DNA of 64,000 bases, taken from contig JBBTTC010000004.1 of NCBI GenBank assembly GCA_038064435.1, forward strand, positions 3,615 to 67,614, given 5' to 3'. Of this stretch, positions 1 through 64,000 are shown piece after piece. The position numbers were made by a program, and so were the translations under genes. Below the pieces are notes generated by a model. That model worked only from the letters and a program-made list of their open reading frames with translations. It made no database searches and had not been told where the DNA came from. The stretch's first letter is position 1. Each line of letters opens with the position of its first letter. This stretch comes from Patescibacteria group bacterium (GTDB lineage Bacteria; Patescibacteriota; Minisyncoccia; Phycocordibacterales; JACOZG01).

Positions 1-301
1 TTCTAATGATTTTGATTTGGCAAATGCTAGGTAAATAAAAAGGATTCCTGGTAGTGGTGAAATTAAACTACCGTAGTCGCACACGATGGAACCAAAACAA
101 TCTAGGTACGCACGGATTGACCCGACCGCAAACCATACTAAACCTAATATTAAGAAGCCCCATTTCATACCAAATCGTCACACATTGTAGCATAAAAAGA
201 ACCACCCCTGCCCGTAAAGGCAAGGGTGGTGCTGTTAGTAACCCTAGTATACATGTGTCACGCAAAAAAACAATGGGGTGTGGGTAACTTGAGATTTAGT
301 G

Positions 302-375
302 CGCGGCCAACCGGACTTGAACCGGCAACCTCTCGCGTGACAGGCGAGTGCTCTAACCAGTTGAGCTATGGCCGC
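302..375 (-). tRNA. tRNA-Asp (anticodon GTC)
   Basis: Cloverleaf on minus strand: acceptor GCGGCCA/TGGCCGC, anticodon loop CTGTCAC, T-loop TTCAAGT. Confidence 0.85.
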
Positions 376-472
376 TTTCTTTGGACACAAAATATACTAC
401 TAGCAAATCAATGATAAATCCAGTGGCCGATTTCAGCTTGACTCCATTATACCATTGTATATACTTTGGTAT

Positions 473-751
473 ATGAATACTAAAACGATTCTAAATGTTA
501 AGACAGACAAAAAATTGAAGAAGGCGGCCCAGGAAACGGCCGAGGAGTTGGGCTTGCCCCTAAGTACGGCAGTTAATGCTTTCCTGAAGCAATTTGTCCG
601 AGAAAAGGAAATCCGCCTCTCGGCCGATAAATATCGCCCCACCGCCTATTTGGATAGGATTATTCGCGCGGCAGAAAACGAGTTTGCTCGCGGGCAAACC
701 AATGGCCCATTTACGAACAAAGAACTACTCGCCCACCTCAAGCGTTTGTAG
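473..751 (+). CDS. RelB/DinJ-family antitoxin (ribbon-helix-helix)
   Basis: About 92 aa, resembles DinJ/RelB antitoxins; stop lies 3 nt before the toxin-like ORF; start taken at second Met of ORF 455..751. Confidence 0.6.
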   Translation: MNTKTILNVKTDKKLKKAAQETAEELGLPLSTAVNAFLKQFVREKEIRLSADKYRPTAYLDRIIRAAENEFARGQTNGPFTNKELLAHLKRL

Positions 752-754
752 AAT

Positions 755-1015
755 ATGCGATATTTTTTGGCCAAAAGTTTCGAGAAGGAATTTAAAAAAT
801 TACCAGAAAAAATTAGGGCGCGGGCAATAAAACAGTTACAAATTTTCGTCCACAATCCGATGGATCCTCGCTTGTATAATCATGCTCTGTCTGGGCCGCT
901 AGCCAACCACCGAAGCATTAAGATTACTGGTGACATCCGCGCTCACTATGTATTAGTCGGCGAGGAAATTGTCAGATTCGTGGCCATCGGCCCCCACAGT
1001 AAACTATACAAATAA
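755..1015 (+). CDS. RelE/ParE (YafQ-like) type II toxin
   Basis: 86 aa, RelE/YafQ-like sequence, immediately downstream of the antitoxin. Confidence 0.6.
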   Translation: MRYFLAKSFEKEFKKLPEKIRARAIKQLQIFVHNPMDPRLYNHALSGPLANHRSIKITGDIRAHYVLVGEEIVRFVAIGPHSKLYK

Positions 1016-1057
1016 ATCAACCAGGATTGTGAGGTCACACCTTTCGGAAAGGAACAT

Positions 1058-3004
1058 CTAATTGGGGCCGCAGGAGGAGCCAACGATGGAGCCGGTTATT
1101 TGTTTGGAATAGCCATCACTATCCACACACCAACTTTGATCATCAGCATCTGGCAATGGCGCAGAGACGGCAAAAGCACCGACCTTGCCCAAATTGTTAA
1201 CGGTAGAAACACAAGTGACTTTAGTAGCATCGCCGCCGCCGGCTCGCTGGAGAGAATCATAAATCGACTCGTCAGCAAATAATGTTTGTGCTTTGTTGCT
1301 GCATGGACCCAATGTAAACGGTTTTGTCCCATAACCACCTTTTTCCTCATAGACTAGTTCGGCCTGCGCCCTAATTGACGACAAGTGGGCCTTGGTGCTG
1401 GCTGCGGCTTGCTTGTCTCTGGCCGTATTGAAACCTAGCGCCTCGAGTATTTCGCTAACTGGCTTAGCACTGGCCGGCACTTCAACTATTACCGGCTGAT
1501 TAATGTCCGACAGGGTGGTTTTGAAGAGAAGATTCACCTGCTTGTCTTTGAGCTGGATAGCTGTGTCGGGCGGTACTAATCTGATCCGGTACTCGGACGC
1601 AACAGGAAAACCTTGCCCATCAACCCACAACGAGACAGCAGTATTCTGATCATAATAATCAAAAACCTTAGAAAATTCGCTACTGTTTAGATACTCAATC
1701 AATCCTTGATCGTCAAAACCAGACTGACGATAATCTGCGAGTTCGGGATCCTTGTCAATTTCAGCAACTAGCTTTTTATAAAAAGGCAGAAGTGCGTCTT
1801 TACGAATCTTAAGATCGTATCGGTACAAAGACTGATTATCAACCTTATCTTTATACGGGGGATTCTTGAGCACAAAGAGCCTTTCGCTGTCGGCCAAAGC
1901 CACAACTTTTTTGATCAAATGGACAGACTTTTCCCGGGCGCTTTTAAATTTTTCTTCTATTTCGGGCAATTCCGACACGAGGTCAGATAACTCATCACGC
2001 CCACCAATACTCGACAAGTCATTGGCCGAAACCTTGATCCACTGGCCCTTAACCGCCGAAAGGTCAAAGAAGAAAACGGATGGGAAATTGTTTAGTCTAA
2101 AATAATAATCTGAACCCTTCTTCAGCGCCTCCGCCCCCACCTTGTAAGTTAGATCGCCACCGGTATCACCATCGGCGGCAAAATTAAAACGCCAACTGGA
2201 TGGGGACGACTGGCCCCAATCAGCGGTAGCGCTAATGGCAACAGACCCGCTGATATCCGGTGGGATACGACTCGCGCTCTCGGTGAGTTGTGCCAAGAGT
2301 GGTTTTCCTGGCTCACTGGGTAGATAAAAATAACTATAACTATCTTTGGTAAAAGTAATTTGCTGGCCAGAGACAACCAAGCGTCTGTCTTCATATCCAT
2401 TGTCTTCATAATATCCATATCTTTCCGCGGCGCGACGAATGGTCAAAATCGATTGAGGCAGATCAAATGTCACCTTGAGACTAAAGTTCTTGCCCCCGTC
2501 AGTGACTTGATATTGATATGGCTGATGGGAAACAGGATCCTCAAAGTTGATTTTACGGCGACTGGTGGATAATTTATCTAGTGAAGTTGGATAAGGAGAC
2601 TTTGACTGCGCCAAGGCTGATAAAATGTCCGTAGCGTCTTTTGCCCGTTGAGCATCATTTTTGTACTTTTCCAACTGTTGTGTGTCGTTATATTCAATAG
2701 TAAACGGCTTGGCTCCAGTCTCTCGTACCGTCACATTGAGAGAACCAGATAAGGCATAGGTCAATGAATGAACTTCCGTCAGCTTGTCGGTCAATCCGGT
2801 AAATAAATTCCCCTCGTCGTAGGGTGGTTGGGAAAAAGGTCCAATCTTTTTTGCATAAGCGTAAGCCGCGCCCATAGCACCGAGCAAGATTATGACCAAA
2901 AAAATCAGCGGGATTAAGTGAGACTTTTTAGGCGAAGCTGGTACCACCAGAGTCGGCGGCACTGCTGGAATTGGGGTCACCGGCATAGTTTCCATACTCA
3001 ACAT
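1058..3004 (-). CDS. membrane-anchored hypothetical protein (648 aa) with pilin-like C-terminal Cys-loop motif
   Basis: N-terminal TM helix, large extracytoplasmic region; C-terminus SWCVDSDG...C is shared with the major pilin and ORF 22055..22714. Confidence 0.5.
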   Translation of the reverse strand: MLSMETMPVTPIPAVPPTLVVPASPKKSHLIPLIFLVIILLGAMGAAYAYAKKIGPFSQPPYDEGNLFTGLTDKLTEVHSLTYALSGSLNVTVRETGAKPFTIEYNDTQQLEKYKNDAQRAKDATDILSALAQSKSPYPTSLDKLSTSRRKINFEDPVSHQPYQYQVTDGGKNFSLKVTFDLPQSILTIRRAAERYGYYEDNGYEDRRLVVSGQQITFTKDSYSYFYLPSEPGKPLLAQLTESASRIPPDISGSVAISATADWGQSSPSSWRFNFAADGDTGGDLTYKVGAEALKKGSDYYFRLNNFPSVFFFDLSAVKGQWIKVSANDLSSIGGRDELSDLVSELPEIEEKFKSAREKSVHLIKKVVALADSERLFVLKNPPYKDKVDNQSLYRYDLKIRKDALLPFYKKLVAEIDKDPELADYRQSGFDDQGLIEYLNSSEFSKVFDYYDQNTAVSLWVDGQGFPVASEYRIRLVPPDTAIQLKDKQVNLLFKTTLSDINQPVIVEVPASAKPVSEILEALGFNTARDKQAAASTKAHLSSIRAQAELVYEEKGGYGTKPFTLGPCSNKAQTLFADESIYDSLQRAGGGDATKVTCVSTVNNLGKVGAFAVSAPLPDADDQSWCVDSDGYSKQITGSIVGSSCGPN

Positions 3005-3049
3005 TAATTGTCCTATGGTTGAGTTTAATCAACAAGGGGATAAGTGTGA

Positions 3050-3123
3050 TGCCGGCGGGAGGAATCGAACCTCCGACCTTGGGCTTATGAGTCCCACGCT
3101 CTAGCCAACTGAGCTACACCGGC
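3050..3123 (-). tRNA. tRNA-Met or tRNA-Ile2 (anticodon CAT), elongator type
   Basis: Minus-strand cloverleaf GCCGGTG...CTCATAA...TTCGATT...CGCCGGC. Confidence 0.75.
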
Positions 3124-3130
3124 AAAATCT

Positions 3131-3203
3131 TGTTGCGGGGGCCGGAATTGCACCGGCGCCTAGAGGTTATGAGCCTCTCGAGTTACTGCTTCTCTACCCC
3201 GCG
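3131..3203 (-). tRNA. tRNA-fMet-like (anticodon CAT), initiator-type acceptor
   Basis: CGCGGGG...CTCATAA...CCCCCGCAAC resembles E. coli initiator tRNA including a C1:A72 mismatch; D and T arms are atypical. Confidence 0.6.
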
Positions 3204-3232
3204 CTGAAGCAGATTGTATTCTATCCCGAACG

Positions 3233-3805
3233 TCAAATATAATCAAATTCTCGAAAAACTTTTTCGTAGAGAGCAACAACGCGTTTGGCCTCACGCTCGG
3301 TGACCACCAAATTAACCTCGTGGGCAATGCGGTTGCGAAATTTATGGGCCTCCCAAGCATCGTCAAGAGTTAAAAAATCGCTCCGGTCAACAACCTTGAG
3401 CCGCTCGCCCAAATTCTCGCCAGAGTAACGCAGATTACGCAACAATTGATCCAGTAATTTATCGGCCTCAATAACCGCCAAGACCCAATCGCTCGGCTGA
3501 CGCGAGTCAATGTGGCGGCGCACCTGCTCCCATTGCCGATTGCGAAATTGTTTATCCTTAACACTCGACTCCAAAATATCAACGAAGTCCCTGATCTCGT
3601 TACGCCGCAAACGAAACAGTTTGACGCCCAAAACTAAAATACCAGCAGCAAACACCAGAGTTAAAAAAGATAAAATAATTTTAAACCAAAAAATCTCCCG
3701 CGATAAATCCGGCGTAGCCGCCGGCGCATTGATGAAAAACTCATAAAGTTTGAGGAAGAAAAACTCTAAGTTAATAAAGCCCGGATCGTAATTAGCCGTA
3801 ACCAT
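3233..3805 (-). CDS. hypothetical membrane protein
   Basis: 190-aa ORF with one N-terminal TM segment; no recognised domain. Confidence 0.4.
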   Translation of the reverse strand: MVTANYDPGFINLEFFFLKLYEFFINAPAATPDLSREIFWFKIILSFLTLVFAAGILVLGVKLFRLRRNEIRDFVDILESSVKDKQFRNRQWEQVRRHIDSRQPSDWVLAVIEADKLLDQLLRNLRYSGENLGERLKVVDRSDFLTLDDAWEAHKFRNRIAHEVNLVVTEREAKRVVALYEKVFREFDYI

Positions 3806-3811
3806 AAATCA

Positions 3812-5218
3812 TTAGTAACCCAAGCGCCGGCCGATGGTAAACAACCACTCCTCGGCTCCGGCCGGCGCGATTAATTGCAAACCGAGAGGTAAATTATTAA
3901 CTCGGCCCATGGGTAAAGAAATGGCTGGCACGCCAGCTAAATTGGCTGGCACAGTAAAAATGTCTTCCAAATACATCGCCACCGGATCAGTACTGCGCTC
4001 ACCCGGCCGAAAGGCTGGTCCGGTGGTCGTGGGTGTGGCAATAAAATCTACCTCTTCCAATACACGCTTAGTCTCGGCAGTAATAGCCGCCCGCACGCCC
4101 ACGGCCTTGGCGTAGTACGCCTCATAATAACCGGCCGACAAAACGTAGGTGCCAATCATAATGCGCCGGCGCGGTTCAGAACCAAAACCAGCACCACGGG
4201 TAACGGCATAATCATCCACCAGATCTTCGCCGGCTTGATAATAGCCGTAACGCACGCCATCGTAACGAGCTAAGTTGGTTGAAGCCTCGGCCGGCATGAT
4301 AATGTAGTAAACTGCCAGTGCCTGACGCCAATGTGGCAAATCGACGGTCACAATGTCGGCGTTAGCGTCACGGAGTTTGGCTAGGGCCTGCTCAAACTGC
4401 GCCGCCACCGCCGGATCCAGTCCCGACTCCAAAAAGGCATGCGGCACACCCACCTTTATTTTTTGGGGCAACGGTCGCGGCGGAGGATAATCTTGACTGG
4501 TGGAATCTAGCGGGTCACACCCCGCAATTGCGCCATACAAACTGGCAACACAATCTACTGTTCGTCCCAGCGGTCCAATTTGATCGAGAGACGAACCAAG
4601 TGCCATAAGACCACTGCGCGACACAGCGCCATAGGTTGTTTTAAGACCAATCACCCCACAAAAACTGGCTGGCTGACGAATAGAGCCACCAGTGTCGGAA
4701 CCCAATGCTGCCAAGGCCACACCAGCAGCCACAGCCGCGGCTGAACCGCCCGACGATCCGCCGGCCACCCGTTCGGGATCAAGCGGATTACGCACCCAAC
4801 CGTAGGCCGAATTTTCAGTAGAACTGCCCATAGCAAACTCATCCATGTTGGTTCGGCCAAGCAAGACGGCGCCGGCGCGGCGCAGACGGTCGATTGCCGT
4901 GGCATCATAACTGGCGCGATAGTTTTCTAAAATTCTTGACGCCGCGCCGGCGCTCCGACCTCGAATCAAAATGTTGTCTTTAATTGCCAGTGGGATACCG
5001 AGCAAAGGATTGGGATCATTGTTGGCCCGCAATTTCTCGTCAGCGCTCGCGGCTTGATCCAGAGCATCAGCAAAAACTTCACGATAAATATTTAGGCGCG
5101 GATTTTCTAATTTAGCTCGCTCCCAATAGGCCGAGACTAATTCCGTCGCCGTGTAATCGCCTCGGCGTAGAGCCAAGCCAGCACTGGCAATAGTTAGATG
5201 ATTATGATCGAGTTTCAT
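3812..5218 (-). CDS. gatA: Asp/Glu-tRNA amidotransferase subunit A
   Basis: Amidase signature GGSSGGSAAAVAAG in a 468-aa protein. Confidence 0.95.
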   Translation of the reverse strand: MKLDHNHLTIASAGLALRRGDYTATELVSAYWERAKLENPRLNIYREVFADALDQAASADEKLRANNDPNPLLGIPLAIKDNILIRGRSAGAASRILENYRASYDATAIDRLRRAGAVLLGRTNMDEFAMGSSTENSAYGWVRNPLDPERVAGGSSGGSAAAVAAGVALAALGSDTGGSIRQPASFCGVIGLKTTYGAVSRSGLMALGSSLDQIGPLGRTVDCVASLYGAIAGCDPLDSTSQDYPPPRPLPQKIKVGVPHAFLESGLDPAVAAQFEQALAKLRDANADIVTVDLPHWRQALAVYYIIMPAEASTNLARYDGVRYGYYQAGEDLVDDYAVTRGAGFGSEPRRRIMIGTYVLSAGYYEAYYAKAVGVRAAITAETKRVLEEVDFIATPTTTGPAFRPGERSTDPVAMYLEDIFTVPANLAGVPAISLPMGRVNNLPLGLQLIAPAGAEEWLFTIGRRLGY

Positions 5219-5522
5219 TCTTGATCTTACCGATCAATACTGGTTTAACAGCAATCTGGCCAGCGCGCGAGCGCGGCGCGGCGGCGACGAGTTCCTCGTC
5301 GCCAGCCGCGGCTGGCACCGCCGGGCCGGCCAAGTCATCATCACGCCAAACATTCTTTAGTCGCAAATCGATGCTAGTTCCAGACTCCACGCTGATCGCC
5401 TTGAGTTGATCAACGTAGTCAAGAACAGCGCCGAGATCTTTTTGCCAAGCGACTTTGCCATCGTCAGTTACCCGCAAGCGTGACAATACCACCAACTTTT
5501 TAATGTCATCCGACGAAATCAT
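5202..5522 (-). CDS. gatC: Asp/Glu-tRNA amidotransferase subunit C
   Basis: About 100 aa, GatC-like, overlaps the gatA start. Confidence 0.8.
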   Translation of the reverse strand: MISSDDIKKLVVLSRLRVTDDGKVAWQKDLGAVLDYVDQLKAISVESGTSIDLRLKNVWRDDDLAGPAVPAAAGDEELVAAAPRSRAGQIAVKPVLIGKIKNETRS

Positions 5523-5537
5523 ACGAGCATCTTAGCA

Positions 5538-7556
<2,019 letters not shown>

Positions 7557-7561
7557 TTATT

Positions 7562-8098
7562 CTAATAGTAGTCGTTATAGTCAACCAGCAAACTGCGCTC
7601 GGTGCGTCGCGGATTGCTAGACACGCAACCGCTACCCGAGCCTATATTGTAACCGCTAGCCTCAATCAAGGTATCTGTCTGATCAGGATCCGCTGGTATT
7701 CTCTTGGTAACCTTCACGTCAACACAGGCACCATTATCTAATGCCAAACTGAATTGGGAAACTTGATTGCTAGGATGAGAAATAGTGAATACATTACTCA
7801 AACAAGAAGGGCCGGGGCCGCTGGCAGAAGCAAAAGAATCATTATTATTGCCAATCATAGCGCCAAAAACTTTGGGAGCAGAACCCGGATCAACGTAGGG
7901 ATAAACGTTGTCCCAATAGTGGGCGCACTCCAAACCAGTGAGCGCCGCATAATATGATTTGAGCGACTCGCGGGCTGTGGTGGAGATCAAAATTTGCTTG
8001 TAAGTGATGTTGAAGAGACTCAAACTAACGGTCAAGACAATGCTTACCAACAGTACGGCGTAGAAGAGTACGAATCCTTGGCTAAAATATTTTCTCAT
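7562..8098 (-). CDS. putative minor pilin-like protein (non-canonical N-terminus)
   Basis: N-terminal hydrophobic helix (SQGFVLFYAVLLV) lacking Glu5; last gene of the pseudopilin run. Confidence 0.35.
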   Translation of the reverse strand: MRKYFSQGFVLFYAVLLVSIVLTVSLSLFNITYKQILISTTARESLKSYYAALTGLECAHYWDNVYPYVDPGSAPKVFGAMIGNNNDSFASASGPGPSCLSNVFTISHPSNQVSQFSLALDNGACVDVKVTKRIPADPDQTDTLIEASGYNIGSGSGCVSSNPRRTERSLLVDYNDYY

Positions 8099-8102
8099 TT
8101 CA

Positions 8103-8711
8103 TCAATTGCTGGTCTTAAACAAATTTTGCACTAGGGTAACCGACTGAGATTGACCGCGATCGATCCAGTCAACGGTCGATGTAACTTTAAGCTCCTTGC
8201 CGGCAACAACTTCCTCAATCGTAAGCGTTCGGAAATATAAAAATCCAGACCAATAACCACCGCCGGCCGGATCGCCAAGAAACGACACGCACTCTACAAA
8301 GTCCACCGCTTGATTACAAATTTCATAATTATGATAAATATTATCGCCCAAATAAAGCCTTAGTGCTCTTATGGGATCACTTGGGCTAGGCAAGGGGGCA
8401 ATATTTATTTGCGACCCGCCATTTGCGGTCGTAACATCCACATAACAACCATTAGTAAAACAGGCGTTTAGTTTATTGTCCCAATCCGTGCCAGAACCTA
8501 ACGCTTGATTGAAATTACGTTGATTGATCACCGCCTCGAGAGCCTCTTGAGCCAAATAAGAACCGATAAGATAATTTTGCGCGTATCGCCCATCGCTAAT
8601 GCCGCGTGAGGCCATGGCCAAGGGGCCCAACACGCCAATGACCAAAATGGTGATGGCCACCAGCATCTCGACAAGAGTAAACCCGCGTTTGTGTTTAAAA
8701 AAATGATTCAT
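8103..8711 (-). CDS. type IV prepilin-like minor pilin / pseudopilin
   Basis: Class III signal KRGFTLVEMLVAI. Confidence 0.8.
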   Translation of the reverse strand: MNHFFKHKRGFTLVEMLVAITILVIGVLGPLAMASRGISDGRYAQNYLIGSYLAQEALEAVINQRNFNQALGSGTDWDNKLNACFTNGCYVDVTTANGGSQINIAPLPSPSDPIRALRLYLGDNIYHNYEICNQAVDFVECVSFLGDPAGGGYWSGFLYFRTLTIEEVVAGKELKVTSTVDWIDRGQSQSVTLVQNLFKTSN

Positions 8712-8713
8712 GT

Positions 8714-9325
8714 TTAATCAGAAATGGTGGTTTGCAATGTAAATTCAACCGGGTTACGCGGATCAACCACTCGCGCACTAAGCACCACTGACACCCGCGG
8801 GGCGGCTGGCTCGGTCGTTGGTAAATCAGGATGATCTTGATTACCATCCACATAAAATCGCAAGTCGGTGACTTCAACGCTCGGCAACGTAATTTGATTG
8901 GTTAGTGTATTTAAATTAATCGACCCACCGCTCGTTTCATCTGCAAATTTTATTGAGCCGGGAATTTCGCCGCTGGTGGGACGAAAAGCATAGAGAGCAT
9001 ACTGGCCGCTACTATCTTTAAGCAATAAACCTTCGCCGCCGTTACTGTCATCGCCAAAACCACAATTCTTATTACTAGCAGTGCCAATATTAATAGAGCC
9101 ACTGGCTTGATTAATGCAATGGCGTGTCTCAAAATATTTAATATTGTAAGCCATGTTTTCCAAGACGAAATGCAAATTGTCAGTCACCAATTTAATAGCC
9201 TGCACGCGCCGATTAACACGATTGGCCGTGAGCACCGCCCCAGTGGCTACCAAAGCCACCATCGAGAAAATCGTCACCGCCACCATGATCTCGATTAATG
9301 TAAAGCCGCGTTTGGTCATGAACAA
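8714..9325 (-). CDS. type IV prepilin-like minor pilin / pseudopilin
   Basis: Class III signal KRGFTLIEIMVAV. Confidence 0.8.
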   Translation of the reverse strand: MFMTKRGFTLIEIMVAVTIFSMVALVATGAVLTANRVNRRVQAIKLVTDNLHFVLENMAYNIKYFETRHCINQASGSINIGTASNKNCGFGDDSNGGEGLLLKDSSGQYALYAFRPTSGEIPGSIKFADETSGGSINLNTLTNQITLPSVEVTDLRFYVDGNQDHPDLPTTEPAAPRVSVVLSARVVDPRNPVEFTLQTTISD

Positions 9326-9948
9326 GTATAACCGTTAACCGTACCGGAGAACGGCTCGGCCAAAATTTGACCAGTAGAGACGACCCTAACGATCTGGCAA
9401 CGCTGTTGCTTGTCGCGGAGGGAATTTAAAACAATACCAATCTGGGTATACCCGGCACCCCCACCCAAGGTACCACCAGTGTTGTTGGTAAAAACAGCGT
9501 CAAGCTTGGGGCGGACAAACAAAACATTAAATGCCGACAACGGAGTGGCAAGATCACAACCAGACGAACAGTTGAGTCTAGCCAAAATGTTGACTCCGCC
9601 CGGCAGATTATAAGTTTCTATGCATTCAGTATTGCCGGAACCACAGCCAGAACCAACATCATAATAATTATTTTCAGTGGGTACGAAATCAGCGTACAAA
9701 ATTAAACTATTTGCACCGCCAAAATAAATCCCGTGGGAAGGAAATTTGCCAGCGAAGGACCGAGTGCCGACGCCGTAACTTTGTGCCTGACGAATAGTGA
9801 CGGCAATCTCCTGTGCTACCAACTCCAAAATAGTTTTGTCGCGGAAGCTTGGCAGATCAGCGATCACCACACTAGTGATGACGGTAAAAATACCGAGCAC
9901 CACCAACATCTCAATGAGCGAAAAACCGCGTTTAAAAGAAAAAAACAT
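9316..9948 (-). CDS. type IV prepilin-like minor pilin / pseudopilin
   Basis: Class III signal KRGFSLIEMLVVL. Confidence 0.8.
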   Translation of the reverse strand: MFFSFKRGFSLIEMLVVLGIFTVITSVVIADLPSFRDKTILELVAQEIAVTIRQAQSYGVGTRSFAGKFPSHGIYFGGANSLILYADFVPTENNYYDVGSGCGSGNTECIETYNLPGGVNILARLNCSSGCDLATPLSAFNVLFVRPKLDAVFTNNTGGTLGGGAGYTQIGIVLNSLRDKQQRCQIVRVVSTGQILAEPFSGTVNGYTCS

Positions 9949-10681
9949 TTAGATTGAAAAAAAAGTTGAGGGCAAAACCGAGCGCCAAGAAAGGCGCAAA
10001 CGGCACCTCCGCCTTAATTGTAGAATATCGTCCCACAGCGAGCAATGCCAAGCCCACACCAGCCCCGCTCCAAAACGACCAAACCATGGCACCTAAGGCG
10101 CCCGGCCAACCAAGAAGAAAGCCGAGGGCGAGGGCGAGTTTGGCGTCGCCCAAACCAAGCCAACGGCCGCGCGAACCCGCCCACAACAGAGCAAAAAATC
10201 CGGCCCAGCCAGCGCCGGTGGCCAAATACCACCAGCGATCGGGTTGAACTAGAGCATAAATTAAGGCTAGAGCGATAAGTAAATACACCGGCCCATCGGG
10301 AATAATTTGGTGCCGCCAATCATAGACTACGATCACAACGATCAAACTCATTACCAACCACCAAAGCAACCACCACCAATTAACTCCGGCCGGGCCGGCC
10401 GGAAATTTGCTGGCCACGGCGGCAAAGAGCGCCGCCGTGGCCAGCTCCACCAGCGGGTACTGCCAAGAAATTTTAGCGCGGCAGTAACGGCAACGGCCGC
10501 CCAAAAACAAAAAACTGAAAAGTGGTACCAGATCATACCAGGCGAGTTGCTGGCCGCAGGCCAAGCACAGCGATCGGCCGGCCACCGTGCGCCCGGTATT
10601 AAGTCGGTAAACAACAACATTCAAAAAACTGCCAACAATCAAGCCAAGGATAAACGTAAATACCAAAGTCAATTCCACCAC
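9932..10681 (-). CDS. pilD: prepilin peptidase (A24 family)
   Basis: N-terminal CxxC...CxxC zinc motif and polytopic membrane domain typical of PilD. Confidence 0.85.
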   Translation of the reverse strand: MVELTLVFTFILGLIVGSFLNVVVYRLNTGRTVAGRSLCLACGQQLAWYDLVPLFSFLFLGGRCRYCRAKISWQYPLVELATAALFAAVASKFPAGPAGVNWWWLLWWLVMSLIVVIVVYDWRHQIIPDGPVYLLIALALIYALVQPDRWWYLATGAGWAGFFALLWAGSRGRWLGLGDAKLALALGFLLGWPGALGAMVWSFWSGAGVGLALLAVGRYSTIKAEVPFAPFLALGFALNFFFNLNVFFF

Positions 10682-10713
10682 CCCCTCATTCTATCGCTTG
10701 CCAGCGCTAATCT

Positions 10714-10740
10714 CACTGTCAAGGACGATCCTTGACAGTG
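10714..10740. repeat. REP-like 27-nt palindrome cactgtcaaggacgatccttgacagtg (copy 1)
   Basis: 12-bp perfect stem with 3-nt loop; identical copy at 11438..11464; overlaps the 3' end of the RAYT ORF. Confidence 0.85.
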
Positions 10741-11405
10741 GAATACTCGATCCAATCGGAAACGAATTCCTGAAACTCATGCGCTTGATTAAAGTAATCT
10801 GGAAAATTTTTGTTGCCCGACAAGATTGAATCCGATGGTCGGGGCCTATCTCTATAGTAGGCGTAACTTGAATATTCATATTTATCAAGAAACTGTTGAG
10901 CAAATCTGGCGTCAATTATTATCTTGCTCTCCCAATTATGCGGATCAACTGTTTTCACGGGATTAAGATGAATATACGCAAAAAGATATTTAAGATACTC
11001 GTTATTATCAATATGGCTAGCTTTAAAAGTACCCTCGAACAAACTACCGCTTCGATTCTGCTTTTTATTGAAGTACATCGAGTATCCAGTTAAAAGCTTT
11101 TTCATAAAAATTGTCACACCATTATCGTCTTTTGCCCTTACCAATAAATGAAAATGATTGGGCATTAAACAGTAGGCCCCAATATCAACCATTTTTTCGC
11201 CGAACGATCTTGACCACAGATGGCTAATTGTCAAGGACGATCCTTGCCAGTCGCTGAGATGCACTGTTTGACGAAAATTTGCCACATGAAGCAAAACAAG
11301 AAAGCGAAGGTAGTCGCCATGGCCTAAAAATATTTGCCGACGATCGGTACCGCGATTGTAGAGATGATAATACTGGTCAGTAGCAAAAGCTGTTTTTCTT
11401 TGCAC
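10719..11405 (-). CDS. REP-associated tyrosine transposase (RAYT, IS200/IS605 TnpA-like Y1 HuH)
   Basis: HuH motif YCLMPNHFHLLV and conserved Tyr region; flanked by REP hairpins. Confidence 0.8.
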   Translation of the reverse strand: MQRKTAFATDQYYHLYNRGTDRRQIFLGHGDYLRFLVLLHVANFRQTVHLSDWQGSSLTISHLWSRSFGEKMVDIGAYCLMPNHFHLLVRAKDDNGVTIFMKKLLTGYSMYFNKKQNRSGSLFEGTFKASHIDNNEYLKYLFAYIHLNPVKTVDPHNWESKIIIDARFAQQFLDKYEYSSYAYYRDRPRPSDSILSGNKNFPDYFNQAHEFQEFVSDWIEYSTVKDRP

Positions 11406-11437
11406 AAAATAATTTTAACACCTCCCTATCGATAAGT

Positions 11438-11464
11438 CACTGTCAAGGACGATCCTTGACAGTG
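11438..11464. repeat. REP-like 27-nt palindrome (copy 2, identical)
   Basis: Exact repeat of 10714..10740, upstream of the RAYT gene. Confidence 0.85.
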
Positions 11465-11480
11465 GGCGCAGGAAAACAAA

Positions 11481-11504
11481 AACCCCGTGAGGGGTTTTTG
11501 TGGC
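11481..11504. terminator. bidirectional intrinsic terminator-like hairpin
   Basis: aaaaaccccgtgaggggttttt: GC stem with A- and T-runs on either side. Confidence 0.5.
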
Positions 11505-11554
11505 TGTGTCAGGACAGTGCGCTCGTGTGTCCGAAAGGACGGTCCTTGACAGTC
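11500..11554. repeat. degenerate REP-like elements
   Basis: gtcaggacagtg ... aaggacggtccttgacagtc, partial matches to the REP consensus. Confidence 0.5.
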
Positions 11555-11570
11555 AACGGCTAGGATAGTT

Positions 11571-12047
11571 TTAGGAACAGGAAGCAGCCGCAGCGCCACC
11601 TCCAATGGCCGCACCGGCTTTGGCTACACCAGCACTATTAACACACCATGATGTCGTATCTGGTAGGGTAGCCGAGACGGCCCAAGATGATGCCGCCGTT
11701 CCACCAGCAGCAGCCGTAAGATCACTGGATACACACTGAGCATCAGCATTAGCGTACGCGCCCTCTACGGCCACAATAGCTTGATTGATGTTGGTGTCAG
11801 CAAACAGAGTACTTGCTGTCGCCGCGCAATCGCCCAAATCGAAATCGGTGCCATAGCTTGTATTGTTGTCATAAAAAATCTCGGCTGAAGTCCTGATGCC
11901 AGCCATGTTTCCCTTAATAGCCCCGATGGTGCCTTTCTGGCGTGCTGTGTTCAAACTAGCCAGCACAATACCCGACAGGATGCCGATGATAGCAATAACG
12001 ACCAGAAGCTCGATGAGGGTAAAACCTCGTTTATAATTCTTACTCAT
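11571..12047 (-). CDS. type IV pilin (major pilin candidate)
   Basis: Class III signal KRGFTLIELLVVIAIIGIL; about 158 aa; C-terminal SWCVNS...C loop; sits between pilC and pilD. Confidence 0.8.
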   Translation of the reverse strand: MSKNYKRGFTLIELLVVIAIIGILSGIVLASLNTARQKGTIGAIKGNMAGIRTSAEIFYDNNTSYGTDFDLGDCAATASTLFADTNINQAIVAVEGAYANADAQCVSSDLTAAAGGTAASSWAVSATLPDTTSWCVNSAGVAKAGAAIGGGAAAASCS

Positions 12048-12153
12048 TATTTTCTTGAAAAACTTACTATTATCTACGACCAAATTGTTAATAAATGACG
12101 GCGTTCATTATAAACCCCCGCCCCAAACTGGCCAAGCGACCTGTGGATAACCA

Positions 12154-13359
12154 CTAGATGCCGGAAGCCAAATTGTAGATCGGCATGAGCACCGAGGTGA
12201 GCAACACGCCCACCATGAGGCCCAGAACCACGATCATGGCCGGCTCGATAAGGTCCACCAAGGTGCGGATCTCCTGTTCCACTTCGCGCCGGTAAAAACG
12301 CGACAGAGTGGAAAGTACGAAGCTCAATTTGCCCGATTCTTCGCCCACTTTGATCATCTGGATCATGATGTTAGGAATCTCGTGATATTTGTAGAAAATG
12401 GCTGACATTTGCCCGCCACCCTTGATCGTCTCGCTAGCCTCTTTAAGAATCTCGCGATAAATTTCACTGCCCACCACTTCGGAAGTAATTTCCAGCGCCC
12501 GCACCATGGAGATGCCGCTGGAAAGCATGGTACTCAAATTATCGGCCATGCGTGAGAGATAAATTTTTTGATACAGGCGGCCGACGTAGGGCACGGTGAG
12601 CTTAAAGCGGGCCAAGCTAGACCGACCGCCACCCGTACGCAAGTAACGCTGAAAGAAAAAGGTTAAAATGCCCAGCACGATCAAAAGCGGCGCCCAGTAA
12701 TTAATAAAGAAGTCGCTAACGCCGATGACGATGCGCGTGTAGATTGGTAGAGTCTGCCCCGTCTCGAGCAAAATGACACTCAACTTGGGAATAACTAAAG
12801 TGATCATCAAGATCATCACCACAATAAAGGAAACGATGACAAATAGCGGGTAAATTAGGGCGTTTTTAGCCTTGGACGTGAGTTCGAAAGCCCGCTCTAA
12901 GTAATCGGCCAAATAGGTAAAGTTATCCGACATTTTGCCCGACTCTTCACCAGCCTGAACCATGTGAACATAAAAATCAGAAAAAACTTTGGGGTGCTTG
13001 AGCAGGGCGCCGGAGATGGGCACGCCGCTCTTGATGTCGTCGGTGATCTCGGTGAGAACGTGGCGAAAGTAAGGATTGTCGGTCTCGGCGGCCAGCATGC
13101 GAAAGGTGGCCAAAGCCGAGACCTTGGCCTCAAACATGGTGGCGATCTGCCGCGACACCAAAACAATATCTTTATTTTTTACCTTGTGGCCAAGATGAAA
13201 GTGTTGACCGAGAAAACCAGTTTCGTCTTCAGCGTTAATGTCCACAATCACCAAGCCGCGCGTTTGCAGTGAGGTGATGGCGATGTTGACGTTAGGCGCG
13301 TCAATCGAGCCAGATTGCTGTTTCCCCTCTTTATCAACCGCCTGATAATTAAAAATCAT
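12154..13359 (-). CDS. pilC: type IV pilus platform protein PilC (GspF family)
   Basis: 401 aa, duplicated T2SS-F domain architecture with 3 TM segments. Confidence 0.9.
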   Translation of the reverse strand: MIFNYQAVDKEGKQQSGSIDAPNVNIAITSLQTRGLVIVDINAEDETGFLGQHFHLGHKVKNKDIVLVSRQIATMFEAKVSALATFRMLAAETDNPYFRHVLTEITDDIKSGVPISGALLKHPKVFSDFYVHMVQAGEESGKMSDNFTYLADYLERAFELTSKAKNALIYPLFVIVSFIVVMILMITLVIPKLSVILLETGQTLPIYTRIVIGVSDFFINYWAPLLIVLGILTFFFQRYLRTGGGRSSLARFKLTVPYVGRLYQKIYLSRMADNLSTMLSSGISMVRALEITSEVVGSEIYREILKEASETIKGGGQMSAIFYKYHEIPNIMIQMIKVGEESGKLSFVLSTLSRFYRREVEQEIRTLVDLIEPAMIVVLGLMVGVLLTSVLMPIYNLASGI

Positions 13360-14420
13360 AGCAGGCGATCCAAACTCTTGGGATTAAGCGAGTAGCGGTA
13401 GGCCACTTCGGCCGAGATCTGACTGCTACGCACCAGCTCGGACAAAGAATGATTGAGATCGATCATGCCTTGGTCGGAGCCGGTTTCGATCACCACATCA
13501 ATTTCCGGCGTGCGGCCCTCACGGATCAAGTTGGAAACAGCGTTGTTGTTAACCAAAAGCTCGTAGGCCGGTATTAGGCCGCCAGCGAGACGCGGCACTA
13601 GGCGCTGGGAGAAAATGCCGAGCAAACTGCCGGCTAGCTGAACGCGAATCTGGCGCTGTTGGTTGGGCGGGAAAGAGTCAATGATGCGGTCGATGGTTTG
13701 CGAGGCGCTATTGGTATGCAAGGTAGAAAAAATCAAGTGGCCGGTCTCGGCGGCGGTGACGGCGGTGGCGATGGTGTCGGGCTCGCGCATCTCGCCAATC
13801 ATGGCCACATTCACGTCTTGACGAAACATGGCGCGGAGGGCGGAATGGAAGTCGGCGGTATCAAACTTAACCTCGCGCTGATCAATAATGGAGCGATCGT
13901 TTTGAAAAATGTATTCCACTGGATCTTCGATCGTTACAATATGCTCGGCCCGCTCGGTGTTGATGAGTTGAATCATGGAAGCCAAGGTAGTGGACTTGCC
14001 CTGCCCAACCGGGCCGACTAAAAGGAAAAAGCCCTGCTCGCGACGCGTAAATTCCGTCAAGCGATCGGGCAAATTGAGTTCGGAAATTGATTTGATTTTG
14101 TTGGGAATAAGACGAAAAGAAGCGCCCACCACGCCCTTTTGGTAAAAAGCGTTGCCGCGAAAGCGTAAACCGCCAGCCACGCTGTAAGAAAAGTCGATGT
14201 CTTTCTTTTTGAGAAAGACTTCTCGATTGCCCTCGCTTAACGCCTCGGTAATTAAACCAATGGTGTCGGCCGGGGTGAGCTCGGGTTTTTTTACAATCGG
14301 AATTAAATCGCCCGAGACCCGAATAGTGGGATGGCGACCAACCGTTAAGTGCAGATCAGAGGCACCCTCGCGCGCCACGATCACCACCAAATCTTCTAAC
14401 TCTTTTTTGTAGTCGGTCAT
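13356..14420 (-). CDS. pilT: type IV pilus retraction ATPase PilT
   Basis: 354 aa, Walker A GPVGQGKSTT, PilT-length secretion ATPase. Confidence 0.85.
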   Translation of the reverse strand: MTDYKKELEDLVVIVAREGASDLHLTVGRHPTIRVSGDLIPIVKKPELTPADTIGLITEALSEGNREVFLKKKDIDFSYSVAGGLRFRGNAFYQKGVVGASFRLIPNKIKSISELNLPDRLTEFTRREQGFFLLVGPVGQGKSTTLASMIQLINTERAEHIVTIEDPVEYIFQNDRSIIDQREVKFDTADFHSALRAMFRQDVNVAMIGEMREPDTIATAVTAAETGHLIFSTLHTNSASQTIDRIIDSFPPNQQRQIRVQLAGSLLGIFSQRLVPRLAGGLIPAYELLVNNNAVSNLIREGRTPEIDVVIETGSDQGMIDLNHSLSELVRSSQISAEVAYRYSLNPKSLDRLL

Positions 14421-14836
14421 GATTTAAAAGCTGGCGGTACGGCTCGACCTAATTTTAACTGCTTCTGACCGGCAATCTCTTTGACCTTGGCCACCACCTC
14501 GGACGGCGTGGAGCTGGCCTTAACGATGTAACCGTCCACACCAAGGGTTAACGCTCGTTCAATATCATCCTTCTGTCCCAAATTGGAGAGAACGATGACC
14601 GTGGCGCGTCCCGTTACACCTTTATTGGCCAATTCTTGAATAAGTTGGAAGCCGTCCATGCCGGGCATGATGATGTCGATAAGGCAAATATCGGGCTGGA
14701 GACTGCCCGACACCTTCTCCAACGCTTCAGCGCCACTCATAGCCGACTCGATCGAGTAACCCAACTCCGAAAATTTGAGTGAGTACATATCGATCAAAAA
14801 CTTATCATCATCCACCAGCAAGATTTTTTCAGCCAT
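14417..14836 (-). CDS. single-domain response regulator (CheY/PilH-like receiver)
   Basis: Receiver-domain motifs LLVDDD...IDIIMPGMDG...K. Confidence 0.8.
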   Translation of the reverse strand: MAEKILLVDDDKFLIDMYSLKFSELGYSIESAMSGAEALEKVSGSLQPDICLIDIIMPGMDGFQLIQELANKGVTGRATVIVLSNLGQKDDIERALTLGVDGYIVKASSTPSEVVAKVKEIAGQKQLKLGRAVPPAFKS

Positions 14837-14851
14837 ACTTATATAATTATA

Positions 14852-16423
14852 TTACAGCTTACTCACCTCTTCAAATGGGATCTGCCCGGCAAAAGCCTTG
14901 ATTAGGGCATCCTCCCGCATGGTCAAAAAACCGTTGTGCCGAGCGGCTTTGTGGATGTCTTCTTCGGTGGGTTTAGTAAGCATCATATTTTCCACCTCGG
15001 GCGTGATACGCAAAACCTCAAACGCAGCAATACGGCCGCGCGTACCGCCCGGGCAGGTGGGTGAACGACTGGCGCGATAAACTTGGGCCGGCGGCTGGAG
15101 GCGCCCCTGCGCCTCCTTGGGAACCTCGGCCAAAATACTCTCAACCATGGCCTTAACACCACCCTCCACCGGCACTGCTTCTTTGGAATCGGCACACAAG
15201 AGCGGCACCAAACGTTGACCAATGGCCAGCACCAAGGTGGCAGCAATTAAGTATGGCTCGACACCCATGTCGACCAAACGCGGGATCACGCCGGCGGCAC
15301 TGTTGGTGTGCAAAGTGGCCAACACTAGGTGGCCGGTGAGTGAGGCCTGCACGGCCAAACGCGCCGTTTCTTCGTCGCGAATTTCGCCAACCATGATGAT
15401 GTCGGGGTCTTGACGCAAAATCGAGCGCAAACCGTTGGCAAAAGTATATTCAATCTCGGGCCGAACCTGGGATTGATTAACACCAGCAATGTTGTACTCA
15501 ATTGGATCTTCCAAACTAACAGCATTGTTTTTCTCTTTATCCAGCTCGTGAAGCATGGCATAGAGCGTGGTCGTTTTACCCGAGCCCGTTGGACCAGTGA
15601 CCAAAACTAAACCGTAGGGACGCTTAAGAATCTCGCGGATCACCACTAAATTCTCGTCACTCAAGCCGAGACCCGACATGTTGATAATATTTTTCTCCGG
15701 ATCAAGAATACGGATCACCACCTTCTCGCCAAAGTATGTTGGCAAGGTAGAAACACGGAAATCGATCTTGCGATTATCGATCCGGGCCGAGAAACGTCCG
15801 TCTTGTGGTTTGCGTCGCTCATCCAGTTTCATATTGGTCAAAATTTTGATGCGAGCCACCACCGCCTCATGCACCGAGGTAGGCAAAAACAAACTAGTAA
15901 ATAAAGCCCCATCGACACGAAAACGCACCTTAATATTGTCGGTCGACGGCTCAATGTGGATGTCGGAAGCATTGCCAGAAACAGCGTGTTGTAAAATCAC
16001 GGCCACAATTTTGGTTACCGGCGCCTCTTCCACAATCGTGGAACCAGTTTTAGCCGAGGTGATCTCACTCTTCAGCGCCGTCTCTGATTCTTCAGCCTTG
16101 ATTTCAGCATCCAGATCGCCCAAAGCCTTTGAAACCTGAGTCGTTAATGCCTCATAGCTGTTGATAACACGATTAAAATCGGCTTCAGAAATTAGAAAAA
16201 CCTTAAAAGGTAGCCCGAGACGCGAAGTGATAAACTGCAGAGCGTCACGAGCTTCAATATTGGTAGGCTCCGTCATGCCCACTTCGAGCACACCGTCGGC
16301 CAAACCGATCGGCACAAAACGATAGTAAGCCGCCGAACTACGGGAAATGTACTTTAAAACCTCGGGCGAGATACGCTCGTCCTCACCCAACTGACGACTT
16401 GGTACCTTAAGATCGCTATCCAT
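14852..16423 (-). CDS. pilB: type IV pilus assembly ATPase PilB (GspE family)
   Basis: 523 aa with N-terminal GspE-N domain, Walker A GPTGSGKTTT and tetracysteine motif. Confidence 0.9.
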   Translation of the reverse strand: MDSDLKVPSRQLGEDERISPEVLKYISRSSAAYYRFVPIGLADGVLEVGMTEPTNIEARDALQFITSRLGLPFKVFLISEADFNRVINSYEALTTQVSKALGDLDAEIKAEESETALKSEITSAKTGSTIVEEAPVTKIVAVILQHAVSGNASDIHIEPSTDNIKVRFRVDGALFTSLFLPTSVHEAVVARIKILTNMKLDERRKPQDGRFSARIDNRKIDFRVSTLPTYFGEKVVIRILDPEKNIINMSGLGLSDENLVVIREILKRPYGLVLVTGPTGSGKTTTLYAMLHELDKEKNNAVSLEDPIEYNIAGVNQSQVRPEIEYTFANGLRSILRQDPDIIMVGEIRDEETARLAVQASLTGHLVLATLHTNSAAGVIPRLVDMGVEPYLIAATLVLAIGQRLVPLLCADSKEAVPVEGGVKAMVESILAEVPKEAQGRLQPPAQVYRASRSPTCPGGTRGRIAAFEVLRITPEVENMMLTKPTEEDIHKAARHNGFLTMREDALIKAFAGQIPFEEVSKL

Positions 16424-16818
16424 TAGCGACGATTAGTAGTTGAAGCCGAGCTGCCCGATGTACTAGCCACCGCGGCGGCCTCAACACCGATGGGCAAGAA
16501 AGGATTGGGTCGACCCTTGGGCTGACGCTGAAGAACAACGCTGTGATCTTGGAGTCCGCGCAAAAACAGGGGGGAAGTTAAAAATTCGTCAGTCAGGTTA
16601 ATTCTCTGCATGGCGGCAATGAGACGTAAAAATTGATCATTGGCTTGGGCGGTGTCGGTGAGACCGCCTTCGAGAAAACCGGCCGGCCGCAAACCATCTG
16701 GCTCGGGCGGAGTGGCCTCACCAAACAACCACCAATAACCAGCAAAAATCGCTACCGCCACAAGACCAAAAACTATCACCGCCAAAATTGGTTTTTTTGT
16801 CATCATGTTTTTAGCCAA
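16423..16818 (-). CDS. small membrane protein in pilus assembly operon (PilP-like position)
   Basis: 131 aa, single N-terminal TM; translationally coupled to pilB. Confidence 0.4.
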   Translation of the reverse strand: MAKNMMTKKPILAVIVFGLVAVAIFAGYWWLFGEATPPEPDGLRPAGFLEGGLTDTAQANDQFLRLIAAMQRINLTDEFLTSPLFLRGLQDHSVVLQRQPKGRPNPFLPIGVEAAAVASTSGSSASTTNRR

Positions 16819-17345
16819 TAAGTTTGCAGTTCAACATTGTAAGTTGACGGGCTTTCGTTGGCCGCCGTAAAACCGAGGCTCACCACATCAACCACGCGCA
16901 AGCTGTTGGCCAACTCATTGAGTAGTATCTTAAGCTGATCGTAAGAAGCCGTCACAGCAAAGCTTACGCCGAGCGGCTCGGGCACGGTCACCGTCCGCTC
17001 ATCCGCCACAGCGGACTCCTGCTCGCTAGTGCGAACCGAAATATTTTTAACCACCAAACCAAGGCCACGAGCGATGCTATTGATTTCAATAATTAAACGA
17101 ACGTTGTCGATATGGTCGGGTAAAAGCTTTTTGAGACGAGTTTTTTGGTCTGATGAAATATTGTTATAGTCAGCCAAGAGCGCATCGTAAATTTCTCGCG
17201 ACTGCTTGGCCGTGTCTAAAACTTCCTGCAATTCGTCACGACGAAGCTTAAGGGTGTTAACCTCTTGCATCCATGGATCGGTAAGATAGAAAAAACCGGC
17301 AATCGCCCCGCCAATTAGCAACAATGGTAAAAACAATCTAATCAT
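16803..17345 (-). CDS. PilO-like pilus assembly protein
   Basis: N-terminal TM then coiled-coil, 180 aa, between the PilN-like ORF and pilB. Confidence 0.55.
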   Translation of the reverse strand: MIRLFLPLLLIGGAIAGFFYLTDPWMQEVNTLKLRRDELQEVLDTAKQSREIYDALLADYNNISSDQKTRLKKLLPDHIDNVRLIIEINSIARGLGLVVKNISVRTSEQESAVADERTVTVPEPLGVSFAVTASYDQLKILLNELANSLRVVDVVSLGFTAANESPSTYNVELQTYWLKT

Positions 17346-17974
17346 GGTGTGGAATTATCGAGATAACGTTGGTAGGAAACGAGTTCCGGCGCCAGATCAA
17401 GCGTGAGCTTAAAACCGACTCGACCATTGTCACCCAAAACAAGGTCGGAGAAAACGAATTTGCTGATCTCCCGACCGGCCTCAGCGCCCAGCTCATCCGA
17501 CTGCAAAGCAATACTCTCGTAACCGGCCGCTTTGCCACTTAAAACCACTTGCCCCTCACGATAATTAAAATTATCGTAACTAATAGTCTTTAACGTTTGA
17601 GCTTCAAGTAAATCGAAAACTGGCAAAAGGGTTAGGTGCCCGCCAATCACACTCTTCGCCCCCTGCAACCGATCATAAAAAGACTGGATGTCGGCAATTA
17701 ATTGTTGATCAAGCTCCTGCCGCTGACGTTCTAACTTGGCCTCCAAACCACAATTGATCGTGGTTGAGTCAAGACTAGTTTCGCAAGGACGCTTTATTTC
17801 ACTAGTTAAATAGGAGCGAAAAGCGTAAACACCACCAGCAAACAAAAAACTTACCACAAACACTAACGTGCTTAAAATCATAAACAGACTACGTGGTTCA
17901 TGCCGGCGACTTGGGCCAGTGGCCAAAACCTGTTTGGGTATAAACGAAGTGTTGTCGTGATTATCCATAGCCAA
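17342..17974 (-). CDS. PilN-like pilus assembly protein
   Basis: Short cytoplasmic N-terminus, TM, coiled-coil periplasmic region; follows pilM. Confidence 0.55.
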   Translation of the reverse strand: MAMDNHDNTSFIPKQVLATGPSRRHEPRSLFMILSTLVFVVSFLFAGGVYAFRSYLTSEIKRPCETSLDSTTINCGLEAKLERQRQELDQQLIADIQSFYDRLQGAKSVIGGHLTLLPVFDLLEAQTLKTISYDNFNYREGQVVLSGKAAGYESIALQSDELGAEAGREISKFVFSDLVLGDNGRVGFKLTLDLAPELVSYQRYLDNSTP

Positions 17975-19078
17975 TTATCTTAATTCAGCCAATTGCCGAA
18001 GGGCCAAGCCAGTGGCCACGGCAAAGCCGGGGCCGGTGGATGCCAGAGCTTTTTCCAAAAAGGCCGGGGCCTGGGTTTTGGCAAAAGGGTTGCCCAACTC
18101 CACCGGCGCAGCAAAACTTTTGGCCGCCATCTCGAGCAAACCCTTAAGTAGGGCGCCACCGCCCAACAAAACTATTTTACTCACGGCTCGTTTTTGCTGT
18201 TCTTGATAAAGCATTAAAACTTTATTGGTTTCAGAAAATATATACTCGACGATAGTGTTGACCGTGCTGGAAATGTCACCGCCCTCCAGATGTTCCACCA
18301 GCCCCACTCGCCGCTTGATCTCCTCAGCCTTAGCAAAATCAACTCCGAGGGCCCGAGCGATGCTAAGGGTAATATCCTGCGCTCCCTTACCAATAGTGTG
18401 CGACAGTCGAACAATGCCATAATCCACTACCGTTACCTTGCTGGTGGAGGCACCGATGTCTAAAATAACGGTGACCGTCATTTCGCCAGAAAAGACCGCT
18501 CGCAGGGCACTGAAGGTCTCGATTTCAAAAAACGCTGGCGTTAATCCCTTGGCCTGACTGATGTCGCGATATTGGCTAATCGTCTCTTGGTGAATGGCGG
18601 CGACTAACACCTGCGTCTTTTTTTCTCCACCTTCACTCCTCACGGCCGGTGGCGGAATCACCCACCAATCTAACTCCACTTCCGAGATCGGCACCGGCAC
18701 ATACTTCCGCGCCTCAATCGGAATCACCTTAGTGAGAGTGGCGGCCGGAATATTGCCCGGCAAGGTAACCATAACCAACAAACTAGAGCGCAAGGGTATG
18801 GCCAAGGCGCAACTAGCGGCCGTGACGCTGGCTTCAGTAAAAAGGTCGGTTAATAGTTGGGCCGTCTTCTCATTATTAAGACGTGCCACCTGACTTACGG
18901 CCAGATCGGCATAGGGACCGATCGCCAGTTCACCATAAGTTTCTAACACGGCCTGACCTTTGTCCTTTTTTAGTTGAACCACCTTGACCGACGACGAGCC
19001 AATATCAATACCCACCACTTGGGTTGATTTTTTTTGCCAAAGACCAAAACTAAAAAACTTTTCTAGCGGCCTCACCAT
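17975..19078 (-). CDS. pilM: type IV pilus assembly protein PilM (actin-like ATPase fold)
   Basis: VGIDIGSSSVKVV phosphate-1 motif, 367 aa. Confidence 0.85.
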   Translation of the reverse strand: MVRPLEKFFSFGLWQKKSTQVVGIDIGSSSVKVVQLKKDKGQAVLETYGELAIGPYADLAVSQVARLNNEKTAQLLTDLFTEASVTAASCALAIPLRSSLLVMVTLPGNIPAATLTKVIPIEARKYVPVPISEVELDWWVIPPPAVRSEGGEKKTQVLVAAIHQETISQYRDISQAKGLTPAFFEIETFSALRAVFSGEMTVTVILDIGASTSKVTVVDYGIVRLSHTIGKGAQDITLSIARALGVDFAKAEEIKRRVGLVEHLEGGDISSTVNTIVEYIFSETNKVLMLYQEQQKRAVSKIVLLGGGALLKGLLEMAAKSFAAPVELGNPFAKTQAPAFLEKALASTGPGFAVATGLALRQLAELR

Positions 19079-19125
19079 AACATTATGATAACATACTTAA
19101 TGCTATGGATTGATAGAATTGTAGC

Positions 19126-19788
19126 ATGTGGTTGAGCATGTTTATCCACAGTTTACTAAATTTAATTTTACCGGCTCGATGTTTTGGTTGTGGTTCTGGT
19201 GGTGACTATCTCTGCACGGCCTGTTTGCAAGCCGCACCAACGGCCGAGATTGACGACACTGGCGTTGAAGCACTGTTTGATTATCGACATCCACCTATCC
19301 AGCGCGCCATTTGGGCCTTAAAATACCGCCACGCTAGTTCGATTGCCGATATTTTTGCCGGCGCGCTTGGGGCACGATTACTGGATGAAGTGGCCGACGA
19401 GCGTTGGGTCCGGCCGGGTCGCGGCACGCCGGTGATCATTACCGGCGTGCCGCTCTGGCCAGCGCGTGAGCGCTGGCGCGGCTTTAATCAAGCCGCCGCC
19501 CTAGCCAAAAGTGTAGCCAAAAAATCACCGTTTCCGCTCGAATTCCGCTCTGACATTCTGATTAAAATTAAAAATACTCCGCCGCAGGTTTCGCTCAACA
19601 GCCGAGCGACCCGACAAAAAAATGTCCGCGGCGCTTTTGCCGCTGGGCGGCCGGCGGCGGTTGCCGGCCGCGATATCATCGTCCTCGACGACGTCACCAC
19701 CACCGGCGCCACCCTCACTGAGGCGGGCCGAGCGCTCGGCGCGGTCGGCGTTGGTTCCGTCTTCACCATCGCCGTAGCTCGCGGGTAA
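19126..19788 (+). CDS. comFC: ComF family competence protein (phosphoribosyltransferase domain)
   Basis: N-terminal Cys4 zinc finger plus PRTase motif IIVLDDVTTTGATL. Confidence 0.85.
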   Translation: MWLSMFIHSLLNLILPARCFGCGSGGDYLCTACLQAAPTAEIDDTGVEALFDYRHPPIQRAIWALKYRHASSIADIFAGALGARLLDEVADERWVRPGRGTPVIITGVPLWPARERWRGFNQAAALAKSVAKKSPFPLEFRSDILIKIKNTPPQVSLNSRATRQKNVRGAFAAGRPAAVAGRDIIVLDDVTTTGATLTEAGRALGAVGVGSVFTIAVARG

Positions 19789-19832
19789 AAAATGTGTTAG
19801 GTTGATGATCGTTACAGAGATAATTGAGCAAT

Positions 19833-19919
19833 GGAGAGTTGGCTGAGTGGTCGAAAGCGCCTCACTGCTAACGAGGTAGGGGGTTACTCCCCTCGTGGGT
19901 TCGAATCCCACACTCTCCG
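19833..19919 (+). tRNA. tRNA-Ser (anticodon GCT)
   Basis: GGAGAGT acceptor, long variable arm, anticodon loop CTGCTAA, T-arm GGGTTCGAATCCC. Confidence 0.85.
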
Positions 19920-19925
19920 AACGCA

Positions 19926-19941
19926 GTCCGCGGCGGCGGAC
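19926..19941. repeat. GC-rich hairpin gtccgcggcggcggac (variant of the recurring 16-nt palindrome)
   Basis: Seven nt past the tRNA-Ser 3' end; related copies at 36110, 36491 and 39377. Confidence 0.7.
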
Positions 19942-20111
19942 AAGTGAGGAGAGTGAGCGAGCCAACTGCTTGGCTCGCGTTGGGATTCGAACGGCGGAGT
20001 GCTCGATTTTTATCAAAAAATCGGCACGAGCCGGTGCCCAGACCGATCCGCCTTGGGCGGAGAGAGTCGCGGGCGAATCCTACGCATTTCGCGTCAATTA
20101 AAATACACGCC

Positions 20112-20732
20112 ATGGCAAATCAAATAACACACATAGTTTTGGCAGAGAGAATATCGGATCAACTTTTTAAAAAATTTACTCGACATACATTTCTTGTGGG
20201 GACGGTTTTTCCTGATATTCGATACCTAAAAGTAATCGAGCGCGATAAAACTCATTTTAAAGGATTAACTTTGGAGGATATTTTGAACGAAACCAGTCCT
20301 TTCGTTGCTGGTATGAAATATCACAGTTTGGTCGACGAAGTTCGGGAAAAATACGTGATCGAAAAGAACATTTACCAATTTTTTCCTGCCTCGAAATTTA
20401 TCAAGCACGCCCTTAAAACCTACGAGGATGAGATCTTATACAATAAAGTTTCTGACTGGAGCGAAATCGTAAAATATTTTGACATCATTGCCGACGGAGA
20501 AATAAAACTTGTCGAGCAGTCTGACAAGCTTAAATTGTGGCATTCGGTAATTCAAGAATATTTTAAGGAATCGCCAACCGACAATTCTCGCCGGGGCTTT
20601 GTTCTTGGGATTGGATTTTCTGATGAAATTGCGAGTGAAATAAATGGACTGATTGATAAAATGCGACAAATTCCGGAGGTTCGTGAAATCATCTTAGATT
20701 TATATAATAATTGGGATTCACTCGTACAATGA
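20112..20732 (+). CDS. hypothetical protein (AT-rich island)
   Basis: 207-aa ORF in a low-GC region downstream of tRNA-Ser. Confidence 0.5.
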   Translation: MANQITHIVLAERISDQLFKKFTRHTFLVGTVFPDIRYLKVIERDKTHFKGLTLEDILNETSPFVAGMKYHSLVDEVREKYVIEKNIYQFFPASKFIKHALKTYEDEILYNKVSDWSEIVKYFDIIADGEIKLVEQSDKLKLWHSVIQEYFKESPTDNSRRGFVLGIGFSDEIASEINGLIDKMRQIPEVREIILDLYNNWDSLVQ

Positions 20733-20757
20733 CCAAATCAAATATATACTGCTTGAT

Positions 20758-20994
20758 ATGAATATAGTGACCGGAAAATATCGCCACTACAAGGGCAAGG
20801 AATATGAAGTGGTTGGCGTGGCTAAACACAGCGAAACTCTGGAAGAGCTCGTGGTCTACCGAGCTTTGTATGGCAATCACGATCTGTGGGTCAGGCCGAC
20901 TAAGATGTTTCTGGAATCAGTCGAGGTTGATGGAAAATTGATTCTGCGCTTCCAGTTTGTGGAAAATCGATCTTTCCTCGGCGCACACCAATAA
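20758..20994 (+). CDS. DUF1653-like small protein
   Basis: YRHYKGKEYEVVGVAKHSETLEELVVYRALY...WVRP resembles DUF1653. Confidence 0.55.
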   Translation: MNIVTGKYRHYKGKEYEVVGVAKHSETLEELVVYRALYGNHDLWVRPTKMFLESVEVDGKLILRFQFVENRSFLGAHQ

Positions 20995-21001
20995 AAAAAC
21001 C

Positions 21002-21196
21002 ATGAAAACTCTAAAATGCGACCGATGCGAGCACGAAGAGACGGCAGAAACATTTGAAGAATGGATGAATAAACTCAAGCCGCACTACTTCAAAGACCAT
21101 GCTGATGTGATGAAAGACTCAAGCAAAACCAAAGAAGACATGGAAAAATGGATGACCGAAAACAAGGCGAGATTTGATTCTGTCCCAACATCTTGA
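21002..21196 (+). CDS. hypothetical small protein
   Basis: 64-aa ORF with CxxC pair (CDRCEH), AT-rich. Confidence 0.35.
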   Translation: MKTLKCDRCEHEETAETFEEWMNKLKPHYFKDHADVMKDSSKTKEDMEKWMTENKARFDSVPTS

Positions 21197-21247
21197 ATTT
21201 TCGGACTGGAAACGGTGCTGGCGCGCCTTCACTAAACGACATTTAAC

Positions 21248-21931
21248 ATGACCCAAATTATCTTTAAATACGATCTCGGCAAGGACACAGAAAACTTCAT
21301 CCGTGGAACTCGGGCGAAGAATAGCTCCAAACCAACTAGGCTTCAGGAAGTATACGTCGCTCAAAACGGCACCGATTATGACGAAGTAAAAGTTAAGGAA
21401 TTTTTAGAATCATACGCAAACGAGATTTCTCTCGATCCGAATAAAGCGGTGAAAGAGCTTGAGGAAAGCTGGAAGAAGATAGAAAAAACATTTCTGCAAC
21501 GAATTGAAACCATGTTCAAAATCACTTACCCGACCTCACAAATTACCGCCTACCTCACCACCAACCAGCGTTGCACCTATAACATTCCCGAAAATTATTT
21601 CTTCGTAAATTTCACTGCCAAATCTTCTAACCACATTATCATGCATGAACTATTCCATTTTTATACCTGGTACACACTTCATGATGATCTGGTGGCAGCG
21701 GGAATAGACGAAAATCAATATAACAACATTAAAGAATCGCTTACGATTCTGCTCAACACCGAATTTCTAGAATTGATGAACGGCGCACACGATGAGGGCT
21801 ACCCTCAACACGTCGAGATGCGCGAGAAAGTACAAGAATTATGGAGCAGTTCAAAAAACATCCGGGAAGTTGCTTCCGGTGTGTTTTCCCTCCCCAACCC
21901 CAGCAACTCAAGTTCTTATTCCTCATCGTAG
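21248..21931 (+). CDS. hypothetical protein with HExxH motif (possible zinc-metallopeptidase-like)
   Basis: IIMHELFHFYTW; no other recognised similarity. Confidence 0.4.
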   Translation: MTQIIFKYDLGKDTENFIRGTRAKNSSKPTRLQEVYVAQNGTDYDEVKVKEFLESYANEISLDPNKAVKELEESWKKIEKTFLQRIETMFKITYPTSQITAYLTTNQRCTYNIPENYFFVNFTAKSSNHIIMHELFHFYTWYTLHDDLVAAGIDENQYNNIKESLTILLNTEFLELMNGAHDEGYPQHVEMREKVQELWSSSKNIREVASGVFSLPNPSNSSSYSSS

Positions 21932-22054
21932 GCGTGCTTGAGACCGCCGGCGGAAAAATTACTCTCACGCCCGCCCATCAGACCCCCAAAAACACATACT
22001 CCTACGAAGACCTAAGATTGGTGAAGTTGTTCTTGTCATTGTAAGATAAGACAG

Positions 22055-22714
22055 ATGGATCAAACGATCAACCCACAACCACCACCCAAATCAAAAGTTG
22101 GCTGGAGGTGGCTAGCGCCGGCATTGCTGGTCTTAATTTTTATGTATTTTCTCGTACTCGAAAACTTAGGGTTTTTTGCGAGAAGAGACTACACGACATG
22201 GTTGGATTTTATTACTTGGACACTGGTGATAACTTGGTTTGCCTCCATCGTGGTTTCAATTATTTTGGGCATTATTACTCCTAATAAAAAATATAAATCT
22301 ATATCCTTATTGTTGGCAGTAACAGCGCTGGTTTTGACCTACTATTTGTCTCTGCCGCAAAGTCATCCGAAAAGACCCTCTGGCGCCGGGACAAGAGCAG
22401 CTATGGCTACGGTCCGTTTCGAATCCGAACTTTTTTACGACAATGTTGGCAATAATACTTACGGCCAAGTAACTGCAAATTGCGAGCAACCCAATTCACT
22501 TTTCGATTACGAGCCCATTAGGCAGGCAATCAATGCGGCCGAACAATATTCGAAGAACGAGGCAGTATGCCTATCGACGCCGGAAGCTTATGCCGCCTCA
22601 ATTAAACTGCCAGACAAAAACACATTTTGGTGCATCGACAGTACCGGTTTTGCCGGCGAAACTTTAAGAAACATCACCCGGCCCATCTGTGGGGAAAAAG
22701 TGTCAAATCAGTAA
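22055..22714 (+). CDS. membrane protein with pilin-like C-terminal Cys-loop motif
   Basis: Three N-terminal TM helices; C-terminus FWCIDSTG...C shared with the pilin. Confidence 0.5.
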   Translation: MDQTINPQPPPKSKVGWRWLAPALLVLIFMYFLVLENLGFFARRDYTTWLDFITWTLVITWFASIVVSIILGIITPNKKYKSISLLLAVTALVLTYYLSLPQSHPKRPSGAGTRAAMATVRFESELFYDNVGNNTYGQVTANCEQPNSLFDYEPIRQAINAAEQYSKNEAVCLSTPEAYAASIKLPDKNTFWCIDSTGFAGETLRNITRPICGEKVSNQ

Positions 22715-22721
22715 CCGGTGA

Positions 22722-23381
22722 TCAGACTAAATCTTTTTTCTTGCTCTCAAATTCATCTTTATTAATTTCGCCTTTGGCGTAACGGCTTTTAAGAACTTCA
22801 AGAGCGGAACCGCCCGGCACCTGCCCATGACCCGCTAGCCATTTAACGAGCGAAACAACACCAAAGATCACCAATACCCACCATAAAATCATCAATAGCC
22901 AACCGAGACCACCGGCGCGTGCATGAGCAAAATATCCGGGCCCACCACCGCCCCAGGTCTGCATCATCGGCATCCAACCACCAAAATTGCCCATACCGCC
23001 CAAAGCTGAAGCCGACGGATCACAACCCGACAAACGTTTGCCGAGCGCGATGTGAATCTGCTCCTCTCCCTCCTCACCATGAGCTTGGACCATCATGGCA
23101 TTCATGGCGGCATGCGACTCGCCCATCATCTGCCCCATGTAATATTCGCCCAGCACGCCAAACTGTTCGTCGCCCAAACTCGTGCAGGTAATTTCTTTGG
23201 CCTGCAATTTAGACCACAGTTCCAAGCCTTCTTGTTCCTCACGGGCGGTATGCTCCACAATTTCATCCCAATCAACTGCGACACCCGCGCGGCCGCCACC
23301 CATCATCATCTGCGCTTCAGCGTCATTGATAAAAAACAAAACACTGCCAGCAAACATCATCCCAAAAATAATTTTTTTCAT
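22722..23381 (-). CDS. exported Met/His-rich protein with C-terminal SHOCT domain (candidate copper-binding)
   Basis: Signal peptide; Met-rich stretches MMMGGG, MGQMMGESHAAMNAMMVQAHG, WMPMMQTWGGGG; C-terminal TM plus SHOCT-like LKSRYAKGEINKDEFESKKKDL. Confidence 0.5.
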   Translation of the reverse strand: MKKIIFGMMFAGSVLFFINDAEAQMMMGGGRAGVAVDWDEIVEHTAREEQEGLELWSKLQAKEITCTSLGDEQFGVLGEYYMGQMMGESHAAMNAMMVQAHGEEGEEQIHIALGKRLSGCDPSASALGGMGNFGGWMPMMQTWGGGGPGYFAHARAGGLGWLLMILWWVLVIFGVVSLVKWLAGHGQVPGGSALEVLKSRYAKGEINKDEFESKKKDLV

Positions 23382-23397
23382 GTTTACAATTAAATCG

Positions 23398-23781
23398 CTA
23401 TTTAAACCAATCTCTGGGTGTGCGCGGCCAGCCGCGCACCAAAAGTAGGGCCAGCGGCGCGCCCCAATTAGCCCAACGTTCGACGAAATCCCAAATTGGA
23501 TCAGGCCCGAATGGCCAGCGAACCATTGCAGTCCATAGTCCCCACACCATCATCCAGAGGAGAGCTACACGAACCGGCCTAATGAGAACTAAGAGAGCTA
23601 ACGTTACGTCGATAATGCCAATAAAAAAAAGAATCGTGGTGATTGTATCGGCATTGATAATACCGAATGGATAGAAATACTTAAACCACCCCTCCTTGCC
23701 CTGAAGCGCAAACATACCGTGGCCAATGAACTCGCCAGCCACCGCGATACGCAAAACCCATTCGACAAGTTTTACATTCAT
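23398..23781 (-). CDS. small polytopic membrane protein (DoxX-like)
   Basis: 127 aa with about 4 TM helices. Confidence 0.4.
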   Translation of the reverse strand: MNVKLVEWVLRIAVAGEFIGHGMFALQGKEGWFKYFYPFGIINADTITTILFFIGIIDVTLALLVLIRPVRVALLWMMVWGLWTAMVRWPFGPDPIWDFVERWANWGAPLALLLVRGWPRTPRDWFK

Positions 23782-23839
23782 TAATTATTTTTATTACTAA
23801 ACTATTAATAAACACCGCTCATTTTAATTTTACCACCTT

Positions 23840-25900
23840 TTACAATTCTCGTCTCTTTAATAAAATAGCATTAACCGAAACGATAATCGTGCTGACTGAC
23901 ATCAACACCGCGGCCAAGGCCGGTTCCAGCACAATACCGCGAAAAGCCAAAGCGCCAGCGGCCAGCGGCAGGGCAAAGATGTTGTAGCCAGCCGCCCACC
24001 ACAGATTTTGAATCATTTTGGAATAAGTGAGCTGAGACAATCTAATAATTTTCACAATATCGCGTGGATCATTCCGCACCAAAATGATTCCGGCCGACTC
24101 GATCGCCACATTGGTGCCAGCGCCGATGGCAACACCGAGATCGGCGGCGGCGAGGGCCGGCGCGTCATTAATGCCATCACCCACCATGGCCACCTTCAAG
24201 CCACGACCCTGCAGAGCCTTAACCTTAGCTGATTTTTGCTCTGGCAAAACGCGGGCAAAGTATTCCTCAATACCCAATTCGGCGGCAACCTGTTTGGCCA
24301 CATCTTCAGAATCACCGGTGATCATCGCTGTTTTCACACCCAAACCATGAAGCTGCTCGATGGCTGCCTTGGCCTCCGGACGAATAGTATCGGCCACGCT
24401 GATGGTCCCGATCTTCTGCCCGCCAACTTCCACCACAATATCGGCACCGCCCCGATGACCAACAAAAACGTTTTGGCCATCAACCACCGCTTCGGCGCCA
24501 ATACCGGGAATACGCTTAAAGTTTTGCGCCGACTTAACAATTAACTTTCGATGCTTGGCCTCGGCGACAATGGCTTGAGCAATGGGATGTTCCGAGTGTT
24601 CGTCCACGGCCGCGGCTAGGGCTAAAGATTCGTCCGAGCTAACTCCAGTAACGGCAAATTTACCGGCCGTTAGAGTGCCAGTTTTATCAAACAACACCAT
24701 ATTGACCGTCCGGGCCGCCTCGAGCGCCAAGCGCTGCTTGACCAAAAAACCGTTCCGCGCCGCCTTGGTGGTGGAAATTGATGCCACCAGCGGCACGGCA
24801 AGGCCGAGTGCGTGCGGACAAGCCACCACCAACACCGCCACCAAACGCGCCACGGCAAAACCTACTTCCGCGCCAGCCAACAGCCACGAAACCAAGGTGA
24901 TCACTCCGCCCCCCACCGCCACCACGGTTAAGTAGAGCGCCGCGCGATCCGACAAAATTTGTAAGCGTGATTTAGAAGCCTGCGCCTCGGCCACCAACCG
25001 CATCACTCCAGCCAAAAAAGTTTTCTCACCAATACTATCCACCCGGACTTGCAACGAGCCGTCGCCATTGATCGTACCGGCAATCACCCTATTGCCAGAT
25101 TTCTTAACCACCGGCTTGGATTCACCGGTCACCATTGACTCATTAATGTCCGAGTCACCGCTAATGATCGCGCCGTCGGCGGGAATTTTAGCCCCCGGAC
25201 GCACCACCACCGTATCGCCGGCCAACAATTCCGACAAAGCGATCATTACGGTTTTTTCTCCACGGACGACCTCGGCCGTATCGGGCAATAGTTTCGATAA
25301 TTCTTTTAGCGCGCCCTGCGCGCCAGAAACGGCCCGCATCTCCAACCAGTGACCAAGAAGCATGATCGTGATCAGAGTGGTCAACTCCCAGAACAGCGCC
25401 TCCGCACCGGCAAAAACTGCATAGACGCTCCAGAAGTAGGCGGCGGAGATGGCGATGGCTATTAGGGTCATCATGCCGGGCAGTCGTCCCTTAATTTCCC
25501 GCCACGCTCCAGCCATAAAAACCCAACCGCCATAAAAGAAAACCAGAGAACCCAAAATTAACGGCAAATAATCAGTGCCCGGGAAAGCCGGTGGTGACCA
25601 GAGTCCGCCAGAGGCGGATCCGCCTATGGCGGAAAAAATCATTTGAGTAACATCGGCATACAGCACCACCGGTATCGTCAAAACTAAACTAACCCAGAAT
25701 TTACGCATAAACATGGCGGTGCTGTGACCTGCGTGTTTACTCGTACTGTGCTTAATCGGCACCAAACTCATTCCACATTCCGGGCACATGCCCGGCCGAG
25801 ACTGTTGCACCTCCGGATGCATGGGGCAAGTGTAAACTGTCCCCGCTCTATCTTGGTGCGATTCGTTTTTAATTGGTGTGTGATGACAACAATTGTGCAT
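23840..25900 (-). CDS. heavy-metal (copper) translocating P-type ATPase, CopB-like
   Basis: His/Cys-rich N-terminus, YTCPMHPEV...CPECGM zinc-ribbon metal-binding domain, CPH transduction motif, DKTGTLT phosphorylation site, GDGINDAP hinge. Confidence 0.9.
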   Translation of the reverse strand: MHNCCHHTPIKNESHQDRAGTVYTCPMHPEVQQSRPGMCPECGMSLVPIKHSTSKHAGHSTAMFMRKFWVSLVLTIPVVLYADVTQMIFSAIGGSASGGLWSPPAFPGTDYLPLILGSLVFFYGGWVFMAGAWREIKGRLPGMMTLIAIAISAAYFWSVYAVFAGAEALFWELTTLITIMLLGHWLEMRAVSGAQGALKELSKLLPDTAEVVRGEKTVMIALSELLAGDTVVVRPGAKIPADGAIISGDSDINESMVTGESKPVVKKSGNRVIAGTINGDGSLQVRVDSIGEKTFLAGVMRLVAEAQASKSRLQILSDRAALYLTVVAVGGGVITLVSWLLAGAEVGFAVARLVAVLVVACPHALGLAVPLVASISTTKAARNGFLVKQRLALEAARTVNMVLFDKTGTLTAGKFAVTGVSSDESLALAAAVDEHSEHPIAQAIVAEAKHRKLIVKSAQNFKRIPGIGAEAVVDGQNVFVGHRGGADIVVEVGGQKIGTISVADTIRPEAKAAIEQLHGLGVKTAMITGDSEDVAKQVAAELGIEEYFARVLPEQKSAKVKALQGRGLKVAMVGDGINDAPALAAADLGVAIGAGTNVAIESAGIILVRNDPRDIVKIIRLSQLTYSKMIQNLWWAAGYNIFALPLAAGALAFRGIVLEPALAAVLMSVSTIIVSVNAILLKRREL

Positions 25901-25906
25901 AAGGTT

Positions 25907-26332
25907 TTATTTGAGTTCCCACTTAAATAAACGTTCGGAAACAGCACCAACGTTTTTGATTTTTAATTCCAGATAGTTGGAAGAGTAATCGAGAGATTGG
26001 AATACCAGTACACCCGCCCGATGATGCCCGCCGACTGCTCCCTCCCATCTTATGGGCCGATGCTCCGCGCCTCGGTCATCAGTCAAAGTAGTTACACTGA
26101 CCATATCCTGATCTAGTTCGATCGAATGTGTATCCATCACTACGTTGAACATCCATTCCCGAGAACCGGACGACAACTTTATGGGCGTCACGGCCACAGT
26201 AACACCGGCCCGCTGATCGCTTTTTGTTTCCCATTTTTGCTGTACTTGTTCTGGCAAACGCTCCTCATAAAAAACCAATATCGCCACAAGGAAAGCGGCG
26301 ACCAAGATGATTATGGTCGTTGATTTTTTCAT
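25907..26332 (-). CDS. hypothetical exported protein
   Basis: 141 aa with N-terminal TM/signal; coupled to the ATPase gene. Confidence 0.4.
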   Translation of the reverse strand: MKKSTTIIILVAAFLVAILVFYEERLPEQVQQKWETKSDQRAGVTVAVTPIKLSSGSREWMFNVVMDTHSIELDQDMVSVTTLTDDRGAEHRPIRWEGAVGGHHRAGVLVFQSLDYSSNYLELKIKNVGAVSERLFKWELK

Positions 26333-26772
26333 AGATGCTTTTTGAACTTGATGATTTTATGACCGATAAATACGATCCCCAAAATATTGAAGGCTAAACC
26401 AACCCAAAAGATCTGTAACTGATATTGAGCGACGAAGGAAAGAGCACCGGCCAAACCAAGCAAAGGCACGATATTGGTCAAGTAATGGGCGCAACACGAA
26501 ATCATCGAGAGCGTCGAAGTTGTACCGGTCACGCCCAAAATCTTAGCCGCGCCGGGCCGTCCGACGATCAGACCCCGAAGATAAACATACAAGCCAACCT
26601 GAACACCAAAACCAAAAGCCAAACTGGTGATAAAATACCAGAAATCAGCAAACTGCCCCCAAGTAAAATTCCAACCAGAAACCAAGGTCAACACCGCAAA
26701 ATACAGCCCGAGCAACAGCAAGCTGGCCGATAAACCGTATACTAGTGATTTTTTTACCTCAAACATCCTCAT
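26329..26772 (-). CDS. hypothetical membrane protein
   Basis: 147 aa, 4 TM helices, CCAHY motif. Confidence 0.4.
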   Translation of the reverse strand: MRMFEVKKSLVYGLSASLLLLGLYFAVLTLVSGWNFTWGQFADFWYFITSLAFGFGVQVGLYVYLRGLIVGRPGAAKILGVTGTTSTLSMISCCAHYLTNIVPLLGLAGALSFVAQYQLQIFWVGLAFNILGIVFIGHKIIKFKKHL

Positions 26773-26781
26773 AGTTTTATT

Positions 26782-27558
26782 TTATACCCCACAACTAACT
26801 TGCTCTTGCCGTTCGGATGAAGCCAATGAAGCGGCGATTTTGGCGTAACCCGAAGCGCTGGAATACTGGGCGTCCAAAACTTCACGCGGTTTGACGGCAT
26901 CCCATTCGACACCCTGATTTTTGAAGTAAACAGCAATGGTCCGATAATGATCCGGAAACCAGTAAGTATTAGCGATGAGCGCCATCTGCCACATCTCTTC
27001 TTCGCTCGCACCCTGCGCGGCCATTAATTCTAGCAAGCCCAACATCGCCATACCATGATTGCAGTCAGGGAAATGCGCCGAGTTATTACAGCATGGCCGA
27101 TAAATCCCCCGCGCTAGGCGATCAACGATCGCCTGTTGCTCGGGTGTTAGGGTGACAAATTGATGCTGACTGTAGTGATCCATGGTCGGACCACGAGCCA
27201 AGGTCCAACCGCCGGTCGAGGCAAAATTGCCGGCGCCACCGTAGCGCGCGTCCATCATTTCGCCCGATTCCAATATTGGATTTTTATTCGCCAAACCGAG
27301 CGCCCAAAACAAATTAAGCCACTGGTGAGAATTGGCCGCCGTAATTTCTAGCGGCGCTAATTTTTGATCAGTTAGCCAAGCATCGTATCCGGCTGGCAAT
27401 TTTTCAACGTCAATTACTCCGGACGCCACCAACCGGGCACCCAAGTCACCCCAATGCAACTTCACACTCTCAACCTCTTTTGTCGGTTGTGATTTTGGCA
27501 AACCAATCAGAACAATTAACAGAACTAAAATTGCAATCGTTAAACTATTTTTCATCAC
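26782..27558 (-). CDS. hypothetical exported Cys-rich protein
   Basis: Signal peptide; RPCCNNSAHFPDCNHGM cluster; 258 aa. Confidence 0.45.
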   Translation of the reverse strand: MMKNSLTIAILVLLIVLIGLPKSQPTKEVESVKLHWGDLGARLVASGVIDVEKLPAGYDAWLTDQKLAPLEITAANSHQWLNLFWALGLANKNPILESGEMMDARYGGAGNFASTGGWTLARGPTMDHYSQHQFVTLTPEQQAIVDRLARGIYRPCCNNSAHFPDCNHGMAMLGLLELMAAQGASEEEMWQMALIANTYWFPDHYRTIAVYFKNQGVEWDAVKPREVLDAQYSSASGYAKIAASLASSERQEQVSCGV

Positions 27559-27720
27559 AGCAATGAGCTAATTTTTTTACAATGTCGCCAATCGACCACG
27601 GCTTTCCGTTACCGATCTCATTTAGTATCTGGCGGCGCTTTTCGCATTTCGAACAATGCGGAAGGTGGAGAATTTTTGTAATCTTAGCGATCATGTCGCC
27701 CAACTTGAATTGTTTTTTCA
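27548..27720 (-). CDS. possible small Cys-containing protein (below ORF-track length cutoff)
   Basis: By-eye translation gives MKKQFKLGDMIAKITKILHLPHCSKCEKRRQILNEIGNGKPWSIGDIVKKLAHCCDEK with an upstream RBS; not in the ORF track. Confidence 0.25.
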
Positions 27721-28500
27721 TAACAGAAAAATTAATACCCCAAGAATCACCATGGCTACTCCGCCCCAGAGTCTAAGATTTTTTGTTTCGGATTTTTTCC
27801 AACTCTGCACCTTAGCGATCAGCTCGCGGTTGCTAGCGATGAGTAGAATAATTACCAATGGCAGGACAAAAATTAGATTGTAGAGAAGTAAATAACCAAC
27901 ACCAGTTAGATACGTGCTGTAATCGTGGAGCAAACCGAGCACCATTAAGTAGGGTCCGCCGGTACACGGGAACTCGCACAAGCCTACCAAAGCCCCCAGC
28001 AAAAAAGCCGCCGGCAAGGTAGCACGAGACATCAGGCCGGCCATTTTTTTGTGAGCCACGGACGGGATCCGTAGCTTGACCGGAAAAGACGGGAAGAATT
28101 CATTCACCAGATTAAGGCCGCCGAGCGCCAACAAAAGCGCCGCCCCCACCTTGGCCATAAAATGCGGAGTATTGAAGAGATGCAGAGCTTGGAATAAACC
28201 GAGGCCGATTAACAGATAAACCAGCAATAAGCCCAAAATATAGACGCTACCAATCTTAAGAATACCGGCCCGCGACTTGCCCAAAGATAGCAAAAAGCCG
28301 ACGGTTAAAATCAGAAGGCCAAAGGCGCAGGGATTGATGCTGTCGATCAAGGCCGCCACCGCCACCAAGGGCAAAAGCCATTTCCCGCCCGCGCTTAAGT
28401 TCCACAACGCGGTTGTGCCGATATTACCGGCGCGAAAGAAAATCACTCCGCCAAAGATGATGAGAGCTAGGGCGATTAGAATCGCCAATTTTTTACTCAT
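27718..28500 (-). CDS. ccdA: cytochrome c biogenesis / thiol-disulfide transporter CcdA (DsbD transmembrane family)
   Basis: Conserved Cys in TM1 (INPCAF) and TM4 (FPCTGGPYL). Confidence 0.8.
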   Translation of the reverse strand: MSKKLAILIALALIIFGGVIFFRAGNIGTTALWNLSAGGKWLLPLVAVAALIDSINPCAFGLLILTVGFLLSLGKSRAGILKIGSVYILGLLLVYLLIGLGLFQALHLFNTPHFMAKVGAALLLALGGLNLVNEFFPSFPVKLRIPSVAHKKMAGLMSRATLPAAFLLGALVGLCEFPCTGGPYLMVLGLLHDYSTYLTGVGYLLLYNLIFVLPLVIILLIASNRELIAKVQSWKKSETKNLRLWGGVAMVILGVLIFLL

Positions 28501-28994
28501 TAGGGTGTGACTAGAGCCGAAAAGCCGAGCTCGACTGGCCGGCCGGTGCTATTTTCAATCGTCACCACGCGCTGGATCCGGCCCACGCCGGCCGGCCCGT
28601 GGGCGGCCGGATCAAACACCACTTCAATCAATGCTTCATCGCCGGGCGCCAAATTTTCGTCGATCTTGGGAATGGCGCCATGACCGGGCATACCGTAGGG
28701 GCCAATTTTTTTACCGTCAACAGTAAGTTCGGCCGTGGTGCACATGCAAGAGGTATACATTTTATTAATGGTCACCACAGTCGGGCTGGTATTTTTAATG
28801 CTAAAAACATGCTTAACCATACCAGCGGCCATGGAAATGGTGCCAAAATTGTAATCGGGGTTTTCTTCAACCACCAGAGCCGCGCCACCACTGGCCGCGG
28901 CCGGAACAGTTTTTTGATCAGTGGGACGGGCCAACCAAATCAATCCAGACAAACCGAGAATAACAACGACAATGTAAATAGTTATTTTGTTCAT
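28500..28994 (-). CDS. DUF1573-like exported protein
   Basis: Signal anchor then beta-rich domain with CMC motif. Confidence 0.45.
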   Translation of the reverse strand: MNKITIYIVVVILGLSGLIWLARPTDQKTVPAAASGGAALVVEENPDYNFGTISMAAGMVKHVFSIKNTSPTVVTINKMYTSCMCTTAELTVDGKKIGPYGMPGHGAIPKIDENLAPGDEALIEVVFDPAAHGPAGVGRIQRVVTIENSTGRPVELGFSALVTP

Positions 28995-29093
28995 AGTGAT
29001 TAATGATTAACAAAACAAAAATCCCTCAACCGAGGGATAAGCAGGCTGACGGAGCAAAACGCCATTCGACAAAACGACCCTCACTCCGTCGCC

Positions 29094-29534
29094 CTAAAAA
29101 ACGGTTGGACTAGTTTCGTGCAAAGCCAACCAGCGATTGATTTTGACTCGAGCTGGCGCAACCTCAAGCCCAAATCGTGCCCAAATTCTCGGGGGCGATT
29201 CAGAAAAGACCGTCCAACCAATAATCACCAAAAGAGTGACGAGCAGCAACAGGGCTCCCAAACTAACAGTCCAAAAACTTGAGGCTGGCCCCTTGGCCGC
29301 GCCAAGATGAAAATTAAGAGCAGTTAAAAAACCGCCACTGGCTGGACAATCAGCTAAACTAATTAACTCGGCCAAACAATCATGATTATTCTGGCCAGCC
29401 GCATGACCCATTAATAATGGACTAAAAACCATCAAACCGGCCAAAACAACGATTAACAATATCGCCACACCGTAAGTTAAAAAACTCAGCCGCAACATGA
29501 CGTTCATTTTAACAAAATGTGTGGTAGACTTCAA
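29094..29534 (-). CDS. hypothetical membrane protein
   Basis: 146 aa, two TM helices, Cys pair CLAELISLADC. Confidence 0.35.
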   Translation of the reverse strand: MKSTTHFVKMNVMLRLSFLTYGVAILLIVVLAGLMVFSPLLMGHAAGQNNHDCLAELISLADCPASGGFLTALNFHLGAAKGPASSFWTVSLGALLLLVTLLVIIGWTVFSESPPRIWARFGLEVAPARVKINRWLALHETSPTVF

Positions 29535-29536
29535 GC

Positions 29537-30112
29537 ATGATTAGCTTTTTAAAGAGAAACATATTATTGATGGTCGCCTTTGGTTTGCCAGTGGTATTTA
29601 TTGCGGGAGTAGTTTTGAGTATTTATCTGCCCGGTGTGTCAACGGCTTATGATTTCGTCTACGCGAGCTGTAACAAAAGCTATGGTTATTACGATGATGT
29701 TTGTAGCCGGTATCTAAACAACGCTCATGTTGTAGAAAATGGCAAGCTGGTAAATAAGCCGATTGATCCGACCCAAGACATAAACCGAAACAAAATTCCC
29801 GATGCCAACGAGTTCACGGCGCGCTTTTTCCGTCACGATACAGCTAAAAACGAGAGTCGAGAAATTACTCTGGGCGAGACGCAAATGTTAAATTTCAATC
29901 AGCTTTTGACTTCGCCCGACGGCGTGACGATCAGTAGCCACTCCAGCTATAATTCTGGCTTCTTCCCACTGTTTGACGGACGATCCAGTTATGGCCGATC
30001 ACTAGTCAAGGGCCGCCGCAGTACACGCCTCAATTTAATTAACGGCGTCGATCGCTATTATGATCCGTCCGACTTTCACTTTGTCGGCTGGGTTTTACCA
30101 GGTAGAAACTAA
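29537..30112 (+). CDS. hypothetical membrane-anchored protein
   Basis: 191 aa with N-terminal TM. Confidence 0.4.
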   Translation: MISFLKRNILLMVAFGLPVVFIAGVVLSIYLPGVSTAYDFVYASCNKSYGYYDDVCSRYLNNAHVVENGKLVNKPIDPTQDINRNKIPDANEFTARFFRHDTAKNESREITLGETQMLNFNQLLTSPDGVTISSHSSYNSGFFPLFDGRSSYGRSLVKGRRSTRLNLINGVDRYYDPSDFHFVGWVLPGRN

Positions 30113-30118
30113 AAAATT

Positions 30119-31096
30119 ATGAACAAAGATGAATTATTGCGTGAATTGGCGTTAAAAATTAGCACGGGCGAGATAAATCGCGAGGAGGTTACCCGCAGTC
30201 TCGGCGGGTCCGCCGCGGCGGATCTAGGCGAGCCAGCAACTCCGGCTCCACACATCGGCTTAACCAAGTGGTTTTATTGGTTGGGCGGCATTATCGCCAT
30301 CGTGGGTATTATTCTTTTTGTTGGTCAGTTTTGGGACGATTTAGGTTCAGCGGCGCGCATCATCGTCACTCTCGGTTTTGGTTTAATCTTGGCTGCCACT
30401 GGCTCGATGCTACTAAAACAAAAACCAAACCAAATGATCGGCTCAATCTTCCACACCTTGGGCGGTTTACTGATTCCGGGTGGAACCATGGTGCTGTTGT
30501 ACGAGCTAGATGTAGACTTATCAACTCTCTGGCCAATTACCATTAGTTTTGGCTTGATATTCGTTTTTTACTTGGCATTAGCGGCCGCGCATAAACGTCC
30601 GATTCTAACTTTCTTTGCCGTCGCCAACGGCACAACTTTCGTCTATCTGCTGATAGAATCACTGATCGAGGGCCGCGCCTACGAGCACGAAAATCTTTAT
30701 GCCTATCTCACCATGATCGTGGGTATAACCTACCTCCTGCTGGCCCAACAATTCAGCCGCGGTTGGAATAAGCAACTGGCCGGGCTATTTAATTTCTTCG
30801 GCAGTGCTGGTTTTTTGGCCGCGGCCGGCTCGCGCATCCCTGACTCGGTACCGTGGCAACTAATTTATGTTCTGTTCGTCTTGGCCATGTTGTTTTGGTC
30901 CATTCGAGCTAAGAGTCGAGGAATTTTGGCTGTTAGCACCATCGCCCTACTGGCGTACATTGGTTTTATTACCCAAGAATACTTCGTTGATTCCATCGGG
31001 TGGCCAATCGCTTTGATAATCCTTGGTTTTGTCTTTATTGGTCTTGGCTACGCTTCAATCAATATCAGCAAAAAATACATTCAGGCCGCCAATTGA
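30119..31096 (+). CDS. polytopic membrane protein (DUF2157-like)
   Basis: 325 aa, soluble N-terminal segment then about 8 TM helices. Confidence 0.45.
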   Translation: MNKDELLRELALKISTGEINREEVTRSLGGSAAADLGEPATPAPHIGLTKWFYWLGGIIAIVGIILFVGQFWDDLGSAARIIVTLGFGLILAATGSMLLKQKPNQMIGSIFHTLGGLLIPGGTMVLLYELDVDLSTLWPITISFGLIFVFYLALAAAHKRPILTFFAVANGTTFVYLLIESLIEGRAYEHENLYAYLTMIVGITYLLLAQQFSRGWNKQLAGLFNFFGSAGFLAAAGSRIPDSVPWQLIYVLFVLAMLFWSIRAKSRGILAVSTIALLAYIGFITQEYFVDSIGWPIALIILGFVFIGLGYASINISKKYIQAAN

Positions 31097-31134
31097 TAGC
31101 TCGCTGGTCTCATTGTCGCTTTTACAGATAAGCT

Positions 31135-31644
31135 GTGGTAGCATTGGAAAATATGGAAAATTCAAGAAATGTGGTTATAGGACTTGTGATCTTGCTAGTT
31201 TTAGTAGTTGCTGGCGCCATTTGGCTAGGCCGCGGTGATGAAGCCAACCGGCAAACCGGAGCGGCCAACCAACCCGGCGCTAACGGCCAAGGTGCTAGTG
31301 GTGGTGACGCAACGGTGACTGTCAACGATCAGTTTCCCGGCCAGATTGTTTACTTATCTAACTTGTCCCTACCAACTGGCGGTTGGGTAGTTATTCATGA
31401 AGATGGTGGTGGCGCGCCGGGCGCCGTCGTTGGTCAAAAGTATTTTTCCGCCAGTGATCGCGTAGGTGTGATTAATTTAAATCAAACTACAATTAATGGC
31501 CGCCGCTATTGGGCCATGGTTCATACCGATAACGGTGATGGCATCTTTGATCCGACGGTTGATCTACCGGCGCAAAATGCGGTTGGAGAAAATGTAATGG
31601 TCGGTTTTAACGTCACAACGACTTTGCCGGAAAATAAGGGCTAA
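31135..31644 (+). CDS. hypothetical exported protein
   Basis: Signal anchor, Gly/Asn/Gln-rich linker, beta-rich domain. Confidence 0.4.
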   Translation: MVALENMENSRNVVIGLVILLVLVVAGAIWLGRGDEANRQTGAANQPGANGQGASGGDATVTVNDQFPGQIVYLSNLSLPTGGWVVIHEDGGGAPGAVVGQKYFSASDRVGVINLNQTTINGRRYWAMVHTDNGDGIFDPTVDLPAQNAVGENVMVGFNVTTTLPENKG

Positions 31645-32719
31645 GGGAAGTTCGCCACACATCTCCGCGCCAAGTCCAATCACGATCCATCCCGCCCAAA
31701 AGCCAAACCTGATCCCGCCAAACAATAACTCCGTGATCCTCGCGACCAGCCCAAACGGGCTGGTCGCTAGTTTTTTGCCAGTTAACACCGTCGGCCGTGA
31801 ACCAAACATCATTACCAGTTGTGGGGTAATCTGGCGCCGTCTGCCAACCACCCACCAACCAGAGTTTATCTTGCCAAGCCACTAGGCCCTCCCCGTGCCT
31901 CTCACCCCACGGCGCAATCGCCACTTCCTGTTTCCAGATTAAACCATCGGCCGATGACCACACATCACTCATCGCTCGCTCCTGACCCACCCCAATGCCA
32001 CCAGCTACCCAGAGACGCCCGCGCCACACTTCCATTGCCTGATCGTAGCGCGCCGGCCAAGCCGCGGCTGGCGTTAGTTCGCGCCAACTTATTCCGTCAT
32101 CCGATACCCAAACATCATTAAAAGATCGGCGCTGGTCAAAATTAACTCCGCCAGTCAACACTAATTGATTATTAAAAACACTGACCGTTTGACCTTCGCG
32201 CTCCGGCCACGCGCCCCGGCCAACCCATTGCCACGACACTGCGTCGTCTGAAACCCAAATACCAGTGTGATAACCAGTCACCGAACTCCAACCGCCCATC
32301 AACCATAACTGACCGCGAAATTCAACCACCGACATTGACCGTAATGGCGGCCAAGCGGCGGCCGCAACTTCCTGCCGCCACTCACGACCATCAGCCGTAG
32401 ACCAAATATCGTGATGGTGTGGGAGAGTCCAATAAGCTACTTGGCCGCCGGTCGCGACTGGCGTACCAGTCAAACCACCGGCCAGCCACAATCGATCACG
32501 CCAAGTAAAAACGGCGGCGGCATCACGCGGCCCCCAGGCCGCTGCCGACTCCACTAACTGCCAATTTAGGTTGGGCAATGTCGAGGGCTTGGAGGCGATG
32601 ACGGGCTGACTAATGGCGGCCGGCAAGGACGTTGATTTAGTTATCAGTTTCCCCGTAGCGATTAGGATCAAGCCGAGCACCAAACCAATCAATAGATAAG
32701 TAATTGGAGGCAATTTCAC
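31613..32719 (-). CDS. BNR/Asp-box repeat beta-propeller protein (sialidase-like or glycosidase-like fold)
   Basis: Repeated SxDGxxW units (SDDGISW, SADGLIW, TADGVNW, TADGREW, SDDAVSW) about every 45-50 aa; signal anchor. Confidence 0.6.
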   Translation of the reverse strand: MKLPPITYLLIGLVLGLILIATGKLITKSTSLPAAISQPVIASKPSTLPNLNWQLVESAAAWGPRDAAAVFTWRDRLWLAGGLTGTPVATGGQVAYWTLPHHHDIWSTADGREWRQEVAAAAWPPLRSMSVVEFRGQLWLMGGWSSVTGYHTGIWVSDDAVSWQWVGRGAWPEREGQTVSVFNNQLVLTGGVNFDQRRSFNDVWVSDDGISWRELTPAAAWPARYDQAMEVWRGRLWVAGGIGVGQERAMSDVWSSADGLIWKQEVAIAPWGERHGEGLVAWQDKLWLVGGWQTAPDYPTTGNDVWFTADGVNWQKTSDQPVWAGREDHGVIVWRDQVWLLGGMDRDWTWRGDVWRTSLSPYFPAKSL

Positions 32720-34908
32720 TGGCTCAATCTAACACATTTGCTGAAGTCCAGACAACCACGATAAGCTATAGATCAATGTTACTCAACGAACCACTGATCC
32801 GTCATTTCCGCCTCACCGCGGGGCAAAAGGCTGGACTAAGCAAATTAAGGCTGAACACGGCACGTGATTTACTTTTCCATCTGCCGGCTCACTACGGCAT
32901 CGCCGCCACCGAGAAAAACATCGCCCTACTCATCACTGGCGAACAAGTCTCGATCCACGGATTAGTAATCAAAAGCCAAATAACCAAGGCCTGGCGACGG
33001 CGCATCCCCATGGCCGAGATCGTGATCAGTGACGGCACCGGCCAGATCAAAGCACTCTGGTTTCATCAGGCCTATTTAGCCAAAGTGGCCACCATCGGTG
33101 CCACGGTGCGACTAACAGGTAAAGTAGCCGAGTCACGCGCCGGGGAAAAATATTTAGCTAACCCAACCCTGGAGCTGACAACCGGACTGCCCGAGGCGCC
33201 GGCCACGCTTTTTAACCCCAACTCACCGCCCGATCCCCACCTCCAACCAATTTATCCAGAAACACGTGGGTTGTCGTCCCTCTGGCTCACTCACGCCATC
33301 CGCCGCTTAATGACAGAAATAGATTTGGAGCAAGTCACCGACCCCTTGCCAATCGAGATTTTGCGGCGCTATCACCTACCTAGCCTAAACACTGCTCTTA
33401 TTTGGATCCATCAGCCCAAACGGGAGAGCGATGCTCGAGCGGCGCGCAAACGTTTTTCCTTCCAAGAAATTTTTTTCATTCAACTTGAGCGCCAACGCGC
33501 CAAACTACAATATCAAACCAATCACGCTCATCGTCTCGCCATCGCCCAAGAGCCAATAGATGAGTTCGTCAAAAATTTTCCCTTTAGTCTCACCGCCGGG
33601 CAAAATCAAGCCATCCACCAAATCCTCGAAGATCTACGTTCCGACCAACCAATGCTTCGACTACTGGAGGGAGATGTGGGCTCGGGTAAAACGGCCGTGG
33701 CCGCCACCGCGGCCTACGCGGCCATCGCGACAGGCTGGTCGGTGGCCTACATGGCGCCAACCGAGATTTTGGCCCGTCAACACTTCCAGTCCTTCATGAA
33801 CTATTTTGGCCCCAGCGGGATCAATTTGGGGTTAGTTACATCGGGCGAAGCACGCAAATTCCCATCCAAAATCAATCCGCGCGACTCAACCCATGTTCCT
33901 AAAACCCAACTTCTCAAGTGGGTCGCTGACGGTACCATACCGCTAGTGGTCGGCACACACAGCTTATTGGCTGAAGCAGTTAAATTTAAACGTCTGGCTC
34001 TAGTTATTATCGACGAACAACACCGCTTCGGAGTTAAGCAACGAGCCAAACTGGTTAACAAACCGAGCACGGCGGCACCTCACCTACTCTCGATGACGGC
34101 TACACCCATCCCCCGCACCTTGGCGCTCACCATCTACGGCGACCTCGATTTGTCTGTCCTCGCCGAGTCGCCGCCGGGGCGGCGACGAGCAATTACCACG
34201 ATAGTGGCCGAGGCCGAACGCCCGGCCGTTTACCAAAACATTAAGCTCGAACTGGCCGCCGGGCGCCAGGCCTACGTCATTTGCCCGCGCATCGACGAGG
34301 AAGATGGGGATAATAAGTTAGAATTGAAATCTGCTAAGAGTGAACTACGACGTCTCCAAACCAAAATTTTTCCCGACTTTCGTCTCGGCTTGATTCATGG
34401 CCGACTAAAATTAAAGAATAAGGATGAAGTTATGGCCAACTTTACCGCCGGTCAAATTGATATTTTGGTCTCCACCTCGGTTGTCGAAGTAGGCGTTGAT
34501 GTACCCAACTCTACCATCATAATCATTGAAGGTGCTGAGCGTTTTGGCCTAGCTCAACTGCATCAACTTCGCGGCCGGGTGGAAAGGAGCCAGCATCAAG
34601 CTTACTGTTATTTATTTAGCGAACGCCTGAATGGAAAATCCTTGGCCCGACTACGAGCACTGGAGAAAGCCGAGAGTGGTTTTGCGTTGGCCGAACTGGA
34701 CCTCAAGTTGCGCGGCAGTGGCTCACTTAGCGGCGCCAAGCAATGGGGTCTCTCGGACATTGGTATGGAGGCTATCCAAAATATAAAAATGGTCGAAGCC
34801 GCACAGAAAGAAGCCAAGACCTTACTAACCCTCGATCCGGAACTAAAATCTTATCCCGAACTAGCCAAGCAAGTAGCTAGTGATCAGACCACCCAACATT
34901 GGGAGTAA
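32704..34908 (+). CDS. recG: ATP-dependent DNA helicase RecG
   Basis: 734 aa with wedge domain, helicase motifs GDVGSGKT and DEQHRFG, RecG length. Confidence 0.9.
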   Translation: MEAISLAQSNTFAEVQTTTISYRSMLLNEPLIRHFRLTAGQKAGLSKLRLNTARDLLFHLPAHYGIAATEKNIALLITGEQVSIHGLVIKSQITKAWRRRIPMAEIVISDGTGQIKALWFHQAYLAKVATIGATVRLTGKVAESRAGEKYLANPTLELTTGLPEAPATLFNPNSPPDPHLQPIYPETRGLSSLWLTHAIRRLMTEIDLEQVTDPLPIEILRRYHLPSLNTALIWIHQPKRESDARAARKRFSFQEIFFIQLERQRAKLQYQTNHAHRLAIAQEPIDEFVKNFPFSLTAGQNQAIHQILEDLRSDQPMLRLLEGDVGSGKTAVAATAAYAAIATGWSVAYMAPTEILARQHFQSFMNYFGPSGINLGLVTSGEARKFPSKINPRDSTHVPKTQLLKWVADGTIPLVVGTHSLLAEAVKFKRLALVIIDEQHRFGVKQRAKLVNKPSTAAPHLLSMTATPIPRTLALTIYGDLDLSVLAESPPGRRRAITTIVAEAERPAVYQNIKLELAAGRQAYVICPRIDEEDGDNKLELKSAKSELRRLQTKIFPDFRLGLIHGRLKLKNKDEVMANFTAGQIDILVSTSVVEVGVDVPNSTIIIIEGAERFGLAQLHQLRGRVERSQHQAYCYLFSERLNGKSLARLRALEKAESGFALAELDLKLRGSGSLSGAKQWGLSDIGMEAIQNIKMVEAAQKEAKTLLTLDPELKSYPELAKQVASDQTTQHWE

Positions 34909-36036
34909 CTACTCAATCACAAAACTGGCGTCACTCAAATCACTAAAACCGGGAGTGTTGTAGTAGCAGTAAGCGTGGCACGCGATGTACATCTTGTAAT
35001 TTCCGGGTGTCAACGTGGTGGGAATCGTCCAACTATAATCGCCATCGTTATTTAACATAGTAAAAAGATTAACAACAGCCGCTGGATCATTGCTTGGTAA
35101 ATCCTGATTGAATAAATCGAGGCGGATAAAACTATTGAGATCTGCTCCCGTCCAACGAACCACCTGCGCGGTGCCACGCGGCCAAACCTCACCGCCGTTG
35201 GGCGCAACCACAGTGACGGGTAAACTGGGAATTTGCATGATGAAGGGCTGACCATTAACCCCACAACGTTGGCCATCGGCAGTGTTGCTGTAATAATCAT
35301 CAAGACAAATCCAAATGTTGTAACGCCCTGATCTAGTAACTCGCGTGCCGTCGGCCGCTAAGCCCACCGACCAATCAAAACGTCCATCGTTAGAAGTGGT
35401 AGCGATGTGATGCAGATCGTCCTCGCCTTCGGCCTGAAAAGCTATGGCCACATTGGCACTGGCACTATTGGCATTCCAAAAAATGGCCTGACTAGAATCC
35501 ACAAACCAAAGCTCGCCACCATTGGGAGTGGTCAACGCGATCGTATCGGGAATGGTCATGGTGGTTACCCAAAAATAATTATTGCTGGCATCACAAACCG
35601 TTCCGGCGCAAACCTGCAAATGATAAGCGCCATCGGTAATGTAACTACCGCTGGACAATCTTCCCGCCAACCAAGAATAAGATCCGGAATTAATGACGTT
35701 GCTGGCTATCGTGCGACTGGGACCGTTTTCCACCAATAGCTTGATGGTTACTGCCGTGGCATCAAATCCGTAATTATTCCAACTCACCACATGGCTAGTG
35801 CCACGTAACCAAACCTCTCCCCCGTTCGGAGCAGTTACTCGTGGTAATGACACAGGGGCATAGTCAATCAATTTAGTTTGCCCAATGGCCAGAGATGACT
35901 GGTCTGGACTATGAACCTGCCATAAACGCAATTGCTGGATTAATTGCCCGAACAAATCACTTTCGGCTCGAGCAAAAACTGGAACAAACAAGGTAAATAA
36001 GAGCAACGTCCCGCACAAAATTTTTATTTTTGTCAT
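34909..36036 (-). CDS. exported protein with three PNGGEVW-type repeat domains
   Basis: Signal peptide; three repeats of about 100 aa each with PNGGE[VL]W...V.W; same module in ORF 54795..56267. Confidence 0.5.
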   Translation of the reverse strand: MTKIKILCGTLLLFTLFVPVFARAESDLFGQLIQQLRLWQVHSPDQSSLAIGQTKLIDYAPVSLPRVTAPNGGEVWLRGTSHVVSWNNYGFDATAVTIKLLVENGPSRTIASNVINSGSYSWLAGRLSSGSYITDGAYHLQVCAGTVCDASNNYFWVTTMTIPDTIALTTPNGGELWFVDSSQAIFWNANSASANVAIAFQAEGEDDLHHIATTSNDGRFDWSVGLAADGTRVTRSGRYNIWICLDDYYSNTADGQRCGVNGQPFIMQIPSLPVTVVAPNGGEVWPRGTAQVVRWTGADLNSFIRLDLFNQDLPSNDPAAVVNLFTMLNNDGDYSWTIPTTLTPGNYKMYIACHAYCYYNTPGFSDLSDASFVIE

Positions 36037-36109
36037 GCTAAAATATTATTTTGCCTTTCATCATATCATAATCTATAGTGAAGAGCGAGGCGCGTCAGCA
36101 CGTGTAGCT

Positions 36110-36124
36110 CAGCGGTAGAGTCCG
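36110..36124. repeat. GC palindrome tccgccgcggcgga inside a partial tRNA copy
   Basis: Follows a 25-nt exact copy of the tRNA-Ile 5' end (36088..36112) and precedes ATACACGCC (the anticodon-stem 3' strand). Confidence 0.7.
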
Positions 36125-36156
36125 CCGCGGCGGATACACGCCATTTGCGTTAAAAT

Positions 36157-36399
36157 ATGTTTACGGTATATATTTTACAAAATCAAGTCGGAAAATTGTA
36201 TACTGGCCAAACAAAAAACTTTGAAACAAGGCTAATCGAACATAATGTGACTGGTCATGGCTATACTGCTAAACATCGCCCATGGAAGGTGGTGCTGATG
36301 GAAAAATACCAGAATCGCACCGAAGCGATGAAACGAGAAAAATATCTGAAAACTGGGGCGGGGCGCGACTGGATAAAAAGACAATTATTGCACGTGTAG
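36157..36399 (+). CDS. small GIY-YIG nuclease family protein (UPF0213/YhbQ-like)
   Basis: VYILQNQVGKLYTGQTKNFETRLIEHN fits the GIY-YIG core; stop codon lies inside the tRNA 5' end. Confidence 0.7.
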   Translation: MFTVYILQNQVGKLYTGQTKNFETRLIEHNVTGHGYTAKHRPWKVVLMEKYQNRTEAMKREKYLKTGAGRDWIKRQLLHV

Positions 36400-36461
36400 C
36401 TCAGCGGTAGAGTAGGCGTCTTATACACGCCCGGTCCCTGGTTCGAATCCAGGCACGTGCA
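36390..36461 (+). tRNA. tRNA-Ile (anticodon TAT, predicted to read AUA)
   Basis: Cloverleaf: acceptor GCACGTG/CACGTGC, anticodon stem GGCGT/ACGCC, loop CTTATAC, T-arm CCTGG-TTCGAAT-CCAGG. Confidence 0.7.
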
Positions 36462-36490
36462 TCCTACAAAAAGACCAGTTCGATGGTAGA

Positions 36491-36505
36491 GTCCGCCGCG
36501 GCGGG
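36491..36505. repeat. GC palindrome gtccgccgcggcggg, flanked by a D-arm-like segment and an acceptor-like segment
   Basis: GGTAGAGT-CCGCCGCGGCGG-GCACGTGCA lies 30 nt past the tRNA-Ile 3' end. Confidence 0.7.
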
Positions 36506-36513
36506 CACGTGCA

Positions 36514-38403
36514 CTAGAGAAGAGGTTTTTCGATCACTTCTTTGCGTTTGGGTTTAATGCCATGAGAGACGAGCAGGGCATTGAAGTCTTCGTGATCGAT
36601 TGTTTCCACCTTAATTAATTCCTCCGACAGCGCATCGAGAATCAAACGGTGATTGGTGAGCACCTTCTTGGCCTCGGCCAAAGCCTCGGCCATAATGCGC
36701 GACACTTCTTGATCCACGAGTGCCAACACTGCTTCGGACGAATACTTTTCAGTGATGCCGCCTAAACCGGAGAAGGATTTTTGGCTACCGGCCTCGGTGG
36801 CAATAGGACCAATCTTGTCGCTCATGCCATATTTCGTCACCATATTGCGCGCCACATAGGTGGCCACGGCAATATCGTTGGCCGCGCCAGTAGTAATGTC
36901 GCCAAAAATTATTTGTTCGGCGGCATAGCCGCCGAGCGATACGGCGATCTCATCCAAAAATTCTTTTTTTGATTCCAATTTTTTATCCTCAAACGGCAAC
37001 TTGAGCGTGTAACCGGCGGCATGACCGCGAGAAATAATTGACACCTTGTGCACCGGATCAGAAAAGGGCAAAATCGAAGCGATCAAGGCGTGACCCATTT
37101 CGTGATAAGCCGTGATGCGTTTTTCGCGCTCAGATAAAATATGACTTTTGCGTTCCGGCCCAAGCAAAACTTTTTCGACTGACCGGACTAGGTCATATTG
37201 CGTGATTTGTTTACGATTTTCGCGTGCGGCCAAAATGGCCGCCTCGTTCATTAAATTGGCCAAGTCAGCACCCGAGAAACCGGGAGTGCGCTCAGCGATC
37301 ACCGTTAAATTAACGTCTTCACCCATCGGCTTTTTGTGACCATAAATTTTTAAAATCGCCGCGCGATCTTTAATGTCTGGTTTATCCAGCAATACTCGCC
37401 GATCAAAACGGCCGGGCCGAAGCAGAGCCGAATCGAGCACATCGGGCCGGTTGGTGGCCGCCATAACGATCAACTTCTCATTGGGCTCAAAACCATCCAT
37501 CTCGACCAAAATTTGATTGAGCGTCTGCTCGCGTTCATCGTTACCACCGCCCAAACCCGAACCACGATGCCGGCCGATAGCATCAATTTCGTCAATAAAG
37601 ATGATGGCCGGCGCGGCGCGCTTGGCCAAGCGAAACAGGTCGCGCACTCGGCTAGCGCCGACGCCCACGAACATCTCCACGAACTCGGAGCCAGAAAGAT
37701 AAAAAAACGGTACGCCAGCTTCGCCAGCCACAGCTCGGGCCAACAGAGTTTTGCCGGTGCCGGGCGCACCGGTGAGCAACACGCCCTTAGGAATCTTAGC
37801 GCCGATGTCGAGAAACTTTTTGGGATTTTTAAGAAAATCAACAATTTCCAATAACTCCTCCTTGGCCTCGCGCACACCAGCCACGTCTTTGAAAGTGATC
37901 TTTTGTTTTTTGTCTTTAGGGTCAATCACCCGCGCCTTGGACTGGCCGAAGGAAAAAGCCTGGACACTGGCTCCACGCAACTGGCGCGAGATCAGCCAGA
38001 AAATTAAAAACAAAAACAGCACCGGCAAAATAAATGGCAGGAGATTGAGCAACCAAAAGCTCAAACCGGTTGGATTGCTGATCTCAATGGTCACCTGCCC
38101 CAGCGCCTCGGCCGACACGCCGTAATTGGCGAGGGTATCGGAGAGCGATGTTTCCACCTCCTTTTGCGATCGCTTACTAGTACCATCTTTAAATCCCACG
38201 GTTAGCGCATCACCTCGTACTTCGATTTTTTCCACCTGACCCACTCGCACCGCCGTGGCTAGTTCGGAAATGGTAATGTTGTCAGTCGTCGTTCGATTCT
38301 CGATAATTAACGAGTAAACACCAACTAAAACCATCAAAATTAAGATGGTTGAAACAACCTGCCGTCCGAACTGGTTCATGATTTTACCCCTAGGTTTTTC
38401 CAT
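36514..38403 (-). CDS. ftsH: ATP-dependent zinc metalloprotease FtsH
   Basis: Two TM helices, AAA Walker A GPPGTGKT, second region of homology, HEMGH zinc motif. Confidence 0.95.
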
Positions 38404-38482
38404 TGCCTAAATGCTCTTGTGCCTGATTATACAAAAAAAGTCTGACATGGAAAGAAAAACGAGCTAGAATGCTAACTGTATC

Positions 38483-38935
38483 ATGGTTTATGTGAAGAAT
38501 GACAAAGCTTATTTTGATTACGACCTGCTCGAAAAATTCGAGGCCGGCCTGCAATTGTTGGGCCTGGAGGTAAAGAGTCTCAAGCTTGGTCGAGCCCAAC
38601 TGCCGGGGTCACACGTGATTATCCGTGGCGGCGAAGCCTTTTGGGTGGGCGGCATGATTCATCCCTACCAACCGGCTAACACACCAGATGATTATGATCC
38701 TAGTCGCACGCGCAAGTTGCTGTTAAGTAAAAAAGAAATCGCGCATCTGCAGGTTAAGAGCCAGGCCGAAGGATTGACAATCATACCACTTTCGGTTTAT
38801 AGTAAGGGTCGGCAGATTAAATTAGAAATTGCCCTAGCGCGCGGGCGCAAAAAGTTTGATAAACGACAGGTGTTGAAAAAGCGCGTCGCCGAACGCGACA
38901 TAGATCGGGCGCTTAAGGGTCGCCGAGATTTTTGA
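38483..38935 (+). CDS. smpB: SsrA-binding protein SmpB
   Basis: 150 aa with SmpB-like N-terminus (KAYFDY...LLGLEVKSLK) and basic C-terminal tail. Confidence 0.85.
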   Translation: MVYVKNDKAYFDYDLLEKFEAGLQLLGLEVKSLKLGRAQLPGSHVIIRGGEAFWVGGMIHPYQPANTPDDYDPSRTRKLLLSKKEIAHLQVKSQAEGLTIIPLSVYSKGRQIKLEIALARGRKKFDKRQVLKKRVAERDIDRALKGRRDF

Positions 38936-38947
38936 CAATTGATTTTT

Positions 38948-39322
38948 GGGGATGATCGGCCTCGACATTTAGTGTTGCTGGTTCGGGCAGGTCGAGTTCT
39001 CTGGATACTCGTTAAACACCGGAAAAGCATAAGTGTAAACTTATCGTCTACGGGTAGTCGGGGTGTGGCTTCGCCATATCCTGTTACCCCCTCTTTCGCC
39101 TTAGGCTAAAGAGCATCAGCGCTGGAGACTTCCGATATCTGGACGCTGGTGTTATATCTTCGGGATAGTTGGCGCGACGCCTCGGCGCGCTGGCGAACCA
39201 TAGAGGCACAGATCGGGCGGGTTTTGACTGTTCGGCCCCGCTCGAACTTAATTAAACAGTCTAAGCTTGTAGATCGCACCACTAACCCTATTTGCACCCG
39301 GGTTCGATTCCCGGCATCTCCA
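38948..39322 (+). ncRNA. ssrA: tmRNA (ssrA)
   Basis: 5' GGGGATGATCGGCCTCGAC and 3' GGGTTCGATTCCCGGCATCTCCA pair into a tRNA-like domain; directly downstream of smpB; CCA not encoded; tag frame not resolved. Confidence 0.7.
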
Positions 39323-39338
39323 CTCATTAAAACATTAG

Positions 39339-39368
39339 CGTCCTTCGGGGCGCTTTTGTTTTTTGAGT
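39339..39368 (+). terminator. intrinsic terminator for tmRNA
   Basis: agcgtcc-ttcg-gggcgct hairpin followed by tttgtttttt. Confidence 0.6.
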
Positions 39369-39376
39369 GGAGATGA

Positions 39377-39392
39377 GTCCGCCGCGGCGGAC
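39377..39392. repeat. perfect 16-nt palindrome gtccgccgcggcggac inside an inverted partial copy of the tmRNA 3' end
   Basis: Minus strand reads T-arm-like CGGCGTTCGATTCCCGG, then the palindrome, then acceptor CATCTCCACTC (39369..39412). Confidence 0.7.
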
Positions 39393-39502
39393 GTCCGGGA
39401 ATCGAACGCCGGAGCGAGCGAAGGTGAGCGAGGCGGGGTCACGACCGCCGCGAGTACGCGGCGAGTTGTGACCGATTCCCCCATTCGAGCTAAAATAACC
39501 CC

Positions 39503-39742
39503 ATGGCTGAGAAAATTGTAAAAGTAAAAGTTAATGCCGGTGCGAAAACGGAAAAGTTGGTGGAGATCGAGCCGGATGTATTTAGGATTAGAGTGCAGGA
39601 ACCGCCAGAAAAAGGCCGGGCCAACAACCGCGTGGCCGAACTATTGGCCGCTCACTTTAAAATCCCAAAATCAAGCGTGTGTTTGATCAGCGGCGCCGTT
39701 TACCGCGAAAAAATATTTTCGATTGATTTAATGCCCGGATAA
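39503..39742 (+). CDS. DUF167 (YggU/UPF0235) family protein
   Basis: 79 aa; KVKVNAGAKTEKL...RANNRVAELLAAHFKIPKSSVCLISG resembles YggU. Confidence 0.6.
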   Translation: MAEKIVKVKVNAGAKTEKLVEIEPDVFRIRVQEPPEKGRANNRVAELLAAHFKIPKSSVCLISGAVYREKIFSIDLMPG

Positions 39743-39759
39743 TAAAAAACAAGACAGAA

Positions 39760-40449
39760 CTACCGCAAATTATCAACGTAAACCCCACCGATACCAAGAT
39801 TAGCACCATCTAATCCGATAGCATCAAAACCAGTGAAAGATGGGCCGCCGGTGAATGGTACCCAATCCGTCCATGATCCATTATTCAATTTATACCTAGC
39901 GGTCTTGTCAGCCGAACGCCACTCAATGTTTATCAAATTCCAAGTGTCATCTTCGTAGCTACCGAAGTTAACACGAGTGTCAGTGCGCGCATCGATATAA
40001 TTAACGTTGCCATTTTTATTGAAAGCTACGACGATTCGTGATGGGCCGTCCCAGGATCCCTGATACATTCCCAGTTGAACATTTTCCGAATGGAAACTTA
40101 CATAACTGGCTCGATTTTGAGTTTTTACCCAGAATGATTGCCGGCCGTCCGCCAAAGCTCTCCCCGTATTTTTAGTAATAATACTTTCGCCCATTGAATT
40201 AAAATTGCTCAGGGCTTTTGCACCCTCTTTAAACACAAGCCCCTGCGCCAACCAGCGATTCCCGTTTTCTCGATCGGTCCATCCTCCCTGACCAACAACC
40301 GATCCGTCTAAAAAAGAATTGAAATTCTCACATAACACCGCGCGACATATCTGAGACCAAAAACCTAACCAGGGCTTCGGCCTCGCCTCGACGAAAGTGA
40401 AAAAGGATAGCCCGATCACCAACGACAGTGCCAAATGTAATTTTTTCAT
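39760..40449 (-). CDS. hypothetical exported protein
   Basis: Signal peptide; 229-aa beta-rich protein. Confidence 0.4.
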   Translation of the reverse strand: MKKLHLALSLVIGLSFFTFVEARPKPWLGFWSQICRAVLCENFNSFLDGSVVGQGGWTDRENGNRWLAQGLVFKEGAKALSNFNSMGESIITKNTGRALADGRQSFWVKTQNRASYVSFHSENVQLGMYQGSWDGPSRIVVAFNKNGNVNYIDARTDTRVNFGSYEDDTWNLINIEWRSADKTARYKLNNGSWTDWVPFTGGPSFTGFDAIGLDGANLGIGGVYVDNLR

Positions 40450-40502
40450 ATGTTAAAACACTACATTATGAAATATATTTTGTCCAGCCGACCACGATGA
40501 TT

Positions 40503-40922
40503 CTAGTGGTGCATCCTGCCGCCCCGATCAACATGAGTAATACAAAAAAACTGTCTTTTTTGATAACCAAAAACCCTAAATAGACCCCTCTGCTCTATTC
40601 TAAAATGAAAATAGTACTGTTCGACCAACTTTTCCGGAGTGGTATTTTGCTCATGAATCATATTAAAGCTATCGGTATTTTGCCTTTCGGGCGTTATGCC
40701 ACTTTCTCTCGGAAGATTTGAGAATTGCCCCCAAGTTAGTTTCTCGATATGCCTGAGACGTGCAATAAAATTTTCAGCCTGTACTTTTGTTAAATTCCAA
40801 AATGAATAGTTCTTGTTCAGCGAGCAATCGCAAATCAAAAACAAAATCTTATCCCCCGTGTATCTTAGATCTATTTTGCTGGGCGTGATCACCTCATCCA
40901 TGACCGTATTCACCCGTACCAA
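40503..40922 (-). CDS. hypothetical protein, candidate toxin partner of the Panacea-domain gene
   Basis: 139-aa ORF 3 nt downstream of the Panacea ORF on the same strand in an AT-rich block; no recognisable domain. Confidence 0.4.
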   Translation of the reverse strand: MVRVNTVMDEVITPSKIDLRYTGDKILFLICDCSLNKNYSFWNLTKVQAENFIARLRHIEKLTWGQFSNLPRESGITPERQNTDSFNMIHEQNTTPEKLVEQYYFHFRIEQRGLFRVFGYQKRQFFCITHVDRGGRMHH

Positions 40923-40924
40923 AA

Positions 40925-41401
40925 TTACTTATTCAACAAGGGCGTATAGTATTCACCAATTGCTTTGTTGCTTATCTCTTTGTTGGAAGAATTATATGCT
41001 TCCCTCCAGGGTGTATGCGCGTGGGTGATGTCAACGAGTCGACTGGTCGAATACCCACCAAAAGCTTCCCAGACCCTTTTTAGTGTTTCTTTGTCCTCTT
41101 CAGAAATCGTACTTCTGTCCTCTTCAATAATAATAATGGCCTTGCTGCCATGTTTTTTCAGTTTGTGATAGACATTAGGAACCACTGGGCCAAACTCCCA
41201 GGCCTCAATCGGATCAGCAAAAAGGGGTTTGCCAATTTTTGCGAGAAAATAAACCTGGGCAAAATAAAGTATTTTCTGAAGCTTGAGATTGGTCACCCCC
41301 TCTCTTTCTTTGTTGTCTCCCACAACCTGTTGCGAACCCAGATAAATAAAATATTTCGCTACATCCTCGGCCTTATATAAGTTTTTTGATTGTGTGGCCA
41401 T
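40925..41401 (-). CDS. Panacea-domain (DUF4065, SocA/GepA-like) putative antitoxin
   Basis: KLQKILYFAQVYFLAKIGKPLFADPIEAWEFGPVVPNVYHKL matches the Panacea/DUF4065 core. Confidence 0.6.
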   Translation of the reverse strand: MATQSKNLYKAEDVAKYFIYLGSQQVVGDNKEREGVTNLKLQKILYFAQVYFLAKIGKPLFADPIEAWEFGPVVPNVYHKLKKHGSKAIIIIEEDRSTISEEDKETLKRVWEAFGGYSTSRLVDITHAHTPWREAYNSSNKEISNKAIGEYYTPLLNK

Positions 41402-41468
41402 CGTCGCTTACATTATACACTTTTTATTAAAATTCAATGATCACCTTTCAGAGTTGAATAATATCATC

Positions 41469-41933
41469 ATGCCAACATGGCGACACATCACAAGAATTGC
41501 CCTGGCCGCTCTGGTCGCCTGGTGGTTTTTTAGCTACGTTCTCGTCCCCATCCGCGTTTCAGGCCGGAGCATGGAACCTGCTTATGACAACAGCGACTTT
41601 AATTTTATTAATCGCACGGCCTATTGGCGCAAAAATCCGGCTCGGGGCGACGTGGTGGGCGTATCATTCACTGGGCAACGACTGATGTTACTCAAGCGCA
41701 TTGTGGGTCTGCCGGGCGAGAGTGTGGCCATCATTGATGGCCAGATTGAGATTAACGGGCAAGTGCTAAGCGAACCCTACGTGCAAACAGCGAAGCAACC
41801 GTGGCAAGTGCCAGCCGTGCACCTGTTGGACCAAGAATATTTTGTGGTCGGCGACAATCGCGACACAGCCCAAGCTGACCACGTTTTTGGCACGGTCAAA
41901 GCTGAACGAATGGTGGGTAAAATTTTATGGTAA
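41469..41933 (+). CDS. lepB: signal peptidase I
   Basis: S26 boxes SGRSMEP, LLKRIVGLPGE, VVGDNRDTAQADHVFG. Confidence 0.85.
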   Translation: MPTWRHITRIALAALVAWWFFSYVLVPIRVSGRSMEPAYDNSDFNFINRTAYWRKNPARGDVVGVSFTGQRLMLLKRIVGLPGESVAIIDGQIEINGQVLSEPYVQTAKQPWQVPAVHLLDQEYFVVGDNRDTAQADHVFGTVKAERMVGKILW

Positions 41934-42439
41934 GAAAAAATATGATCGTAATCATTGTTCTGGCTGTGATCATCGTCGCCGGCATTATTTTCTTCTGGTG
42001 GTGGTTTGGCGCCAATCATCAAATTAAAAAATTGCTTAACAGCTTGGAATCAACCATAAGTTTTGATAACCGACCAACCTTAATCGCGACCAGCATCAAA
42101 GCCGAGCGCCTGATTAATTATTTTTCCTCCGACGTGGCGCTCGACATCAAGAGTGATGACGGCCTAGTGGAATTGCATACCACCGACCGCGAAGAGATAA
42201 GAGATTACTTCCTGGCCAGCCTTCAGCGAGTATCGCTGATAAACGTCCGGTTTCTCGACACACAGATTAACGCCAACCGCGGCCGCGCCAGCTTGGAAAC
42301 AACCGCCCGCGTGAGGGTCCTCTCCGATTTTGGCGAAACAAACTTGATCCTCCCCTTGCGTATGGTACTTGAGCACTCATCGGGCGACTGGCAAATCCAA
42401 AGCGTCAGCTCAATTGAAATTATTAAGCGTTACCGCTAA
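41927..42439 (+). CDS. hypothetical membrane-anchored protein
   Basis: 170 aa with N-terminal TM. Confidence 0.4.
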   Translation: MVRKNMIVIIVLAVIIVAGIIFFWWWFGANHQIKKLLNSLESTISFDNRPTLIATSIKAERLINYFSSDVALDIKSDDGLVELHTTDREEIRDYFLASLQRVSLINVRFLDTQINANRGRASLETTARVRVLSDFGETNLILPLRMVLEHSSGDWQIQSVSSIEIIKRYR

Positions 42440-42457
42440 TCGATCCCCAAATATCCC

Positions 42458-42485
42458 TTGACAGGGTATATGGGTATGCTATAAT
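42458..42485 (+). promoter_or_regulatory. consensus sigma70-type promoter (TTGACA, 16-nt spacer, TATAAT)
   Basis: Exact -35 and -10 hexamers read directly. Confidence 0.6.
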
Positions 42486-42546
42486 AAAGACAGTTCTGTA
42501 TCGATCTGTTTAACTATCAGGAGGAGAAGAAAAGGAGGTGGATCAA

Positions 42547-42580
42547 AGGCGCACGGTCGCAAGACACGGCGCCTTTTTCT
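42547..42580 (+). terminator. terminator-like hairpin inside a 5' leader (possible attenuator or small RNA 3' end)
   Basis: aggcgc...gcgcct stem followed by ttttt, about 55 nt downstream of the promoter and 100 nt upstream of the next start. Confidence 0.45.
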
Positions 42581-42682
42581 GTTTCGGCCGAGACTCTGGA
42601 CTTATGGTCGGAGTGTCGCTAGCATTAAATCAGCGTTTAGTTGTTTGAAAACTTAAACATTACTTCTGCACAGGAGACACAG

Positions 42683-43462
42683 ATGAGAATGATCATGGTA
42701 ATGGTGGCGGTCGTGTTGATGGGTGGCTGTGCGAACAAAGTTGACTTCCGCCCGCCAGAGCGGGCGGCGGCGCAAGCAGTAGCCGATCGACCGATCGCCA
42801 CCGAAGTGGTGCCAATCAGCATTCCGCATGACGACACCAAACCGATGTGGGTGGTTGTGGTTGAGCCCTTCGACATGGGCGCCAGTGGCGTTACTTCCGG
42901 CAACGCTCCGGAGACCATTAACCCCGGTGAACAAATTGGTCGCGGCGTGTCGGCCCAGTTGGCCACGGCCCTGCGCCGAGTCGGCAACATTTCCGTCATG
43001 GATCAGAACATCTACGAACGGCGAGTAGCGGCTGGCACCTTCCGGCTCGGCGACAACGAGCGCGGCCCGTACATTATTAAGGGCACGGTCACGGAGTTTG
43101 GCGAGACCAATGATCAAAGCGGCCAAGGCTACAGCACTGGTCCCAATGTGCCGGCTATGTTCATCCCCTACGTCGGCGGCATTGTCTCATATGGCATCGG
43201 CACCGAAGCCAGTGCGGAAACAGAGCGGCGCGGCATGGTGGCCTTTGATCTGCAAATTATCGAGCCCGAAACCGGGCGCTTGCTGACCTCATTTGTAAGC
43301 GAGGGCACATTTGTGAGTGTGGCCAAGAGCACGCGGCAAACCAAGTGGGGCAATACCACCACCAAATCCGACGCGGCGGCCAGCGCCATCGGCCAAGCGC
43401 AACGCGTGGCTCTCAACAAAGCCGTGACTCAAATCCACGCCGAGCTCGCCGCTCGACCGTAA
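42683..43462 (+). CDS. CsgG-family lipoprotein (curli-type secretion channel-like)
   Basis: Lipobox LMGGC; IGRGVSAQLATALRRVGNISVMDQNIYERR and IIKGTVTEFGE resemble CsgG conserved blocks. Confidence 0.55.
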   Translation: MRMIMVMVAVVLMGGCANKVDFRPPERAAAQAVADRPIATEVVPISIPHDDTKPMWVVVVEPFDMGASGVTSGNAPETINPGEQIGRGVSAQLATALRRVGNISVMDQNIYERRVAAGTFRLGDNERGPYIIKGTVTEFGETNDQSGQGYSTGPNVPAMFIPYVGGIVSYGIGTEASAETERRGMVAFDLQIIEPETGRLLTSFVSEGTFVSVAKSTRQTKWGNTTTKSDAAASAIGQAQRVALNKAVTQIHAELAARP

Positions 43463-43488
43463 AAATAGGAGCGCGGTAAGCAAAACTC

Positions 43489-43522
43489 CATCACCCCTCC
43501 GCTGTGGCAGAGGGGTTTTTGT
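43489..43522 (+). terminator. intrinsic terminator
   Basis: cccctccgctgtggcagagggg followed by tttttgttt. Confidence 0.6.
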
Positions 43523-43629
43523 TTCCTCTGTTTGCCCCAACCGGCTAGTTGCTATTGGTAAAATTATATGGAAAGATAAACGCTCAGAAAGACCTAGTTG
43601 TTTAACATAAAAACAGAAGGGAGGCCACG

Positions 43630-44187
43630 ATGGCGAATATGCACATTGAGGTCGTTCGGGCAGTGTTTTGTTGCCGAGGCAAGGTGTTGTTGATCCTAGA
43701 GAACTTTGTTGCTAGCGACGGACTTTACTGGTTGCCGCCGGGCGGCAAAATAAAGGCCGGCGAACAAGCCGCGGACGCGCTTTATCGCGAACTGGAAGAA
43801 AAGCTCGGCCTCAACGAAACCCAGCGTCTCGCATTGGGGATCAGATTCAAAAGATACTGCAGACTCCAAGGTCCGGGTTGGCAACCGAAAGAAATCTTGT
43901 TCGTCCAACACTTTATCTGCGAGTTGAAGGAATTTTTTGATCCTGTTTTACTCGATGGCCAAGTAACTGCCCGCTGGCTTAACGCCGAACCAGCGGGCGG
44001 CAAGATCGGCGACATCACTCGATCATTGCTTGACCACCTAAGGCTCGACGGCTACCTTCGTCCGTCATCCTCTGCCCCCGTCATTCGCCGCGGTCCGCCA
44101 CAGGCGGACAGGCGAATGACGGGGGTTTTTATTTCACCCATGTCCGGGAACATATTCCCAAACCACGGCCGGTGTGATAAGAATTAA
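43630..44187 (+). CDS. NUDIX hydrolase
   Basis: Nudix box GGKIKAGEQAADALYRELEEKLGL. Confidence 0.7.
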   Translation: MANMHIEVVRAVFCCRGKVLLILENFVASDGLYWLPPGGKIKAGEQAADALYRELEEKLGLNETQRLALGIRFKRYCRLQGPGWQPKEILFVQHFICELKEFFDPVLLDGQVTARWLNAEPAGGKIGDITRSLLDHLRLDGYLRPSSSAPVIRRGPPQADRRMTGVFISPMSGNIFPNHGRCDKN

Positions 44188-44226
44188 AGTGGCATTAGAA
44201 CCTTAACAACCGAAAGGGGGTGCGAG

Positions 44227-44907
44227 ATGGATTGTAATCGACTGATGCCCGATGATTTTTTCGAAACGTTTGATTTTGCTGAAGATCGCCCGCGTTGCCT
44301 ACTTCGGCGCGGCCACCGTGGCGAACATCTATCTCGCCTCCTCGAAGGCCACTTCATTAGCTGGCTGTCGGGTCGAAATGGTCACCCCTGGCAGTGGTCG
44401 GAAGTGGTGCCGTCGGCCGCGGCCAAACTAATTTATCGATTGCAGCCAGCAAGCGAGATTAAGAAAAAGATCATTGAATGGCGAGGTGTCATCCGTTGGC
44501 ATCGCGACCAAGTGGGTCATGATCGCTGTTGGCTTGACGACGGACACGTTTATAAAATCGTGCTTGGCCTTGAGACAACACACCCGCCCAGCAAAACGGT
44601 GTGTGAAGATTTATGTACCCAATATCACCACGGTCGGTCGGGGAAAAAATTTATTCGCGGCCAGAATAAGTTAAATGGAAAAAAGCCCGACGATGATTTA
44701 GAGAAAATGAGTCGGCACCGACTTGAACTAGAATGGGCCAAATTACTCAAGGCGGTGACTGCCCACTATCGACTAGGTGACGGCGAACGACTGGCGCGCG
44801 ATGACCAGAAACTATATCGTGTCCTACCAGAAAAAACTCCGGCTGACCAACGCCTGCCGACGGCTAATGAATTCAAACAAGGCTGTCGAGAATTTCTCGG
44901 CTGGTAA
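44227..44907 (+). CDS. hypothetical protein
   Basis: 226 aa, His/Cys-containing (HRGEH, HDRCW, CEDLC), no recognised domain; followed by a hairpin and T-run. Confidence 0.4.
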   Translation: MDCNRLMPDDFFETFDFAEDRPRCLLRRGHRGEHLSRLLEGHFISWLSGRNGHPWQWSEVVPSAAAKLIYRLQPASEIKKKIIEWRGVIRWHRDQVGHDRCWLDDGHVYKIVLGLETTHPPSKTVCEDLCTQYHHGRSGKKFIRGQNKLNGKKPDDDLEKMSRHRLELEWAKLLKAVTAHYRLGDGERLARDDQKLYRVLPEKTPADQRLPTANEFKQGCREFLGW

Positions 44908-44932
44908 CCCCGTTGATTTTTCGGCGGGGTTT

Positions 44933-45145
44933 TTATTTCTTTAATAACCTCCAGCCCGTGACGGCTAAGTAACCAGCAACGAGAAAAGCGGCGGCACTCC
45001 ACCAGAGCGGAATGTCTAAACCAGCCACCATGGCCGGCCAGTTGTTAACAAATCTCCAACCGTGGAGAAGCGCGATTAGGGCAAAAATTGTCGCTGTCAA
45101 ACTAAAATATTTTTTTGTTTCCATATTGTTTATTGTACCATACAC
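44933..45145 (-). CDS. small two-TM membrane protein
   Basis: 70-aa ORF with two hydrophobic helices. Confidence 0.35.
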   Translation of the reverse strand: MYGTINNMETKKYFSLTATIFALIALLHGWRFVNNWPAMVAGLDIPLWWSAAAFLVAGYLAVTGWRLLKK

Positions 45146-45151
45146 ACAAGT

Positions 45152-45180
45152 TTGACTTTAAAGCCCATGTGGATTAATAT
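45152..45180 (+). promoter_or_regulatory. sigma70-like promoter for infC operon (TTGACT, 17-nt spacer, TAATAT)
   Basis: Hexamers read directly, about 25 nt upstream of the infC start. Confidence 0.45.
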
Positions 45181-45204
45181 GACTCAAACTAAGCCCAGGA
45201 AGAA

Positions 45205-45825
45205 TTGAGAGAAAGAATCAATATCAATCATCAAATTAGAGCCGCCGAACTGCGCGTCGTGGACGAAGCGGGGGCTAACCTGGGGGTTTTGTCATTATCG
45301 GCAGCTCTAGCCTTAGCTCTAGAGCAGGGTCAAGATCTGATTGAAATCTCCCCCACGGCCCGACCACCAGTGGCCAAGATAATGGACTACGGCAAATTCC
45401 AGTACCTTAGCAACAAGAAAAACAAGTCTGCCAAAACTAAAACCGCCGCCACCGAAACTAAATCTATCCAGATTAAAATCGGGACGGGTGACCACGACCT
45501 ATCTATTAAGGCCGGCAAGGTCTCGGATTTTCTCAAGGAGGGTCATCGGGTCAAAGTGGAATTGTTTTTATCTGGTCGGGCCAAATATTTTGAAGCCAAG
45601 TTTTTAGAGGAACGGCTGGCTCGCGTCCTCAAGTTTATTACCGAAAATTATCGGGTCGCCGACGGCCCCGTGCGCGGCCCACGCGGACTAAGCGTGATCA
45701 TCGAACGAATCAAGGGACAAAAGGAAACAAATTCTCATGAAAACCAACAAGTCATTTCAGAAGAGGTTAAGGTTAACCCGTCGCGGCAAAGTGCTGGCGC
45801 GCCAACCGGGCAAAAACCACTTTAA
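45205..45825 (+). CDS. infC: translation initiation factor IF-3
   Basis: IF-3 N- and C-domain similarity; non-AUG start (TTG/ATY) is typical for infC; about 30-aa C-terminal extension overlapping rpmI. Confidence 0.8.
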   Translation: MRERININHQIRAAELRVVDEAGANLGVLSLSAALALALEQGQDLIEISPTARPPVAKIMDYGKFQYLSNKKNKSAKTKTAATETKSIQIKIGTGDHDLSIKAGKVSDFLKEGHRVKVELFLSGRAKYFEAKFLEERLARVLKFITENYRVADGPVRGPRGLSVIIERIKGQKETNSHENQQVISEEVKVNPSRQSAGAPTGQKPL

Positions 45826-45919
45826 CGCCAAACAGCGTCGCTCCAAACAGCTCAGCCAAAATCGCTTGGCCGAGTTTAATATTCGTCACAAAACCCTAAG
45901 CAGTTACCTAGCCCATTAA
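45737..45919 (+). CDS. rpmI: 50S ribosomal protein L35
   Basis: MKTNKSFQKRLRLTRRGKVLAR, 60 aa. Confidence 0.8.
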   Translation: MKTNKSFQKRLRLTRRGKVLARQPGKNHFNAKQRRSKQLSQNRLAEFNIRHKTLSSYLAH

Positions 45920-45925
45920 ACTACT

Positions 45926-46285
45926 ATGCCAAGAGTAAAACGTGCCACCATTGCCATTAAACGCCGCCGCAAAATTCTTAAAGCGGCTAAGGGTTATCGC
46001 TTTGGCCGCAGTAAAAAAGAACGCGAAGCGCGCACGGCCCTTTACCACGCCGGTCTCCATGCTTTCGCTCATCGCCGCGATAAAAAGAATGATTTCCGTC
46101 GCCTGTGGCAAATCCAGATCAATGCCGCCGTTCGCCCGCTCGGTCTTAGTTACAGTCGTTTTATTTATTTACTCAAACAAAAAAAGGTCCGTTTGGATCG
46201 AAAGATTCTGGCCGCGTTGGCCCAATCCCAACCGACCGCCTTCGGCGGCCTAGTGCAAATTCTTAAAACACCCGCTGGTCGCTAA
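45926..46285 (+). CDS. rplT: 50S ribosomal protein L20
   Basis: MPRVKRATIAIKRRRKILKAAKGYRFGRSK. Confidence 0.9.
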   Translation: MPRVKRATIAIKRRRKILKAAKGYRFGRSKKEREARTALYHAGLHAFAHRRDKKNDFRRLWQIQINAAVRPLGLSYSRFIYLLKQKKVRLDRKILAALAQSQPTAFGGLVQILKTPAGR

Positions 46286-46841
46286 ATTTGTTTTTGGCCA
46301 CCAATTCCAGCACCCGGGCCACGAGTTTGGCCGGATCAGAATCAAAGATCACCAAATCATTAGGCCGTTGACCCTTATCAATAATGTCTTTAATCAGCTC
46401 GTCAGTCGGCCAATCGCCCTGCAAAACACCAATAGGCTTGTGATCCTCGAATGCCACCGAAAACTCGTTGATCGTCCCCACGCGCCCACAACCAATTAAA
46501 ATCCCGTCTGACGAACGAGTTAATAATAAATTACGCCCCGAATAACCAAAGCCGGTGTAGATAATTAGATCAAGATAATCAACCGGCAGACCGTAATTTT
46601 CCACATGATCCCGTTCGTTGTAGGCCGGTGACAAACCCAGAGAAACACCGCCGGCCTCTTTGGCGCCGATCGTCGCCCAGAGCGGAAAACCAGTAGTGGC
46701 ACCCGTTACCAGTACGGCCCCCTGCTTCACCACTTGTCGCCCCAGTTCCTTGGCAATTTCTAATGCGTTAATACCGCAGTGGCCAGTCTCGGCGGCACCC
46801 GAGACGCACAGCTTAACTTTTCGATGATCATGTTTGCTCAT
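46263..46841 (-). CDS. LOG/TIGR00725-family Rossmann-fold protein
   Basis: VSGAAETGHCG...VLVTGATTG...GYSGRNLLLTR pattern. Confidence 0.6.
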   Translation of the reverse strand: MSKHDHRKVKLCVSGAAETGHCGINALEIAKELGRQVVKQGAVLVTGATTGFPLWATIGAKEAGGVSLGLSPAYNERDHVENYGLPVDYLDLIIYTGFGYSGRNLLLTRSSDGILIGCGRVGTINEFSVAFEDHKPIGVLQGDWPTDELIKDIIDKGQRPNDLVIFDSDPAKLVARVLELVAKNKFSDQRVF

Positions 46842-46861
46842 GAATTGTTAATTATAACAAA

Positions 46862-48223
46862 CTACAAAGTAAATTCCTGACCGGCCACTGGCGCCACAGC
46901 ATCAAGACCAACATAATCACGTAAACGTTGAGTTAGAAACCAAGATGCTTCCGGTTCACCCAGAGCAACAAAGACTTTTTTCAATCCGTCCGGCGCCTGG
47001 CGAATAAAATCCACCAATCCCGGCCCGTCTTTATGCGCCGAGTAGCCGCCAGCCATCACCACTCGCGCGCGCACGTCCACGGTCTCACCGGCAATCGTCA
47101 CGGTCTTAACCCCATCCTGCAGTAATCGACCCAGACTACCGGCGGCCTGGTAACCTACCAGCAATAGCGCACTGTGTGGATCAGATAAGTAGCGTCGTTC
47201 ATGATGCAAAATTCTCCCTCCATTCGACATGCCCGAACCAGCAATAATAATTTTGCGCTGATTGACCAAATTGATAGCCTTAGATTCATCGGTGGTGAGG
47301 GTCATTTTAAGTTGGGGGAAACGAAACAAACTGCCGGGCTGGCCACCATAAAGCAGATCGGGTTTGAGATAATCAGCAAAATATTTCTGGTAAACTGCCG
47401 TGACCTTAATAGCGAGCGGTGAGTCTAAAAAAACCGGCACTAGCGGCACGCGCGAATGAGTCATCATTGCCTTGACTTCGTAGAGCAGCTCCTGCGTGCG
47501 CTCGATGGAAAAGGCCGGGATGAGCAAGGTGCCACCGACATGCATTGTTTCTTCAATAATACGCTCCAGTTTTTCCTGCCGCATTGATGAAACCTCGTGT
47601 TGGCGATTGCCATACACACTTTCTGTTACCACGTAATCAATCGCCGGTAATGACTCAACGTCAGGCAACAGTGGCATAGGCGAATTACCCACATCGCCGG
47701 TAAACATAAACCGTTCGCCATCCGCTGTAATCATGATCATGGCCGAGCCAAGAATGTGACCAGCGTTAAACAGTTCCGCTTTTATGCCGCCAGACAGTTC
47801 CTGAATTTGATGATACGGGAGTACCTGCCACAACTTCATCGTCTCAACGATGTCGGCCTCCTCGTAGAGCGGTTCGGGCTGACGACTTTTATTGCGCGCC
47901 GCCTCTTTGGCCAACACCCCCAAACTGTCATGAAGGCCAAGCTCGGCCAACTCGCGCGTTGGTGCCGTGGAAAAAATTTGCCCGCGGAAACCCTGCCGCA
48001 CCAAACGCGGTATGCGACCAATGTGGTCAAGGTGGGCATGAGTGATAAAAAGGTAATTGACACCAGCCGGCGAGTAAGGAAAGGGAGCAAAATTTTTATC
48101 CTCGGCCACTTGCCGACCCTGGATCAAACCACAATCCACGAGCAAACGGTGGCCGTCATTAGTAGTGAGTAAAAAGTTGGCACCCGTCACACTTCCGGCC
48201 CCACCACAAAAAGCTAGCTTCAT
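46862..48223 (-). CDS. metallo-beta-lactamase fold hydrolase, beta-CASP family (RNA-processing nuclease-like)
   Basis: HAHLDH motif plus beta-CASP-like C-terminal region, 453 aa. Confidence 0.7.
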   Translation of the reverse strand: MKLAFCGGAGSVTGANFLLTTNDGHRLLVDCGLIQGRQVAEDKNFAPFPYSPAGVNYLFITHAHLDHIGRIPRLVRQGFRGQIFSTAPTRELAELGLHDSLGVLAKEAARNKSRQPEPLYEEADIVETMKLWQVLPYHQIQELSGGIKAELFNAGHILGSAMIMITADGERFMFTGDVGNSPMPLLPDVESLPAIDYVVTESVYGNRQHEVSSMRQEKLERIIEETMHVGGTLLIPAFSIERTQELLYEVKAMMTHSRVPLVPVFLDSPLAIKVTAVYQKYFADYLKPDLLYGGQPGSLFRFPQLKMTLTTDESKAINLVNQRKIIIAGSGMSNGGRILHHERRYLSDPHSALLLVGYQAAGSLGRLLQDGVKTVTIAGETVDVRARVVMAGGYSAHKDGPGLVDFIRQAPDGLKKVFVALGEPEASWFLTQRLRDYVGLDAVAPVAGQEFTL

Positions 48224-48246
48224 GTCCTAATTCTAACAGAGAAAAT

Positions 48247-48286
48247 GAAAACCCGTTCGTCAGCCGCGGCTGACGAACGGGTTTTC
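48247..48286. terminator. bidirectional intrinsic terminator
   Basis: aaaacccgttcgtcagc-cgcg-gctgacgaacgggtttt: perfect 13-bp stem with A- and T-runs on either side. Confidence 0.65.
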
Positions 48287-48442
48287 ATTACCGGTTACTT
48301 GGAGGAAAGACTAACTAAAATAAGGTGGGTTCCCGCAAAGACAAGCCACGGCTCGCCCTATTTTAGGATCCCGATTAAAGATCGTTAGGTCCCCCAAATA
48401 ACCTACCCTAATTATACCCCCGCCACACAATCAAGCAAATAA

Positions 48443-48928
48443 TTAATCCACACCCCGCTCATCTTCCGATCCCAAATAGAGGAAATCGGGTTTGCTATAG
48501 CCGTGGATCTCGTCCGCGGTAAAGAAGCGGCGGATCTCGACGACGGCCGTTTCTACCGAGTCCGAGGCATGAACAATATTGGTCTGACCACTCAAAGAAA
48601 AATCGCCACGGATACTACCGGCGTCAGCCTCATAACCCTTGGTTGGTCCGACGATCAGTCGCACGGCCTGCACCGCCTTAATACCCGAAACCACGATTAG
48701 CGCCACCGGCGCCGATTGCATAAATCGCTTCAGCGAACCAAAAAAGGCCTTGTCTTTGTGATGAGCATAGTGATCGTCAAGCGTCACATCGCCCAACCGA
48801 GCCATCTTGAGAGCAATGATTTTTAACCCTTTCTGTTCTAAGCGAGAAATGATCGCCCCGAGCAAGCTGCGCTGAATAGCATCTGGCTTAACAATAATTA
48901 AACTTTGTTCTTCCAAATTTTTAGCCAT
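48443..48928 (-). CDS. ndk: nucleoside diphosphate kinase
   Basis: LIIVKPDAIQRSLLGAIISRLEQKGLKI and the active-site His region. Confidence 0.85.
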   Translation of the reverse strand: MAKNLEEQSLIIVKPDAIQRSLLGAIISRLEQKGLKIIALKMARLGDVTLDDHYAHHKDKAFFGSLKRFMQSAPVALIVVSGIKAVQAVRLIVGPTKGYEADAGSIRGDFSLSGQTNIVHASDSVETAVVEIRRFFTADEIHGYSKPDFLYLGSEDERGVD

Positions 48929-48937
48929 AAAAATATT

Positions 48938-49693
48938 CTAGACTGTTAAAATTTCGCTACCGCGCTCCGTCACTACCGCCGTGTGTTCAAAGTGGGCACT
49001 GCGACTGCCATCGCGAGTGAGATAGGTAAAGCCGTCGGACGACAGCCTAACCGTGCCACCGCCCAAGGTCAACATTGGCTCAATGGCCAAAACCTCACTA
49101 GCGACCACCCGCTCGCCCTCACCCGCCTGACCTATGTTGGGCACGAGCGGTTCTTCGTGCACTTCGCGCCCGACCCCGTGGCCACCCAAGGCCGTCACCA
49201 ATCCCAATTTCTCCACGCGCGCCACGGCCGCTACGGCCGCACCCACATCGCCCAAACGTCCGCCAGCGCGCAAAGCGCCAATACCAGCCAACAAAGCTCG
49301 ACGGGTGATCTCAATGAGCCGTGCGGATTCCTGATCAACTTGCCCCACCGGCACAGTAATGGCCATATCGGTAAACAAACCCTGGTGGCGCAAGCCCAAA
49401 TCTAAACTAACAATATCGCCTTCTACAATTACGCGCCCACCGGGCAATCCATGCACCACTTCATCGTTGACCGATACACACAGGGCAGCAGGAAAGGGCT
49501 GGCGGGCGCCGGCCGGTTGGTAGTTCAAAAAAGCCGGCTCATCACCGCCGGCGGTGATCAAATTACGGGCTAGCGAATCAAGCTCGAGCGTGGTGACTCC
49601 GGGCCTAACGGCCGTGGCCACTTGACGTAAAATAGCAGCTAAACGCGCGCCCCCGGCGCGCAAAATTTTAACCTCGGCCACGCTCGCCCTCAT
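48938..49693 (-). CDS. map: type I methionine aminopeptidase
   Basis: Pita-bread fold metal ligands; 251 aa. Confidence 0.85.
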   Translation of the reverse strand: MRASVAEVKILRAGGARLAAILRQVATAVRPGVTTLELDSLARNLITAGGDEPAFLNYQPAGARQPFPAALCVSVNDEVVHGLPGGRVIVEGDIVSLDLGLRHQGLFTDMAITVPVGQVDQESARLIEITRRALLAGIGALRAGGRLGDVGAAVAAVARVEKLGLVTALGGHGVGREVHEEPLVPNIGQAGEGERVVASEVLAIEPMLTLGGGTVRLSSDGFTYLTRDGSRSAHFEHTAVVTERGSEILTV

Positions 49694-50295
49694 ACCAACC
49701 GAGCAATCTCCGTGGCAATGGCCGCCACTGATTGATCACCAGCAATAGCAGTAAAGCGATAGCGCGGCTGGGAATGATAATAATCAAGTACCGGCACCAC
49801 GTCACGGTCAAACCAATCTAAACGCTTTTCATTGCCGGTGGTGTCACGATCATCAATCCGACCGCGTCCAGCCAAACGTTCAAGCGATACCGCCCGATTA
49901 ACTTCCAGAAAAACTATTTCTCGTTTATTAATACCGTACAAATCAAGGGCCGTATCGAGCGCCTCGGCTTCAATTAACGAACGGGCGGCGCCGTCAAAAA
50001 CCAAGTGTTGGTCGCCACGAAAATTATTAACCAACAAATTACTCCACGCCCAAACGGCCAAAAAACTGGCACTGCGTTCGCCTCGCTCCATGGCGGCCTT
50101 GGCTAGTCGAGCAGTATGATTAGTTTGGTTGACTAGTTCACGCAGAGAATTCCCCGGCTCGATGTATAAAACATTATCTTGACCCAAATGCTCAATTAAC
50201 AACTTGGCTTGAGTGCCCTTGCCAGCGGCCGAGCGACCCATAAAAATAAAGGCGACTGGTTCAGGCACGGAAAAAGATGACCACCGCCACCGCAA
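49690..50295 (-). CDS. adk: adenylate kinase
   Basis: P-loop GRSAAGKGTQ; sits after secY. Confidence 0.8.
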   Translation of the reverse strand: MRWRWSSFSVPEPVAFIFMGRSAAGKGTQAKLLIEHLGQDNVLYIEPGNSLRELVNQTNHTARLAKAAMERGERSASFLAVWAWSNLLVNNFRGDQHLVFDGAARSLIEAEALDTALDLYGINKREIVFLEVNRAVSLERLAGRGRIDDRDTTGNEKRLDWFDRDVVPVLDYYHSQPRYRFTAIAGDQSVAAIATEIARLV

Positions 50296-50455
50296 AAATG
50301 ATCAAGGCAAAAACCATCAAATAACGATTGGCGGCGCGATTATCAGCAATCCGGCCGCCAGATAAACGCACCAACCATCCGGCCAACCCGCCACCAGACG
50401 ACCGGCCGCGGCCACCGTAATATTCTTCATCGGGATTCAAAATAACCTGATTCAT
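50261..50455 (-). CDS. small membrane protein
   Basis: 64 aa, Gly/Arg-rich N-terminus and one TM; between secY and adk. Confidence 0.3.
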   Translation of the reverse strand: MNQVILNPDEEYYGGRGRSSGGGLAGWLVRLSGGRIADNRAANRYLMVFALIIFAVAVVIFFRA

Positions 50456-50472
50456 AGACTTAAGTTTAACAC

Positions 50473-51744
50473 CTAGTACTGGCGCATGGCAATTTGCGCG
50501 TCAATCTGTTTAGACAGCTCCAAAGCCACGGACACCACGATCAAGAGAGCTGTGCCGCCAATCGCCAATGAACCCAGATTGGTAATCGCTCGAATAACAA
50601 GCGGTAACATAGCCACCACGCCGAGAAACAGGGCGCCCACCAAGGTCAAACGATTAACGATCCGATTGAGATACTCGGTAGTCGGCCGGCCCGGACGAAT
50701 ACCGGGTATAAACGCGCCGTTTTTTTGTAAATTTTCCGAAATCGATTGCGGATCAAAGGTGATGGCCGAATAAAAGTAAGTAAAAATTACCACTAAAATA
50801 AAATATAAACCGCCGTAAATCCATTCGTTGTTCAAGCCCCTCAACAAGCCGTCAGACAGAGATTGCACAATATTGTTATCAATACCGGACAACAATCGAA
50901 TAATCAATTGCGGGAAAAGCAAAAGCGACAAAGCAAAGATAATGGGCATTACGCCAGCCTGATTGAGACGAATAGGTAAATAGGTCGACGTGCCGCCATA
51001 AAGCTTCATGCCGCGCATACGTTTAGCATAAGTGACGGGGATCGGGCGCTCGGCCTCGGTCACAATCACCACTAGTGCCACCATCGCTATGGCCACCACC
51101 GCCAAAACTAGATAGGTCGGGACTTGGGCAGGATCAAAGGTGGCAATCGTCTGGCTAACAACGCTAGGAATTCCGGCCAAAATACCGGCAAAAATAAGTA
51201 ATGACACGCCATTACCAATACCGTACTGGCTAATTAGCTCACCCAACCACATGAGCAAAACCGAACCAGCGGCGACCACCAAAACATTTTCCAGCCGATC
51301 AGAAAAACTAAGTGGAAAAAGAACATTCTGACTTTCTAGCAATGCCAACAAACCATAACCCTGCAAAACGGCTAGCGGCACGCTCAAAAAGCGAGCGTAT
51401 TGTGTTAGTTTGCGTCGGCCCGCCTCACCAGCATTTTGATAAATTTCTTTCAACGCCGGAAAGGCCACCGTGAGAAGTTGCATGGCGATCGACGCCGTGA
51501 TGTACGGCCCCACTCCCAACATGACGATAGATAAGTTTGACAGGCCACCGCCGGAAAACAGGTTGAGCAAACCCAAAAATTGATCGCCACTAAAAATCTT
51601 TCCCAGCACCTCGGTATTAACACCGGGAATGGGCACCGAAGCGGCCAAACGAAAAACAACTAACGCTCCGAGCACAAAACTAATCTTTCGCCGCAGAACG
51701 GAATCCTGAAGAATTATTCTGATTTTTGACCACCAGGCTGTCAT
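50473..51744 (-). CDS. secY: preprotein translocase SecY
   Basis: 423 aa, 10-TM SecY architecture, after rplO. Confidence 0.95.
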   Translation of the reverse strand: MTAWWSKIRIILQDSVLRRKISFVLGALVVFRLAASVPIPGVNTEVLGKIFSGDQFLGLLNLFSGGGLSNLSIVMLGVGPYITASIAMQLLTVAFPALKEIYQNAGEAGRRKLTQYARFLSVPLAVLQGYGLLALLESQNVLFPLSFSDRLENVLVVAAGSVLLMWLGELISQYGIGNGVSLLIFAGILAGIPSVVSQTIATFDPAQVPTYLVLAVVAIAMVALVVIVTEAERPIPVTYAKRMRGMKLYGGTSTYLPIRLNQAGVMPIIFALSLLLFPQLIIRLLSGIDNNIVQSLSDGLLRGLNNEWIYGGLYFILVVIFTYFYSAITFDPQSISENLQKNGAFIPGIRPGRPTTEYLNRIVNRLTLVGALFLGVVAMLPLVIRAITNLGSLAIGGTALLIVVSVALELSKQIDAQIAMRQY

Positions 51745-52163
51745 TTAATTTGGCCGCCGGCCGCCTCAATGGCCGACCGAGCGCTAACCGACAGTTGGCA
51801 ACCGCTAACCACAAACTTTTTGCTCACGCGACCCGAGCCCAAAATCTTAACTCGAGCCGGGCCGCGACTAATTAAACCCTTAGCAACTAGGGTGACGGGA
51901 GAAATCTCGGCCCCCGCGTCAAATTGCCTTTCCAGATCATAGAGATTAACCACGGCCGCGGCCAACGTCACGAGTGGCGCGCTGTGACCACGTCGCTTGG
52001 GTAATTTTTTAATAATGTCACGTAGCTCGGGCCGAATGCGGTGGCCAGAACGGGCCTTTTGCCCCTTGGTGCCGCGGCCCGAAGTGGTACCGCGCTTGCC
52101 GCCACGGCCGATAATTTTACGGGACTTGTTGGGGCTCTGCTTTTTTAGTTGGTGTAATTGCAT
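51741..52163 (-). CDS. rplO: 50S ribosomal protein L15
   Basis: GRGGKRGTTSGRGTKGQKARSG. Confidence 0.9.
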   Translation of the reverse strand: MQLHQLKKQSPNKSRKIIGRGGKRGTTSGRGTKGQKARSGHRIRPELRDIIKKLPKRRGHSAPLVTLAAAVVNLYDLERQFDAGAEISPVTLVAKGLISRGPARVKILGSGRVSKKFVVSGCQLSVSARSAIEAAGGQIK

Positions 52164-52606
52164 ATTAATTCCAGGGCGCGCATGGTGGCCCGAGCGTTAT
52201 TTAGTTTATTTTTGCTTTTGGAAAAAAACTTGGCTGAAGCATCGCGCACACCGGCTAGATCAAGAACGATGCGAGCTGAACTACCAGCCACCAAACCGCG
52301 ACCGGGCGCGGGCGCCAAGCGTACACGAGAACTGGCAAACTTGGCCTCGACGTCATAAGGCAAGGACGACCGTTCGGTGAGTTTGAGGCGGAGCATATTT
52401 TTGCGGGCCGACTTAAGCGCCTTGTCCATCGCCAAAGAAATGTCGGCGGCCTTACCCACACCCACCCCCACGCCACCGCGCCGGTCGCCAGCCGCTAGGG
52501 CAACCGAGAAGCTAAACCGCCGCCCACCCTTCACCACCCGTGTGACGCGGCGGATACTCAAAGTCTTTTGCTCCAGATCGCTAGCTTGATTGCTCTTTTC
52601 TCGCAT
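52145..52606 (-). CDS. rpsE: 30S ribosomal protein S5
   Basis: IRRVTRVVKGGRRFSF. Confidence 0.9.
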   Translation of the reverse strand: MREKSNQASDLEQKTLSIRRVTRVVKGGRRFSFSVALAAGDRRGGVGVGVGKAADISLAMDKALKSARKNMLRLKLTERSSLPYDVEAKFASSRVRLAPAPGRGLVAGSSARIVLDLAGVRDASAKFFSKSKNKLNNARATMRALELICNYTN

Positions 52607-52609
52607 AAT

Positions 52610-52960
52610 TTAAAAATTAAGACCGCCGCCGCGGGCACCATCGGCCAAAGATTTAACCCGACCAGCATAGAGGTAGCCGGCGCGGTCAAAAGCGACCTGT
52701 TTGATCTTTAATTTGCCAGCGCGCTCGGCCAAAACAGCACCGACCTTGGCCGCCAACTCCAGTGGCTTACCACCCTTCAATTCCTGATCGCTGGCCGCCG
52801 CCACCGTGCGACCCACATCATCGTTAATGAGTTGAGCATAAATATGTCGCGAAGAACGAAAAACGGCGAGACGCGGCCGCTCGGCCGTGCCCTTAACCTT
52901 GGCGCGCACCCGTTGATGTCGCCGCCGACGCTGATCAATTTGTTGATTAATTCTAGACAT
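52610..52960 (-). CDS. rplR: 50S ribosomal protein L18
   Basis: [18 protein letters not shown]. Confidence 0.9.
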
Positions 52961-52963
52961 ATT

Positions 52964-53512
52964 TTAAGCCACCACCTTCTTGCCCTGTTTGCGCTTAATT
53001 ATCTCCGTATCATAACGGATCCCCTTACCTTTGTAGGGTTCTGGCTTTTTGAGGTCACGTAACTCGGCGGCAAAACGTCCAACCAATTCTTTATCGACCC
53101 CACTTAAGCCAATGGTGTTTTTATCAACCACCGCCCTAATGCCAGTCGGCACCCCAACCGTTACTTGGTGAGAAAAACCAAGATTAAAGACCAAGTTCTC
53201 GCCCGTTAGATTAACTTTATAGCCCACGCCTTCGAGCAACAGCTTTTTCTCAAAACCAGTGTTGACGCCACGCACCATGTTTTTAATGTGCGCCGTGGTG
53301 GTGCCCCAGCGCGCGCCACTCGCCGCCGGTCGGGCCGGCGTAACTCGCACCGTGCCGCCATCGTCGGCCACCGTCACCACCATATCCGCATCAAATCGGC
53401 GCGACAGTTCCCCCTTCGGCCCCTTAATGTTAACAGCACCGTCTGACTGCTTGACCGTCACACCACTGGGAACAACGATTGTTTGTTTGCCAATTCTTGA
53501 CATGATTACCAA
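52964..53512 (-). CDS. rplF: 50S ribosomal protein L6
   Basis: SRIGKQTIVVPSGV, 182 aa. Confidence 0.9.
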   Translation of the reverse strand: MVIMSRIGKQTIVVPSGVTVKQSDGAVNIKGPKGELSRRFDADMVVTVADDGGTVRVTPARPAASGARWGTTTAHIKNMVRGVNTGFEKKLLLEGVGYKVNLTGENLVFNLGFSHQVTVGVPTGIRAVVDKNTIGLSGVDKELVGRFAAELRDLKKPEPYKGKGIRYDTEIIKRKQGKKVVA

Positions 53513-53898
53513 ATTTTAAATAACGCCTCACCACCCACACCGCTCCGCCGCGCCTCATCACCCGTCATTACGCCACGCGGCGTAGACATCACCACCAAAC
53601 CAAGACCGTGTTTGACGGGCCGTAAATCGCGAGCGTGCCAATAGACGCGGCGCGAGGGCTTGGACACACGCTCCAAACCATTGATCTTGCGGCCCTCGCC
53701 GCGCGGTGGCAATTGAATGTCAATTAACTTCCGCGCCCGGCGACCCTTTTTCACCGCCACCTGCAAATAACCAGCTCCCATCAACACCTTAGAAATTTCC
53801 ATCTTGAGCGTAGAATAAGGCACCTCGAGGCCGGCCCGGCCGGCCATAACCGAGTTTTTAAGGCGAGTAACGAAATCAGAGATCGGATCGCTAGTCAT
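53506..53898 (-). CDS. rpsH: 30S ribosomal protein S8
   Basis: DPISDFVTRLKNS. Confidence 0.9.
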   Translation of the reverse strand: MTSDPISDFVTRLKNSVMAGRAGLEVPYSTLKMEISKVLMGAGYLQVAVKKGRRARKLIDIQLPPRGEGRKINGLERVSKPSRRVYWHARDLRPVKHGLGLVVMSTPRGVMTGDEARRSGVGGEALFKIW

Positions 53899-53914
53899 GA
53901 CCAGAAAAATTTAT

Positions 53915-54100
53915 TTACCACGAAGACTTTTTAACGCCCGGCAATTGACCGTCATTGGCCAATTCACGGAAACAAATACGACAGAGTGCAAAATCACGCA
54001 TAAAAGAACGCTTGCGACCGCAACGGAAACAGCGCCGCACCAAGCGGCTCGAAAACTTGGGCGGCTTGGCCGCCCGGGCAATGACCGAAGTCTTAGCCAT
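53915..54100 (-). CDS. rpsZ: 30S ribosomal protein S14 type Z (zinc-binding)
   Basis: 61 aa with CxxC...CxxC. Confidence 0.9.
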
Positions 54101-54171
54101 AAGCCGCTATGCTAGCAGGGTCACGGCCCGAAGTCAATACATTTTGGGCTTTTGTGTTAAAATGTGTCTTG

Positions 54172-54657
54172 ATGGGTAAGTTTAATTTCAAGGACGAGAA
54201 AGACCTTGCGACTGTTAAAGAAAAATCTGAAGCTTTCTATGGAAGTATTAAAAAAGTGCACTGCCCATATTTTGGAGAAAATGTTGTGTTCAATGCCAAA
54301 GGAATAAGACACTTAAAATTCAAGTCGGACGAACGAGCCCGCACCCGAGAAGATCAATATTCGCGGCTCAAGCTTATCCATTTAGCGCCGGAAGTGTTGA
54401 AGCTGTCCCGGACAGTACAAGGTATCTGGCATACGAAACGTTTTGAAATACAAAAAACCCACAGTCGGTGGGAAAAAATTCTTAAGAATGTTTCGTTTTA
54501 TGAATTTCTGGCGGTGCTGGATAGTGTTCGTATAAAAGTTATCGTCAAAGAGGTGGTCGGTGGAGAGAAACATTTTTGGAGCGTCATACCGTTTTGGGGT
54601 ATTGATAAAATTAACGGTAAAAGAATACTGCACGGAAACAAAACTGATCTGGAATAG
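54172..54657 (+). CDS. hypothetical protein, AT-rich gene inserted antisense within the spc ribosomal cluster
   Basis: 161-aa ORF with markedly lower GC than flanks; no recognised domain. Confidence 0.45.
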   Translation: MGKFNFKDEKDLATVKEKSEAFYGSIKKVHCPYFGENVVFNAKGIRHLKFKSDERARTREDQYSRLKLIHLAPEVLKLSRTVQGIWHTKRFEIQKTHSRWEKILKNVSFYEFLAVLDSVRIKVIVKEVVGGEKHFWSVIPFWGIDKINGKRILHGNKTDLE

Positions 54658-54794
54658 ACACTAAAAAATACCGCTCGTTGTGCGGCATTCTTTAGTGGTG
54701 CCTGGCTACAGCTTGGAATAGCCGTGACAGGGCAGGGCCCTCCAAGCACCGCTCCTATTCTAGCAAATCACAAATAAATCTTCAACAGACAAAC

Positions 54795-56267
54795 CTAGAA
54801 CACTGGAGCGGGGCAGGCCGGGAGTTTTTGGCCCAACCAGGGCTCATACACGCCGGCGCCGTTGAAGAGGTCAACCAGTCGCAAATAATCCTGATAGGTC
54901 ACCGTGCCACTGCGATCAATATCGCTTTGGTAGAGAGCAACACTTCCTACGCCATTAATGGCATTAGTAAGAGCACTAATATCCTTAGCATTTACTTCCC
55001 CATTGCCATCCACGTCCCCGGGCAAATATCCAAGACACACGCTGGTCTTGGTTGGCTTATTGGCAATTGAAACGCGTTCGCCCGGCTTTAGTGACCGCGA
55101 CAAGGAAACCTTGAAACTACGATATGGATAAACCGCTCCACTGTAATTCGCTCGAGTGACCACGACTGGATCGATAGCGTTGGAACTTATCACCGAAAAA
55201 GAGTCGGCTGTGATGTTGTACAAATCTGTCGAGTAAGTTAAATCTAAGATGTCATAACTTTCACCCGTTGGAGAACTTCGATCACCTCTTGGCGCAACAA
55301 AACTAGATCCGATCTGGGTACCATCCAGTTTTGATGGCTGGCGAGCATCAACAGAGCCGTTTGCCGGAGCAGATGATATAATAATCGGTCCGGTCAAATC
55401 AGTCCCGACTGTTGGTGGATACGTGGGCACAAGAGCAACATCGGCAGTTGAATCATAAATCTTGAAGTACGAATCACTGCGATCGCAAACTTCGCTACCA
55501 GTAACTGGATCACCTAGGCAAATACTCATTCTATAAACACCGGCAGGCACCTTCGAATCTCGATAACCCGCACCAACTGTCCAAGAAAAACCGCCTCTTT
55601 GATCTGGGGCCAAACCAAGCATGAGCGTGTAGGCCGCGAACGGAACGCCACTATTCTCGTCAGTTATCAAGCTAATATTAACAATCCGGTTTGCCGGAAC
55701 ATTAAAAGCGTTCCAGATTATCCTCTCTTGACTGCCAAGAAACCATCCTTCTCCACCATTGGGCGAAACAACTTTGATCGAAACAGGATTGGGTGGAAGT
55801 AAATTGCAAAGCAGACGATTCATGGCCGTGCGGGTTTGGGGGCCGACGTAGGCGATGTTGCCGGTGGCGCGCTCGAGAATATTATTTTGATCCTGGAACT
55901 TTTCGAGAGCGCGGAGAGTGATGCGGCCAAAAAAGCCGTAAGTGGCACCTTTGGGCAACTCAAACACGCCAGCCTTTTCTAAAGCCTTTTGCATTAAACG
56001 AATCTGGCGACTACCGCCGTAGTCTTCATCACCAAAAAACAGGTCTTGAGTAATGACCGAACACCGCTCGCTGGGAGGATAACCAATGGGATCGGGGACC
56101 GGAACATACGGCTGAGACGGAGTAGTCGGCCGGCTCACCGCCTGACTATTTAACAACATTATTAACTTCTGCAATTCACCGGCGCCAATAGTTTGCGCGC
56201 CAGCATTGGCTGAACCAAAAATTAGACCCACAGCCAAAAGAGCCAGTAAAATATATTTCTTTTTCAT
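54795..56267 (-). CDS. exported protein with PG-binding-1 domain, PNGGEGW repeat module and C-terminal dockerin-like repeats
   Basis: Signal peptide; peptidoglycan-binding helix region (GFFGRITLRALEKFQ); VVSPNGGEGW; dockerin-type DVDGNGEVNAKD / DIDRSGTVTYQD. Confidence 0.55.
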   Translation of the reverse strand: MKKKYILLALLAVGLIFGSANAGAQTIGAGELQKLIMLLNSQAVSRPTTPSQPYVPVPDPIGYPPSERCSVITQDLFFGDEDYGGSRQIRLMQKALEKAGVFELPKGATYGFFGRITLRALEKFQDQNNILERATGNIAYVGPQTRTAMNRLLCNLLPPNPVSIKVVSPNGGEGWFLGSQERIIWNAFNVPANRIVNISLITDENSGVPFAAYTLMLGLAPDQRGGFSWTVGAGYRDSKVPAGVYRMSICLGDPVTGSEVCDRSDSYFKIYDSTADVALVPTYPPTVGTDLTGPIIISSAPANGSVDARQPSKLDGTQIGSSFVAPRGDRSSPTGESYDILDLTYSTDLYNITADSFSVISSNAIDPVVVTRANYSGAVYPYRSFKVSLSRSLKPGERVSIANKPTKTSVCLGYLPGDVDGNGEVNAKDISALTNAINGVGSVALYQSDIDRSGTVTYQDYLRLVDLFNGAGVYEPWLGQKLPACPAPVF

Positions 56268-56281
56268 ATAACAAAATTATA

Positions 56282-56908
56282 TCACTTACCCTTCTTGAAA
56301 GGAAAGCCGATGGAGTGGAAAAAGTCGAGCGCCTCGGCTCGCGACTTGGCTGTGGTAACAATGGTGACAGCCAGCCCAAAAACGTCCTTGAGATCCTCAT
56401 CCGCCGTTTCCGGAAAAACGCTATGTTCGCGAACGCCAATAGTTAAATTTCCCACCTCATCAACACTTTTGTCGTCATAACCGCGAAAGTCCCGGGTACG
56501 CGGGATGGCAATATTAAGCAAACGATCGAGGAAATCATACATGCGCGCGCCACGCAAAGTAACCATATGGCCGATCACCTCGCCCTGCCGCACCTTAAAC
56601 GAGGCGACAGACTTCTTCGAGCCGCGGGGCGCGGCGCGCTGGCCGGTGATCTTGGTTAGCCTGTCAGCCACCAGTTCTTGACGTTTGGCCTCACGGAGCT
56701 TGCCAGTACCAGAACTAACCACCACCTTAACGAGGCGCGGCGCAGCCAGATCATTGGTCACGCCCAATTTAGTTTTAAGGGTCGGCCGAGCTTTAATAAT
56801 TTTGTCTTTGATCGGTATCATATTTAAATAGTCTGACCACAACGCCGACAAACGCGGGTCTTTTTGCCCGCCACTATTTTGGCGGCCAAACGCACGCCGC
56901 GCCGGCAA
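56282..56908 (-). CDS. rplE: 50S ribosomal protein L5
   Basis: L5 similarity; true start probably the internal Met near 56821 (MIPIKDK). Confidence 0.85.
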   Translation of the reverse strand: MPARRAFGRQNSGGQKDPRLSALWSDYLNMIPIKDKIIKARPTLKTKLGVTNDLAAPRLVKVVVSSGTGKLREAKRQELVADRLTKITGQRAAPRGSKKSVASFKVRQGEVIGHMVTLRGARMYDFLDRLLNIAIPRTRDFRGYDDKSVDEVGNLTIGVREHSVFPETADEDLKDVFGLAVTIVTTAKSRAEALDFFHSIGFPFKKGK

Positions 56909-57126
56909 TGACTGCAGTAGAGCATCACATTAGAGCGGTCAATTGGCCGAGCTACTTCCACCACTTCACCCTTTTGGCCGGCGCGGCGCGGCTTTTGCCG
57001 GCGCTTAACCAAACCTACGCCCTCCACCACCAAACGCGCGCCAACCACTTTGGCCACGGCGCCCTCGCGCCCGCGATCCTTACCGGCAATCACCTTAACC
57101 TTATCACCCTTTTTAATCGTCAACAT
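56824..57126 (-). CDS. rplX: 50S ribosomal protein L24 with C-terminal Cys4 extension
   Basis: KKGDKVKVIAGKDRG KOW motif; C-terminal CSHC...CRRC. Confidence 0.85.
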   Translation of the reverse strand: MLTIKKGDKVKVIAGKDRGREGAVAKVVGARLVVEGVGLVKRRQKPRRAGQKGEVVEVARPIDRSNVMLYCSHCRRGVRLAAKIVAGKKTRVCRRCGQTI

Positions 57127-57129
57127 AAT

Positions 57130-57501
57130 TTAAACAATTTCTGGCGCTAGCGAAGCAATTTTTTGATAACCCAGTTCGGCGATCTCGCGCGGAATTGGTC
57201 CAAAAACCCGTCCACCACGAGGCTCGGGCTTGTCTTTTTCCAAAATCACCACCGAGTTATCGTCAAAACGGATGTACGAGCCATCAGGCCGCCGAAAATT
57301 ATTTCTCTGCCGTACCACCAAAGCCCGCACCACTTCTTTTTTCTTAACCGCCTTCTTAGGTTCAGCTGTTTGCACCGACATAATCACCACGTCACCAATT
57401 TGGGCATACCGGCGGCGCGTCCCACCGAGCACTTTAAAAATGCGTCCTAGTTTGGCGCCAGTATTGTCGGCCACTCTAACTATGGTGCGAGGTTGAATCA
57501 T
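57130..57501 (-). CDS. rplN: 50S ribosomal protein L14
   Basis: MIQPRTIVRVADNTGAK. Confidence 0.95.
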   Translation of the reverse strand: MIQPRTIVRVADNTGAKLGRIFKVLGGTRRRYAQIGDVVIMSVQTAEPKKAVKKKEVVRALVVRQRNNFRRPDGSYIRFDDNSVVILEKDKPEPRGGRVFGPIPREIAELGYQKIASLAPEIV

Positions 57502-57758
57502 GATGAAATTTTACTGACCACCACAAAATGCTTATGGCGGGAAAGCGGGCGAACCTCGCGGATTACCACTCTGTCACCCACCTTATACTCATTTTTCTCG
57601 TCATGCGCCTGATAACGCTTAGAGCGCTTCAGAAACTTGCCGTATTTGGGATGTTTAACAAAACGATTAACCCGCACAACTACGGTTTTGTCGGGCTTGT
57701 CCGACACGACCTCACCACGCCAACTGCGTCCACTATTATGTGTAAGTTTATGAGTCAT
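57498..57758 (-). CDS. rpsQ: 30S ribosomal protein S17
   Basis: GEVVSDKPDKTVVVRV...HDE. Confidence 0.9.
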   Translation of the reverse strand: MTHKLTHNSGRSWRGEVVSDKPDKTVVVRVNRFVKHPKYGKFLKRSKRYQAHDEKNEYKVGDRVVIREVRPLSRHKHFVVVSKISS

Positions 57759-57763
57759 ATCAT

Positions 57764-58183
57764 TTAGTGGCGGCTAATCACTTTGGTTTTAAGGGGTAAT
57801 TTGGTACCAGCTTTACGTAGAGTCTCACGGGCCACAGCGTCCTCCAAGCCATCAACCTCAAACAACACCCGACCCGGCCAAACCTCAAACTCATAGCCCT
57901 GCGGGTCGCCCTTGCCCTTACCCATGCCCACCTCGGCAGCTTTAGCCGTGTAGGGCTTATCAGGAAAAATGCGGATCCACAGTTTACCGCCCTTCTTCAT
58001 TTGCCGCACAATGGCCTTGCGCGATGATTCAATTTGATTCGAGCGGATCCGGCCAGCGCTCTGAGCCTTCAGACCGTGCGAACCAAAAGATAAGCTCAAA
58101 CCGCGCGTCTCTAGTCGCGGCTTGTTGGGATTGCGGCGCATCGTGTGCCACTTGCGATATTTAACTTTTTTAGGAAAAAGCAT
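57764..58183 (-). CDS. rplP: 50S ribosomal protein L16
   Basis: MLFPKKVKYRK. Confidence 0.9.
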   Translation of the reverse strand: MLFPKKVKYRKWHTMRRNPNKPRLETRGLSLSFGSHGLKAQSAGRIRSNQIESSRKAIVRQMKKGGKLWIRIFPDKPYTAKAAEVGMGKGKGDPQGYEFEVWPGRVLFEVDGLEDAVARETLRKAGTKLPLKTKVISRH

Positions 58184-58185
58184 GG

Positions 58186-58875
58186 TTAATTTTGAGCGCG
58201 ATCAAAAACTTCCCCCTTATAAATCCAGACCTTAATACCAATCACACCGTAAGACAAGTACGCCTCCTCGCGAGCAAAATCAACGTCGGCCCGCAAGGTT
58301 TGTAGTGGCAATCGACCAATCTTGAGCGTCTCTCGTCGACCAATTTCGGCCCCACCTAAACGGCCCGAGATGTCGATCCGTACTCCCTGCACCTCTTTGT
58401 TGGCCATCACTTTGTCGGCCATTTGCTTCATTATCCGCCGGAAGTGCAAACGTTTTTCCAAACCCTCAGCGATCATGTAGGCTACAATTGCCGCATGGGC
58501 CTCGGGTTGCCGGACTTCTTCGATGTCGAGATGTAATTCGCCCGGCAAAACCAAATTCTGACGCTGGGCCAATTTAACAATTTCTTGCTTGAGCTTGATT
58601 GATCCCTCACCACTCCGGCCAATCACCATACCCGGGCGAGAAGTTTTAACTATAATGCGCCACGAATTTTGCCCGCGCTCTATCTCAATAGCGTTAATAT
58701 AAAAACCACGCAAACGTTTTTTTAAAAACTGGCGAATCAAAACATCGGCTCGTAAAAAACTACGATACTTATCACGCACACCAAACCAGCGCGACCGCCA
58801 ATCACGGATCAAGCCAAGACGATGAGAATAAGGATGGACTTTGTGCGTCATATTATTTAGTCGGCCGTGGGCCAA
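58186..58875 (-). CDS. rpsC: 30S ribosomal protein S3
   Basis: KH domain and S3 C-terminal similarity, 229 aa. Confidence 0.9.
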   Translation of the reverse strand: MAHGRLNNMTHKVHPYSHRLGLIRDWRSRWFGVRDKYRSFLRADVLIRQFLKKRLRGFYINAIEIERGQNSWRIIVKTSRPGMVIGRSGEGSIKLKQEIVKLAQRQNLVLPGELHLDIEEVRQPEAHAAIVAYMIAEGLEKRLHFRRIMKQMADKVMANKEVQGVRIDISGRLGGAEIGRRETLKIGRLPLQTLRADVDFAREEAYLSYGVIGIKVWIYKGEVFDRAQN

Positions 58876-59179
58876 GCTCCACCACCACTCGACTCAAGCG
58901 GCGCCGAAGTGGGAAAGCCCGCCCACGCGCTCCGGGACGAAAGCGCCGCATCACCAGACCCTTATCAACACGAATGTTTTTGACATACAGGTCACCGTCC
59001 ACCGCGGCGGACGCGGCGGCGGCGGCCGACTTGATCGCTGTGGCCAGCGGTCCCGCCGCGCGTTTACCCAAAAACTTCAGTTGAGCTAAAGCTGTGGCCA
59101 CCGACTGACCACGCACCAGATTAGCCACTAGGCGAACCTTGCGTGGCGATTGATGATAACTGGCTAAAGTGGCTTTCAT
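58853..59179 (-). CDS. rplV: 50S ribosomal protein L22
   Basis: SPRKVRLVANLVRG. Confidence 0.9.
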   Translation of the reverse strand: MKATLASYHQSPRKVRLVANLVRGQSVATALAQLKFLGKRAAGPLATAIKSAAAAASAAVDGDLYVKNIRVDKGLVMRRFRPGARGRAFPLRRRLSRVVVELGPRPTK

Positions 59180-59181
59180 GT

Positions 59182-59541
59182 TTATTTACTATCCGCACCA
59201 ACCTTCTTTTCCGCCACCACGTCTTTGGCGGCCTTAGCGGCGGCAATCTCGGCCTCCTTCTTTTTCATCTCCAACTCCTTTTGCATTTTACCGCCATGAC
59301 GTAGGAACTTGCGCGTCGGCGCAAATTCGCCCAAACGATGCCCGACCATCTCTTCCGCCACCAATACCGGCAAGTGAGCTCGGCCATTATGCACGCCAAA
59401 GGTAAAACCAACCATCTCGGGTGTGATCTGGCTAGCGCGCGACCAAGTGTTTAGCACCCCCACTTGATCCGGTTTGCGACCGTGAATCTTTTTTAGCAGT
59501 TTGGGATGAGTAAACGGCCCCTTGTGTAGTGAACGAGTCAT
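59182..59541 (-). CDS. rpsS: 30S ribosomal protein S19 (Lys/Ala-rich C-terminal extension)
   Basis: SLHKGPF...NGRAHLPV; about 30 extra C-terminal residues. Confidence 0.9.
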
Positions 59542-59592
59542 AAATTAGAGTCGGCGCTAATACTAAGTAAACCAGACAATACTGTCAAACCA

Positions 59593-60435
59593 CTAGGCGC
59601 GGCGGCGGCTCTGGCGCCGCGAAACAACAAACACCTGTGAATATTTCTTAACCGGGCGAGTTTTGCGACCACCAGTAACCTTGCCCCACAGGGTCTTGGG
59701 TCGCCGCGTACCACGACCTTGTCGACCCTCACCGCCACCATAGGGATGATCGACCGGATTCATGGCTGAACCACGCACCGTGGGTCTTACACCCAACCAT
59801 CGTGAGCGGCCAGCCTTACCCAATTTAATCAGTTTGTTGCTGTCGTTGGACACGGCACCAATACTGGCCCAAGCATTTTCATTAATTCTTCGCACTTCAG
59901 TTGAAGGCAACTTCACATTAGTGTAACCAGAATCATTTGATAGCACTTCAGCAAAATTGCCCGCTGACCGTACCAGTTTGGCCCCGCCCCGAGGCTGAAT
60001 TTCTATATTATAAACAAAGCTACCAACTGGAATCTTTTTGAGTGGCAAACGATTGCCCGGACGAATATCGGCCGACTCGGCCACCAACACCTTGGAGCCC
60101 GGCGGAAGGTCAGCCGGAGCCAAAACATAGCGCCGCTCACCGTCGGCGTAACACAATCGAGCGATAAAACCCGAGCGATTGGGGTCATATTCCGTGGTCT
60201 CCACTACCGCCGGGATATTAATTTTGTTGTAATACCAGTCAATCGTTCGAAAACGACGCTTGTGGCCACCACCTTTATGGCGAACGGTAATTCGCCCCGC
60301 ACGATTGCGACCAACGCCGCGTTTAAAACCGCTAGTTAAAGACCGAAGCGGCTGCACCCCGGGGGTTAAATGCTCCCGGTAAGGTATGGTGACGGTGTGG
60401 CGTGTAGATGGAGTGCGTGGTCGACGAGTTTTCAT
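59593..60435 (-). CDS. rplB: 50S ribosomal protein L2
   Basis: 280 aa; GGGHKRRFR and C-terminal GRNRAG-like region. Confidence 0.95.
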   Translation of the reverse strand: MKTRRPRTPSTRHTVTIPYREHLTPGVQPLRSLTSGFKRGVGRNRAGRITVRHKGGGHKRRFRTIDWYYNKINIPAVVETTEYDPNRSGFIARLCYADGERRYVLAPADLPPGSKVLVAESADIRPGNRLPLKKIPVGSFVYNIEIQPRGGAKLVRSAGNFAEVLSNDSGYTNVKLPSTEVRRINENAWASIGAVSNDSNKLIKLGKAGRSRWLGVRPTVRGSAMNPVDHPYGGGEGRQGRGTRRPKTLWGKVTGGRKTRPVKKYSQVFVVSRRQSRRRA

Positions 60436-60698
60436 AAATCAATTTTCTGGCCGGCAGGCAAATAAACTAAAGCCTTTTTGAAACCCGGACGCCGGCCCCA
60501 ATGGCCGCGCACTCGACGACGCTTAGAGGGGGCGTTGATGATATTGATTCGGAGCGGCGTTACCGAGTAGGTCTTTTTGACTGTTTTGGCAACATCCGCT
60601 TTGGTGGCCCGCAGACTAACAACAAAAGTATAAACGCCACGCGCCGTTAGCCCGGAAGATTTTTCAGTTTGTCGGGATTTAATAATTAACTCAGTCAT
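60432..60698 (-). CDS. rplW: 50S ribosomal protein L23
   Basis: 88 aa, L23-like. Confidence 0.85.
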   Translation of the reverse strand: MTELIIKSRQTEKSSGLTARGVYTFVVSLRATKADVAKTVKKTYSVTPLRINIINAPSKRRRVRGHWGRRPGFKKALVYLPAGQKIDL

Positions 60699-61432
60699 GA
60701 TAAACGCTTGGTTAAAACCTCCAAACTAGCCAACGGTTCAGTTACCACTAAATATTTATAAGTTATGAGATCACTCGGATTAACCTGACGTGTTTCCTGC
60801 ATGAGAACAGAAGAAAAATTACGAAAACTCTGACGAGTGGCCGTTGCCACCGTGGGCATGGCGATCAGCGCCCGCTTACCGGCCTGATAGTTAATTTTGT
60901 TAAACCCGGTAATCTTGGACCACGCCGACAAATAACCACGGGCCACCTTGGTTTTGGGGGCGGCCAAAGTTAAGTGATCAACAAACAATACTTCCCCATC
61001 GCGCCACTTTTGCGCCAAAAGAGTGCGCACAGCTTCAATCGTCATTTTTTTATTAACCGTCCGAGCATAGTTGCGCTCCTTGGTTGGACCATGAGTCGCG
61101 CCACCACCACGCCAAATGGGCGAACGAATCGAGCCATGACGTGCCCGACCAGTGCCCTTTTGCCGCCACGGCTTTTTGCCCCCGCCAGCCACCTCACCTC
61201 GACCCTTGGTGTGGGCCGTGCCGCGGCGGTGAGAAGTTTTTTCAGCCATAATCACCTGATGTACTAGGTCGGGCTTCCACGGGGCAGAAAAAATCTCCGC
61301 CGGCAGTTTAATCTGCCCAGACTCTTGGCCCTCTTGATTGTAGACTTTAGCTTCCATATTTAATCTCCAGCTTACCGCCACGGCGACCAGGTACAGCGCC
61401 ACGGAGCAAAAGCTCGCCACGCACCGGATCAA
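60695..61432 (-). CDS. rplD: 50S ribosomal protein L4
   Basis: L4 similarity; probable start at the internal Met near 61357. Confidence 0.85.
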   Translation of the reverse strand: MIRCVASFCSVALYLVAVAVSWRLNMEAKVYNQEGQESGQIKLPAEIFSAPWKPDLVHQVIMAEKTSHRRGTAHTKGRGEVAGGGKKPWRQKGTGRARHGSIRSPIWRGGGATHGPTKERNYARTVNKKMTIEAVRTLLAQKWRDGEVLFVDHLTLAAPKTKVARGYLSAWSKITGFNKINYQAGKRALIAMPTVATATRQSFRNFSSVLMQETRQVNPSDLITYKYLVVTEPLASLEVLTKRLS

Positions 61433-61772
61433 CCACCAACACCGTCAAATTGCGCACCGTCACTCGCTGGCCGCCCATGCGGCCGGCCATGCGCATACCT
61501 TTCGGCACGCGAGTGCGTAAACCGCCGCCGATACTACCCGGCTCGCGCTCGGAATGCTTTTGCCCGTGGGTACGCGGACCACCAGCAAAGCCGTGCCGCT
61601 TAACCACGCCCTGAAAACCCTTGCCCTTGGAAATGCCGCGGACGGCCACCGCATCGCCCGGCGCAAACATATCGGCGGCCACTTCGCCACCCACAATCGT
61701 CGCCGTCTCGGCCCGGCCGTCGGTACTAAAGACTCGGGTCATACCCTTTTTTATACCCACAAAGTGCTTCAT
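61347..61772 (-). CDS. rplC: 50S ribosomal protein L3 (shortened form)
   Basis: KKGMTRVF N-terminus and SKGKGFQGVVKRHGF core; only 141 aa. Confidence 0.85.
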   Translation of the reverse strand: MKHFVGIKKGMTRVFSTDGRAETATIVGGEVAADMFAPGDAVAVRGISKGKGFQGVVKRHGFAGGPRTHGQKHSEREPGSIGGGLRTRVPKGMRMAGRMGGQRVTVRNLTVLVVDPVRGELLLRGAVPGRRGGKLEIKYGS

Positions 61773-61773
61773 G

Positions 61774-62121
61774 TTACATCATCTTGACATCAATATTAAC
61801 TGCCGACGGCAAATTAATATTGGTCAATTGCTCAATGATTTTGGCCGAGGGATTGAGAATGTCGATCATGCGTTTGTGTACGCGCATCTCAAACTGCTCC
61901 CGAGCATTCTTGTGCACAAACGAACTACGATTAACTGTGTACTTTTTGATCTCGGTAGGTAGAGGCACCGGACCGCGAATTTGGGCATCGTAACGATTAG
62001 CCGTATCAACAATTTGTTTGATACTAGCGTCGAGAATCTTGTGCTCGTAAGCCGAGACCCGAATACGAATTTTCTGTAAATCGGTCAGGTCTTTGGTCGG
62101 TTTGGCAACCTTCTTGGCCAT
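61774..62121 (-). CDS. rpsJ: 30S ribosomal protein S10
   Basis: IRIRVSAYEHKILD. Confidence 0.95.
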   Translation of the reverse strand: MAKKVAKPTKDLTDLQKIRIRVSAYEHKILDASIKQIVDTANRYDAQIRGPVPLPTEIKKYTVNRSSFVHKNAREQFEMRVHKRMIDILNPSAKIIEQLTNINLPSAVNIDVKMM

Positions 62122-62147
62122 GGTCTCGGTTAATTAAAAACTTCTTA

Positions 62148-63341
62148 TTAAGCAATAATCTTGGTCACCACACCAGCACCAACCGTCTTGCCACCTTCAC
62201 GAATAGCAAAGCGTTGCTTTTCTTCCAGCGCCACTGGCGCCAGCAGTTTAACGGTGAAAGTGATAGTGTCCCCCGGCATCACCATTTTCACATTCTCCGG
62301 TAGGGTCACCTCGCCAGTTACGTCCGTAGTACGGATATAAAACTGCGGCTTGTAGCCGGTGAAAAATGGAGTGTGGCGACCACCTTCCTCTTTCTTCAAA
62401 ATGTAAACCTCGGCAGTGAAGTCGGTGTGCGGCGTCACCGATCCGATCTTGGCCAGCACTTGGCCACGAGTAATGTCTTCCTTCTTGGTGCCACGCAAAA
62501 GAATACCGGCATTGTCACCAGCAATACCCTCATCCAACTGCTTGTTAAACATCTCAATACCGGTCACCGTGGTTTTGCTAGTAGGATGGATACCCACAAT
62601 TTCCACCTCTTCGCCCACCTTAACCTTGCCGCGCTCGACGCGGCCAGTTACCACGGTCCCTCGCCCTTCGATCGAGAAAATGTCTTCGACGGGCATCAAG
62701 AACGGCTTATCAATCTCGCGCACCGGGTCAGGAATATAAGTGTCAAGAGCGTCAGTCAAAGCCAAAACTTTCTTGGCCCATTCATCATCGGCCGTTTTAG
62801 CTTCCAGCGCCTTAAGGCCAGAGCCACGGATCACCGGGGCATTATCACCATCGTACTCGTATTTGCTAAGCAATTCTCGCACTTCGGTTTCCACCAAATC
62901 AATTAGTTCCGGGTCGTCGACCATATCTACTTTGTTGAGAAAAACCACAATCTTGGGTACGCCCACCTGCCGAGCCAAAAGAATGTGTTCGCGCGTTTGT
63001 GGCATCACGCCGTCGGTAGCCGCCACCACGATAATGGCTCCGTCCATCTGCGCGGCGCCGGTGATCATGTTTTTGATGTAATCAGCGTGACCCGGGGCGT
63101 CAATGTGAGCATAGTGCCGCTTGTCAGTCTCATACTCATTGTGCGACAGAGCAATGGTAATGCCGCGCTCGCGCTCTTCGGGCGCGTTATCAATTTCATT
63201 TACCCCCTTGAGCTTAACCTTCTTGCCCGACAAATTAAGCACATTTAAAATAGCGGCGGTCAGGGTAGTTTTGCCATGGTCAACGTGGCCAATGGTGCCA
63301 ACGTTGACGTGTGGTTTGGAACGATCAAATTTCTCTGCCAT
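62148..63341 (-). CDS. tuf: elongation factor Tu
   Basis: [25 protein letters not shown]-binding motifs; 397 aa. Confidence 0.98.
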
Positions 63342-63515
63342 ATTTATTTGAACTAATTTCCTTGACTAATAATTTTTTGACAATAAAAACGACGCCAAAT
63401 GCGTATGGCTAATGCTAACAGAGACCAATAACAGAGTCAAACTGCTGTAATGACTTGCTAAATCGCCACGGCCAGATAAGATAAGAAGTAGATTTACAGT
63501 ACCTTTTACTTGGGA

Positions 63516-64000
63516 GGACGAAGAATGAATATCGGTATTATTGGTTACGGCGTGGTGGGTGGAACCACTGGCCAAGTCTTTGAGCGTGTACATGAAGTCT
63601 GGCCGTATGACAAATACAAAGAACCCTACTGCGCTCGCGAACACCTGCTAACTCTAGCGCGTCAAGCTGAAGTAGTTTTTATCTGTGTGGACACACCGAT
63701 GAAGAGATCGGGGCAGATTGATTGTTCGTCAATCCGCAATTCACTGGATGATCTGGAAGAAGCCTTGCGCGAAATCGGCCGTGACCCAAGCGAAGTGCTG
63801 GTAGTTATTCGCTCAACGGCCGTTTCCGGCACAGCAGAAGGTTTGGCCGAGGACTACCCCTTTCGCATTGCCGTCAATCCCGAATTTTTGACGGAACGTA
63901 ATGCTCTAGCCGACATGCAAAACACCAAGTACGTGGTGATCGGTACAAACGAACCACAGAGTGCCGACACTCTACGTCGCATCTATTTGGCTGTTTTTCC
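63516..64000 (+). CDS. UDP-glucose/GDP-mannose 6-dehydrogenase family protein (N-terminal part, runs off the window)
   Basis: By-eye translation MNIGIIGYGVVGGTTG (Rossmann GxGxxG) ... NPEFLTERNA; RBS GGGAGG upstream; not in the ORF track because there is no in-window stop. Confidence 0.65.

Follow-up and report, generated by a model that had tools for sequence, protein, structure and literature searches.

The low-GC stretch at 20100-22050, which begins beside a tRNA-Ser(GCT) gene in the genome of a groundwater Patescibacteria group bacterium, is an ordinary, decayed tRNA-adjacent accessory patch that is free of mobility genes. Its GC dip is mostly an effect of protein composition, expressed at codon positions 1 and 2, and the same trait is seen in homologues of its genes elsewhere. 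The four genes of the patch encode independent small cytosolic proteins and not a coordinated system. The patch would be the tRNA-proximal end of a lineage-specific segment of about 11.7 kb, and we consider it reasonably likely that this segment was built up at a hot spot 3' of the tRNA gene and that the patch is an old part of it.

Results

The features around the tRNA gene are listed in Table 1; the window is the whole 64,000-nt stretch of DNA that was analysed. A first-pass annotation of this DNA had described a low-GC island holding four plus-strand open reading frames. All four are real, the first encoding 206 and not 207 amino acids. It starts about 190 nt past the end of the tRNA gene, and the four genes, on the same strand as the tRNA, are separated by gaps of 25, 7 and 51 nt. 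The gene that follows them had been taken to encode a membrane protein with a pilin motif. We found that it is indeed a pilin paralogue, residues 73-196 matching the N_methyl pilin encoded at 11571-12083 in the window (BLASTP, 30% identity, E 3e-11), but its N-terminus is extended and the canonical prepilin motif is absent. The same protein gave a marginal match to CARF_TM in PADLOC (E 0.0075).

Table 1. Features of the tRNA-Ser(GCT) region, with positions numbered along the window.
Feature	Coordinates	Strand	Basis or remark
pilM	17975..19078	-	PF11104 PilM_2; closes the conserved type IV pilus block; left synteny anchor
ComF-like phosphoribosyltransferase	19126..19788	+	PF00156 and double zinc ribbon; divergent from pilM; left anchor
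tRNA-Ser(GCT)	19832..19920	+	ARAGORN; Rfam tRNA, 58.1 bits
Structured spacer	19921..20111	+	GC 0.59; 191 nt
206-aa all-alpha protein, distant relative of Zn-dependent phospholipase C/P1 nuclease type	20112..20732	+	PF00882, weak
78-aa DUF1653 protein	20758..20994	+	PF07866
64-aa CxxC...H...H protein, putative metal binder	21002..21196	+	Conservation in the homologue family
227-aa HExxH...E protein, predicted minimal gluzincin-type metallohydrolase	21248..21931	+	Invariant motif, here IIMHELFHFY
219-aa membrane protein, pilin paralogue	22055..22714	+	BLASTP to the pilin of the window
Rest of the lineage-specific segment, host-like GC	22722..31644		SHOCT, DoxX-like, P-type ATPase with heavy-metal-binding domain, DUF1573, DUF2157, DUF7282, several without Pfam match (Pfam table)
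Kelch-repeat gene	31613..32719	-	Right synteny anchor
recG helicase	32704..34908	+	RecG_wedge, DEAD, Helicase_C; right synteny anchor

The low-GC stretch beside the tRNA gene was confirmed by direct calculation: 20100-22050 has a GC content of 41.3% against a mean of 49.8% for the window, the lowest value of all 1950-nt intervals and about 3.2 SD under the mean. GC falls to 0.37 in the first gene, immediately after the GC-rich spacer. Recovery had been placed at the membrane protein gene; it begins there but is partial over that gene (0.442) and becomes complete only from about 22700. A profile by codon position showed where the dip arises. For the 206-, 78-, 64- and 227-aa genes, in that order, the GC2 z-scores are -2.7, -2.5, -1.4 and -1.6 and the GC3 z-scores are -2.7, +0.3, -0.8 and -0.5. 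The 206-aa gene is thus the sole one of the four with atypical synonymous composition (GC3 0.362), the others being host-like and the DUF1653 gene entirely normal (GC3 0.544). All four proteins contain few Gly, Ala, Arg and Pro residues (GARP z from -1.6 to -3.0) and many Phe, Tyr, Met, Ile, Asn and Lys residues (high FYMINK), and their homologues have low GC2 in 8 of 8 genomes examined, with GC3 mostly host-like. The dip is poor evidence of foreign origin: it is concentrated at the first two codon positions, three of the four genes have a host-like GC3, and homologues share the low GC2. The earlier use of it as such a sign is not supported.

Gene order was compared across 37 loci syntenic at pilM, all from metagenome assemblies. 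PilM is 47-62% identical in most of them and reaches no more than 62% in any, so that the comparison is at the level of lineages and not of strains, the genomes differing in genus or family. In the related loci pilM is always followed by pilN and pilO, ComF adjoins pilM in 34 of the 37, and approximately 20 have a tRNA-Ser(GCT) gene no more than about 1 kb from ComF. A RecG homologue is found 0-7 kb past the tRNA in 15 loci, at less than 1 kb in four of them (L019, L030, L031 and L036) and at 2-7 kb in the other eleven; here the distance is 12.8 kb. In locus L021 the Kelch gene directly adjoins the tRNA, and here about 11.7 kb (19921-31612) separates the tRNA from the Kelch and RecG genes. The variable segment is about 11.7 kb long and not 2 kb, as the first-pass annotation had it for the island; the low-GC stretch that it pointed to is real and does lie at a variable site.

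The absence from relatives that is expected of an island was observed: the four genes are missing at this site in 36 of the 37 loci, the exception being L015, which has the 227-aa gene. Conserved synteny in all relatives, which had been named as the mark of native AT-rich genes, was not seen. Of some 20 genes of the window between 19921 and 31612, none was found at the site in relatives apart from the 227-aa gene (L015), the SHOCT gene (L016) and the ATPase gene (L028 and L042); the gene for the 219-aa membrane protein is missing there too, and the content of the slot is different in every relative. Gene order thus supports the existence, in this clade, of a variable slot on the 3' side of tRNA-Ser(GCT). 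Part of the variability may be ordinary rearrangement, the comparators being distant and synteny in the Patescibacteria decaying fast. Many of the genes in the slots of relatives look like housekeeping genes. A metagenome scan with ComF for closer relatives returned homologues of at most 38% identity, with none of the four genes nearby. Breaks of Logan contigs at the tRNA were considered as a sign of strain variation and were set aside, since this tRNA sequence is common to different species, and that suffices to break assembly graphs.

Direct repeats of the tRNA 3' end show that insertions occur at tRNA-Ser(GCT) in relatives. Exact repeats of 17-20 nt lie 86-147 nt downstream of the tRNA in four loci (L013, L026, L031 and L046), and in L008/L009 a 17-nt repeat 8451 nt downstream closes an island of 8.45 kb. 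The GC content of the L008 island is 0.43, with flanks of 0.55 and 0.49; it holds a 76%-identical homologue of the 227-aa protein, the closest whose context could be resolved, and no integrase or recombinase was found in it. In the window, searches with exact k-mers of at least 11 nt, with blastn-short and with up to 4 mismatches in 20 detected no second copy of the tRNA 3' end; bounding repeats of any other kind were searched for and not found. The absence of an integrase, already remarked on in the first pass, is borne out by the lack of any integrase or recombinase domain among the genes between 19.9 and 32.7 kb.

The spacer that follows the tRNA is strongly structured (minimum free energy -88.6 kcal/mol, z -4.55). 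It contains an inverted copy of the tRNA T-arm at 19981-19992 and a trace of the tRNA 3' end in the form of a decayed 10-nt copy, CGAATCCTAC, at 20074-20083. It can be aligned with the corresponding module of L026, which ends in an 18-nt tRNA-end repeat (z 5.3, though 1 of 300 shuffles equalled the score), and with L013 (z 4.5). These alignments suggest that the spacer is probably what remains of a small module that, in relatives, has tRNA-end repeats on both sides. It had previously been called tRNA-like, and this did not withstand a shuffle comparison (the alignment scored 24, the best shuffle 25). No Rfam family was found in the spacer, the tRNA being the only match of Rfam in the whole stretch; promoter and terminator scans gave counts close to those of shuffled sequence, with no convincing promoter in the spacer.

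The contents of the patch had been described as unknown, yet remote-homology searches of the 206-aa and 227-aa proteins showed that these genes are not orphans, and all four belong to conserved families of the Patescibacteria or of bacteria more widely. The family of the 227-aa protein comprises 722 clusters at 50% identity, most members, fragments apart, being about 200-235 aa long. Across 50 sequences H133, E134, H137 and E163 are invariant, and so are D182, G184, Y185, H188 and R192. The structure model (pLDDT 94.5) has a mixed beta-sheet and, after it, a helical subdomain. Nearly all of the top 50 Foldseek matches in the PDB were M1 or M61 gluzincin catalytic domains, none of them significant (best E 0.33, TM 0.32), and sub-threshold Pfam matches were to SprT-like (14 of 50 members) and DUF5700 (4 of 50). 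No family was found with remote members against Pfam, nothing with the family profile against PDB sequences, nothing significant with the model against viral structures in Foldseek, and no relatives in a scan of viral contigs. The protein is like the gluzincins, the thermolysin-like fold of the M1 and M61 aminopeptidase catalytic domains, in its invariant HExxH with an invariant Glu 26 residues past the second His, in the arrangement of sheet and helical subdomain in the model and in the uniformity of its top structural matches. It differs from gluzincins and from SprT-like and DUF5700 zincins in that the matches are not significant and no Pfam membership results, and from gluzincins in being a stand-alone protein of about 215 aa whose N-terminal helical region is unique and which has the additional invariant residues. 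We predict, from motif and model, that it is a minimal gluzincin-type metallohydrolase of a family not covered by Pfam, and it may be an amidase or other hydrolase rather than a protease. Some members have GrpB fused to their C-terminus; the literature on GrpB was uninformative, GrpB/UPF0157 being known solely as a CoaE-associated domain (PMC2765170).

About nine genomic contexts were inspected for this family and three for that of the 206-aa protein. Close homologues of the 227-aa gene follow tRNA-Ser(GCT) on the same strand in L136 (after a gap of 43 nt), L015 and L008/9, and in L137 one follows tRNA-Trp. One homologue overlaps the gene of a LigT-like 2H phosphoesterase by 4 nt, and another is placed between tuf and fusA. 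In L136 the 227-aa gene product is 70% identical to ours, with PilM at 45% and PilB at 57%, and in the L018 genome, with PilM at 60%, it is 59% identical and is located elsewhere. Inherited synteny, and not repeated targeting, could explain why the 227-aa gene is found with tRNA-Ser.

The 206-aa protein matches PF00882 at E 4.5e-4 (20.6 bits, below the Pfam cut-off of 26.8) over profile positions 1-52 of 167. It has 116 homologues, those with a source name coming from Patescibacteria groups, and 33 of 45 homologues also match PF00882 weakly (best E 1.7e-5). Its family has invariant D35, H48, H71 and D75 and nearly invariant H7, E105, D106 and H144; the model is all-alpha with a pLDDT of 97. 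The Foldseek search of the PDB with this model gave only noise, without a phospholipase C or P1 nuclease match, the family profile found nothing among PDB sequences, and a scan of viral contigs found no relatives. The protein distantly resembles the Zn-dependent phospholipase C/P1 nuclease group in its modelled all-alpha fold, in a His/Asp series that starts at the extreme N-terminus and in its weak, consistent PF00882 matches, and departs from it in scoring below threshold, in aligning with the N-terminal third of the profile alone and in having no structural match in the PDB. It also has no signal peptide, so it is expected to be cytosolic and not a secreted toxin or nuclease.

The DUF1653 protein clears the Pfam gathering score for PF07866 (106.1 bits, cut-off 23.5, E 1.1e-30), aligning with 61 of the 62 profile positions, and weakly matches phrog_4767, for which no function is given; literature on DUF1653 and on Patescibacteria islands was uninformative. 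The 64-aa protein has no Pfam match. It has 288 homologues, mostly of 61 aa, with 67-92% identity among the matches listed, a mean column identity of 78% in the family and invariant C6, C9, H28 and H33. Its size, its two Cys residues near the N-terminus with His residues further on, and the name 'predicted small metal-binding protein' that JGI applies to several homologues recall the DUF1059-type small metal-binding proteins; unlike these it lacks a Pfam DUF1059 match, and its family is unusually conserved, all named sources being Patescibacteria. Judged by their motifs, three of the four proteins of the patch are probably metal-binding.

The four genes are not related to each other, their families never adjoin one another in any other locus examined (about 12 contexts), and the neighbours of the homologues are highly diverse. 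A defence function had been suggested for the patch; not one of the four has a PADLOC match, neither PHROGs nor NCBIfam was informative on them, and no phage or viral-contig signal was found, so that suggestion finds no backing here.

Discussion

Our findings suggest that the patch is old and mosaic, that its boundaries have been eroded and that the segment to which it belongs, lying between the pilM/comF/tRNA-Ser block and the Kelch/recG block, would probably have accumulated at an insertion and recombination hot spot in more than one event. Three of its genes would already have reached host-like synonymous composition, the 206-aa gene being the one that is still atypical at GC3. We infer an insertion origin for the patch; no boundary is visible in the window. 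What survives of the proposed tRNA-Ser island is the variable slot, the absence of the four genes from nearly all relatives and the tRNA-end repeats in those relatives; what does not is the island as a bounded unit here, where the repeat, the integrase and any bounding repeats are missing and the GC dip is mostly a matter of protein composition.

Two other accounts of origin were weighed against that of an old patch at a hot spot. The genes could be native and vertically inherited, encoding AT-rich proteins, with relatives differing through general genome shuffling and not through insertion at the tRNA. The host-like GC3 of three genes and the low GC2 of their families agree with this, as do the wide distribution of all four families among, where sources are named, Patescibacteria groups, the want of an att repeat, integrase or bounding repeats in the window and the housekeeping-like genes in the slots of relatives; linkage of the 227-aa gene to tRNA-Ser in four lineages could likewise be retained ancestral synteny. 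Yet the conserved gene order stops sharply at the tRNA and starts again at Kelch/recG, the slot between them measuring 0 to 12.8 kb; direct repeats of the tRNA end, present in five relatives, testify to real insertion activity; and the L008/9 homologue sits inside a repeat-bounded low-GC island. The identity of the 227-aa gene, moreover, runs opposite to genome relatedness in L136 and L018, and the low GC3 of the 206-aa gene is not accounted for, so we regard native inheritance as unlikely. A recent island from an AT-rich donor, now a remnant or mobilised in trans by an integrase encoded elsewhere, is less likely again. The position directly 3' of the tRNA, the GC step at about 20100, the absence of the four genes from the site in relatives and the low GC3 of the 206-aa gene are what it would predict, and L008/9 supplies a precedent in its integrase-less island with a 227-aa homologue. 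Against it are the normal GC3 of the other three genes, the failure to find a second copy of the tRNA 3' end even at 4 mismatches in 20, the lack of other bounding repeats and of an integrase, and the fact that the dip stops partway through a longer variable segment, the rest of which is host-like in GC. In no other locus examined do the four genes occur together, so a single element does not carry them all as cargo.

The same dispersal bears on whether the genes act together. Their short gaps and shared orientation with the tRNA, the spacer without a convincing promoter and the metal-ligand motifs in three of the proteins would suit a functional operon, for example a metal-dependent module for defence, stress or tRNA/RNA processing that is transcribed by read-through from the tRNA promoter, and the recurrence of 227-aa homologues by tRNA genes, together with the LigT-like overlap and the tuf-fusA placement, points the same way. 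With no pairing of the families in the other loci examined, diverse neighbours of the homologues and no PADLOC match, we hold such an operon to be very improbable. A further proposal concerns the family of about 215 aa with the HExxH...E motif: it might be a new zincin family carried as cargo by small integrase-less elements that target tRNA 3' ends in the Patescibacteria, the structured tRNA-end-repeat modules of 86-170 nt (seen in four relatives and decayed here) being their minimal footprints or vehicles. It is a speculative idea to which we give little credence. Its basis is that in five lineages close homologues were observed just 3' of a tRNA-Ser(GCT) or tRNA-Trp gene, once inside a repeat-bounded island.

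The mobile-element biology of the Patescibacteria is, to our knowledge, poorly known. The present analysis does not change current understanding in a major way, but it identifies the 3' flank of tRNA-Ser(GCT) as a recurrent insertion site in the related metagenome-assembled genomes compared. It also illustrates that a sharp GC dip by a tRNA gene can be mainly a matter of amino-acid composition, and that GC3 and synteny should be checked before an island is called. The HExxH...E zincin family and the all-alpha family resembling Zn-dependent phospholipase C, both widespread, uncurated and well modelled, are candidates for curation and biochemistry, and the extremely conserved 61-aa CxxC/His protein deserves to be flagged with them.

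The closest parallel that we can offer is with tRNA-associated genomic islands and flexible islets that have no integrase of their own, for example the genomic islands of Prochlorococcus, which are reportedly flanked by tRNA genes and partial tRNA repeats. The differences are plain: the patch described here retains no tRNA-end repeat, its boundaries are undefined and its synonymous composition is largely host-like, and recent flux is not demonstrated by comparators that belong to other genera or families and are not strains. The resemblance lies in the location directly 3' of a tRNA gene, in variable content that includes small accessory genes of unknown function but not an integrase and, among the relatives of this bacterium, in partial direct repeats of the tRNA 3' end.

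Composition and layout of the low-GC region

The window matches a metagenome-assembled contig from Hainich groundwater (Patescibacteria (CPR), Hain_H41, NCBI locus tags AAB468_011xx), and its gene string is also present in several assemblies of that groundwater population. The GC content of positions 20100-22050 is 41.3% against a window mean of 49.8%, about 3.2 SD below and the minimum among all 1950-nt windows. The first-pass annotation had described a low-GC stretch of four plus-strand genes beside tRNA-Ser and lacking an integrase; save for small coordinate details this was accurate, for the four closely spaced genes are there and the 19.9-32.7 kb interval is free of recombinase domains. 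The gene at which GC was said to recover is a pilin paralog, but it is still AT-rich and GC is wholly normal again only from about 22700.

GC was split by codon position in the four genes and compared with the window gene mean. A compositional anomaly was confirmed for total GC, and at synonymous sites in one gene of the four: GC3 of the 206-aa, DUF1653, 64-aa and 227-aa genes is 0.362, 0.544, 0.477 and 0.496 (mean 0.527, sd 0.06), and is atypical in the 206-aa gene only. The corresponding GC2 values are 0.266, 0.278, 0.338 and 0.325 (mean 0.416, sd 0.056). Gly, Ala, Arg and Pro are scarce in the four proteins (z -1.6 to -3.0) while Phe, Tyr, Met, Ile, Asn and Lys are over-represented. Because GC2 is low, the amino acid content is skewed, and 227-aa and 206-aa homologs in eight other genomes share the low GC2 with a GC3 that mostly follows the host genome, the dip is largely a trait of these protein families, and it is weak evidence of recent foreign origin.

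Features of the window and of related loci (L-handles)
Feature	Sequence	Position	Strand	Details
Y1-domain gene	window	10719-11405	minus	228 aa; GC 0.393, GC3 z -2.3
tRNA-Ser(GCT)	window	19832-19920
Spacer	window	19921-20111		191 nt; GC-rich (0.59)
Hairpin with T-run	window	20023-20038	minus	terminator-like, within spacer
CGAATCCTAC	window	20074-20083		terminates spacer
206-aa gene	window	20112-20732	plus
DUF1653 gene	window	20758-20994	plus	78 aa; E 1e-30
CxxC gene	window	21002-21196	plus	64 aa
227-aa gene	window	21248-21931	plus	HELFH motif
Pilin paralog	window	22055-22714		GC 44%; 30% identity to window's own N_methyl pilin, E 3e-11
Heavy-metal-type cluster	window	22722-25900	minus	within variable segment
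tRNA-to-Kelch interval	window	19921-31612		11.7 kb, ~20 genes
Kelch gene	window	31613-32719
recG	window	32704-34908
GIY-YIG gene	window	36157-36399		~80 aa; overlaps start of tRNA-Ile(TAT)
tRNA-Ile(TAT)	window	36389-36464
tmRNA gene	window	38948-39323
Second low-GC patch	window	39503-41401		40-42% GC
tRNA-to-repeat segment	L008	1351-9907		likewise in L009
P0013 context	L010	6634-10860
tRNA-Ser, anticodon ACT	L033	7726-7813
tRNA-Ser, anticodon ACT	L040	3336-3425
GIY-YIG gene	L038	8643-8879		~80 aa; next to tRNA-Ser(GCT)
GIY-YIG gene	L047	5252-5512		~80 aa; next to tRNA-Ser(GCT)

A variable slot downstream of tRNA-Ser(GCT)

A PilM scan, with one genome per species, gave 37 related loci labelled Vogelbacteria, Paceibacterota, 'Saccharibacteria' or plain Patescibacteria, in all but four of which PilM is 47-62% identical to that of the window. 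The order pilO-pilN-pilM, divergent comF and then tRNA-Ser(GCT) is conserved among them, and in some 20 loci no more than about 1 kb separates the tRNA from comF. Homologs of the window's recG lie on the far side of the tRNA in 15 loci, at under 1 kb in L019, L030, L031 and L036 and at 2-7 kb in the remainder, and in L021 a homolog of the Kelch gene abuts the tRNA. The contents of this slot all differ among relatives and include housekeeping-looking genes. Just three of the window's slot genes are matched by a homolog at this site among the 37 loci, the 206-aa gene having been rechecked: the 227-aa gene (66% identity, one gene away from the tRNA in L015), the SHOCT gene (immediately beside tRNA-Ser in L016) and the P-type ATPase gene (L028 and L042). 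In the window the last two belong to the heavy-metal-type cluster, together with a gene for a DoxX-like membrane protein; the ATPase has an HMBD domain at its N-terminus. Native genes would be expected to keep their synteny throughout the relatives; for the four genes this was not found among these distant comparators, all sequences being metagenome assemblies. The proposed island stands in so far as its genes are mostly missing at the site, but the variable segment has six times the length of the low-GC region.

Every locus was searched for second copies of the tRNA-Ser(GCT) 3' end. In L008 and L009 a 17-nt direct repeat (CCCACCGTCTCCGCCAA) sits between two peptidase genes, 8451 nt downstream of the tRNA. 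In L008 the 8.45-kb stretch so delimited is poorer in GC (43%) than the sequence on either side (55% and 49%) and has no integrase. A 76%-identical homolog of the 227-aa gene lies inside it, with a 4-nt overlap with a LigT-like 2H phosphoesterase gene. These are the classical marks of a tRNA-integrated island, here in a relative. The segment encodes DKNYY, a 618-aa unknown protein, a Memo/PGA_cap fusion, the LigT-like protein, the HExxH homolog and an S66 LD-carboxypeptidase. In the window itself no other copy of the tRNA 3' end was found, even at 4 mismatches in 20, nor any other repeats bracketing the segment.

Exact direct repeats of 17-20 nt also lie 86-147 nt downstream of the tRNA in L013, L026, L031 (two tandem units) and L046. 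They bracket small modules, which may be traces left by excised elements, miniature integrative elements or a structured RNA, and the window spacer resembles a decayed version. It aligns with the L026 module at z 5.3, although 1 in 300 shuffles scored as high, and with the L013 module at z 4.5; it terminates where the L026 repeat begins. Its folding is far stronger than that of shuffles (z -4.55), and no Rfam family matched it. We read the spacer as the decayed remnant of a small earlier insertion, with the low-GC genes starting just past it. No minus-strand gene now ends at the hairpin within it, which is consistent with a former convergent neighbour, compare the tRNA-abutting gene in L021.

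ARAGORN called a tRNA-Ser with anticodon ACT in two loci, in opposite orientation and at most about 200 nt from tRNA-Ser(GCT). An A34 serine tRNA is unusual, and these may be pseudogenes, mis-calls or real oddities. Small GIY-YIG genes sit right against tRNA genes in the window and in L038 and L047.

The tmRNA gene, another classic integration site, is directly followed in the window by the second low-GC patch, which encodes DUF167/YggU, a 229-aa unknown protein, and a 139-aa unknown protein with a SocA/Panacea antitoxin-domain protein (PF13274, E 2e-25); the last pair is probably a toxin-antitoxin module. None of the patch's genes was found in the related loci. The Y1-domain gene (IS200-like transposase, PF01797, E 9e-10) occupies a conserved position behind the pilus genes in 10 related loci and may encode a domesticated or REP-associated (RAYT-like) transposase.

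The four proteins and their homologs

Remote-homology searches gave the two larger proteins a gluzincin-like and a PF00882-like resemblance, but PDB and Pfam matches were non-significant or sub-threshold. For the 227-aa protein, the word index gave 209 homologs and a full HMM scan 722 clusters at 50% identity, mostly of about 200-235 aa, fragments aside; neither the protein nor its remote members matched a Pfam family. Invariant positions comprise H133, E134, H137 and E163 together with D182, G184, Y185, H188 and R192. The protein's confident model (pLDDT 94.5) drew almost exclusively M1/M61 gluzincin catalytic domains among the top 50 PDB matches, none significant (best E 0.33, TM 0.32); sub-threshold SprT-like matches occur in 14 of 50 members, and about a dozen homologs end in a GrpB domain. 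We predict a minimal stand-alone gluzincin-type metallohydrolase. The 206-aa protein, in which an invariant His/Asp series runs from the N-terminus on, gave 116 homologs; every source name among these is of a Patescibacteria group. Its model is confident and all-alpha (pLDDT 97) with no PDB fold match; matches to PF00882 (Zn-dependent phospholipase C) in 33 of 45 members are consistent, though below threshold, and we take the protein for a divergent, cytosolic representative of that superfamily of metallohydrolases. The 64-aa family (288 matches, mostly 61 aa) is strikingly conserved, with a mean column identity of 78% and invariant C6, C9, H28 and H33; some sources call its members small metal-binding proteins. 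By sequence, the DUF1653 assignment is secure. A defence function, suggested earlier, was not borne out: the four genes gave no PADLOC match, no informative PHROG match and no defence or phage signal, and neither the 227-aa nor the 206-aa family was found on viral contigs.

Homologs of the 227-aa gene lie beside LigT-like and peptidase S66 genes (L008/9), between tuf and fusA on the opposite strand (L010; P0013, a 56%-identical homolog, GC 0.375 vs 0.487 for the locus), beside an acetyltransferase gene away from tRNA-Ser (L011, same genome as L018), 43 nt downstream of tRNA-Ser(GCT) and beside pilM (L136), 250 nt downstream of tRNA-Trp (L137), after a GIY-YIG gene (contig of the homolog P0005) and, in another context, after a DUF5652 gene. 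The P0013 gene breaks an otherwise conserved str/S10 ribosomal gene region. The 206-aa family follows a methyltransferase gene 1.2-1.5 kb downstream of tRNA-Ser(TGA) in L050 and L052, and abuts tRNA-Trp in L051.

Origin of the patch

The close spacing of the four genes might suggest a coherent operon. None of the homolog loci inspected for the 227-aa and 206-aa genes contains a second member of the four; they are not a unit, and an operon is highly improbable. A fresh AT-rich island mobilised in trans would agree with the GC minimum, but with the dip so weak a sign of recent arrival we consider it improbable too, if somewhat less so. Native genes subject to ordinary synteny decay are a better, though still unlikely, alternative: the comparators are distant and GC3 is mostly ordinary, while in four lineages 227-aa homologs of at least 66% identity accompany tRNA-Ser(GCT), and their identity runs counter to genome relatedness. 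In L136 the 227-aa gene is 70% identical, with PilM at 45% and PilB at 57%; in the genome of L018 PilM is 60% identical and the 227-aa copy, located elsewhere, 59%. This pattern suggests, without proving, transfer of the 227-aa gene into tRNA flanks, the alternative being retained ancestral linkage.

We favour, as the probable account, an old, integrase-less and partly ameliorated accessory patch of unrelated small genes at a tRNA-Ser(GCT) insertion hot spot, with a GC dip due mainly to amino acid composition. Two leads stand out, the zincin-like family, so far uncurated, and the small modules that relatives carry between repeats downstream of the tRNA. Flexible regions that flank tRNA genes and carry partial tRNA repeats are a known kind, of which the window is a new example.

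Follow-up and report, generated by a model that had tools for sequence, protein, structure and literature searches.

CopB-type pumps are now viewed as Cu(I) exporters (PMC7558416), and TlpA reduces ScoI and CoxB ahead of copper insertion (PMC7558416, PMC6669012). The Scs system (ScsABCD of Salmonella, Proteus and Caulobacter) likewise ties copper to envelope thiol redox, coupling copper stress, a DsbD-like reductase and envelope thiol oxidoreductases (PMC10907172). A gene cluster was compared with these systems, with the CopB/P1B-3 operons copYZAB of Enterococcus hirae and copB-mco of Staphylococcus aureus, with the CcmG-CcmH pair of System I, and with MerP/MerT, CopC/CopD (YcnJ) and YcnI. The cluster lies in a 64,000-nucleotide stretch of DNA from a Patescibacteria group bacterium, hereafter called the window. 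It comprises ten tightly packed ORFs, g1 to g10, at 22722-29534, all on the minus strand in the ORF listing, which confirmed the co-oriented, closely spaced arrangement and the motifs described in the initial annotation:

g1, 29094-29534, minus strand, small two-TM membrane protein
conserved two-hairpin RNA-like element, 29011-29093, minus strand, between the g1 stop and g2
g2, 28500-28994, minus strand, membrane-anchored DUF1573 (Ig-like) protein
g3, 27718-28500, minus strand, divergent CcdA-like (DsbD_TM/LysE superfamily) six-TM protein
g4, 27545-27721, minus strand, 58-aa cytoplasmic Cys protein
g5, 26782-27558, minus strand, N-terminally anchored, all-alpha extracytoplasmic 'CCNN' protein
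g6, 26329-26772, minus strand, 4-TM membrane protein with an intramembrane CCxH motif
g7, 25907-26332, minus strand, N-terminally anchored Ig-like beta-sandwich
g8, 23840-25900, minus strand, P1B-type copper ATPase of the CopB (P1B-3) kind
g9, 23398-23781, minus strand, 4-TM protein, weakly DoxX-like
g10, 22722-23381, minus strand, exported Met/His-rich helical domain followed by one TM and a cytoplasmic SHOCT domain

The g2/g3, g3/g4, g4/g5 and g6/g7 pairs overlap by 1-14 nt and the other intergenic gaps are 6-58 nt, the sole exception being the 99-nt spacer between g1 and g2; the spacing across the cluster is operon-like. Alignments revealed invariant Cys/His motifs in g1, g2, g5, g6 and g7, and neither Pfam nor NCBIfam returned a family for g5, g6 or g7. 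We think it reasonably probable that the cluster is a conserved operon-like island that combines copper export with envelope copper and thiol handling in three modules. We infer every functional step of this reading except the family assignment of the ATPase. The uncharacterised envelope copper and thiol-redox system proposed in the initial annotation is supported by comparative genomics, its function being predicted from sequence.

In the Arguello classification, the P1B-3 signature consists of CPH in TM4, NX5GYNX4P in TM5 and PX6MSXSTX5N in TM6. The g8 protein has CPH in TM4 (ACPH at residue 361; 24812-24820) and carries the other two motifs as NLWWAAGYNIFALP and PALAAVLMSVSTIIVSVN. The DKTGT required of a P-type core is located at residue 405 (24674-24688), and the N-terminus is rich in His and Cys (MHNCCHH), so that the earlier description of a CPH-motif ATPase with a His/Cys-rich N-terminus holds. 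Pfam searches identified E1-E2_ATPase (2e-51), Hydrolase (1e-33) and HMBD (residues 22-48), and the protein scored 578 bits against TIGR01511 (cutoff 397) versus 398 bits against TIGR01512. The initial annotation had named a Zn/Cd exporter as the case opposing its own; in the comparison with pumps of the PDB, g8 scored 441 bits with LpCopA and 384 bits with AfCopA versus 250-257 bits with Cd/Zn pumps, and the higher copper-pump scores indicate a copper rather than a Zn/Cd pump. The nucleotide-binding domain scored 222 bits with AfCopB versus 168 bits with AfCopA. Homology shows g8 to be a P1B ATPase of the CopB type, which would pump Cu(I) out of the cytoplasm. Its motifs and His-rich N-terminus are those of the CopB/P1B-3 operons, from which the cluster differs in that the g8 N-terminus is a Cys/His stretch followed by an HMBD zinc-ribbon-like domain, that no CopY, CopZ, CsoR or multicopper oxidase was found in the window, and that the partner genes encode unnamed families.

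The two genes downstream of g8 are proposed to encode peripheral helpers of the pump. The DoxX-like assignment of g9 stands as a weak match, at 15.9 bits (E 0.02) to Pfam DoxX (PF07681), below the cutoff of 23.6; orthologues scored 20.4-23.1 bits, also under the cutoff, and touch DoxX_3 and MauE as well. H21 is invariant in g9, and homologues directly follow CPH-type ATPases in five loci. The Met-rich character of g10 (17 Met in 219 aa, 13 of them within a 138-aa ectodomain) and its SHOCT domain (PF09851, E 1.2e-9, 38 bits versus a cutoff of 27) were confirmed, but the Met clusters to which the initial annotation drew attention are not positionally conserved except for M85 and M164. Full-length orthologues of g10 are present in three loci, and forms of approximately 80 aa with a Met-rich TM-SHOCT arrangement are present in about 18, often adjoining the ATPase.

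The thiol module follows the order g1, DUF1573 (g2), CcdA-like (g3), small CC-ending protein (g4) and g5. The presence of DUF1573 in the cluster was verified for g2 (PF07610, E 1.1e-12, 48.3 bits, cutoff 26.1), which also matched the OS_HP2 (seleno)protein family weakly and in which TSCMCT, M102 and H132 are invariant. The stop codon of g2 and the start of g3 overlap. Other genomes have at the position of g2 a Sco/Redoxin-like CYPAC protein, which replaces DUF1573 in 19 loci. The g2 protein is a predicted extracytoplasmic Cys-pair partner of g3, functioning in thiol redox, Cu(I) binding or both. No match of g3 to Pfam DsbD_TM was found at E<=0.1; the best Pfam match was SfLAP at 27.6 bits, below the cutoff of 35, with weak matches to ArsG and to NCBIfam DsbD (E 0.003). 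Profile-profile comparison by hhalign with bona fide DsbD_TM proteins of related islands gave a probability of 91% (E 9e-7), aligning C58 and C175/C179 with the PCC and CCAP motifs of those proteins. The original naming of g3 as CcdA thus falls below the Pfam threshold and survives as a CcdA-like placement by profile-profile comparison, with electron transfer as the predicted function. C58 of the PC motif and C175/C179 of the CxFPC motif are invariant in 57 orthologues. The conserved His/Met loops (LHxFNTPHFM, H150) would suit a putative metal transporter no less than an electron carrier.

The g4 protein (HCSKC ... KLAHCCDEK) is 58 aa, correcting the 57 aa given initially for the small Cys protein. 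A copy 86% identical is present in one other locus, and g4 is a short variant of a family of approximately 170 aa whose members end in VDCCDE(K) and fill the same slot in other genomes. The slot between g3 and g5 is filled by a protein termed type X in 27 loci and by a membrane protein termed type Y in 20, never by both together, and both end in CC.

In the proposed scheme, reducing power would cross the membrane by way of g3, reach the Cys pair of a partner that faces outward (the DUF1573 protein g2 in the window, a Sco/Redoxin-like protein elsewhere) and pass from there to g5. The pathway would keep copper-binding or copper-damaged thiols reduced, with the cytoplasmic CC-ending small proteins (g4 and its relatives) as candidate accessory parts. 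The arrangement resembles the CcdA/DsbD-TlpA-ScoI/CoxB pathway of Bradyrhizobium in that a homologue of the electron conduit adjoins an outward Cys-pair protein in a copper context and in that the partner in related islands is Sco/Redoxin-like. It differs in that the partner in the window is an Ig-like DUF1573 protein with a C-M-C motif and no thioredoxin fold, in that g5, the client further downstream, is all-alpha and belongs to no named family, and in that an oxidase subunit is absent. No thioredoxin-fold protein was found in the cluster, g3 consisting of the bare TM core. Homologues of the thioredoxin-fold proteins ScsB, ScsC and ScsD were likewise not found in the window, which together with the type of host envelope and the protein families involved distinguishes the locus from ScsABCD.

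The g5 protein contains CCNNSAHFPDCNHG at residues 156-169, in which C156, C157, C166 and H168 are invariant (RPCCxNSxxFxDCNHG), and ends in an invariant CG tail; it is of the Cys3-His type and its Cys tail is flexible. Searches found more than 6,483 homologues, none with Pfam domains, and at least 588 species genomes of GTDB contain g5. The best Foldseek match in the PDB of the AF2 model (pLDDT 80) was CcmH (2hl7), with a non-significant E of 1.7, a probability of 0.72 and a target TM-score of 0.64 over 69 columns. HMMER searches of Pfam and PDB revealed no match to CcmH, while hhalign against an alignment of 11 CcmH sequences gave P 9e-4 at a weak probability of 23%, the score being above that of 200/200 column shuffles. 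The CcmH core aligns with g5 residues 138-189 (RPCCNNS in g5 versus CPKCQNNS; ELMxxGxSxxE), a weak similarity in which the LRCxxC motif is missing and only the second Cys of YRPCC aligns. A CcmH-like core is possible. Also as in System I is the order of a CcdA/DsbD-type protein, a Redoxin and a helical Cys protein, whereas g5 has no CxxC, is three times the size of the CcmH domain, has extra Cys and His residues and a C-terminal Cys tail, and is accompanied by no other ccm genes and no heme context that could be found. The g5 protein is predicted to be the end-point of the thiol module, in either thiol redox or Cu binding. Homologues on Burkholderia/Paraburkholderia plasmids keep the motif and are located in metal islands, with genes for CcdA, TlpA, SCO, DUF411, DUF2933, DoxX, a P-type ATPase and a MerR-type regulator as neighbours.

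The g6 protein has an invariant intramembrane GTTSxxMxSCCxHYxxNxxP motif (SCCAHY in the window) and a QYQ motif. It has 583 close homologues and 957 cluster representatives at E<=1e-3, and no relationship with the TM helices of ATPases was found. In 35 of the best 150 representatives the g7 domain is fused to g6, and other g6 homologues carry N-terminal YHS, HMBD or HMA domains. The alignment of g7 shows T68-H69-S70, W96 and G101-G102-H103-H104-R105 to be invariant. Its AF2 model (pLDDT 90) retrieved only generic Ig folds with Foldseek, and 24 of 35 members have weak similarity to DUF5643. The 141-aa g7, described initially as exported, is membrane-anchored. Among metagenome loci, 47 of 60 have g7 immediately after g6, and in 24 of 33 an ATPase follows within 2.5 kb; many pumps neighbouring the accessory modules have an unusual CPD motif and copper-type transmembrane signatures. 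These results are consistent with g6 as a predicted membrane metal-binding or translocation unit and g7 as its predicted partner with an extracytoplasmic metal site. Together they may form one metal-handling unit of the membrane and its outer face, which would act alongside ATPases of the HMBD type (CPH or CPD) and either relay metal across the membrane or receive it there. A vicinal-Cys TM protein with an extracytoplasmic beta-rich domain, sometimes fused, and the cytoplasmic HMA-type domains of some g6 members are reminiscent of MerP/MerT, CopC/CopD (YcnJ) and YcnI, from which the pair is set apart by the four TM and CCxH of g6 and the THS...GGHHR His triad of g7. Neither protein matched MerT, CopC, CopD, YcnI or PCuAC by sequence or profile in Pfam or, for g7, in Foldseek.

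The g1 protein, for which the Pfam search returned no match, has an outward loop with invariant C53, C63 and H76 and a C-terminal WLxLxExSP motif, and its homologues are located directly upstream of DUF1573; it may be a further accessory part of the thiol module. The TTG start at 29534 adjoins a divergent gene at 29537, and the true start is therefore probably an internal ATG near 29507. Right after the g1 stop, at 29011-29093, a long hairpin is followed by a terminator-like hairpin, ATCCCTCGGTTGAGGGAT, with a T-run. Loci totalling 1.79 Mb gave 12 matches to a strict pattern for this element, of which 10 begin exactly 1 nt past the stop of a g1 homologue. RNAalifold predicted 17 pairs, seven of them with compensatory changes, and no match to Rfam was found. 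The element may be a terminator or attenuator ahead of g2-g10.

Conservation of the island was evaluated in g5-anchored loci of 80 species-level genomes, the ATPase count being restricted to the 26 loci flanked by 8 kb or more on each side. Homologues of the cluster genes are all on the strand of g5 and the genes flanking the cluster in the window co-occurred with g5 in 0/80 genomes, indicating that the clustering is beyond chance. Fully flanked loci encode a P1B ATPase in 25 of 26 cases, always co-oriented with g5, so the co-occurrence check suggested in the initial annotation was positive. CcdA-like proteins occur in 70/80 loci and a DUF1573 or Sco/Redoxin-like protein in 68/80, with DUF1573 and Sco/Redoxin-like proteins together in only three; g1-like proteins were found in 55/80 by clustering and in 26 by phmmer. 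Order and strand are kept over dozens of species genomes despite protein identities of 35-75%. CsoR-family repressors are encoded inside the island in 42/80 loci, 25 of the 42 with a C-H-H fingerprint and 17 with the canonical Cu(I) C-H-C. Related islands also hold DUF302, DUF2933 and YHS proteins and paired CopA pumps, and some hold multicopper oxidase or Cupredoxin_1 proteins.

The island could alternatively supply copper to cuproproteins, with g6-g7 serving uptake in the manner of CopC/CopD or CcoA, the ATPase re-exporting Cu(I) in a state fit for insertion, and the CcdA-like, DUF1573 and g5 proteins preparing the Cys ligands of copper proteins outside the cytoplasm as in TlpA-Sco-CoxB. The cytoplasmic YHS, HMBD and HMA domains on g6 homologues fit hand-over of metal at the cytoplasmic side, the Sco/Redoxin-like substitutes for DUF1573 and the oxidases and cupredoxins of some islands point the same way, and copper supply through CopA2/CcoI-type pumps and through TlpA-Sco is established (PMC7558416). 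This explanation is nevertheless unlikely, as the CsoR-type repressors, DUF302, DUF2933, YHS and paired CopA pumps typify resistance islands, domain annotation revealed no cuproenzyme in the cluster of the window, and Patescibacteria are reported to be without respiratory oxidases (PMC8672522). We consider it quite improbable that the accessory modules handle another thiophilic metal (Hg(II), Ag(I), Au or Cd), or several, beside the copper pump within a mixed island. Vicinal CC pairs, which are encountered more typically in the handling of Hg(II) than in that of Cu(I) and recall MerT, MerC and MerA, are present in g4, g5, g6, type X, type Y and the related DsbD_TM proteins. In addition, merA and merB are located approximately 9 kb from a Paraburkholderia g5 homologue, and both the CPD motif of many neighbouring pumps and the C-H-H fingerprint are non-canonical. 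Against this, none of the ten proteins matched MerT, MerP, MerA or MerR in Pfam or NCBIfam, the same four were not found in the window or among the frequent families of the g5-anchored islands, the pumps bear copper-type transmembrane signatures, 17 regulators have the canonical Cu(I) fingerprint, and related islands include multicopper oxidase and cupredoxins.

The co-oriented ATPase in nearly all fully flanked loci, the CsoR-family repressors within the islands, the metal islands around the Burkholderia homologues and the missing CxxC of CcmH in g5 all speak against g1-g5 as a general extracytoplasmic thiol-disulfide or maturation pathway (CcmG/CcmH-like) that has no dedicated metal link and is merely often found beside copper genes. 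That explanation, which draws on the weak CcmH-like similarity of g5, on a CcdA and Redoxin arrangement that mirrors the ccmG-ccmH order and on the absence of g6-g7 from most g5 loci, is judged very improbable. A chance juxtaposition of genes with no shared function is scarcely credible; the window has no metal-sensing regulator and a terminator-like hairpin follows g1, but the synteny contradicts it, with order and strand conserved at the identities given above, g6-g7 fusions, and flanks that are never conserved. The preferred reading is that of an island for copper export and envelope copper and thiol handling. The lack of a metal-sensing regulator in the window, the terminator-like hairpin between g1 and g2, the C-H-H fingerprint of 25 of the 42 island regulators and the poorly conserved Met positions of g10 count against it. 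Hundreds of genomes contain the partner genes together, and most of these genes belong to unnamed protein families, which argues for a real, largely uncharacterised envelope metal/thiol system.

The initial annotation's ten-gene cluster was borne out, with small corrections, as ten head-to-tail open reading frames on the minus strand (22722-29534), numbered g1 to g10 in gene order and comprising a thiol module (g1-g5), the g6-g7 pair and a pump module (g8 with g9 and g10).

29094-29534, minus strand: g1, 146 aa, two transmembrane helices
28500-28994, minus strand: g2, DUF1573
27718-28500, minus strand: g3, CcdA-like
27545-27721, minus strand: g4, 58 aa, HCSKC ... HCCDEK
26782-27558, minus strand: g5, motif CCNNSAHFPDCNHG
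26329-26772, minus strand: g6, four transmembrane helices, SCCAHY
25907-26332, minus strand: g7, 141 aa, membrane-anchored
23840-25900, minus strand: g8, P-type ATPase
23398-23781, minus strand: g9, weakly DoxX-like
22722-23381, minus strand: g10, Met-rich, SHOCT

Neighbouring genes overlap by 1-14 nt or are 6-58 nt apart, except for g1 and g2, whose 99-nt spacer contains a terminator-like hairpin. In the public annotation of the MAG, g5, g6 and g7 are the consecutive hypothetical proteins AAB468_01205, AAB468_01200 and AAB468_01195; the annotated g5 has an ATG start in place of the GTG start used here. The flanks are unrelated to the island (DUF2157, DUF7282, Kelch, DUF1653 and a ComF-like protein) and no metal regulator was present among the flanking genes. 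The other families of such islands (CsoR, HMA-DsbD_2, cupredoxin, Redoxin, DUF302, and types X and Y, which fill the slot between g3 and g5 in other genomes) were not found in the window. The open reading frame at 17975-19078 is PilM-like, as judged by eye only, and that at 19126-19788 encodes a ComF-like phosphoribosyltransferase with a double zinc ribbon, two genes that point to a neighbourhood for type IV pili and competence, as is typical of Patescibacteria. The window also contains a tmRNA gene (38948-39325) and five tRNA genes, with coordinates that include 302-375, 3050-3203, 19833-19919 and 36390-36461; one tRNA gene, which adjoins a stretch of lower GC content (0.42) at 20001-22000, is separated by ~2.8 kb from the g10 end of the island (22722).

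The co-occurrence of this gene set in other genomes, proposed as a check in the initial annotation, was examined in 80 g5-anchored loci fetched from among the at least 588 GTDB species genomes in which g5 is present. The loci were searched with all ten island proteins and four flanking proteins of the window. All matches were co-oriented with g5, and the flanking proteins matched in 0 of the 80 loci. Of the 26 loci in which g5 is flanked by 8 kb or more on each side, a P1B ATPase was found in 25, DUF1573 in 21, g3 in 19, g6 in 8 and g7 in 9. Clustering of all genes from the 80 loci gave the number of loci containing each family: CcdA-like (70), g1-like (55), DUF1573 (52), CsoR-family repressor (42), type X (27), HMA-DsbD_2 (25), Cupredoxin_1 (21), type Y (20), Redoxin/Sco-like (19), g7 (19), small SHOCT (18) and g6 (16). 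The genes recur in the order g1, DUF1573 (or its Sco/Redoxin-like alternative), a CcdA-like protein, type X or type Y, and g5; in the window, all of the modules are found together in a single run. The canonical C-H-C ligand pattern was present in 17 of the 42 CsoR-family repressors (an example is at 7419-7691 of the related locus L061) and C-H-H in 25, residues that hint at two sensor types or two metals.

The g3 protein, previously annotated as CcdA, falls below the Pfam DsbD_TM threshold, but homology to DsbD_TM was supported by hhalign comparison with bona fide DsbD_TM proteins of related islands (91% probability, E 9e-7, both Cys motifs in register). Residues C58, C175 and C179 of g3 are invariant and its His/Met loops are conserved; the loops would equally suit a metal transporter. 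CcdA motifs usually hold one Cys each; the DsbD_TM proteins of an alternative module contain vicinal Cys pairs (APCC, TxCCAP; L003 7219-7989, L005 12897-13763 and L007 2566-3432). Invariant residues were also found in g1 (C53, C63 and H76) and in the DUF1573 protein g2 (TSCMCT, M102 and H132). The DUF1573 slot is filled in 19 loci by a membrane-anchored CYPAC Redoxin that also passes the SCO1/SenC model, and the two are almost mutually exclusive, with either present in 68 loci and both in 3. This swap is the main argument for pairing the CcdA-like protein with DUF1573 as its outward Cys-pair partner; a link of DUF1573 to CcdA or copper was not found in the literature searched. Selenocysteine forms of DUF1573 with a UGC motif exist (PMC9312934). 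The slot between g3 and g5 is occupied in other genomes by type X, a ~170-aa cytoplasmic protein with a C-terminal VDCCDE(K), or by type Y, a CPxC-containing membrane protein that ends in CC, no locus containing both. The g4 protein has solely the C-terminal tail KPWSIGDIVKKLAHCCDEK in common with type X. Some islands have a membrane-anchored thioredoxin-like protein with WCPHC inserted between type X and g5 (L039 3164-3556, L066 5670-6047, L081 1332-1691 and L083 4717-5100).

A conserved two-hairpin element begins 1 nt past the g1 stop codon (29011-29093, minus strand) and consists, in this order, of a long hairpin, ATCCCT...AGGGAT and a T-run. At least 10 further genomes have an element of this architecture 3' of their g1 homologue. 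RNAalifold was applied to a subset of 8 spacers, the MAFFT alignment of all 13 being too poor, and compensatory changes were found in 7 of 17 base pairs. An Rfam search of the g1-g2 spacer gave no match. The element could be a terminator or attenuator controlling g2-g10.

More than 6,483 homologues of g5 were found, almost all in Patescibacteria and none with a Pfam domain. Across 32 diverse homologues (60% mean identity), no variation is seen at C156, C157, C166, H168 or, at the C-terminus, C256, and longer homologues have a second ...GCGI tail. The fold predicted by AlphaFold (pLDDT 80) is all-alpha behind a single transmembrane anchor. No significant PDB structure match was obtained with Foldseek, the best being the CcmH periplasmic domain (E 1.7, target TM-score 0.64 over 69 columns). 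With a CcmH alignment comprising E. coli and ten plasmid-borne homologues, hhalign paired positions 138-189 of g5 with the CcmH core (RPCCNNS with CPKCQNNS, and ELMAAQGASEEEM with ELMQEGKSKKEI) at P 9e-4 and a score of 24.6; 200 of 200 column shuffles scored lower (maximum 22.8) and unrelated profiles scored 10-18. A HMMER search for this relation gave no match. Kinship of g5 with CcmH is a supported lead from profile comparison; as g5 does not retain the CxxC motif, it is not counted as a family member. The resemblance by eye of YRPCCxNSxHF to YPCxxCSxHF raised the candidate of an Erv/ALR-like sulfhydryl oxidase, which was rejected as no Erv structure was among the Foldseek matches.

Restriction of g5 to Patescibacteria was ruled out by 36%-identity homologues on plasmids of Burkholderia and Paraburkholderia, among them those of Burkholderia thailandensis AW34-19p (JMY07_RS29590; L180 8836-9789) and Paraburkholderia fungorum (NHH62_RS01555; L181 8824-9741). 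The plasmid homologues retain RPCCDNSTxFQDCNHG and have RR-containing N-termini resembling Tat signals by eye. Their neighbours encode CcdA, TlpA, SCO, DUF411, DUF2933, DoxX, P-type ATPases and a MerR-type regulator, with merA/merB nearby in one case. A class I SAM-dependent methyltransferase adjoins the g5 homologue on both plasmids, and an ICMT-family methyltransferase is present in some Patescibacteria islands.

The sequence GTTSxxMxSCCxHYxxNxxP is invariant within the third transmembrane helix of g6, which also has a QYQ motif. An exhaustive profile search returned 957 cluster representatives at E<=1e-3, one named member being from a Nitrosomonadales bacterium, and g6 gave no family match against Pfam and NCBIfam. 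The g7 domain is fused to g6 in 35 of the 150 best representatives, and other members carry N-terminal YHS, HMBD or HMA domains, the three cytoplasmic metal-binding domains of P1B pumps. Some members are labelled 'Cu+-exporting ATPase' by JGI; the idea that g6 is a fragment of, or homologous to, the N-terminal transmembrane helices of the ATPase was rejected (hhalign against g8, probability 1.6%). A fusion of g6 in a Paracoccus ATPase was likewise discarded, as a YHS-HMBD-g6 query gave a full-length tblastn match but the ATPase gene is of normal length. The g7 protein has the 141 aa of the earlier description, which had it exported, but is anchored by a transmembrane helix; the predicted structure is an Ig-like sandwich (pLDDT 90) in which T68-H69-S70, W96 and GGHHR (101-105) are invariant. 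Its fold neighbours were generic only, and identity as CopC, PCuAC, YcnI or CusF was without profile or fold support. PDB sequence searches with g5, g6, g7, g2, type X and the g3 profile returned nothing useful. Among 80 g6-anchored metagenome loci, 60 had enough downstream sequence to show the next gene, and in 47 of these g7 directly followed g6. Downstream sequence reached 3.5 kb or more in 33 loci, of which 24 had an ATPase in the first 2.5 kb. CPD was the commonest TM4 motif of these 24 pumps (13), followed by CPH (6) and CPC (4). The topology read by eye (N-in, K/R-rich ends) places g7 outside the cell and the added metal-binding domains of g6 in the cytoplasm; from inside to outside, the predicted architecture is a cytoplasmic metal domain, the CCxH site in the membrane and a His site facing outward.

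The g8 ATPase contains E1-E2, HAD and N-terminal HMBD domains and passes the curated copper-ATPase model TIGR01511 (578 bits, cutoff 397). It has CPH in TM4, NLWWAAGYNIFALP in TM5 and PALAAVLMSVSTIIVSVN in TM6, which are P1B-3/CopB signatures. The initial annotation had held that grouping with Zn/Cd exporters would count against its proposal; g8 scored highest with Cu pumps, at 441 bits against the solved structure of Legionella CopA and 384 against Archaeoglobus CopA, compared with 250-257 for Cd/Zn pumps, and its nucleotide-binding domain is nearer AfCopB (222 bits) than AfCopA (168). By homology, g8 is shown to be a CopB-type copper exporter. P1B-3 pumps are now considered Cu(I) exporters (PMC7558416). 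The g9 protein and its orthologues match DoxX slightly below threshold, and g9-type genes follow CPH-type pumps in five loci. A true SHOCT domain is present in g10; full-length orthologues with the Met/His-rich ectodomain were found in three loci only, and its Met positions, M85 and M164 excepted, are not conserved. The usual form is a ~80-aa Met-rich TM-SHOCT protein, often beside the pump. Many P1B ATPases adjoining g6-g7 in related loci have CPD in place of CPC/CPH in TM4 (L005 9603-11693, L007 8904-11147, L031, L033, L069 and others), together with His/Met-rich N-termini, HMBD domains and P1B-1-like TM5 and TM6 motifs. Within the literature searched, CPD in TM4 was reported for only three rhizobial pumps (PMC5552934).

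Based on conserved synteny, domain fusions, module swaps and invariant ligands, we infer that g6-g7 forms an accessory membrane and extracytoplasmic metal unit and that g5 is the end-point of a CcdA-driven reductive chain. The closest precedents are the Scs system (PMC10907172) and the TlpA pathway, in which TlpA reduces ScoI and CoxB before metallation (PMC7558416, PMC6669012). Less probably, the island would supply copper to cuproproteins, act on another thiophilic metal or be a general thiol pathway. The assignment of g8 favours copper. Several observations count against the copper/thiol reading: the window is without a regulator, the conserved His/Met loops of g3 would also fit a metal transporter, 25 of 42 CsoR-family regulators have the C-H-H pattern in place of C-H-C, and vicinal CC motifs are a typical feature of proteins that handle Hg(II).

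A bolder form of the copper/thiol reading, that the island encodes two new mechanisms, a g6-g7 copper translocator or relay and a non-thioredoxin envelope reductive chain, is considered rather unlikely. The g6-g7 pair could then be a small, ATP-independent translocator or relay of a new class, built on a CCxH site inside the membrane and a beta-sandwich whose His triad faces outward, that shares the cytoplasmic metal-binding domains of P1B pumps and partners both CPH and CPD pumps. The non-thioredoxin chain could run from a divergent CcdA through a DUF1573 protein with a C-M-C motif to g5, itself possibly a distant, enlarged CcmH relative in which thiol chemistry at heme sites was turned to copper sites.

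The initial annotation proposed an uncharacterised envelope copper-handling and thiol-redox system; the kind of system, a copper-pump operon with an envelope thiol-reduction pathway, is already known, but its parts are not. Neither Pfam-A 2025 nor NCBIfam 2026 contains g5, g6 or g7, three abundant families without a name, with more than 6,000 homologues of g5, ~950 clusters of g6 at 50% identity and g7 as the conserved partner of g6. Leads from this work are DUF1573 as a candidate CcdA partner, fusions of the CCxH membrane module with YHS, HMBD or HMA domains, and the possible CcmH-like core of g5. Patescibacteria are rich in the g5 and g6-g7 families, which also have members elsewhere. For g5 these are on plasmids of culturable Burkholderia and Paraburkholderia, which makes genetics possible despite the uncultured source organism. 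In the literature searched, copper in Patescibacteria was limited to a mention that copA is present. Patescibacteria genomes are tiny and the island is nonetheless kept by hundreds of species; therefore, envelope copper/thiol control is probably important for their surface-attached lifestyle.

Follow-up and report, generated by a model that had tools for sequence, protein, structure and literature searches.

Our preferred reading, to which we give a probability of about 0.6, is that positions 36098–36513 of the window (the whole 64,000-nucleotide stretch of a groundwater Patescibacteria genome that was analysed) are one copy of a widespread selfish cassette of 0.3–0.4 kb living in tRNA genes. 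The components of the cassette are a gene for an 80-residue single-domain GIY-YIG protein, one or two copies of a palindrome, P, placed in a dead partial copy of the host tRNA, and a working tRNA. In the window, where the cassette spans about 0.4 kb in a tRNA-Ile gene, displaced nucleotides 1–24 of the tRNA and a palindrome come first, the nuclease gene then runs into the working tRNA, and a second, palindrome-bearing remnant lies downstream; this anatomy is established from the sequence, and the way in which the cassette works is inferred.

The cassette at the tRNA-Ile locus

The features of the locus are as follows.

36051..36079, plus strand: promoter-like site (TTGCCT, 17-nt spacer, TATAGT), about 19 nt 5' of the partial tRNA copy; consensus match only
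36098..36121, plus strand: partial tRNA copy (psi-5'), GCACGTGTAGCTCAGCGGTAGAGT, 24 nt; 24/24 identity with 36390–36413
36121..36134, no strand assigned: first copy of palindrome P, T-CCGCCGCGGCGG-A, with the 12-nt core CCGCCGCGGCGG at 36122–36133
36134..36142, plus strand: anticodon-arm remnant ATACACGCC, equal to tRNA positions 35–43 (36423–36431); repeat family D3
36157..36399, plus strand: stand-alone GIY-YIG nuclease gene of the Slx1/UPF0213/Ssn-like type, 80 aa; from ORF call, Pfam, and AlphaFold2
36390..36461, plus strand: intact tRNA-Ile(UAU), anticodon TAT in the DNA; from ARAGORN and Rfam RF00005
36462..36484, plus strand: 23-nt spacer separating the tRNA from the downstream piece; from sequence comparison
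36485..36513, plus strand: downstream dead tRNA piece (psi-B); repeat families D2 and D8

The psi-5' copy comprises the acceptor 5' strand and the D arm of tRNA-Ile (positions 1–24), lies 292 nt from the intact gene, start to start, and has a duplicate of identical position and length in 17 cassettes of the Patescibacteria/Bdellovibrionales type. The first P takes the place of AGGCGTCTT, that is, of tRNA positions 26–34 (A26, the anticodon-stem 5' strand, and three loop bases), and the remnant that comes after it has its equivalents after P in L010–L014, L093, and L096. The folding of psi-5' together with the palindrome was no more stable than that of shuffled sequences (z = −1.1). The final 10 nt of the nuclease ORF are inside tRNA-Ile, its TAG stop codon (36397–36399) being U8-A9-G10 of the tRNA, and the stop codon falls at the same tRNA positions in L010, L093, and L030/L031. 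The tRNA itself scores 67.9 bits against RF00005, for which the gathering score is 29, and its cloverleaf fold has z = −2.8; in the Rfam scan of 35900–36700 only RF00005 passed, with every other match at E ≥ 3.9.

Downstream, psi-B is made of the D-arm remnant GGTAGAGT (36485–36492), the second P, CCGCCGCGGCGG (36493–36504), and GCACGTGCA (36505–36513), the latter being the acceptor 3' strand plus the discriminator, with everything from the anticodon arm through the T arm deleted. Fuller forms of this dead copy exist in L013 and L096, the spacer with the D-arm remnant (TCGATGGTAGAGT) has a near-match, TCGATGGTGAGT, at the equivalent place in L013, and a second P was found 13–39 nt 3' of the tRNA in 7 of the 17 compared cassettes. 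psi-B abuts the stop codon of ftsH (36514–36516, minus strand), which, together with the gene of a 375-aa secreted-type protein, makes up the gene neighbourhood. Given that the identical arrangement was present on 11–14 independent contigs from several samples, it is not an assembly artefact. No tyrosine or serine recombinase was found, the 80-aa ORF being the sole gene between the tRNA repeats; the element borders do carry a 24-nt direct repeat of tRNA sequence, taken from the 5' part and not, as is usual, from the 3' part. The promoter-like site is probably the original tRNA promoter, a call that rests only on the consensus match and is no better than in shuffles, since the promoter scan found no enrichment over shuffled sequence; by inference, the leader, the nuclease ORF, and the tRNA would now be transcribed together from it.

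Every element that an earlier note, made from the sequence alone, had described is present, with the upstream coordinates of the note off by 10 nt and two of its numbers slightly wrong. The exact duplication that it placed at 36088..36112 with 25 nt is real, only with 24 nt at 36098–36121, and the spacing that it gave as 300 nt is the 292 nt stated above. Its intact tRNA-Ile(UAU) at 36390..36461, its 80-aa GIY-YIG ORF between the copies with a stop codon in the tRNA 5' end, its anticodon-stem 3' strand after the palindrome, and its third piece downstream (D-arm fragment, palindrome, and acceptor fragment) were all confirmed. It was also right that a GC palindrome replaces the anticodon-stem 5' strand, the replaced stretch additionally taking A26 and three loop bases, and partly right about the extent of the palindrome, which is really a 14-mer with T..A flanks.

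The nuclease

Pfam PF01541 matched residues 2–66 of the protein with 57.5 bits (cut-off 22.6; E = 1.7e-15), and Y5, Y15, G17, R25, H29, N30, and E61, among them all residues of the catalytic type, were invariant across 29 homologues. These 80 amino acids hold a single catalytic domain without a separate DNA-binding domain, and the AlphaFold2 model (pLDDT 95.3) consists of three strands plus helices, whose top Foldseek matches in the PDB were the UPF0213 and Slx1 structures 1zg2, 6seh, 7cq2, and 1ywl. When the family profile was compared with solved proteins, E was about 1e-12 for UPF0213 and 1e-5 to 1e-7 for Slx1, the closest solved relatives by sequence being thus the UPF0213 proteins. We are confident that the ORF encodes a stand-alone GIY-YIG nuclease, keeping in mind that its cleavage activity is inferred. 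Its nearest characterised relatives appear to be the Ssn hairpin-specific single-stranded-DNA nucleases and not the classical homing endonucleases, with membership in cd10448 not established.

The family is large and comprises 6262 clusters (E ≤ 1e-10). A search of 2.9 million viral contigs returned only one distant match, with 32% identity, and no PHROG family matched, leaving phage carriage unsupported; the search for plasmid carriage returned one weak match only, the defence-system profiles gave no match, and NCBIfam gave only a sub-threshold match to a group I intron endonuclease.

The palindrome and its relics without the ORF

We consider that the conserved signature of the element is the palindrome and not the tRNA fragment, which was not visible to the earlier note. 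P is a GC palindrome of 14 nt, T-CCGCC-NN-GGCGG-A, and is almost invariant, with its T..A flanks kept in 53 of 57 distinct contexts and its central bases differing from the commonest form in about a quarter of the copies. The exact 13-mer TCCGCCGCGGCGG matches 7 times, at 4 places of the window, compared with 0.01 matches expected from shuffles, and the 12-mer with at most one mismatch matches 10 times compared with 0.41 expected; besides the two cassette copies, P is found at 30210 and 39379. As single-stranded DNA, P is predicted to fold into a stem of 5–6 bp with a CGCG loop; it was not called by the terminator scan and no T run comes after it. In the literature searched, the 12-mer was absent outside cloning primers. 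A second palindrome class, CCTGCCTGCC-GGCAGGCAGG, accompanies separate protein clades, and the protein clades co-vary with both the tRNA type and the palindrome class. On the basis of this pairing and of the biochemical precedent of the Ssn nucleases, we infer that P is the cognate site of the nuclease, in the absence of any binding or cleavage data.

Palindrome-bearing relics that lack the ORF adjoin intact tRNAs, and the window has two relatives of this kind.

19921..19992, no strand assigned: ORF-less relative near tRNA-Ser, with the variant palindrome T-CCGCGGCGGCGG-A at 19927–19940
39359..39415, no strand assigned: ORF-less relative made of the tmRNA 3' end as an inverted dead copy, carrying ACGT-P-ACT at 39376–39394

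In the former, the variant palindrome is directly 3' of tRNA-Ser and is followed by an inverted dead tRNA-Ser 3' end split by a second hairpin, while in the latter the ACGT-P-ACT block is inserted cleanly between the tmRNA acceptor strand and the T stem. P without an ORF also occurs once inside a coding region (30209–30222). In metagenomes, 24 of the 40 palindrome sites with room for an ORF were ORF-less, some of them being chance matches in GC-rich coding sequence. Single dead tRNAs can hold several palindromes (P twice in L104, and both classes in L115 and L112), the second class is inserted cleanly, with no tRNA bases lost, in L032, L030/L031, and L115, and in L111 the duplication reaches 7 nt upstream of the tRNA, thus resembling a target duplication.

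The same cassette in other genomes

The cassette is widespread beside tRNA genes in several bacterial phyla. The comparison covered 79 homologous genes, whose hosts were Patescibacteria, Bacteroidota, Bdellovibrionales, and other groups: a same-strand tRNA lay within 450 nt in 61 of the 79 loci and an opposite-strand tRNA in none, P was present in 57, always within a dead tRNA copy, and either a tRNA or a GC palindrome was present in 72. The host tRNAs, spread across several phyla, are those for Met, Phe, Val, Asn, Arg, Gln, Leu, and Ile. The position of P within the tRNA-like copy is type-specific, namely 38–47 in Met, the T loop in Asn and in the Val copies of Bacteroidota, the D arm in Phe, and 26–32 in the Val and Ile copies of the Patescibacteria type. 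The distance from palindrome to tRNA is 258–304 nt, and the spacings between ORF, palindrome, and tRNA remnant are fixed within each clade. In L043, the palindrome takes the place of exactly one tRNA arm and ARAGORN still calls the copy a tRNA. Distant hosts have remnants beside the palindrome in common, as is the case for the window and L013, and for L093 and L013. We found no published description of a tRNA-linked GIY-YIG cassette in the literature searched.

Signs of mobility and their limits

The orthologous locus SmpB-FtsH-tRNA-Ile-phosphoribosyltransferase is empty in L090 and is filled in L093 with the partial tRNA copy, the palindrome, and the GIY-YIG gene; these two belong to different genera and are not strains of one species. 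Tandem arrays of nearly identical units were found in L011, L043, L044, and L047, the repeats being whole units with the ORF included, and one Bacteroidota species has three or two ORF-less units depending on the sample. In both L013 and L096, the dead tRNA halves on the outside pair with one another and differ from the inner working tRNA, and therefore the resident tRNA was split and a second copy does its job. Lineages also switch between tRNA types. Within the population of the window itself we did not find insertion polymorphism, all 11 contigs that have the neighbouring gene carrying the cassette, which is thus fixed. The orientation of the cassette and tRNA relative to ftsH is inverted compared with L093; an inversion between two palindromes was considered as the cause and rejected, the predicted junctions not matching the sequence.

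The earlier note had proposed a small tRNA-targeting homing or mobile element rather than a conventional integrase island, and had given two findings that would refute this, a fixed ancestral duplication and an ORF without the GIY-YIG fold. Neither held: the contrast of L090 with L093, the occurrence of the cassette at different tRNA genes in several phyla, and the copy-number differences within one species show that the arrangement is not a fixed ancestral duplication, and the HMM and structure searches confirmed the fold. The proposal is supported, there being no integrase, with its mechanism remaining inferred.

Proposed mechanism and the objections to it

In the mechanism that we favour, the nuclease gene would be transcribed with the tRNA from the tRNA promoter. 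Where the palindrome of the cassette forms a short hairpin, be it in single-stranded or in extruded DNA, the nuclease would recognise it and, by analogy with the Ssn nucleases and NTS hairpins, would cut beside it. Host recombination would then make use of the homologous tRNA sequence at both ends, with 24 nt at one end and the remainder of the tRNA at the other, to copy the cassette into further alleles of this tRNA gene or further copies of it, and a functional tRNA would always be restored because the cassette brings its own part of the tRNA. Repeated rounds may give rise to the tandem arrays, and decay or loss of the ORF may leave the palindrome-bearing tRNA relics.

Several objections stand against this reading. 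There are no biochemical data for the subfamily, and the mechanism is inferred and not shown. If the nuclease cuts only beside the palindrome, the first entry into a tRNA gene lacking one is unexplained. The homology arms are short, one of them having at most 24 nt. Neither the ORF-less P in a coding region nor the inverted remnants of tRNA and tmRNA are predicted by a simple homing model. In the population of the window the cassette is fixed, the empty/filled contrast existing across genera only. Finally, P does not fit the published Ssn repeat pattern, and the promoter call does not exceed that in shuffled sequence. Models of circle integration and of single-stranded excision were worked out on paper and rejected, neither of them reproducing both palindrome-bearing junctions.

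A bolder reading, which we hold to be possible but less likely than not, is that this is a distinct class of minimal mobile element of about 0.3 kb. It would encode nothing but a GIY-YIG nuclease of 80 residues, specific for a DNA structure or hairpin, and would have a perfect palindrome of 14–20 nt as its cis site. Palindromes with or without the gene would insert at stem-loop junctions of tRNA, and perhaps of rRNA and tmRNA; the near-universal conservation of tRNA sequence would provide the homology for crossing phyla; each insertion would kill one copy and supply a spare; and the natural biology of the Ssn nucleases would be that of a mobile-element nuclease.

Alternative explanations

The first alternative, which we consider unlikely, is that the palindrome itself is the mobile unit, much like REP elements, MITEs, or mitochondrial GC clusters, inserting at stem-loop junctions of tRNA-like DNA, with the GIY-YIG protein only a trans-acting enzyme and the tRNA duplications being by-products of break repair and not carried homology arms. 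The multiple palindromes in single dead tRNAs (L104, L115, and L112), the clean second-class insertions (L032, L030/L031, and L115), the 24 of 40 ORF-less metagenome sites, in part chance matches, the ORF-less sites of the window near tmRNA, near tRNA-Ser, and inside a coding region, and the 7-nt overreach in L111 speak in its favour. Against it, the spacings of ORF, palindrome, and tRNA remnant are fixed per clade, with 258–304 nt from palindrome to tRNA, the arrays repeat whole units with the ORF, and the remnants shared by distant hosts (window/L013 and L093/L013) suggest that larger pieces travel together.

It is likewise improbable that this is a domesticated host system, in which an Ssn-type nuclease and its hairpins would control recombination or transformation at tRNA loci and the tRNA debris would be incidental. 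Such control has been proposed for SsnA and the NTS repeats in Neisseria (PMC11893778), and this precedent, the intact ORF with conserved catalytic residues fixed in the population, and the palindromes on both sides of the gene, like the NTS-ssnA-NTS layout, favour this view. In contrast, the patchy distribution even among close genera, the near-identical tandem gene copies with copy-number polymorphism, the switches of tRNA type between lineages, and the accumulation of dead tRNA copies are the signatures of a parasite, and no defence-system profile matched.

An intron, an intervening sequence, or a split tRNA, with the upstream fragment as an exon or half-tRNA joined or processed as RNA, is very unlikely. 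It would be favoured by the non-intron insertions encoding GIY-YIG proteins in CPR rRNA genes (PMC11270868) and by the one-arm replacement in L043 still called a tRNA by ARAGORN, whereas a complete tRNA adjoins the fragment, Rfam finds no ribozyme or intron in 35900–36700, and the fragments have no partners for a functional cloverleaf.

An old ordinary tandem duplication of the tRNA, with an unrelated spacer ORF and the palindrome as a terminator or regulatory hairpin, would account for the direct tRNA repeats and for a palindrome able to form a hairpin, but it is very unlikely and already contradicted by the negative terminator scan without a T run, the identical 14-mer across phyla within different tRNA types, the empty and filled orthologous loci, and the strand bias of 61 to 0.

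Comparison with known systems

The closest known system is the module of Ssn nuclease and hairpin repeats (Chenal et al. 2025, PMC11893778), whose nucleases were shown biochemically to cut beside NTS hairpins (PMC11893778) and whose layout resembles an insertion sequence according to its authors (PMC11893778). The cassette and the Ssn module (SsnA of Neisseria meningitidis) share a single-domain GIY-YIG protein of 80–94 aa with equally spaced catalytic Tyr, Tyr, and Glu, a gene between short GC-rich hairpin-forming inverted repeats that recur elsewhere in the genome, many protein/repeat pairs that seem to co-evolve, and ORF-less repeat copies scattered in the genome. Unlike in Ssn, the repeat of the cassette is a perfect 14-nt palindrome, with the SRM pattern HGTCWYN(0-2)YYVSBRHN(0-5)WNVSBRGN(0-2)RNCYNB having no matches in the window or near 81 homologous genes (L009–L089), and P sits in dead tRNA copies beside a working tRNA, in units that form tandem arrays; the word tRNA is absent from the main text of PMC11893778. 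The activity that characterises Ssn, site-specific cutting of single-stranded DNA beside the hairpin without any action on RNA or double-stranded DNA, is only assumed for the nuclease of the cassette.

Free-standing GIY-YIG homing endonucleases are the Seg proteins of phage T4 (with SegB in a tRNA gene cluster) and I-TevI, which spread by break repair with co-conversion of flanks. These have at least 200 residues, a separate DNA-binding domain, and long asymmetric double-stranded sites, are phage- or intron-borne, and to our knowledge have no conserved palindrome or partial duplication of the target gene. The cassette is like them in having the nuclease gene beside or inside the target gene and in its presence/absence polymorphism, and unlike them in that its family is almost absent from viral contigs.

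Tyrosine-integrase tRNA islands and prophages are 10–100 kb long and carry a displaced tRNA part, such that the gene stays functional and direct repeats mark the borders. The cassette too is in a tRNA gene, supplies the displaced part, and leaves a direct tRNA repeat at its borders; it differs in its 0.3–0.4 kb, in the lack of an integrase, in the displaced part marked by a palindrome, and, in Patescibacteria, in the duplication of the 5' instead of the 3' part of the tRNA.

With the REP/BIME-RAYT and IS200/IS605 systems (PMC11893778), the cassette has in common GC-rich single-stranded hairpins, whose recognition is here inferred, a small element-encoded nuclease, and many ORF-less copies. Those systems, in contrast, use an HUH/Y1 transposase with covalent intermediates and have no tRNA specificity, whereas GIY-YIG enzymes are hydrolytic; no HUH (Y1) transposase was found in the cassette, the sole protein of which is GIY-YIG. 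The non-intron insertions of CPR rRNA genes, which have a small GIY-YIG ORF at the tops or bases of stem-loops (PMC11270868), share with the cassette the host group, a structured-RNA gene as target, and a GIY-YIG ORF, a shared subfamily not being established, but they interrupt a functional rRNA gene, while the cassette marks a dead copy and leaves a working tRNA intact. As a lead only, Eco29kI (PMC1952068) and Cfr42I also have the GIY-YIG fold, and the commonest form of P has CCGCGG at its centre, which is the sequence recognised by these two enzymes; they are far larger, act by cutting double-stranded DNA, and have a methyltransferase as partner.

Significance

If our reading is correct, this cassette would be among the smallest autonomous selfish DNA units in bacteria, present beside tRNA genes of Bacteroidota, Patescibacteria, and other phyla, where its annotation has been no more than "GIY-YIG nuclease family protein". 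The tandem arrays of dead tRNAs would be accounted for, and probably also contig breaks at tRNA-Met loci in the sampled assemblies, and the very small nucleases, each matched to a short DNA hairpin, would be candidate tools. The recently described Ssn-type hairpin-specific nucleases would gain a role in biology, that of driving a mobile element. In streamlined Patescibacteria genomes, the cassette sets a nuclease gene ahead of tRNA-Ile(UAU), and this tRNA may be the only AUA decoder of the genome, in which case it would be hard to lose.

Anatomy of the cassette and of its locus

It had been claimed in an earlier note that a GIY-YIG ORF lies between a partial 5' copy and the intact copy of tRNA-Ile(UAU), with a third tRNA-derived piece downstream. 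All of these elements were found in the sequence, with the upstream piece sitting 10 nt further right than had been stated. The window comes from a MAG of Patescibacteria obtained from Hainich groundwater, and the cassette (36098-36513) contains the following genes:

36390-36461: tRNA-Ile(UAU), a normal tRNA by ARAGORN and Rfam (67.9 bits)
36157-36399: GIY-YIG ORF of 80 aa, with its TAG stop formed by tRNA positions 8-10

A repeat search of the window gave an exact 24-nt direct repeat (36098-36121 = 36390-36413, spacing 292 nt), an exact 20-nt repeat GGTAGAGTCCGCCGCGGCGG (36114-36133 and 36485-36504), and a 10-nt repeat GGCACGTGCA (36452-36461 and 36504-36513). In the upstream tRNA copy, the palindrome stands in place of AGGCGTCTT, which in the intact gene spans position 26, the 5' half of the anticodon stem and three bases of its loop, and is followed by ATACACGCC, equal to tRNA 35-43, while the downstream piece directly adjoins the stop codon of ftsH, a gene on the opposite strand. 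The 13-mer TCCGCCGCGGCGG has 7 matches at 4 places in the window against 0.01 expected, and the palindrome therein is thus far more frequent than chance allows. Because the arrangement was independently assembled on 11-14 contigs from several samples, an assembly artefact is excluded; the cassette is fixed in the window's own population, no cassette-less allele having been found among the contigs compared. The acceptor stem of the tRNA-Ile, GCACGTGC, is itself palindromic. The UAU anticodon is uncommon for bacterial tRNA-Ile, AUA being usually read by a lysidine-modified CAU tRNA, and the same gene is present in several Patescibacteria relatives (L013, L090, L093).

Palindromes also occur elsewhere in the window:

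39359-39415: dead, inverted duplicate of the 3' end of tmRNA with two arms (17 and 21 nt), lying 37 nt beyond the tmRNA gene (38948-39323)
19921-19992: variant palindrome T-CCGCGGCGGCGG-A with an inverted tRNA-Ser 3'-end copy, directly after tRNA-Ser (19832-19920)
30209-30222: exact 14-mer T-CCGCCGCGGCGG-A inside a 325-aa membrane-protein ORF (30119-31096), encoding GSAAAD

In the tmRNA copy, ACGT-CCGCCGCGGCGG-ACT separates the acceptor strand from the T stem as a clean insertion, and no nuclease ORF was found near it; the tRNA-Ser copy is split by another hairpin, GCGAGCCAA-CTGC-TTGGCTCGC. The 14-mer in the membrane-protein ORF may be an in-frame insertion or a chance occurrence. The tmRNA-SmpB-FtsH synteny (36514-39323) is conserved in L090 and L093, relatives with an empty and a filled FtsH-tRNA-Ile locus, respectively. 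Compared with both, the orientation of the cassette and tRNA-Ile towards ftsH is reversed, and the phosphoribosyltransferase gene has given way to one for a 375-aa Kre9/KNH-like protein; therefore the window locus has been rearranged.

A minimal GIY-YIG nuclease

Judged by sequence and predicted structure, the protein is a minimal stand-alone Slx1-like GIY-YIG domain without a DNA-binding domain, since it matches Pfam GIY-YIG (E = 1.7e-15), keeps Y5, Y15, G17, T19, R25, H29, N30, W43, E61, L64, K65, G69 and R70 invariant in 29 homologues, and has a family profile matching two UPF0213 proteins of known structure (BH0048 and EF2693, ~1e-12) and Slx1 (1e-5 to 1e-7), with an AlphaFold2 model (pLDDT 95.3) whose best structural matches are the same UPF0213 proteins and Slx1. 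The family is large, with 26,588 clusters at E <= 1e-3 and 6,262 at E <= 1e-10 among 1.84 billion cluster representatives. Some database proteins of 160-655 aa (P0232, P0233, P0241, P0243) match the 80-aa profile twice; either gene calling has joined tandem cassette units in them, or they may be genuine fusion proteins.

Recurrence across lineages

The same 12-mer adjoining a different tRNA was already seen in two homologues from other organisms, and a scan with one genome per species gave 79 loci (41-61% identity), mainly in Patescibacteria and Bacteroidota, with single loci in Bdellovibrionales, Omnitrophota, Ignavibacteriaceae, Melioribacteraceae, Desulfuromonas, Pseudomonadales and another Gammaproteobacterium. 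An intact same-strand tRNA lies within 450 nt in 61 of the 79 loci and an opposite-strand one in none; CCGCC-N2-3-GGCGG is present in 57, a second palindrome class in at least 7, and either a tRNA or a GC palindrome in 72. Among these tRNAs, 37 are Met and 17 are Phe; Val, Asn, Arg, Leu, Gln, Ile and others make up the remainder. The arrangement is thus a trait of the nuclease family and not local to the window.

There are two layouts, each the mirror image of the other. In that of Patescibacteria and Bdellovibrionales, tRNA 1-25 is followed by the palindrome, an anticodon remnant, the ORF and the intact tRNA, and in 7/17 cassettes compared another remnant with a palindrome comes 13-39 nt behind this tRNA. 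The Bacteroidota layout starts with the intact tRNA and a terminator, after which come the ORF, a short anticodon remnant, the palindrome, the 3' part of the tRNA and another terminator. Head-to-tail arrays of ~370-nt units with almost identical ORFs are frequent (loci L011, L043, L044, L047).

The palindromes

T and A flanks complete a perfect 14-nt palindrome in 53/57 distinct contexts, with constant arms and 2-4 variable central bases, and at loci with homologous genes it always lies within a tRNA-like copy, at a lineage-typical position.

Table. Position of the palindrome in the tRNA-like copy
tRNA-Met: positions 38-47 replaced
Asn and Bacteroidota Val: T loop
Phe: D arm exactly replaced
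Patescibacteria-type Val and Ile: positions 26-32
Cyclobacterium dead tRNA-Met copies: two palindromes

The second class, CCTGCCTGCC-GGCAGGCAGG, occurs as clean insertions, without base loss, in D loops, between positions 9/10, or in T arms of dead tRNAs next to GIY-YIG genes (loci L030-L032, L041, L052, L064, L067, L081, L084, L112, L115), and accompanies separate protein clades; some dead tRNAs bear both classes, or one class twice. At L030, its left arm is expanded into a long CCTG repeat.

Since the 14-mer does not vary between hosts and tRNA contexts whose proteins share only 45-60% identity, it likely has a sequence-specific function and is not a mere disruption, although there are no binding or cleavage data. 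As single-stranded DNA it is predicted to form a 5-6 bp stem with a four-base loop. The commonest form (e.g., 36122-36133) is centred on CCGCGG, which the GIY-YIG restriction enzymes Eco29kI and Cfr42I recognise; this overlap may be a coincidence, given that about 1/4 of the copies have other central bases.

Evidence for mobility

The empty and filled loci were compared in relatives with 75-77% identical FtsH. L090 has SmpB, FtsH, 11 nt, tRNA-Ile(UAU), a conserved flank and the phosphoribosyltransferase gene, without insertion, whereas L093 (Ca. Vogelbacteria) shares these genes and the flank but has an additional ~290 nt immediately before the tRNA, comprising a partial tRNA copy, palindrome, remnant and 79-aa GIY-YIG gene. 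At loci L013 and L096, the acceptor strands of the outer dead 5' and 3' halves are complementary to each other, and the halves also have D and T arms in common, in all of which the inner working tRNA differs; therefore a resident tRNA was split and a second copy has taken over its function. The D-arm remnant before the second palindrome in the window, TCGATGGTAGAGT, resembles that of a Saccharibacteria genome, TCGATGGTGAGT, both being unlike the local D loops, and the post-palindrome remnant of L093 resembles that of L013; tRNA remnants likely travel with the element.

In Bacteroidota loci of the tRNA-Met type (L145-L150), a single nuclease gene is flanked by arrays of an ORF-less 175-nt unit, made up of a tRNA 3' part with the palindrome and a terminator, and one exact protein in one species, beside the same era gene, is followed by 3 or 2 such units depending on the sample. 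The majority of contigs with this gene either are short or break off no more than 350 nt from it, as would fit assembly breaks at the repeats. The protein tree groups genes by tRNA type, layout and palindrome class, and genes at Val(UAC), Val(GAC) and Ile(UAU) intermingle in its Patescibacteria clade, thus indicating target switches. A metagenome scan for TAGAGT-palindrome-AT gave 46 sites, 40 with enough sequence, of which 16 had a GIY-YIG ORF and a tRNA 260-305 nt further on; most others were ORF-less palindrome-bearing tRNA copies adjoining an intact tRNA, and some were chance matches in GC-rich coding sequence.

Comparison with known systems

The cassette lacks defining features of each family with which it was compared: it is similar to free-standing homing endonuclease genes but has no DNA-binding domain, it restores the tRNA that its insertion splits as tRNA-targeting islands do but has no integrase, and it lacks the HUH transposase of HUH-transposase elements and the ribozyme of introns. 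The only characterised parallel to a nuclease with a palindrome, by analogy, is the Ssn family (PMC11893778), single-domain GIY-YIG proteins of ~94 aa that bind their hairpin repeat in no form but single-stranded DNA, with cleavage a few nt upstream. The repeat lies on either side of their genes, an arrangement that the authors of that study term identical to that of an insertion sequence. The cassette may work like such a module, but there are no biochemical data on this subfamily, membership in the Ssn model cd10448 is not established, the published degenerate Ssn repeat pattern has no match in the window or at homologous loci, and the word "tRNA" is absent from the main text of that study. 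Neither a tRNA-linked GIY-YIG cassette nor this palindrome was described in the full-text literature searched, which left out most subscription journals, so that a prior description is possible; the nearest published item is non-intron GIY-YIG insertions in CPR rRNA genes (PMC11270868).

Rival readings and the cassette model

A palindrome-first model, in which the palindrome alone can move, has partial support from the clean second-class insertions and from dead tRNAs with several palindromes, and we still consider it unlikely; we are equally doubtful of a domesticated Ssn-like host system. Simple tRNA duplication with a terminator, and an intron or split tRNA, can be all but dismissed.

The anatomy, the recurrence across lineages, the insertion polymorphism, the arrays and the co-variation of protein clade with palindrome class are shown. 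We lean towards the cassette model, a selfish unit spreading among tRNA genes, with a probability of about 0.6, its transcription, nicking and recombination all being inferred and the first cut of a palindrome-less tRNA gene being left unexplained. In this model, the ORF would be transcribed from the tRNA promoter (a promoter-like site at 36051-36079 is weak evidence), and the nuclease would bind the palindrome hairpin and nick beside it, after which host recombination through the tRNA homology at the cassette borders would place a copy of the cassette in a different allele, or a further copy, of that tRNA gene. A working tRNA gene would remain because the cassette supplies the tRNA part, re-entry into the restored gene would build the arrays, and loss of the ORF would leave relics.
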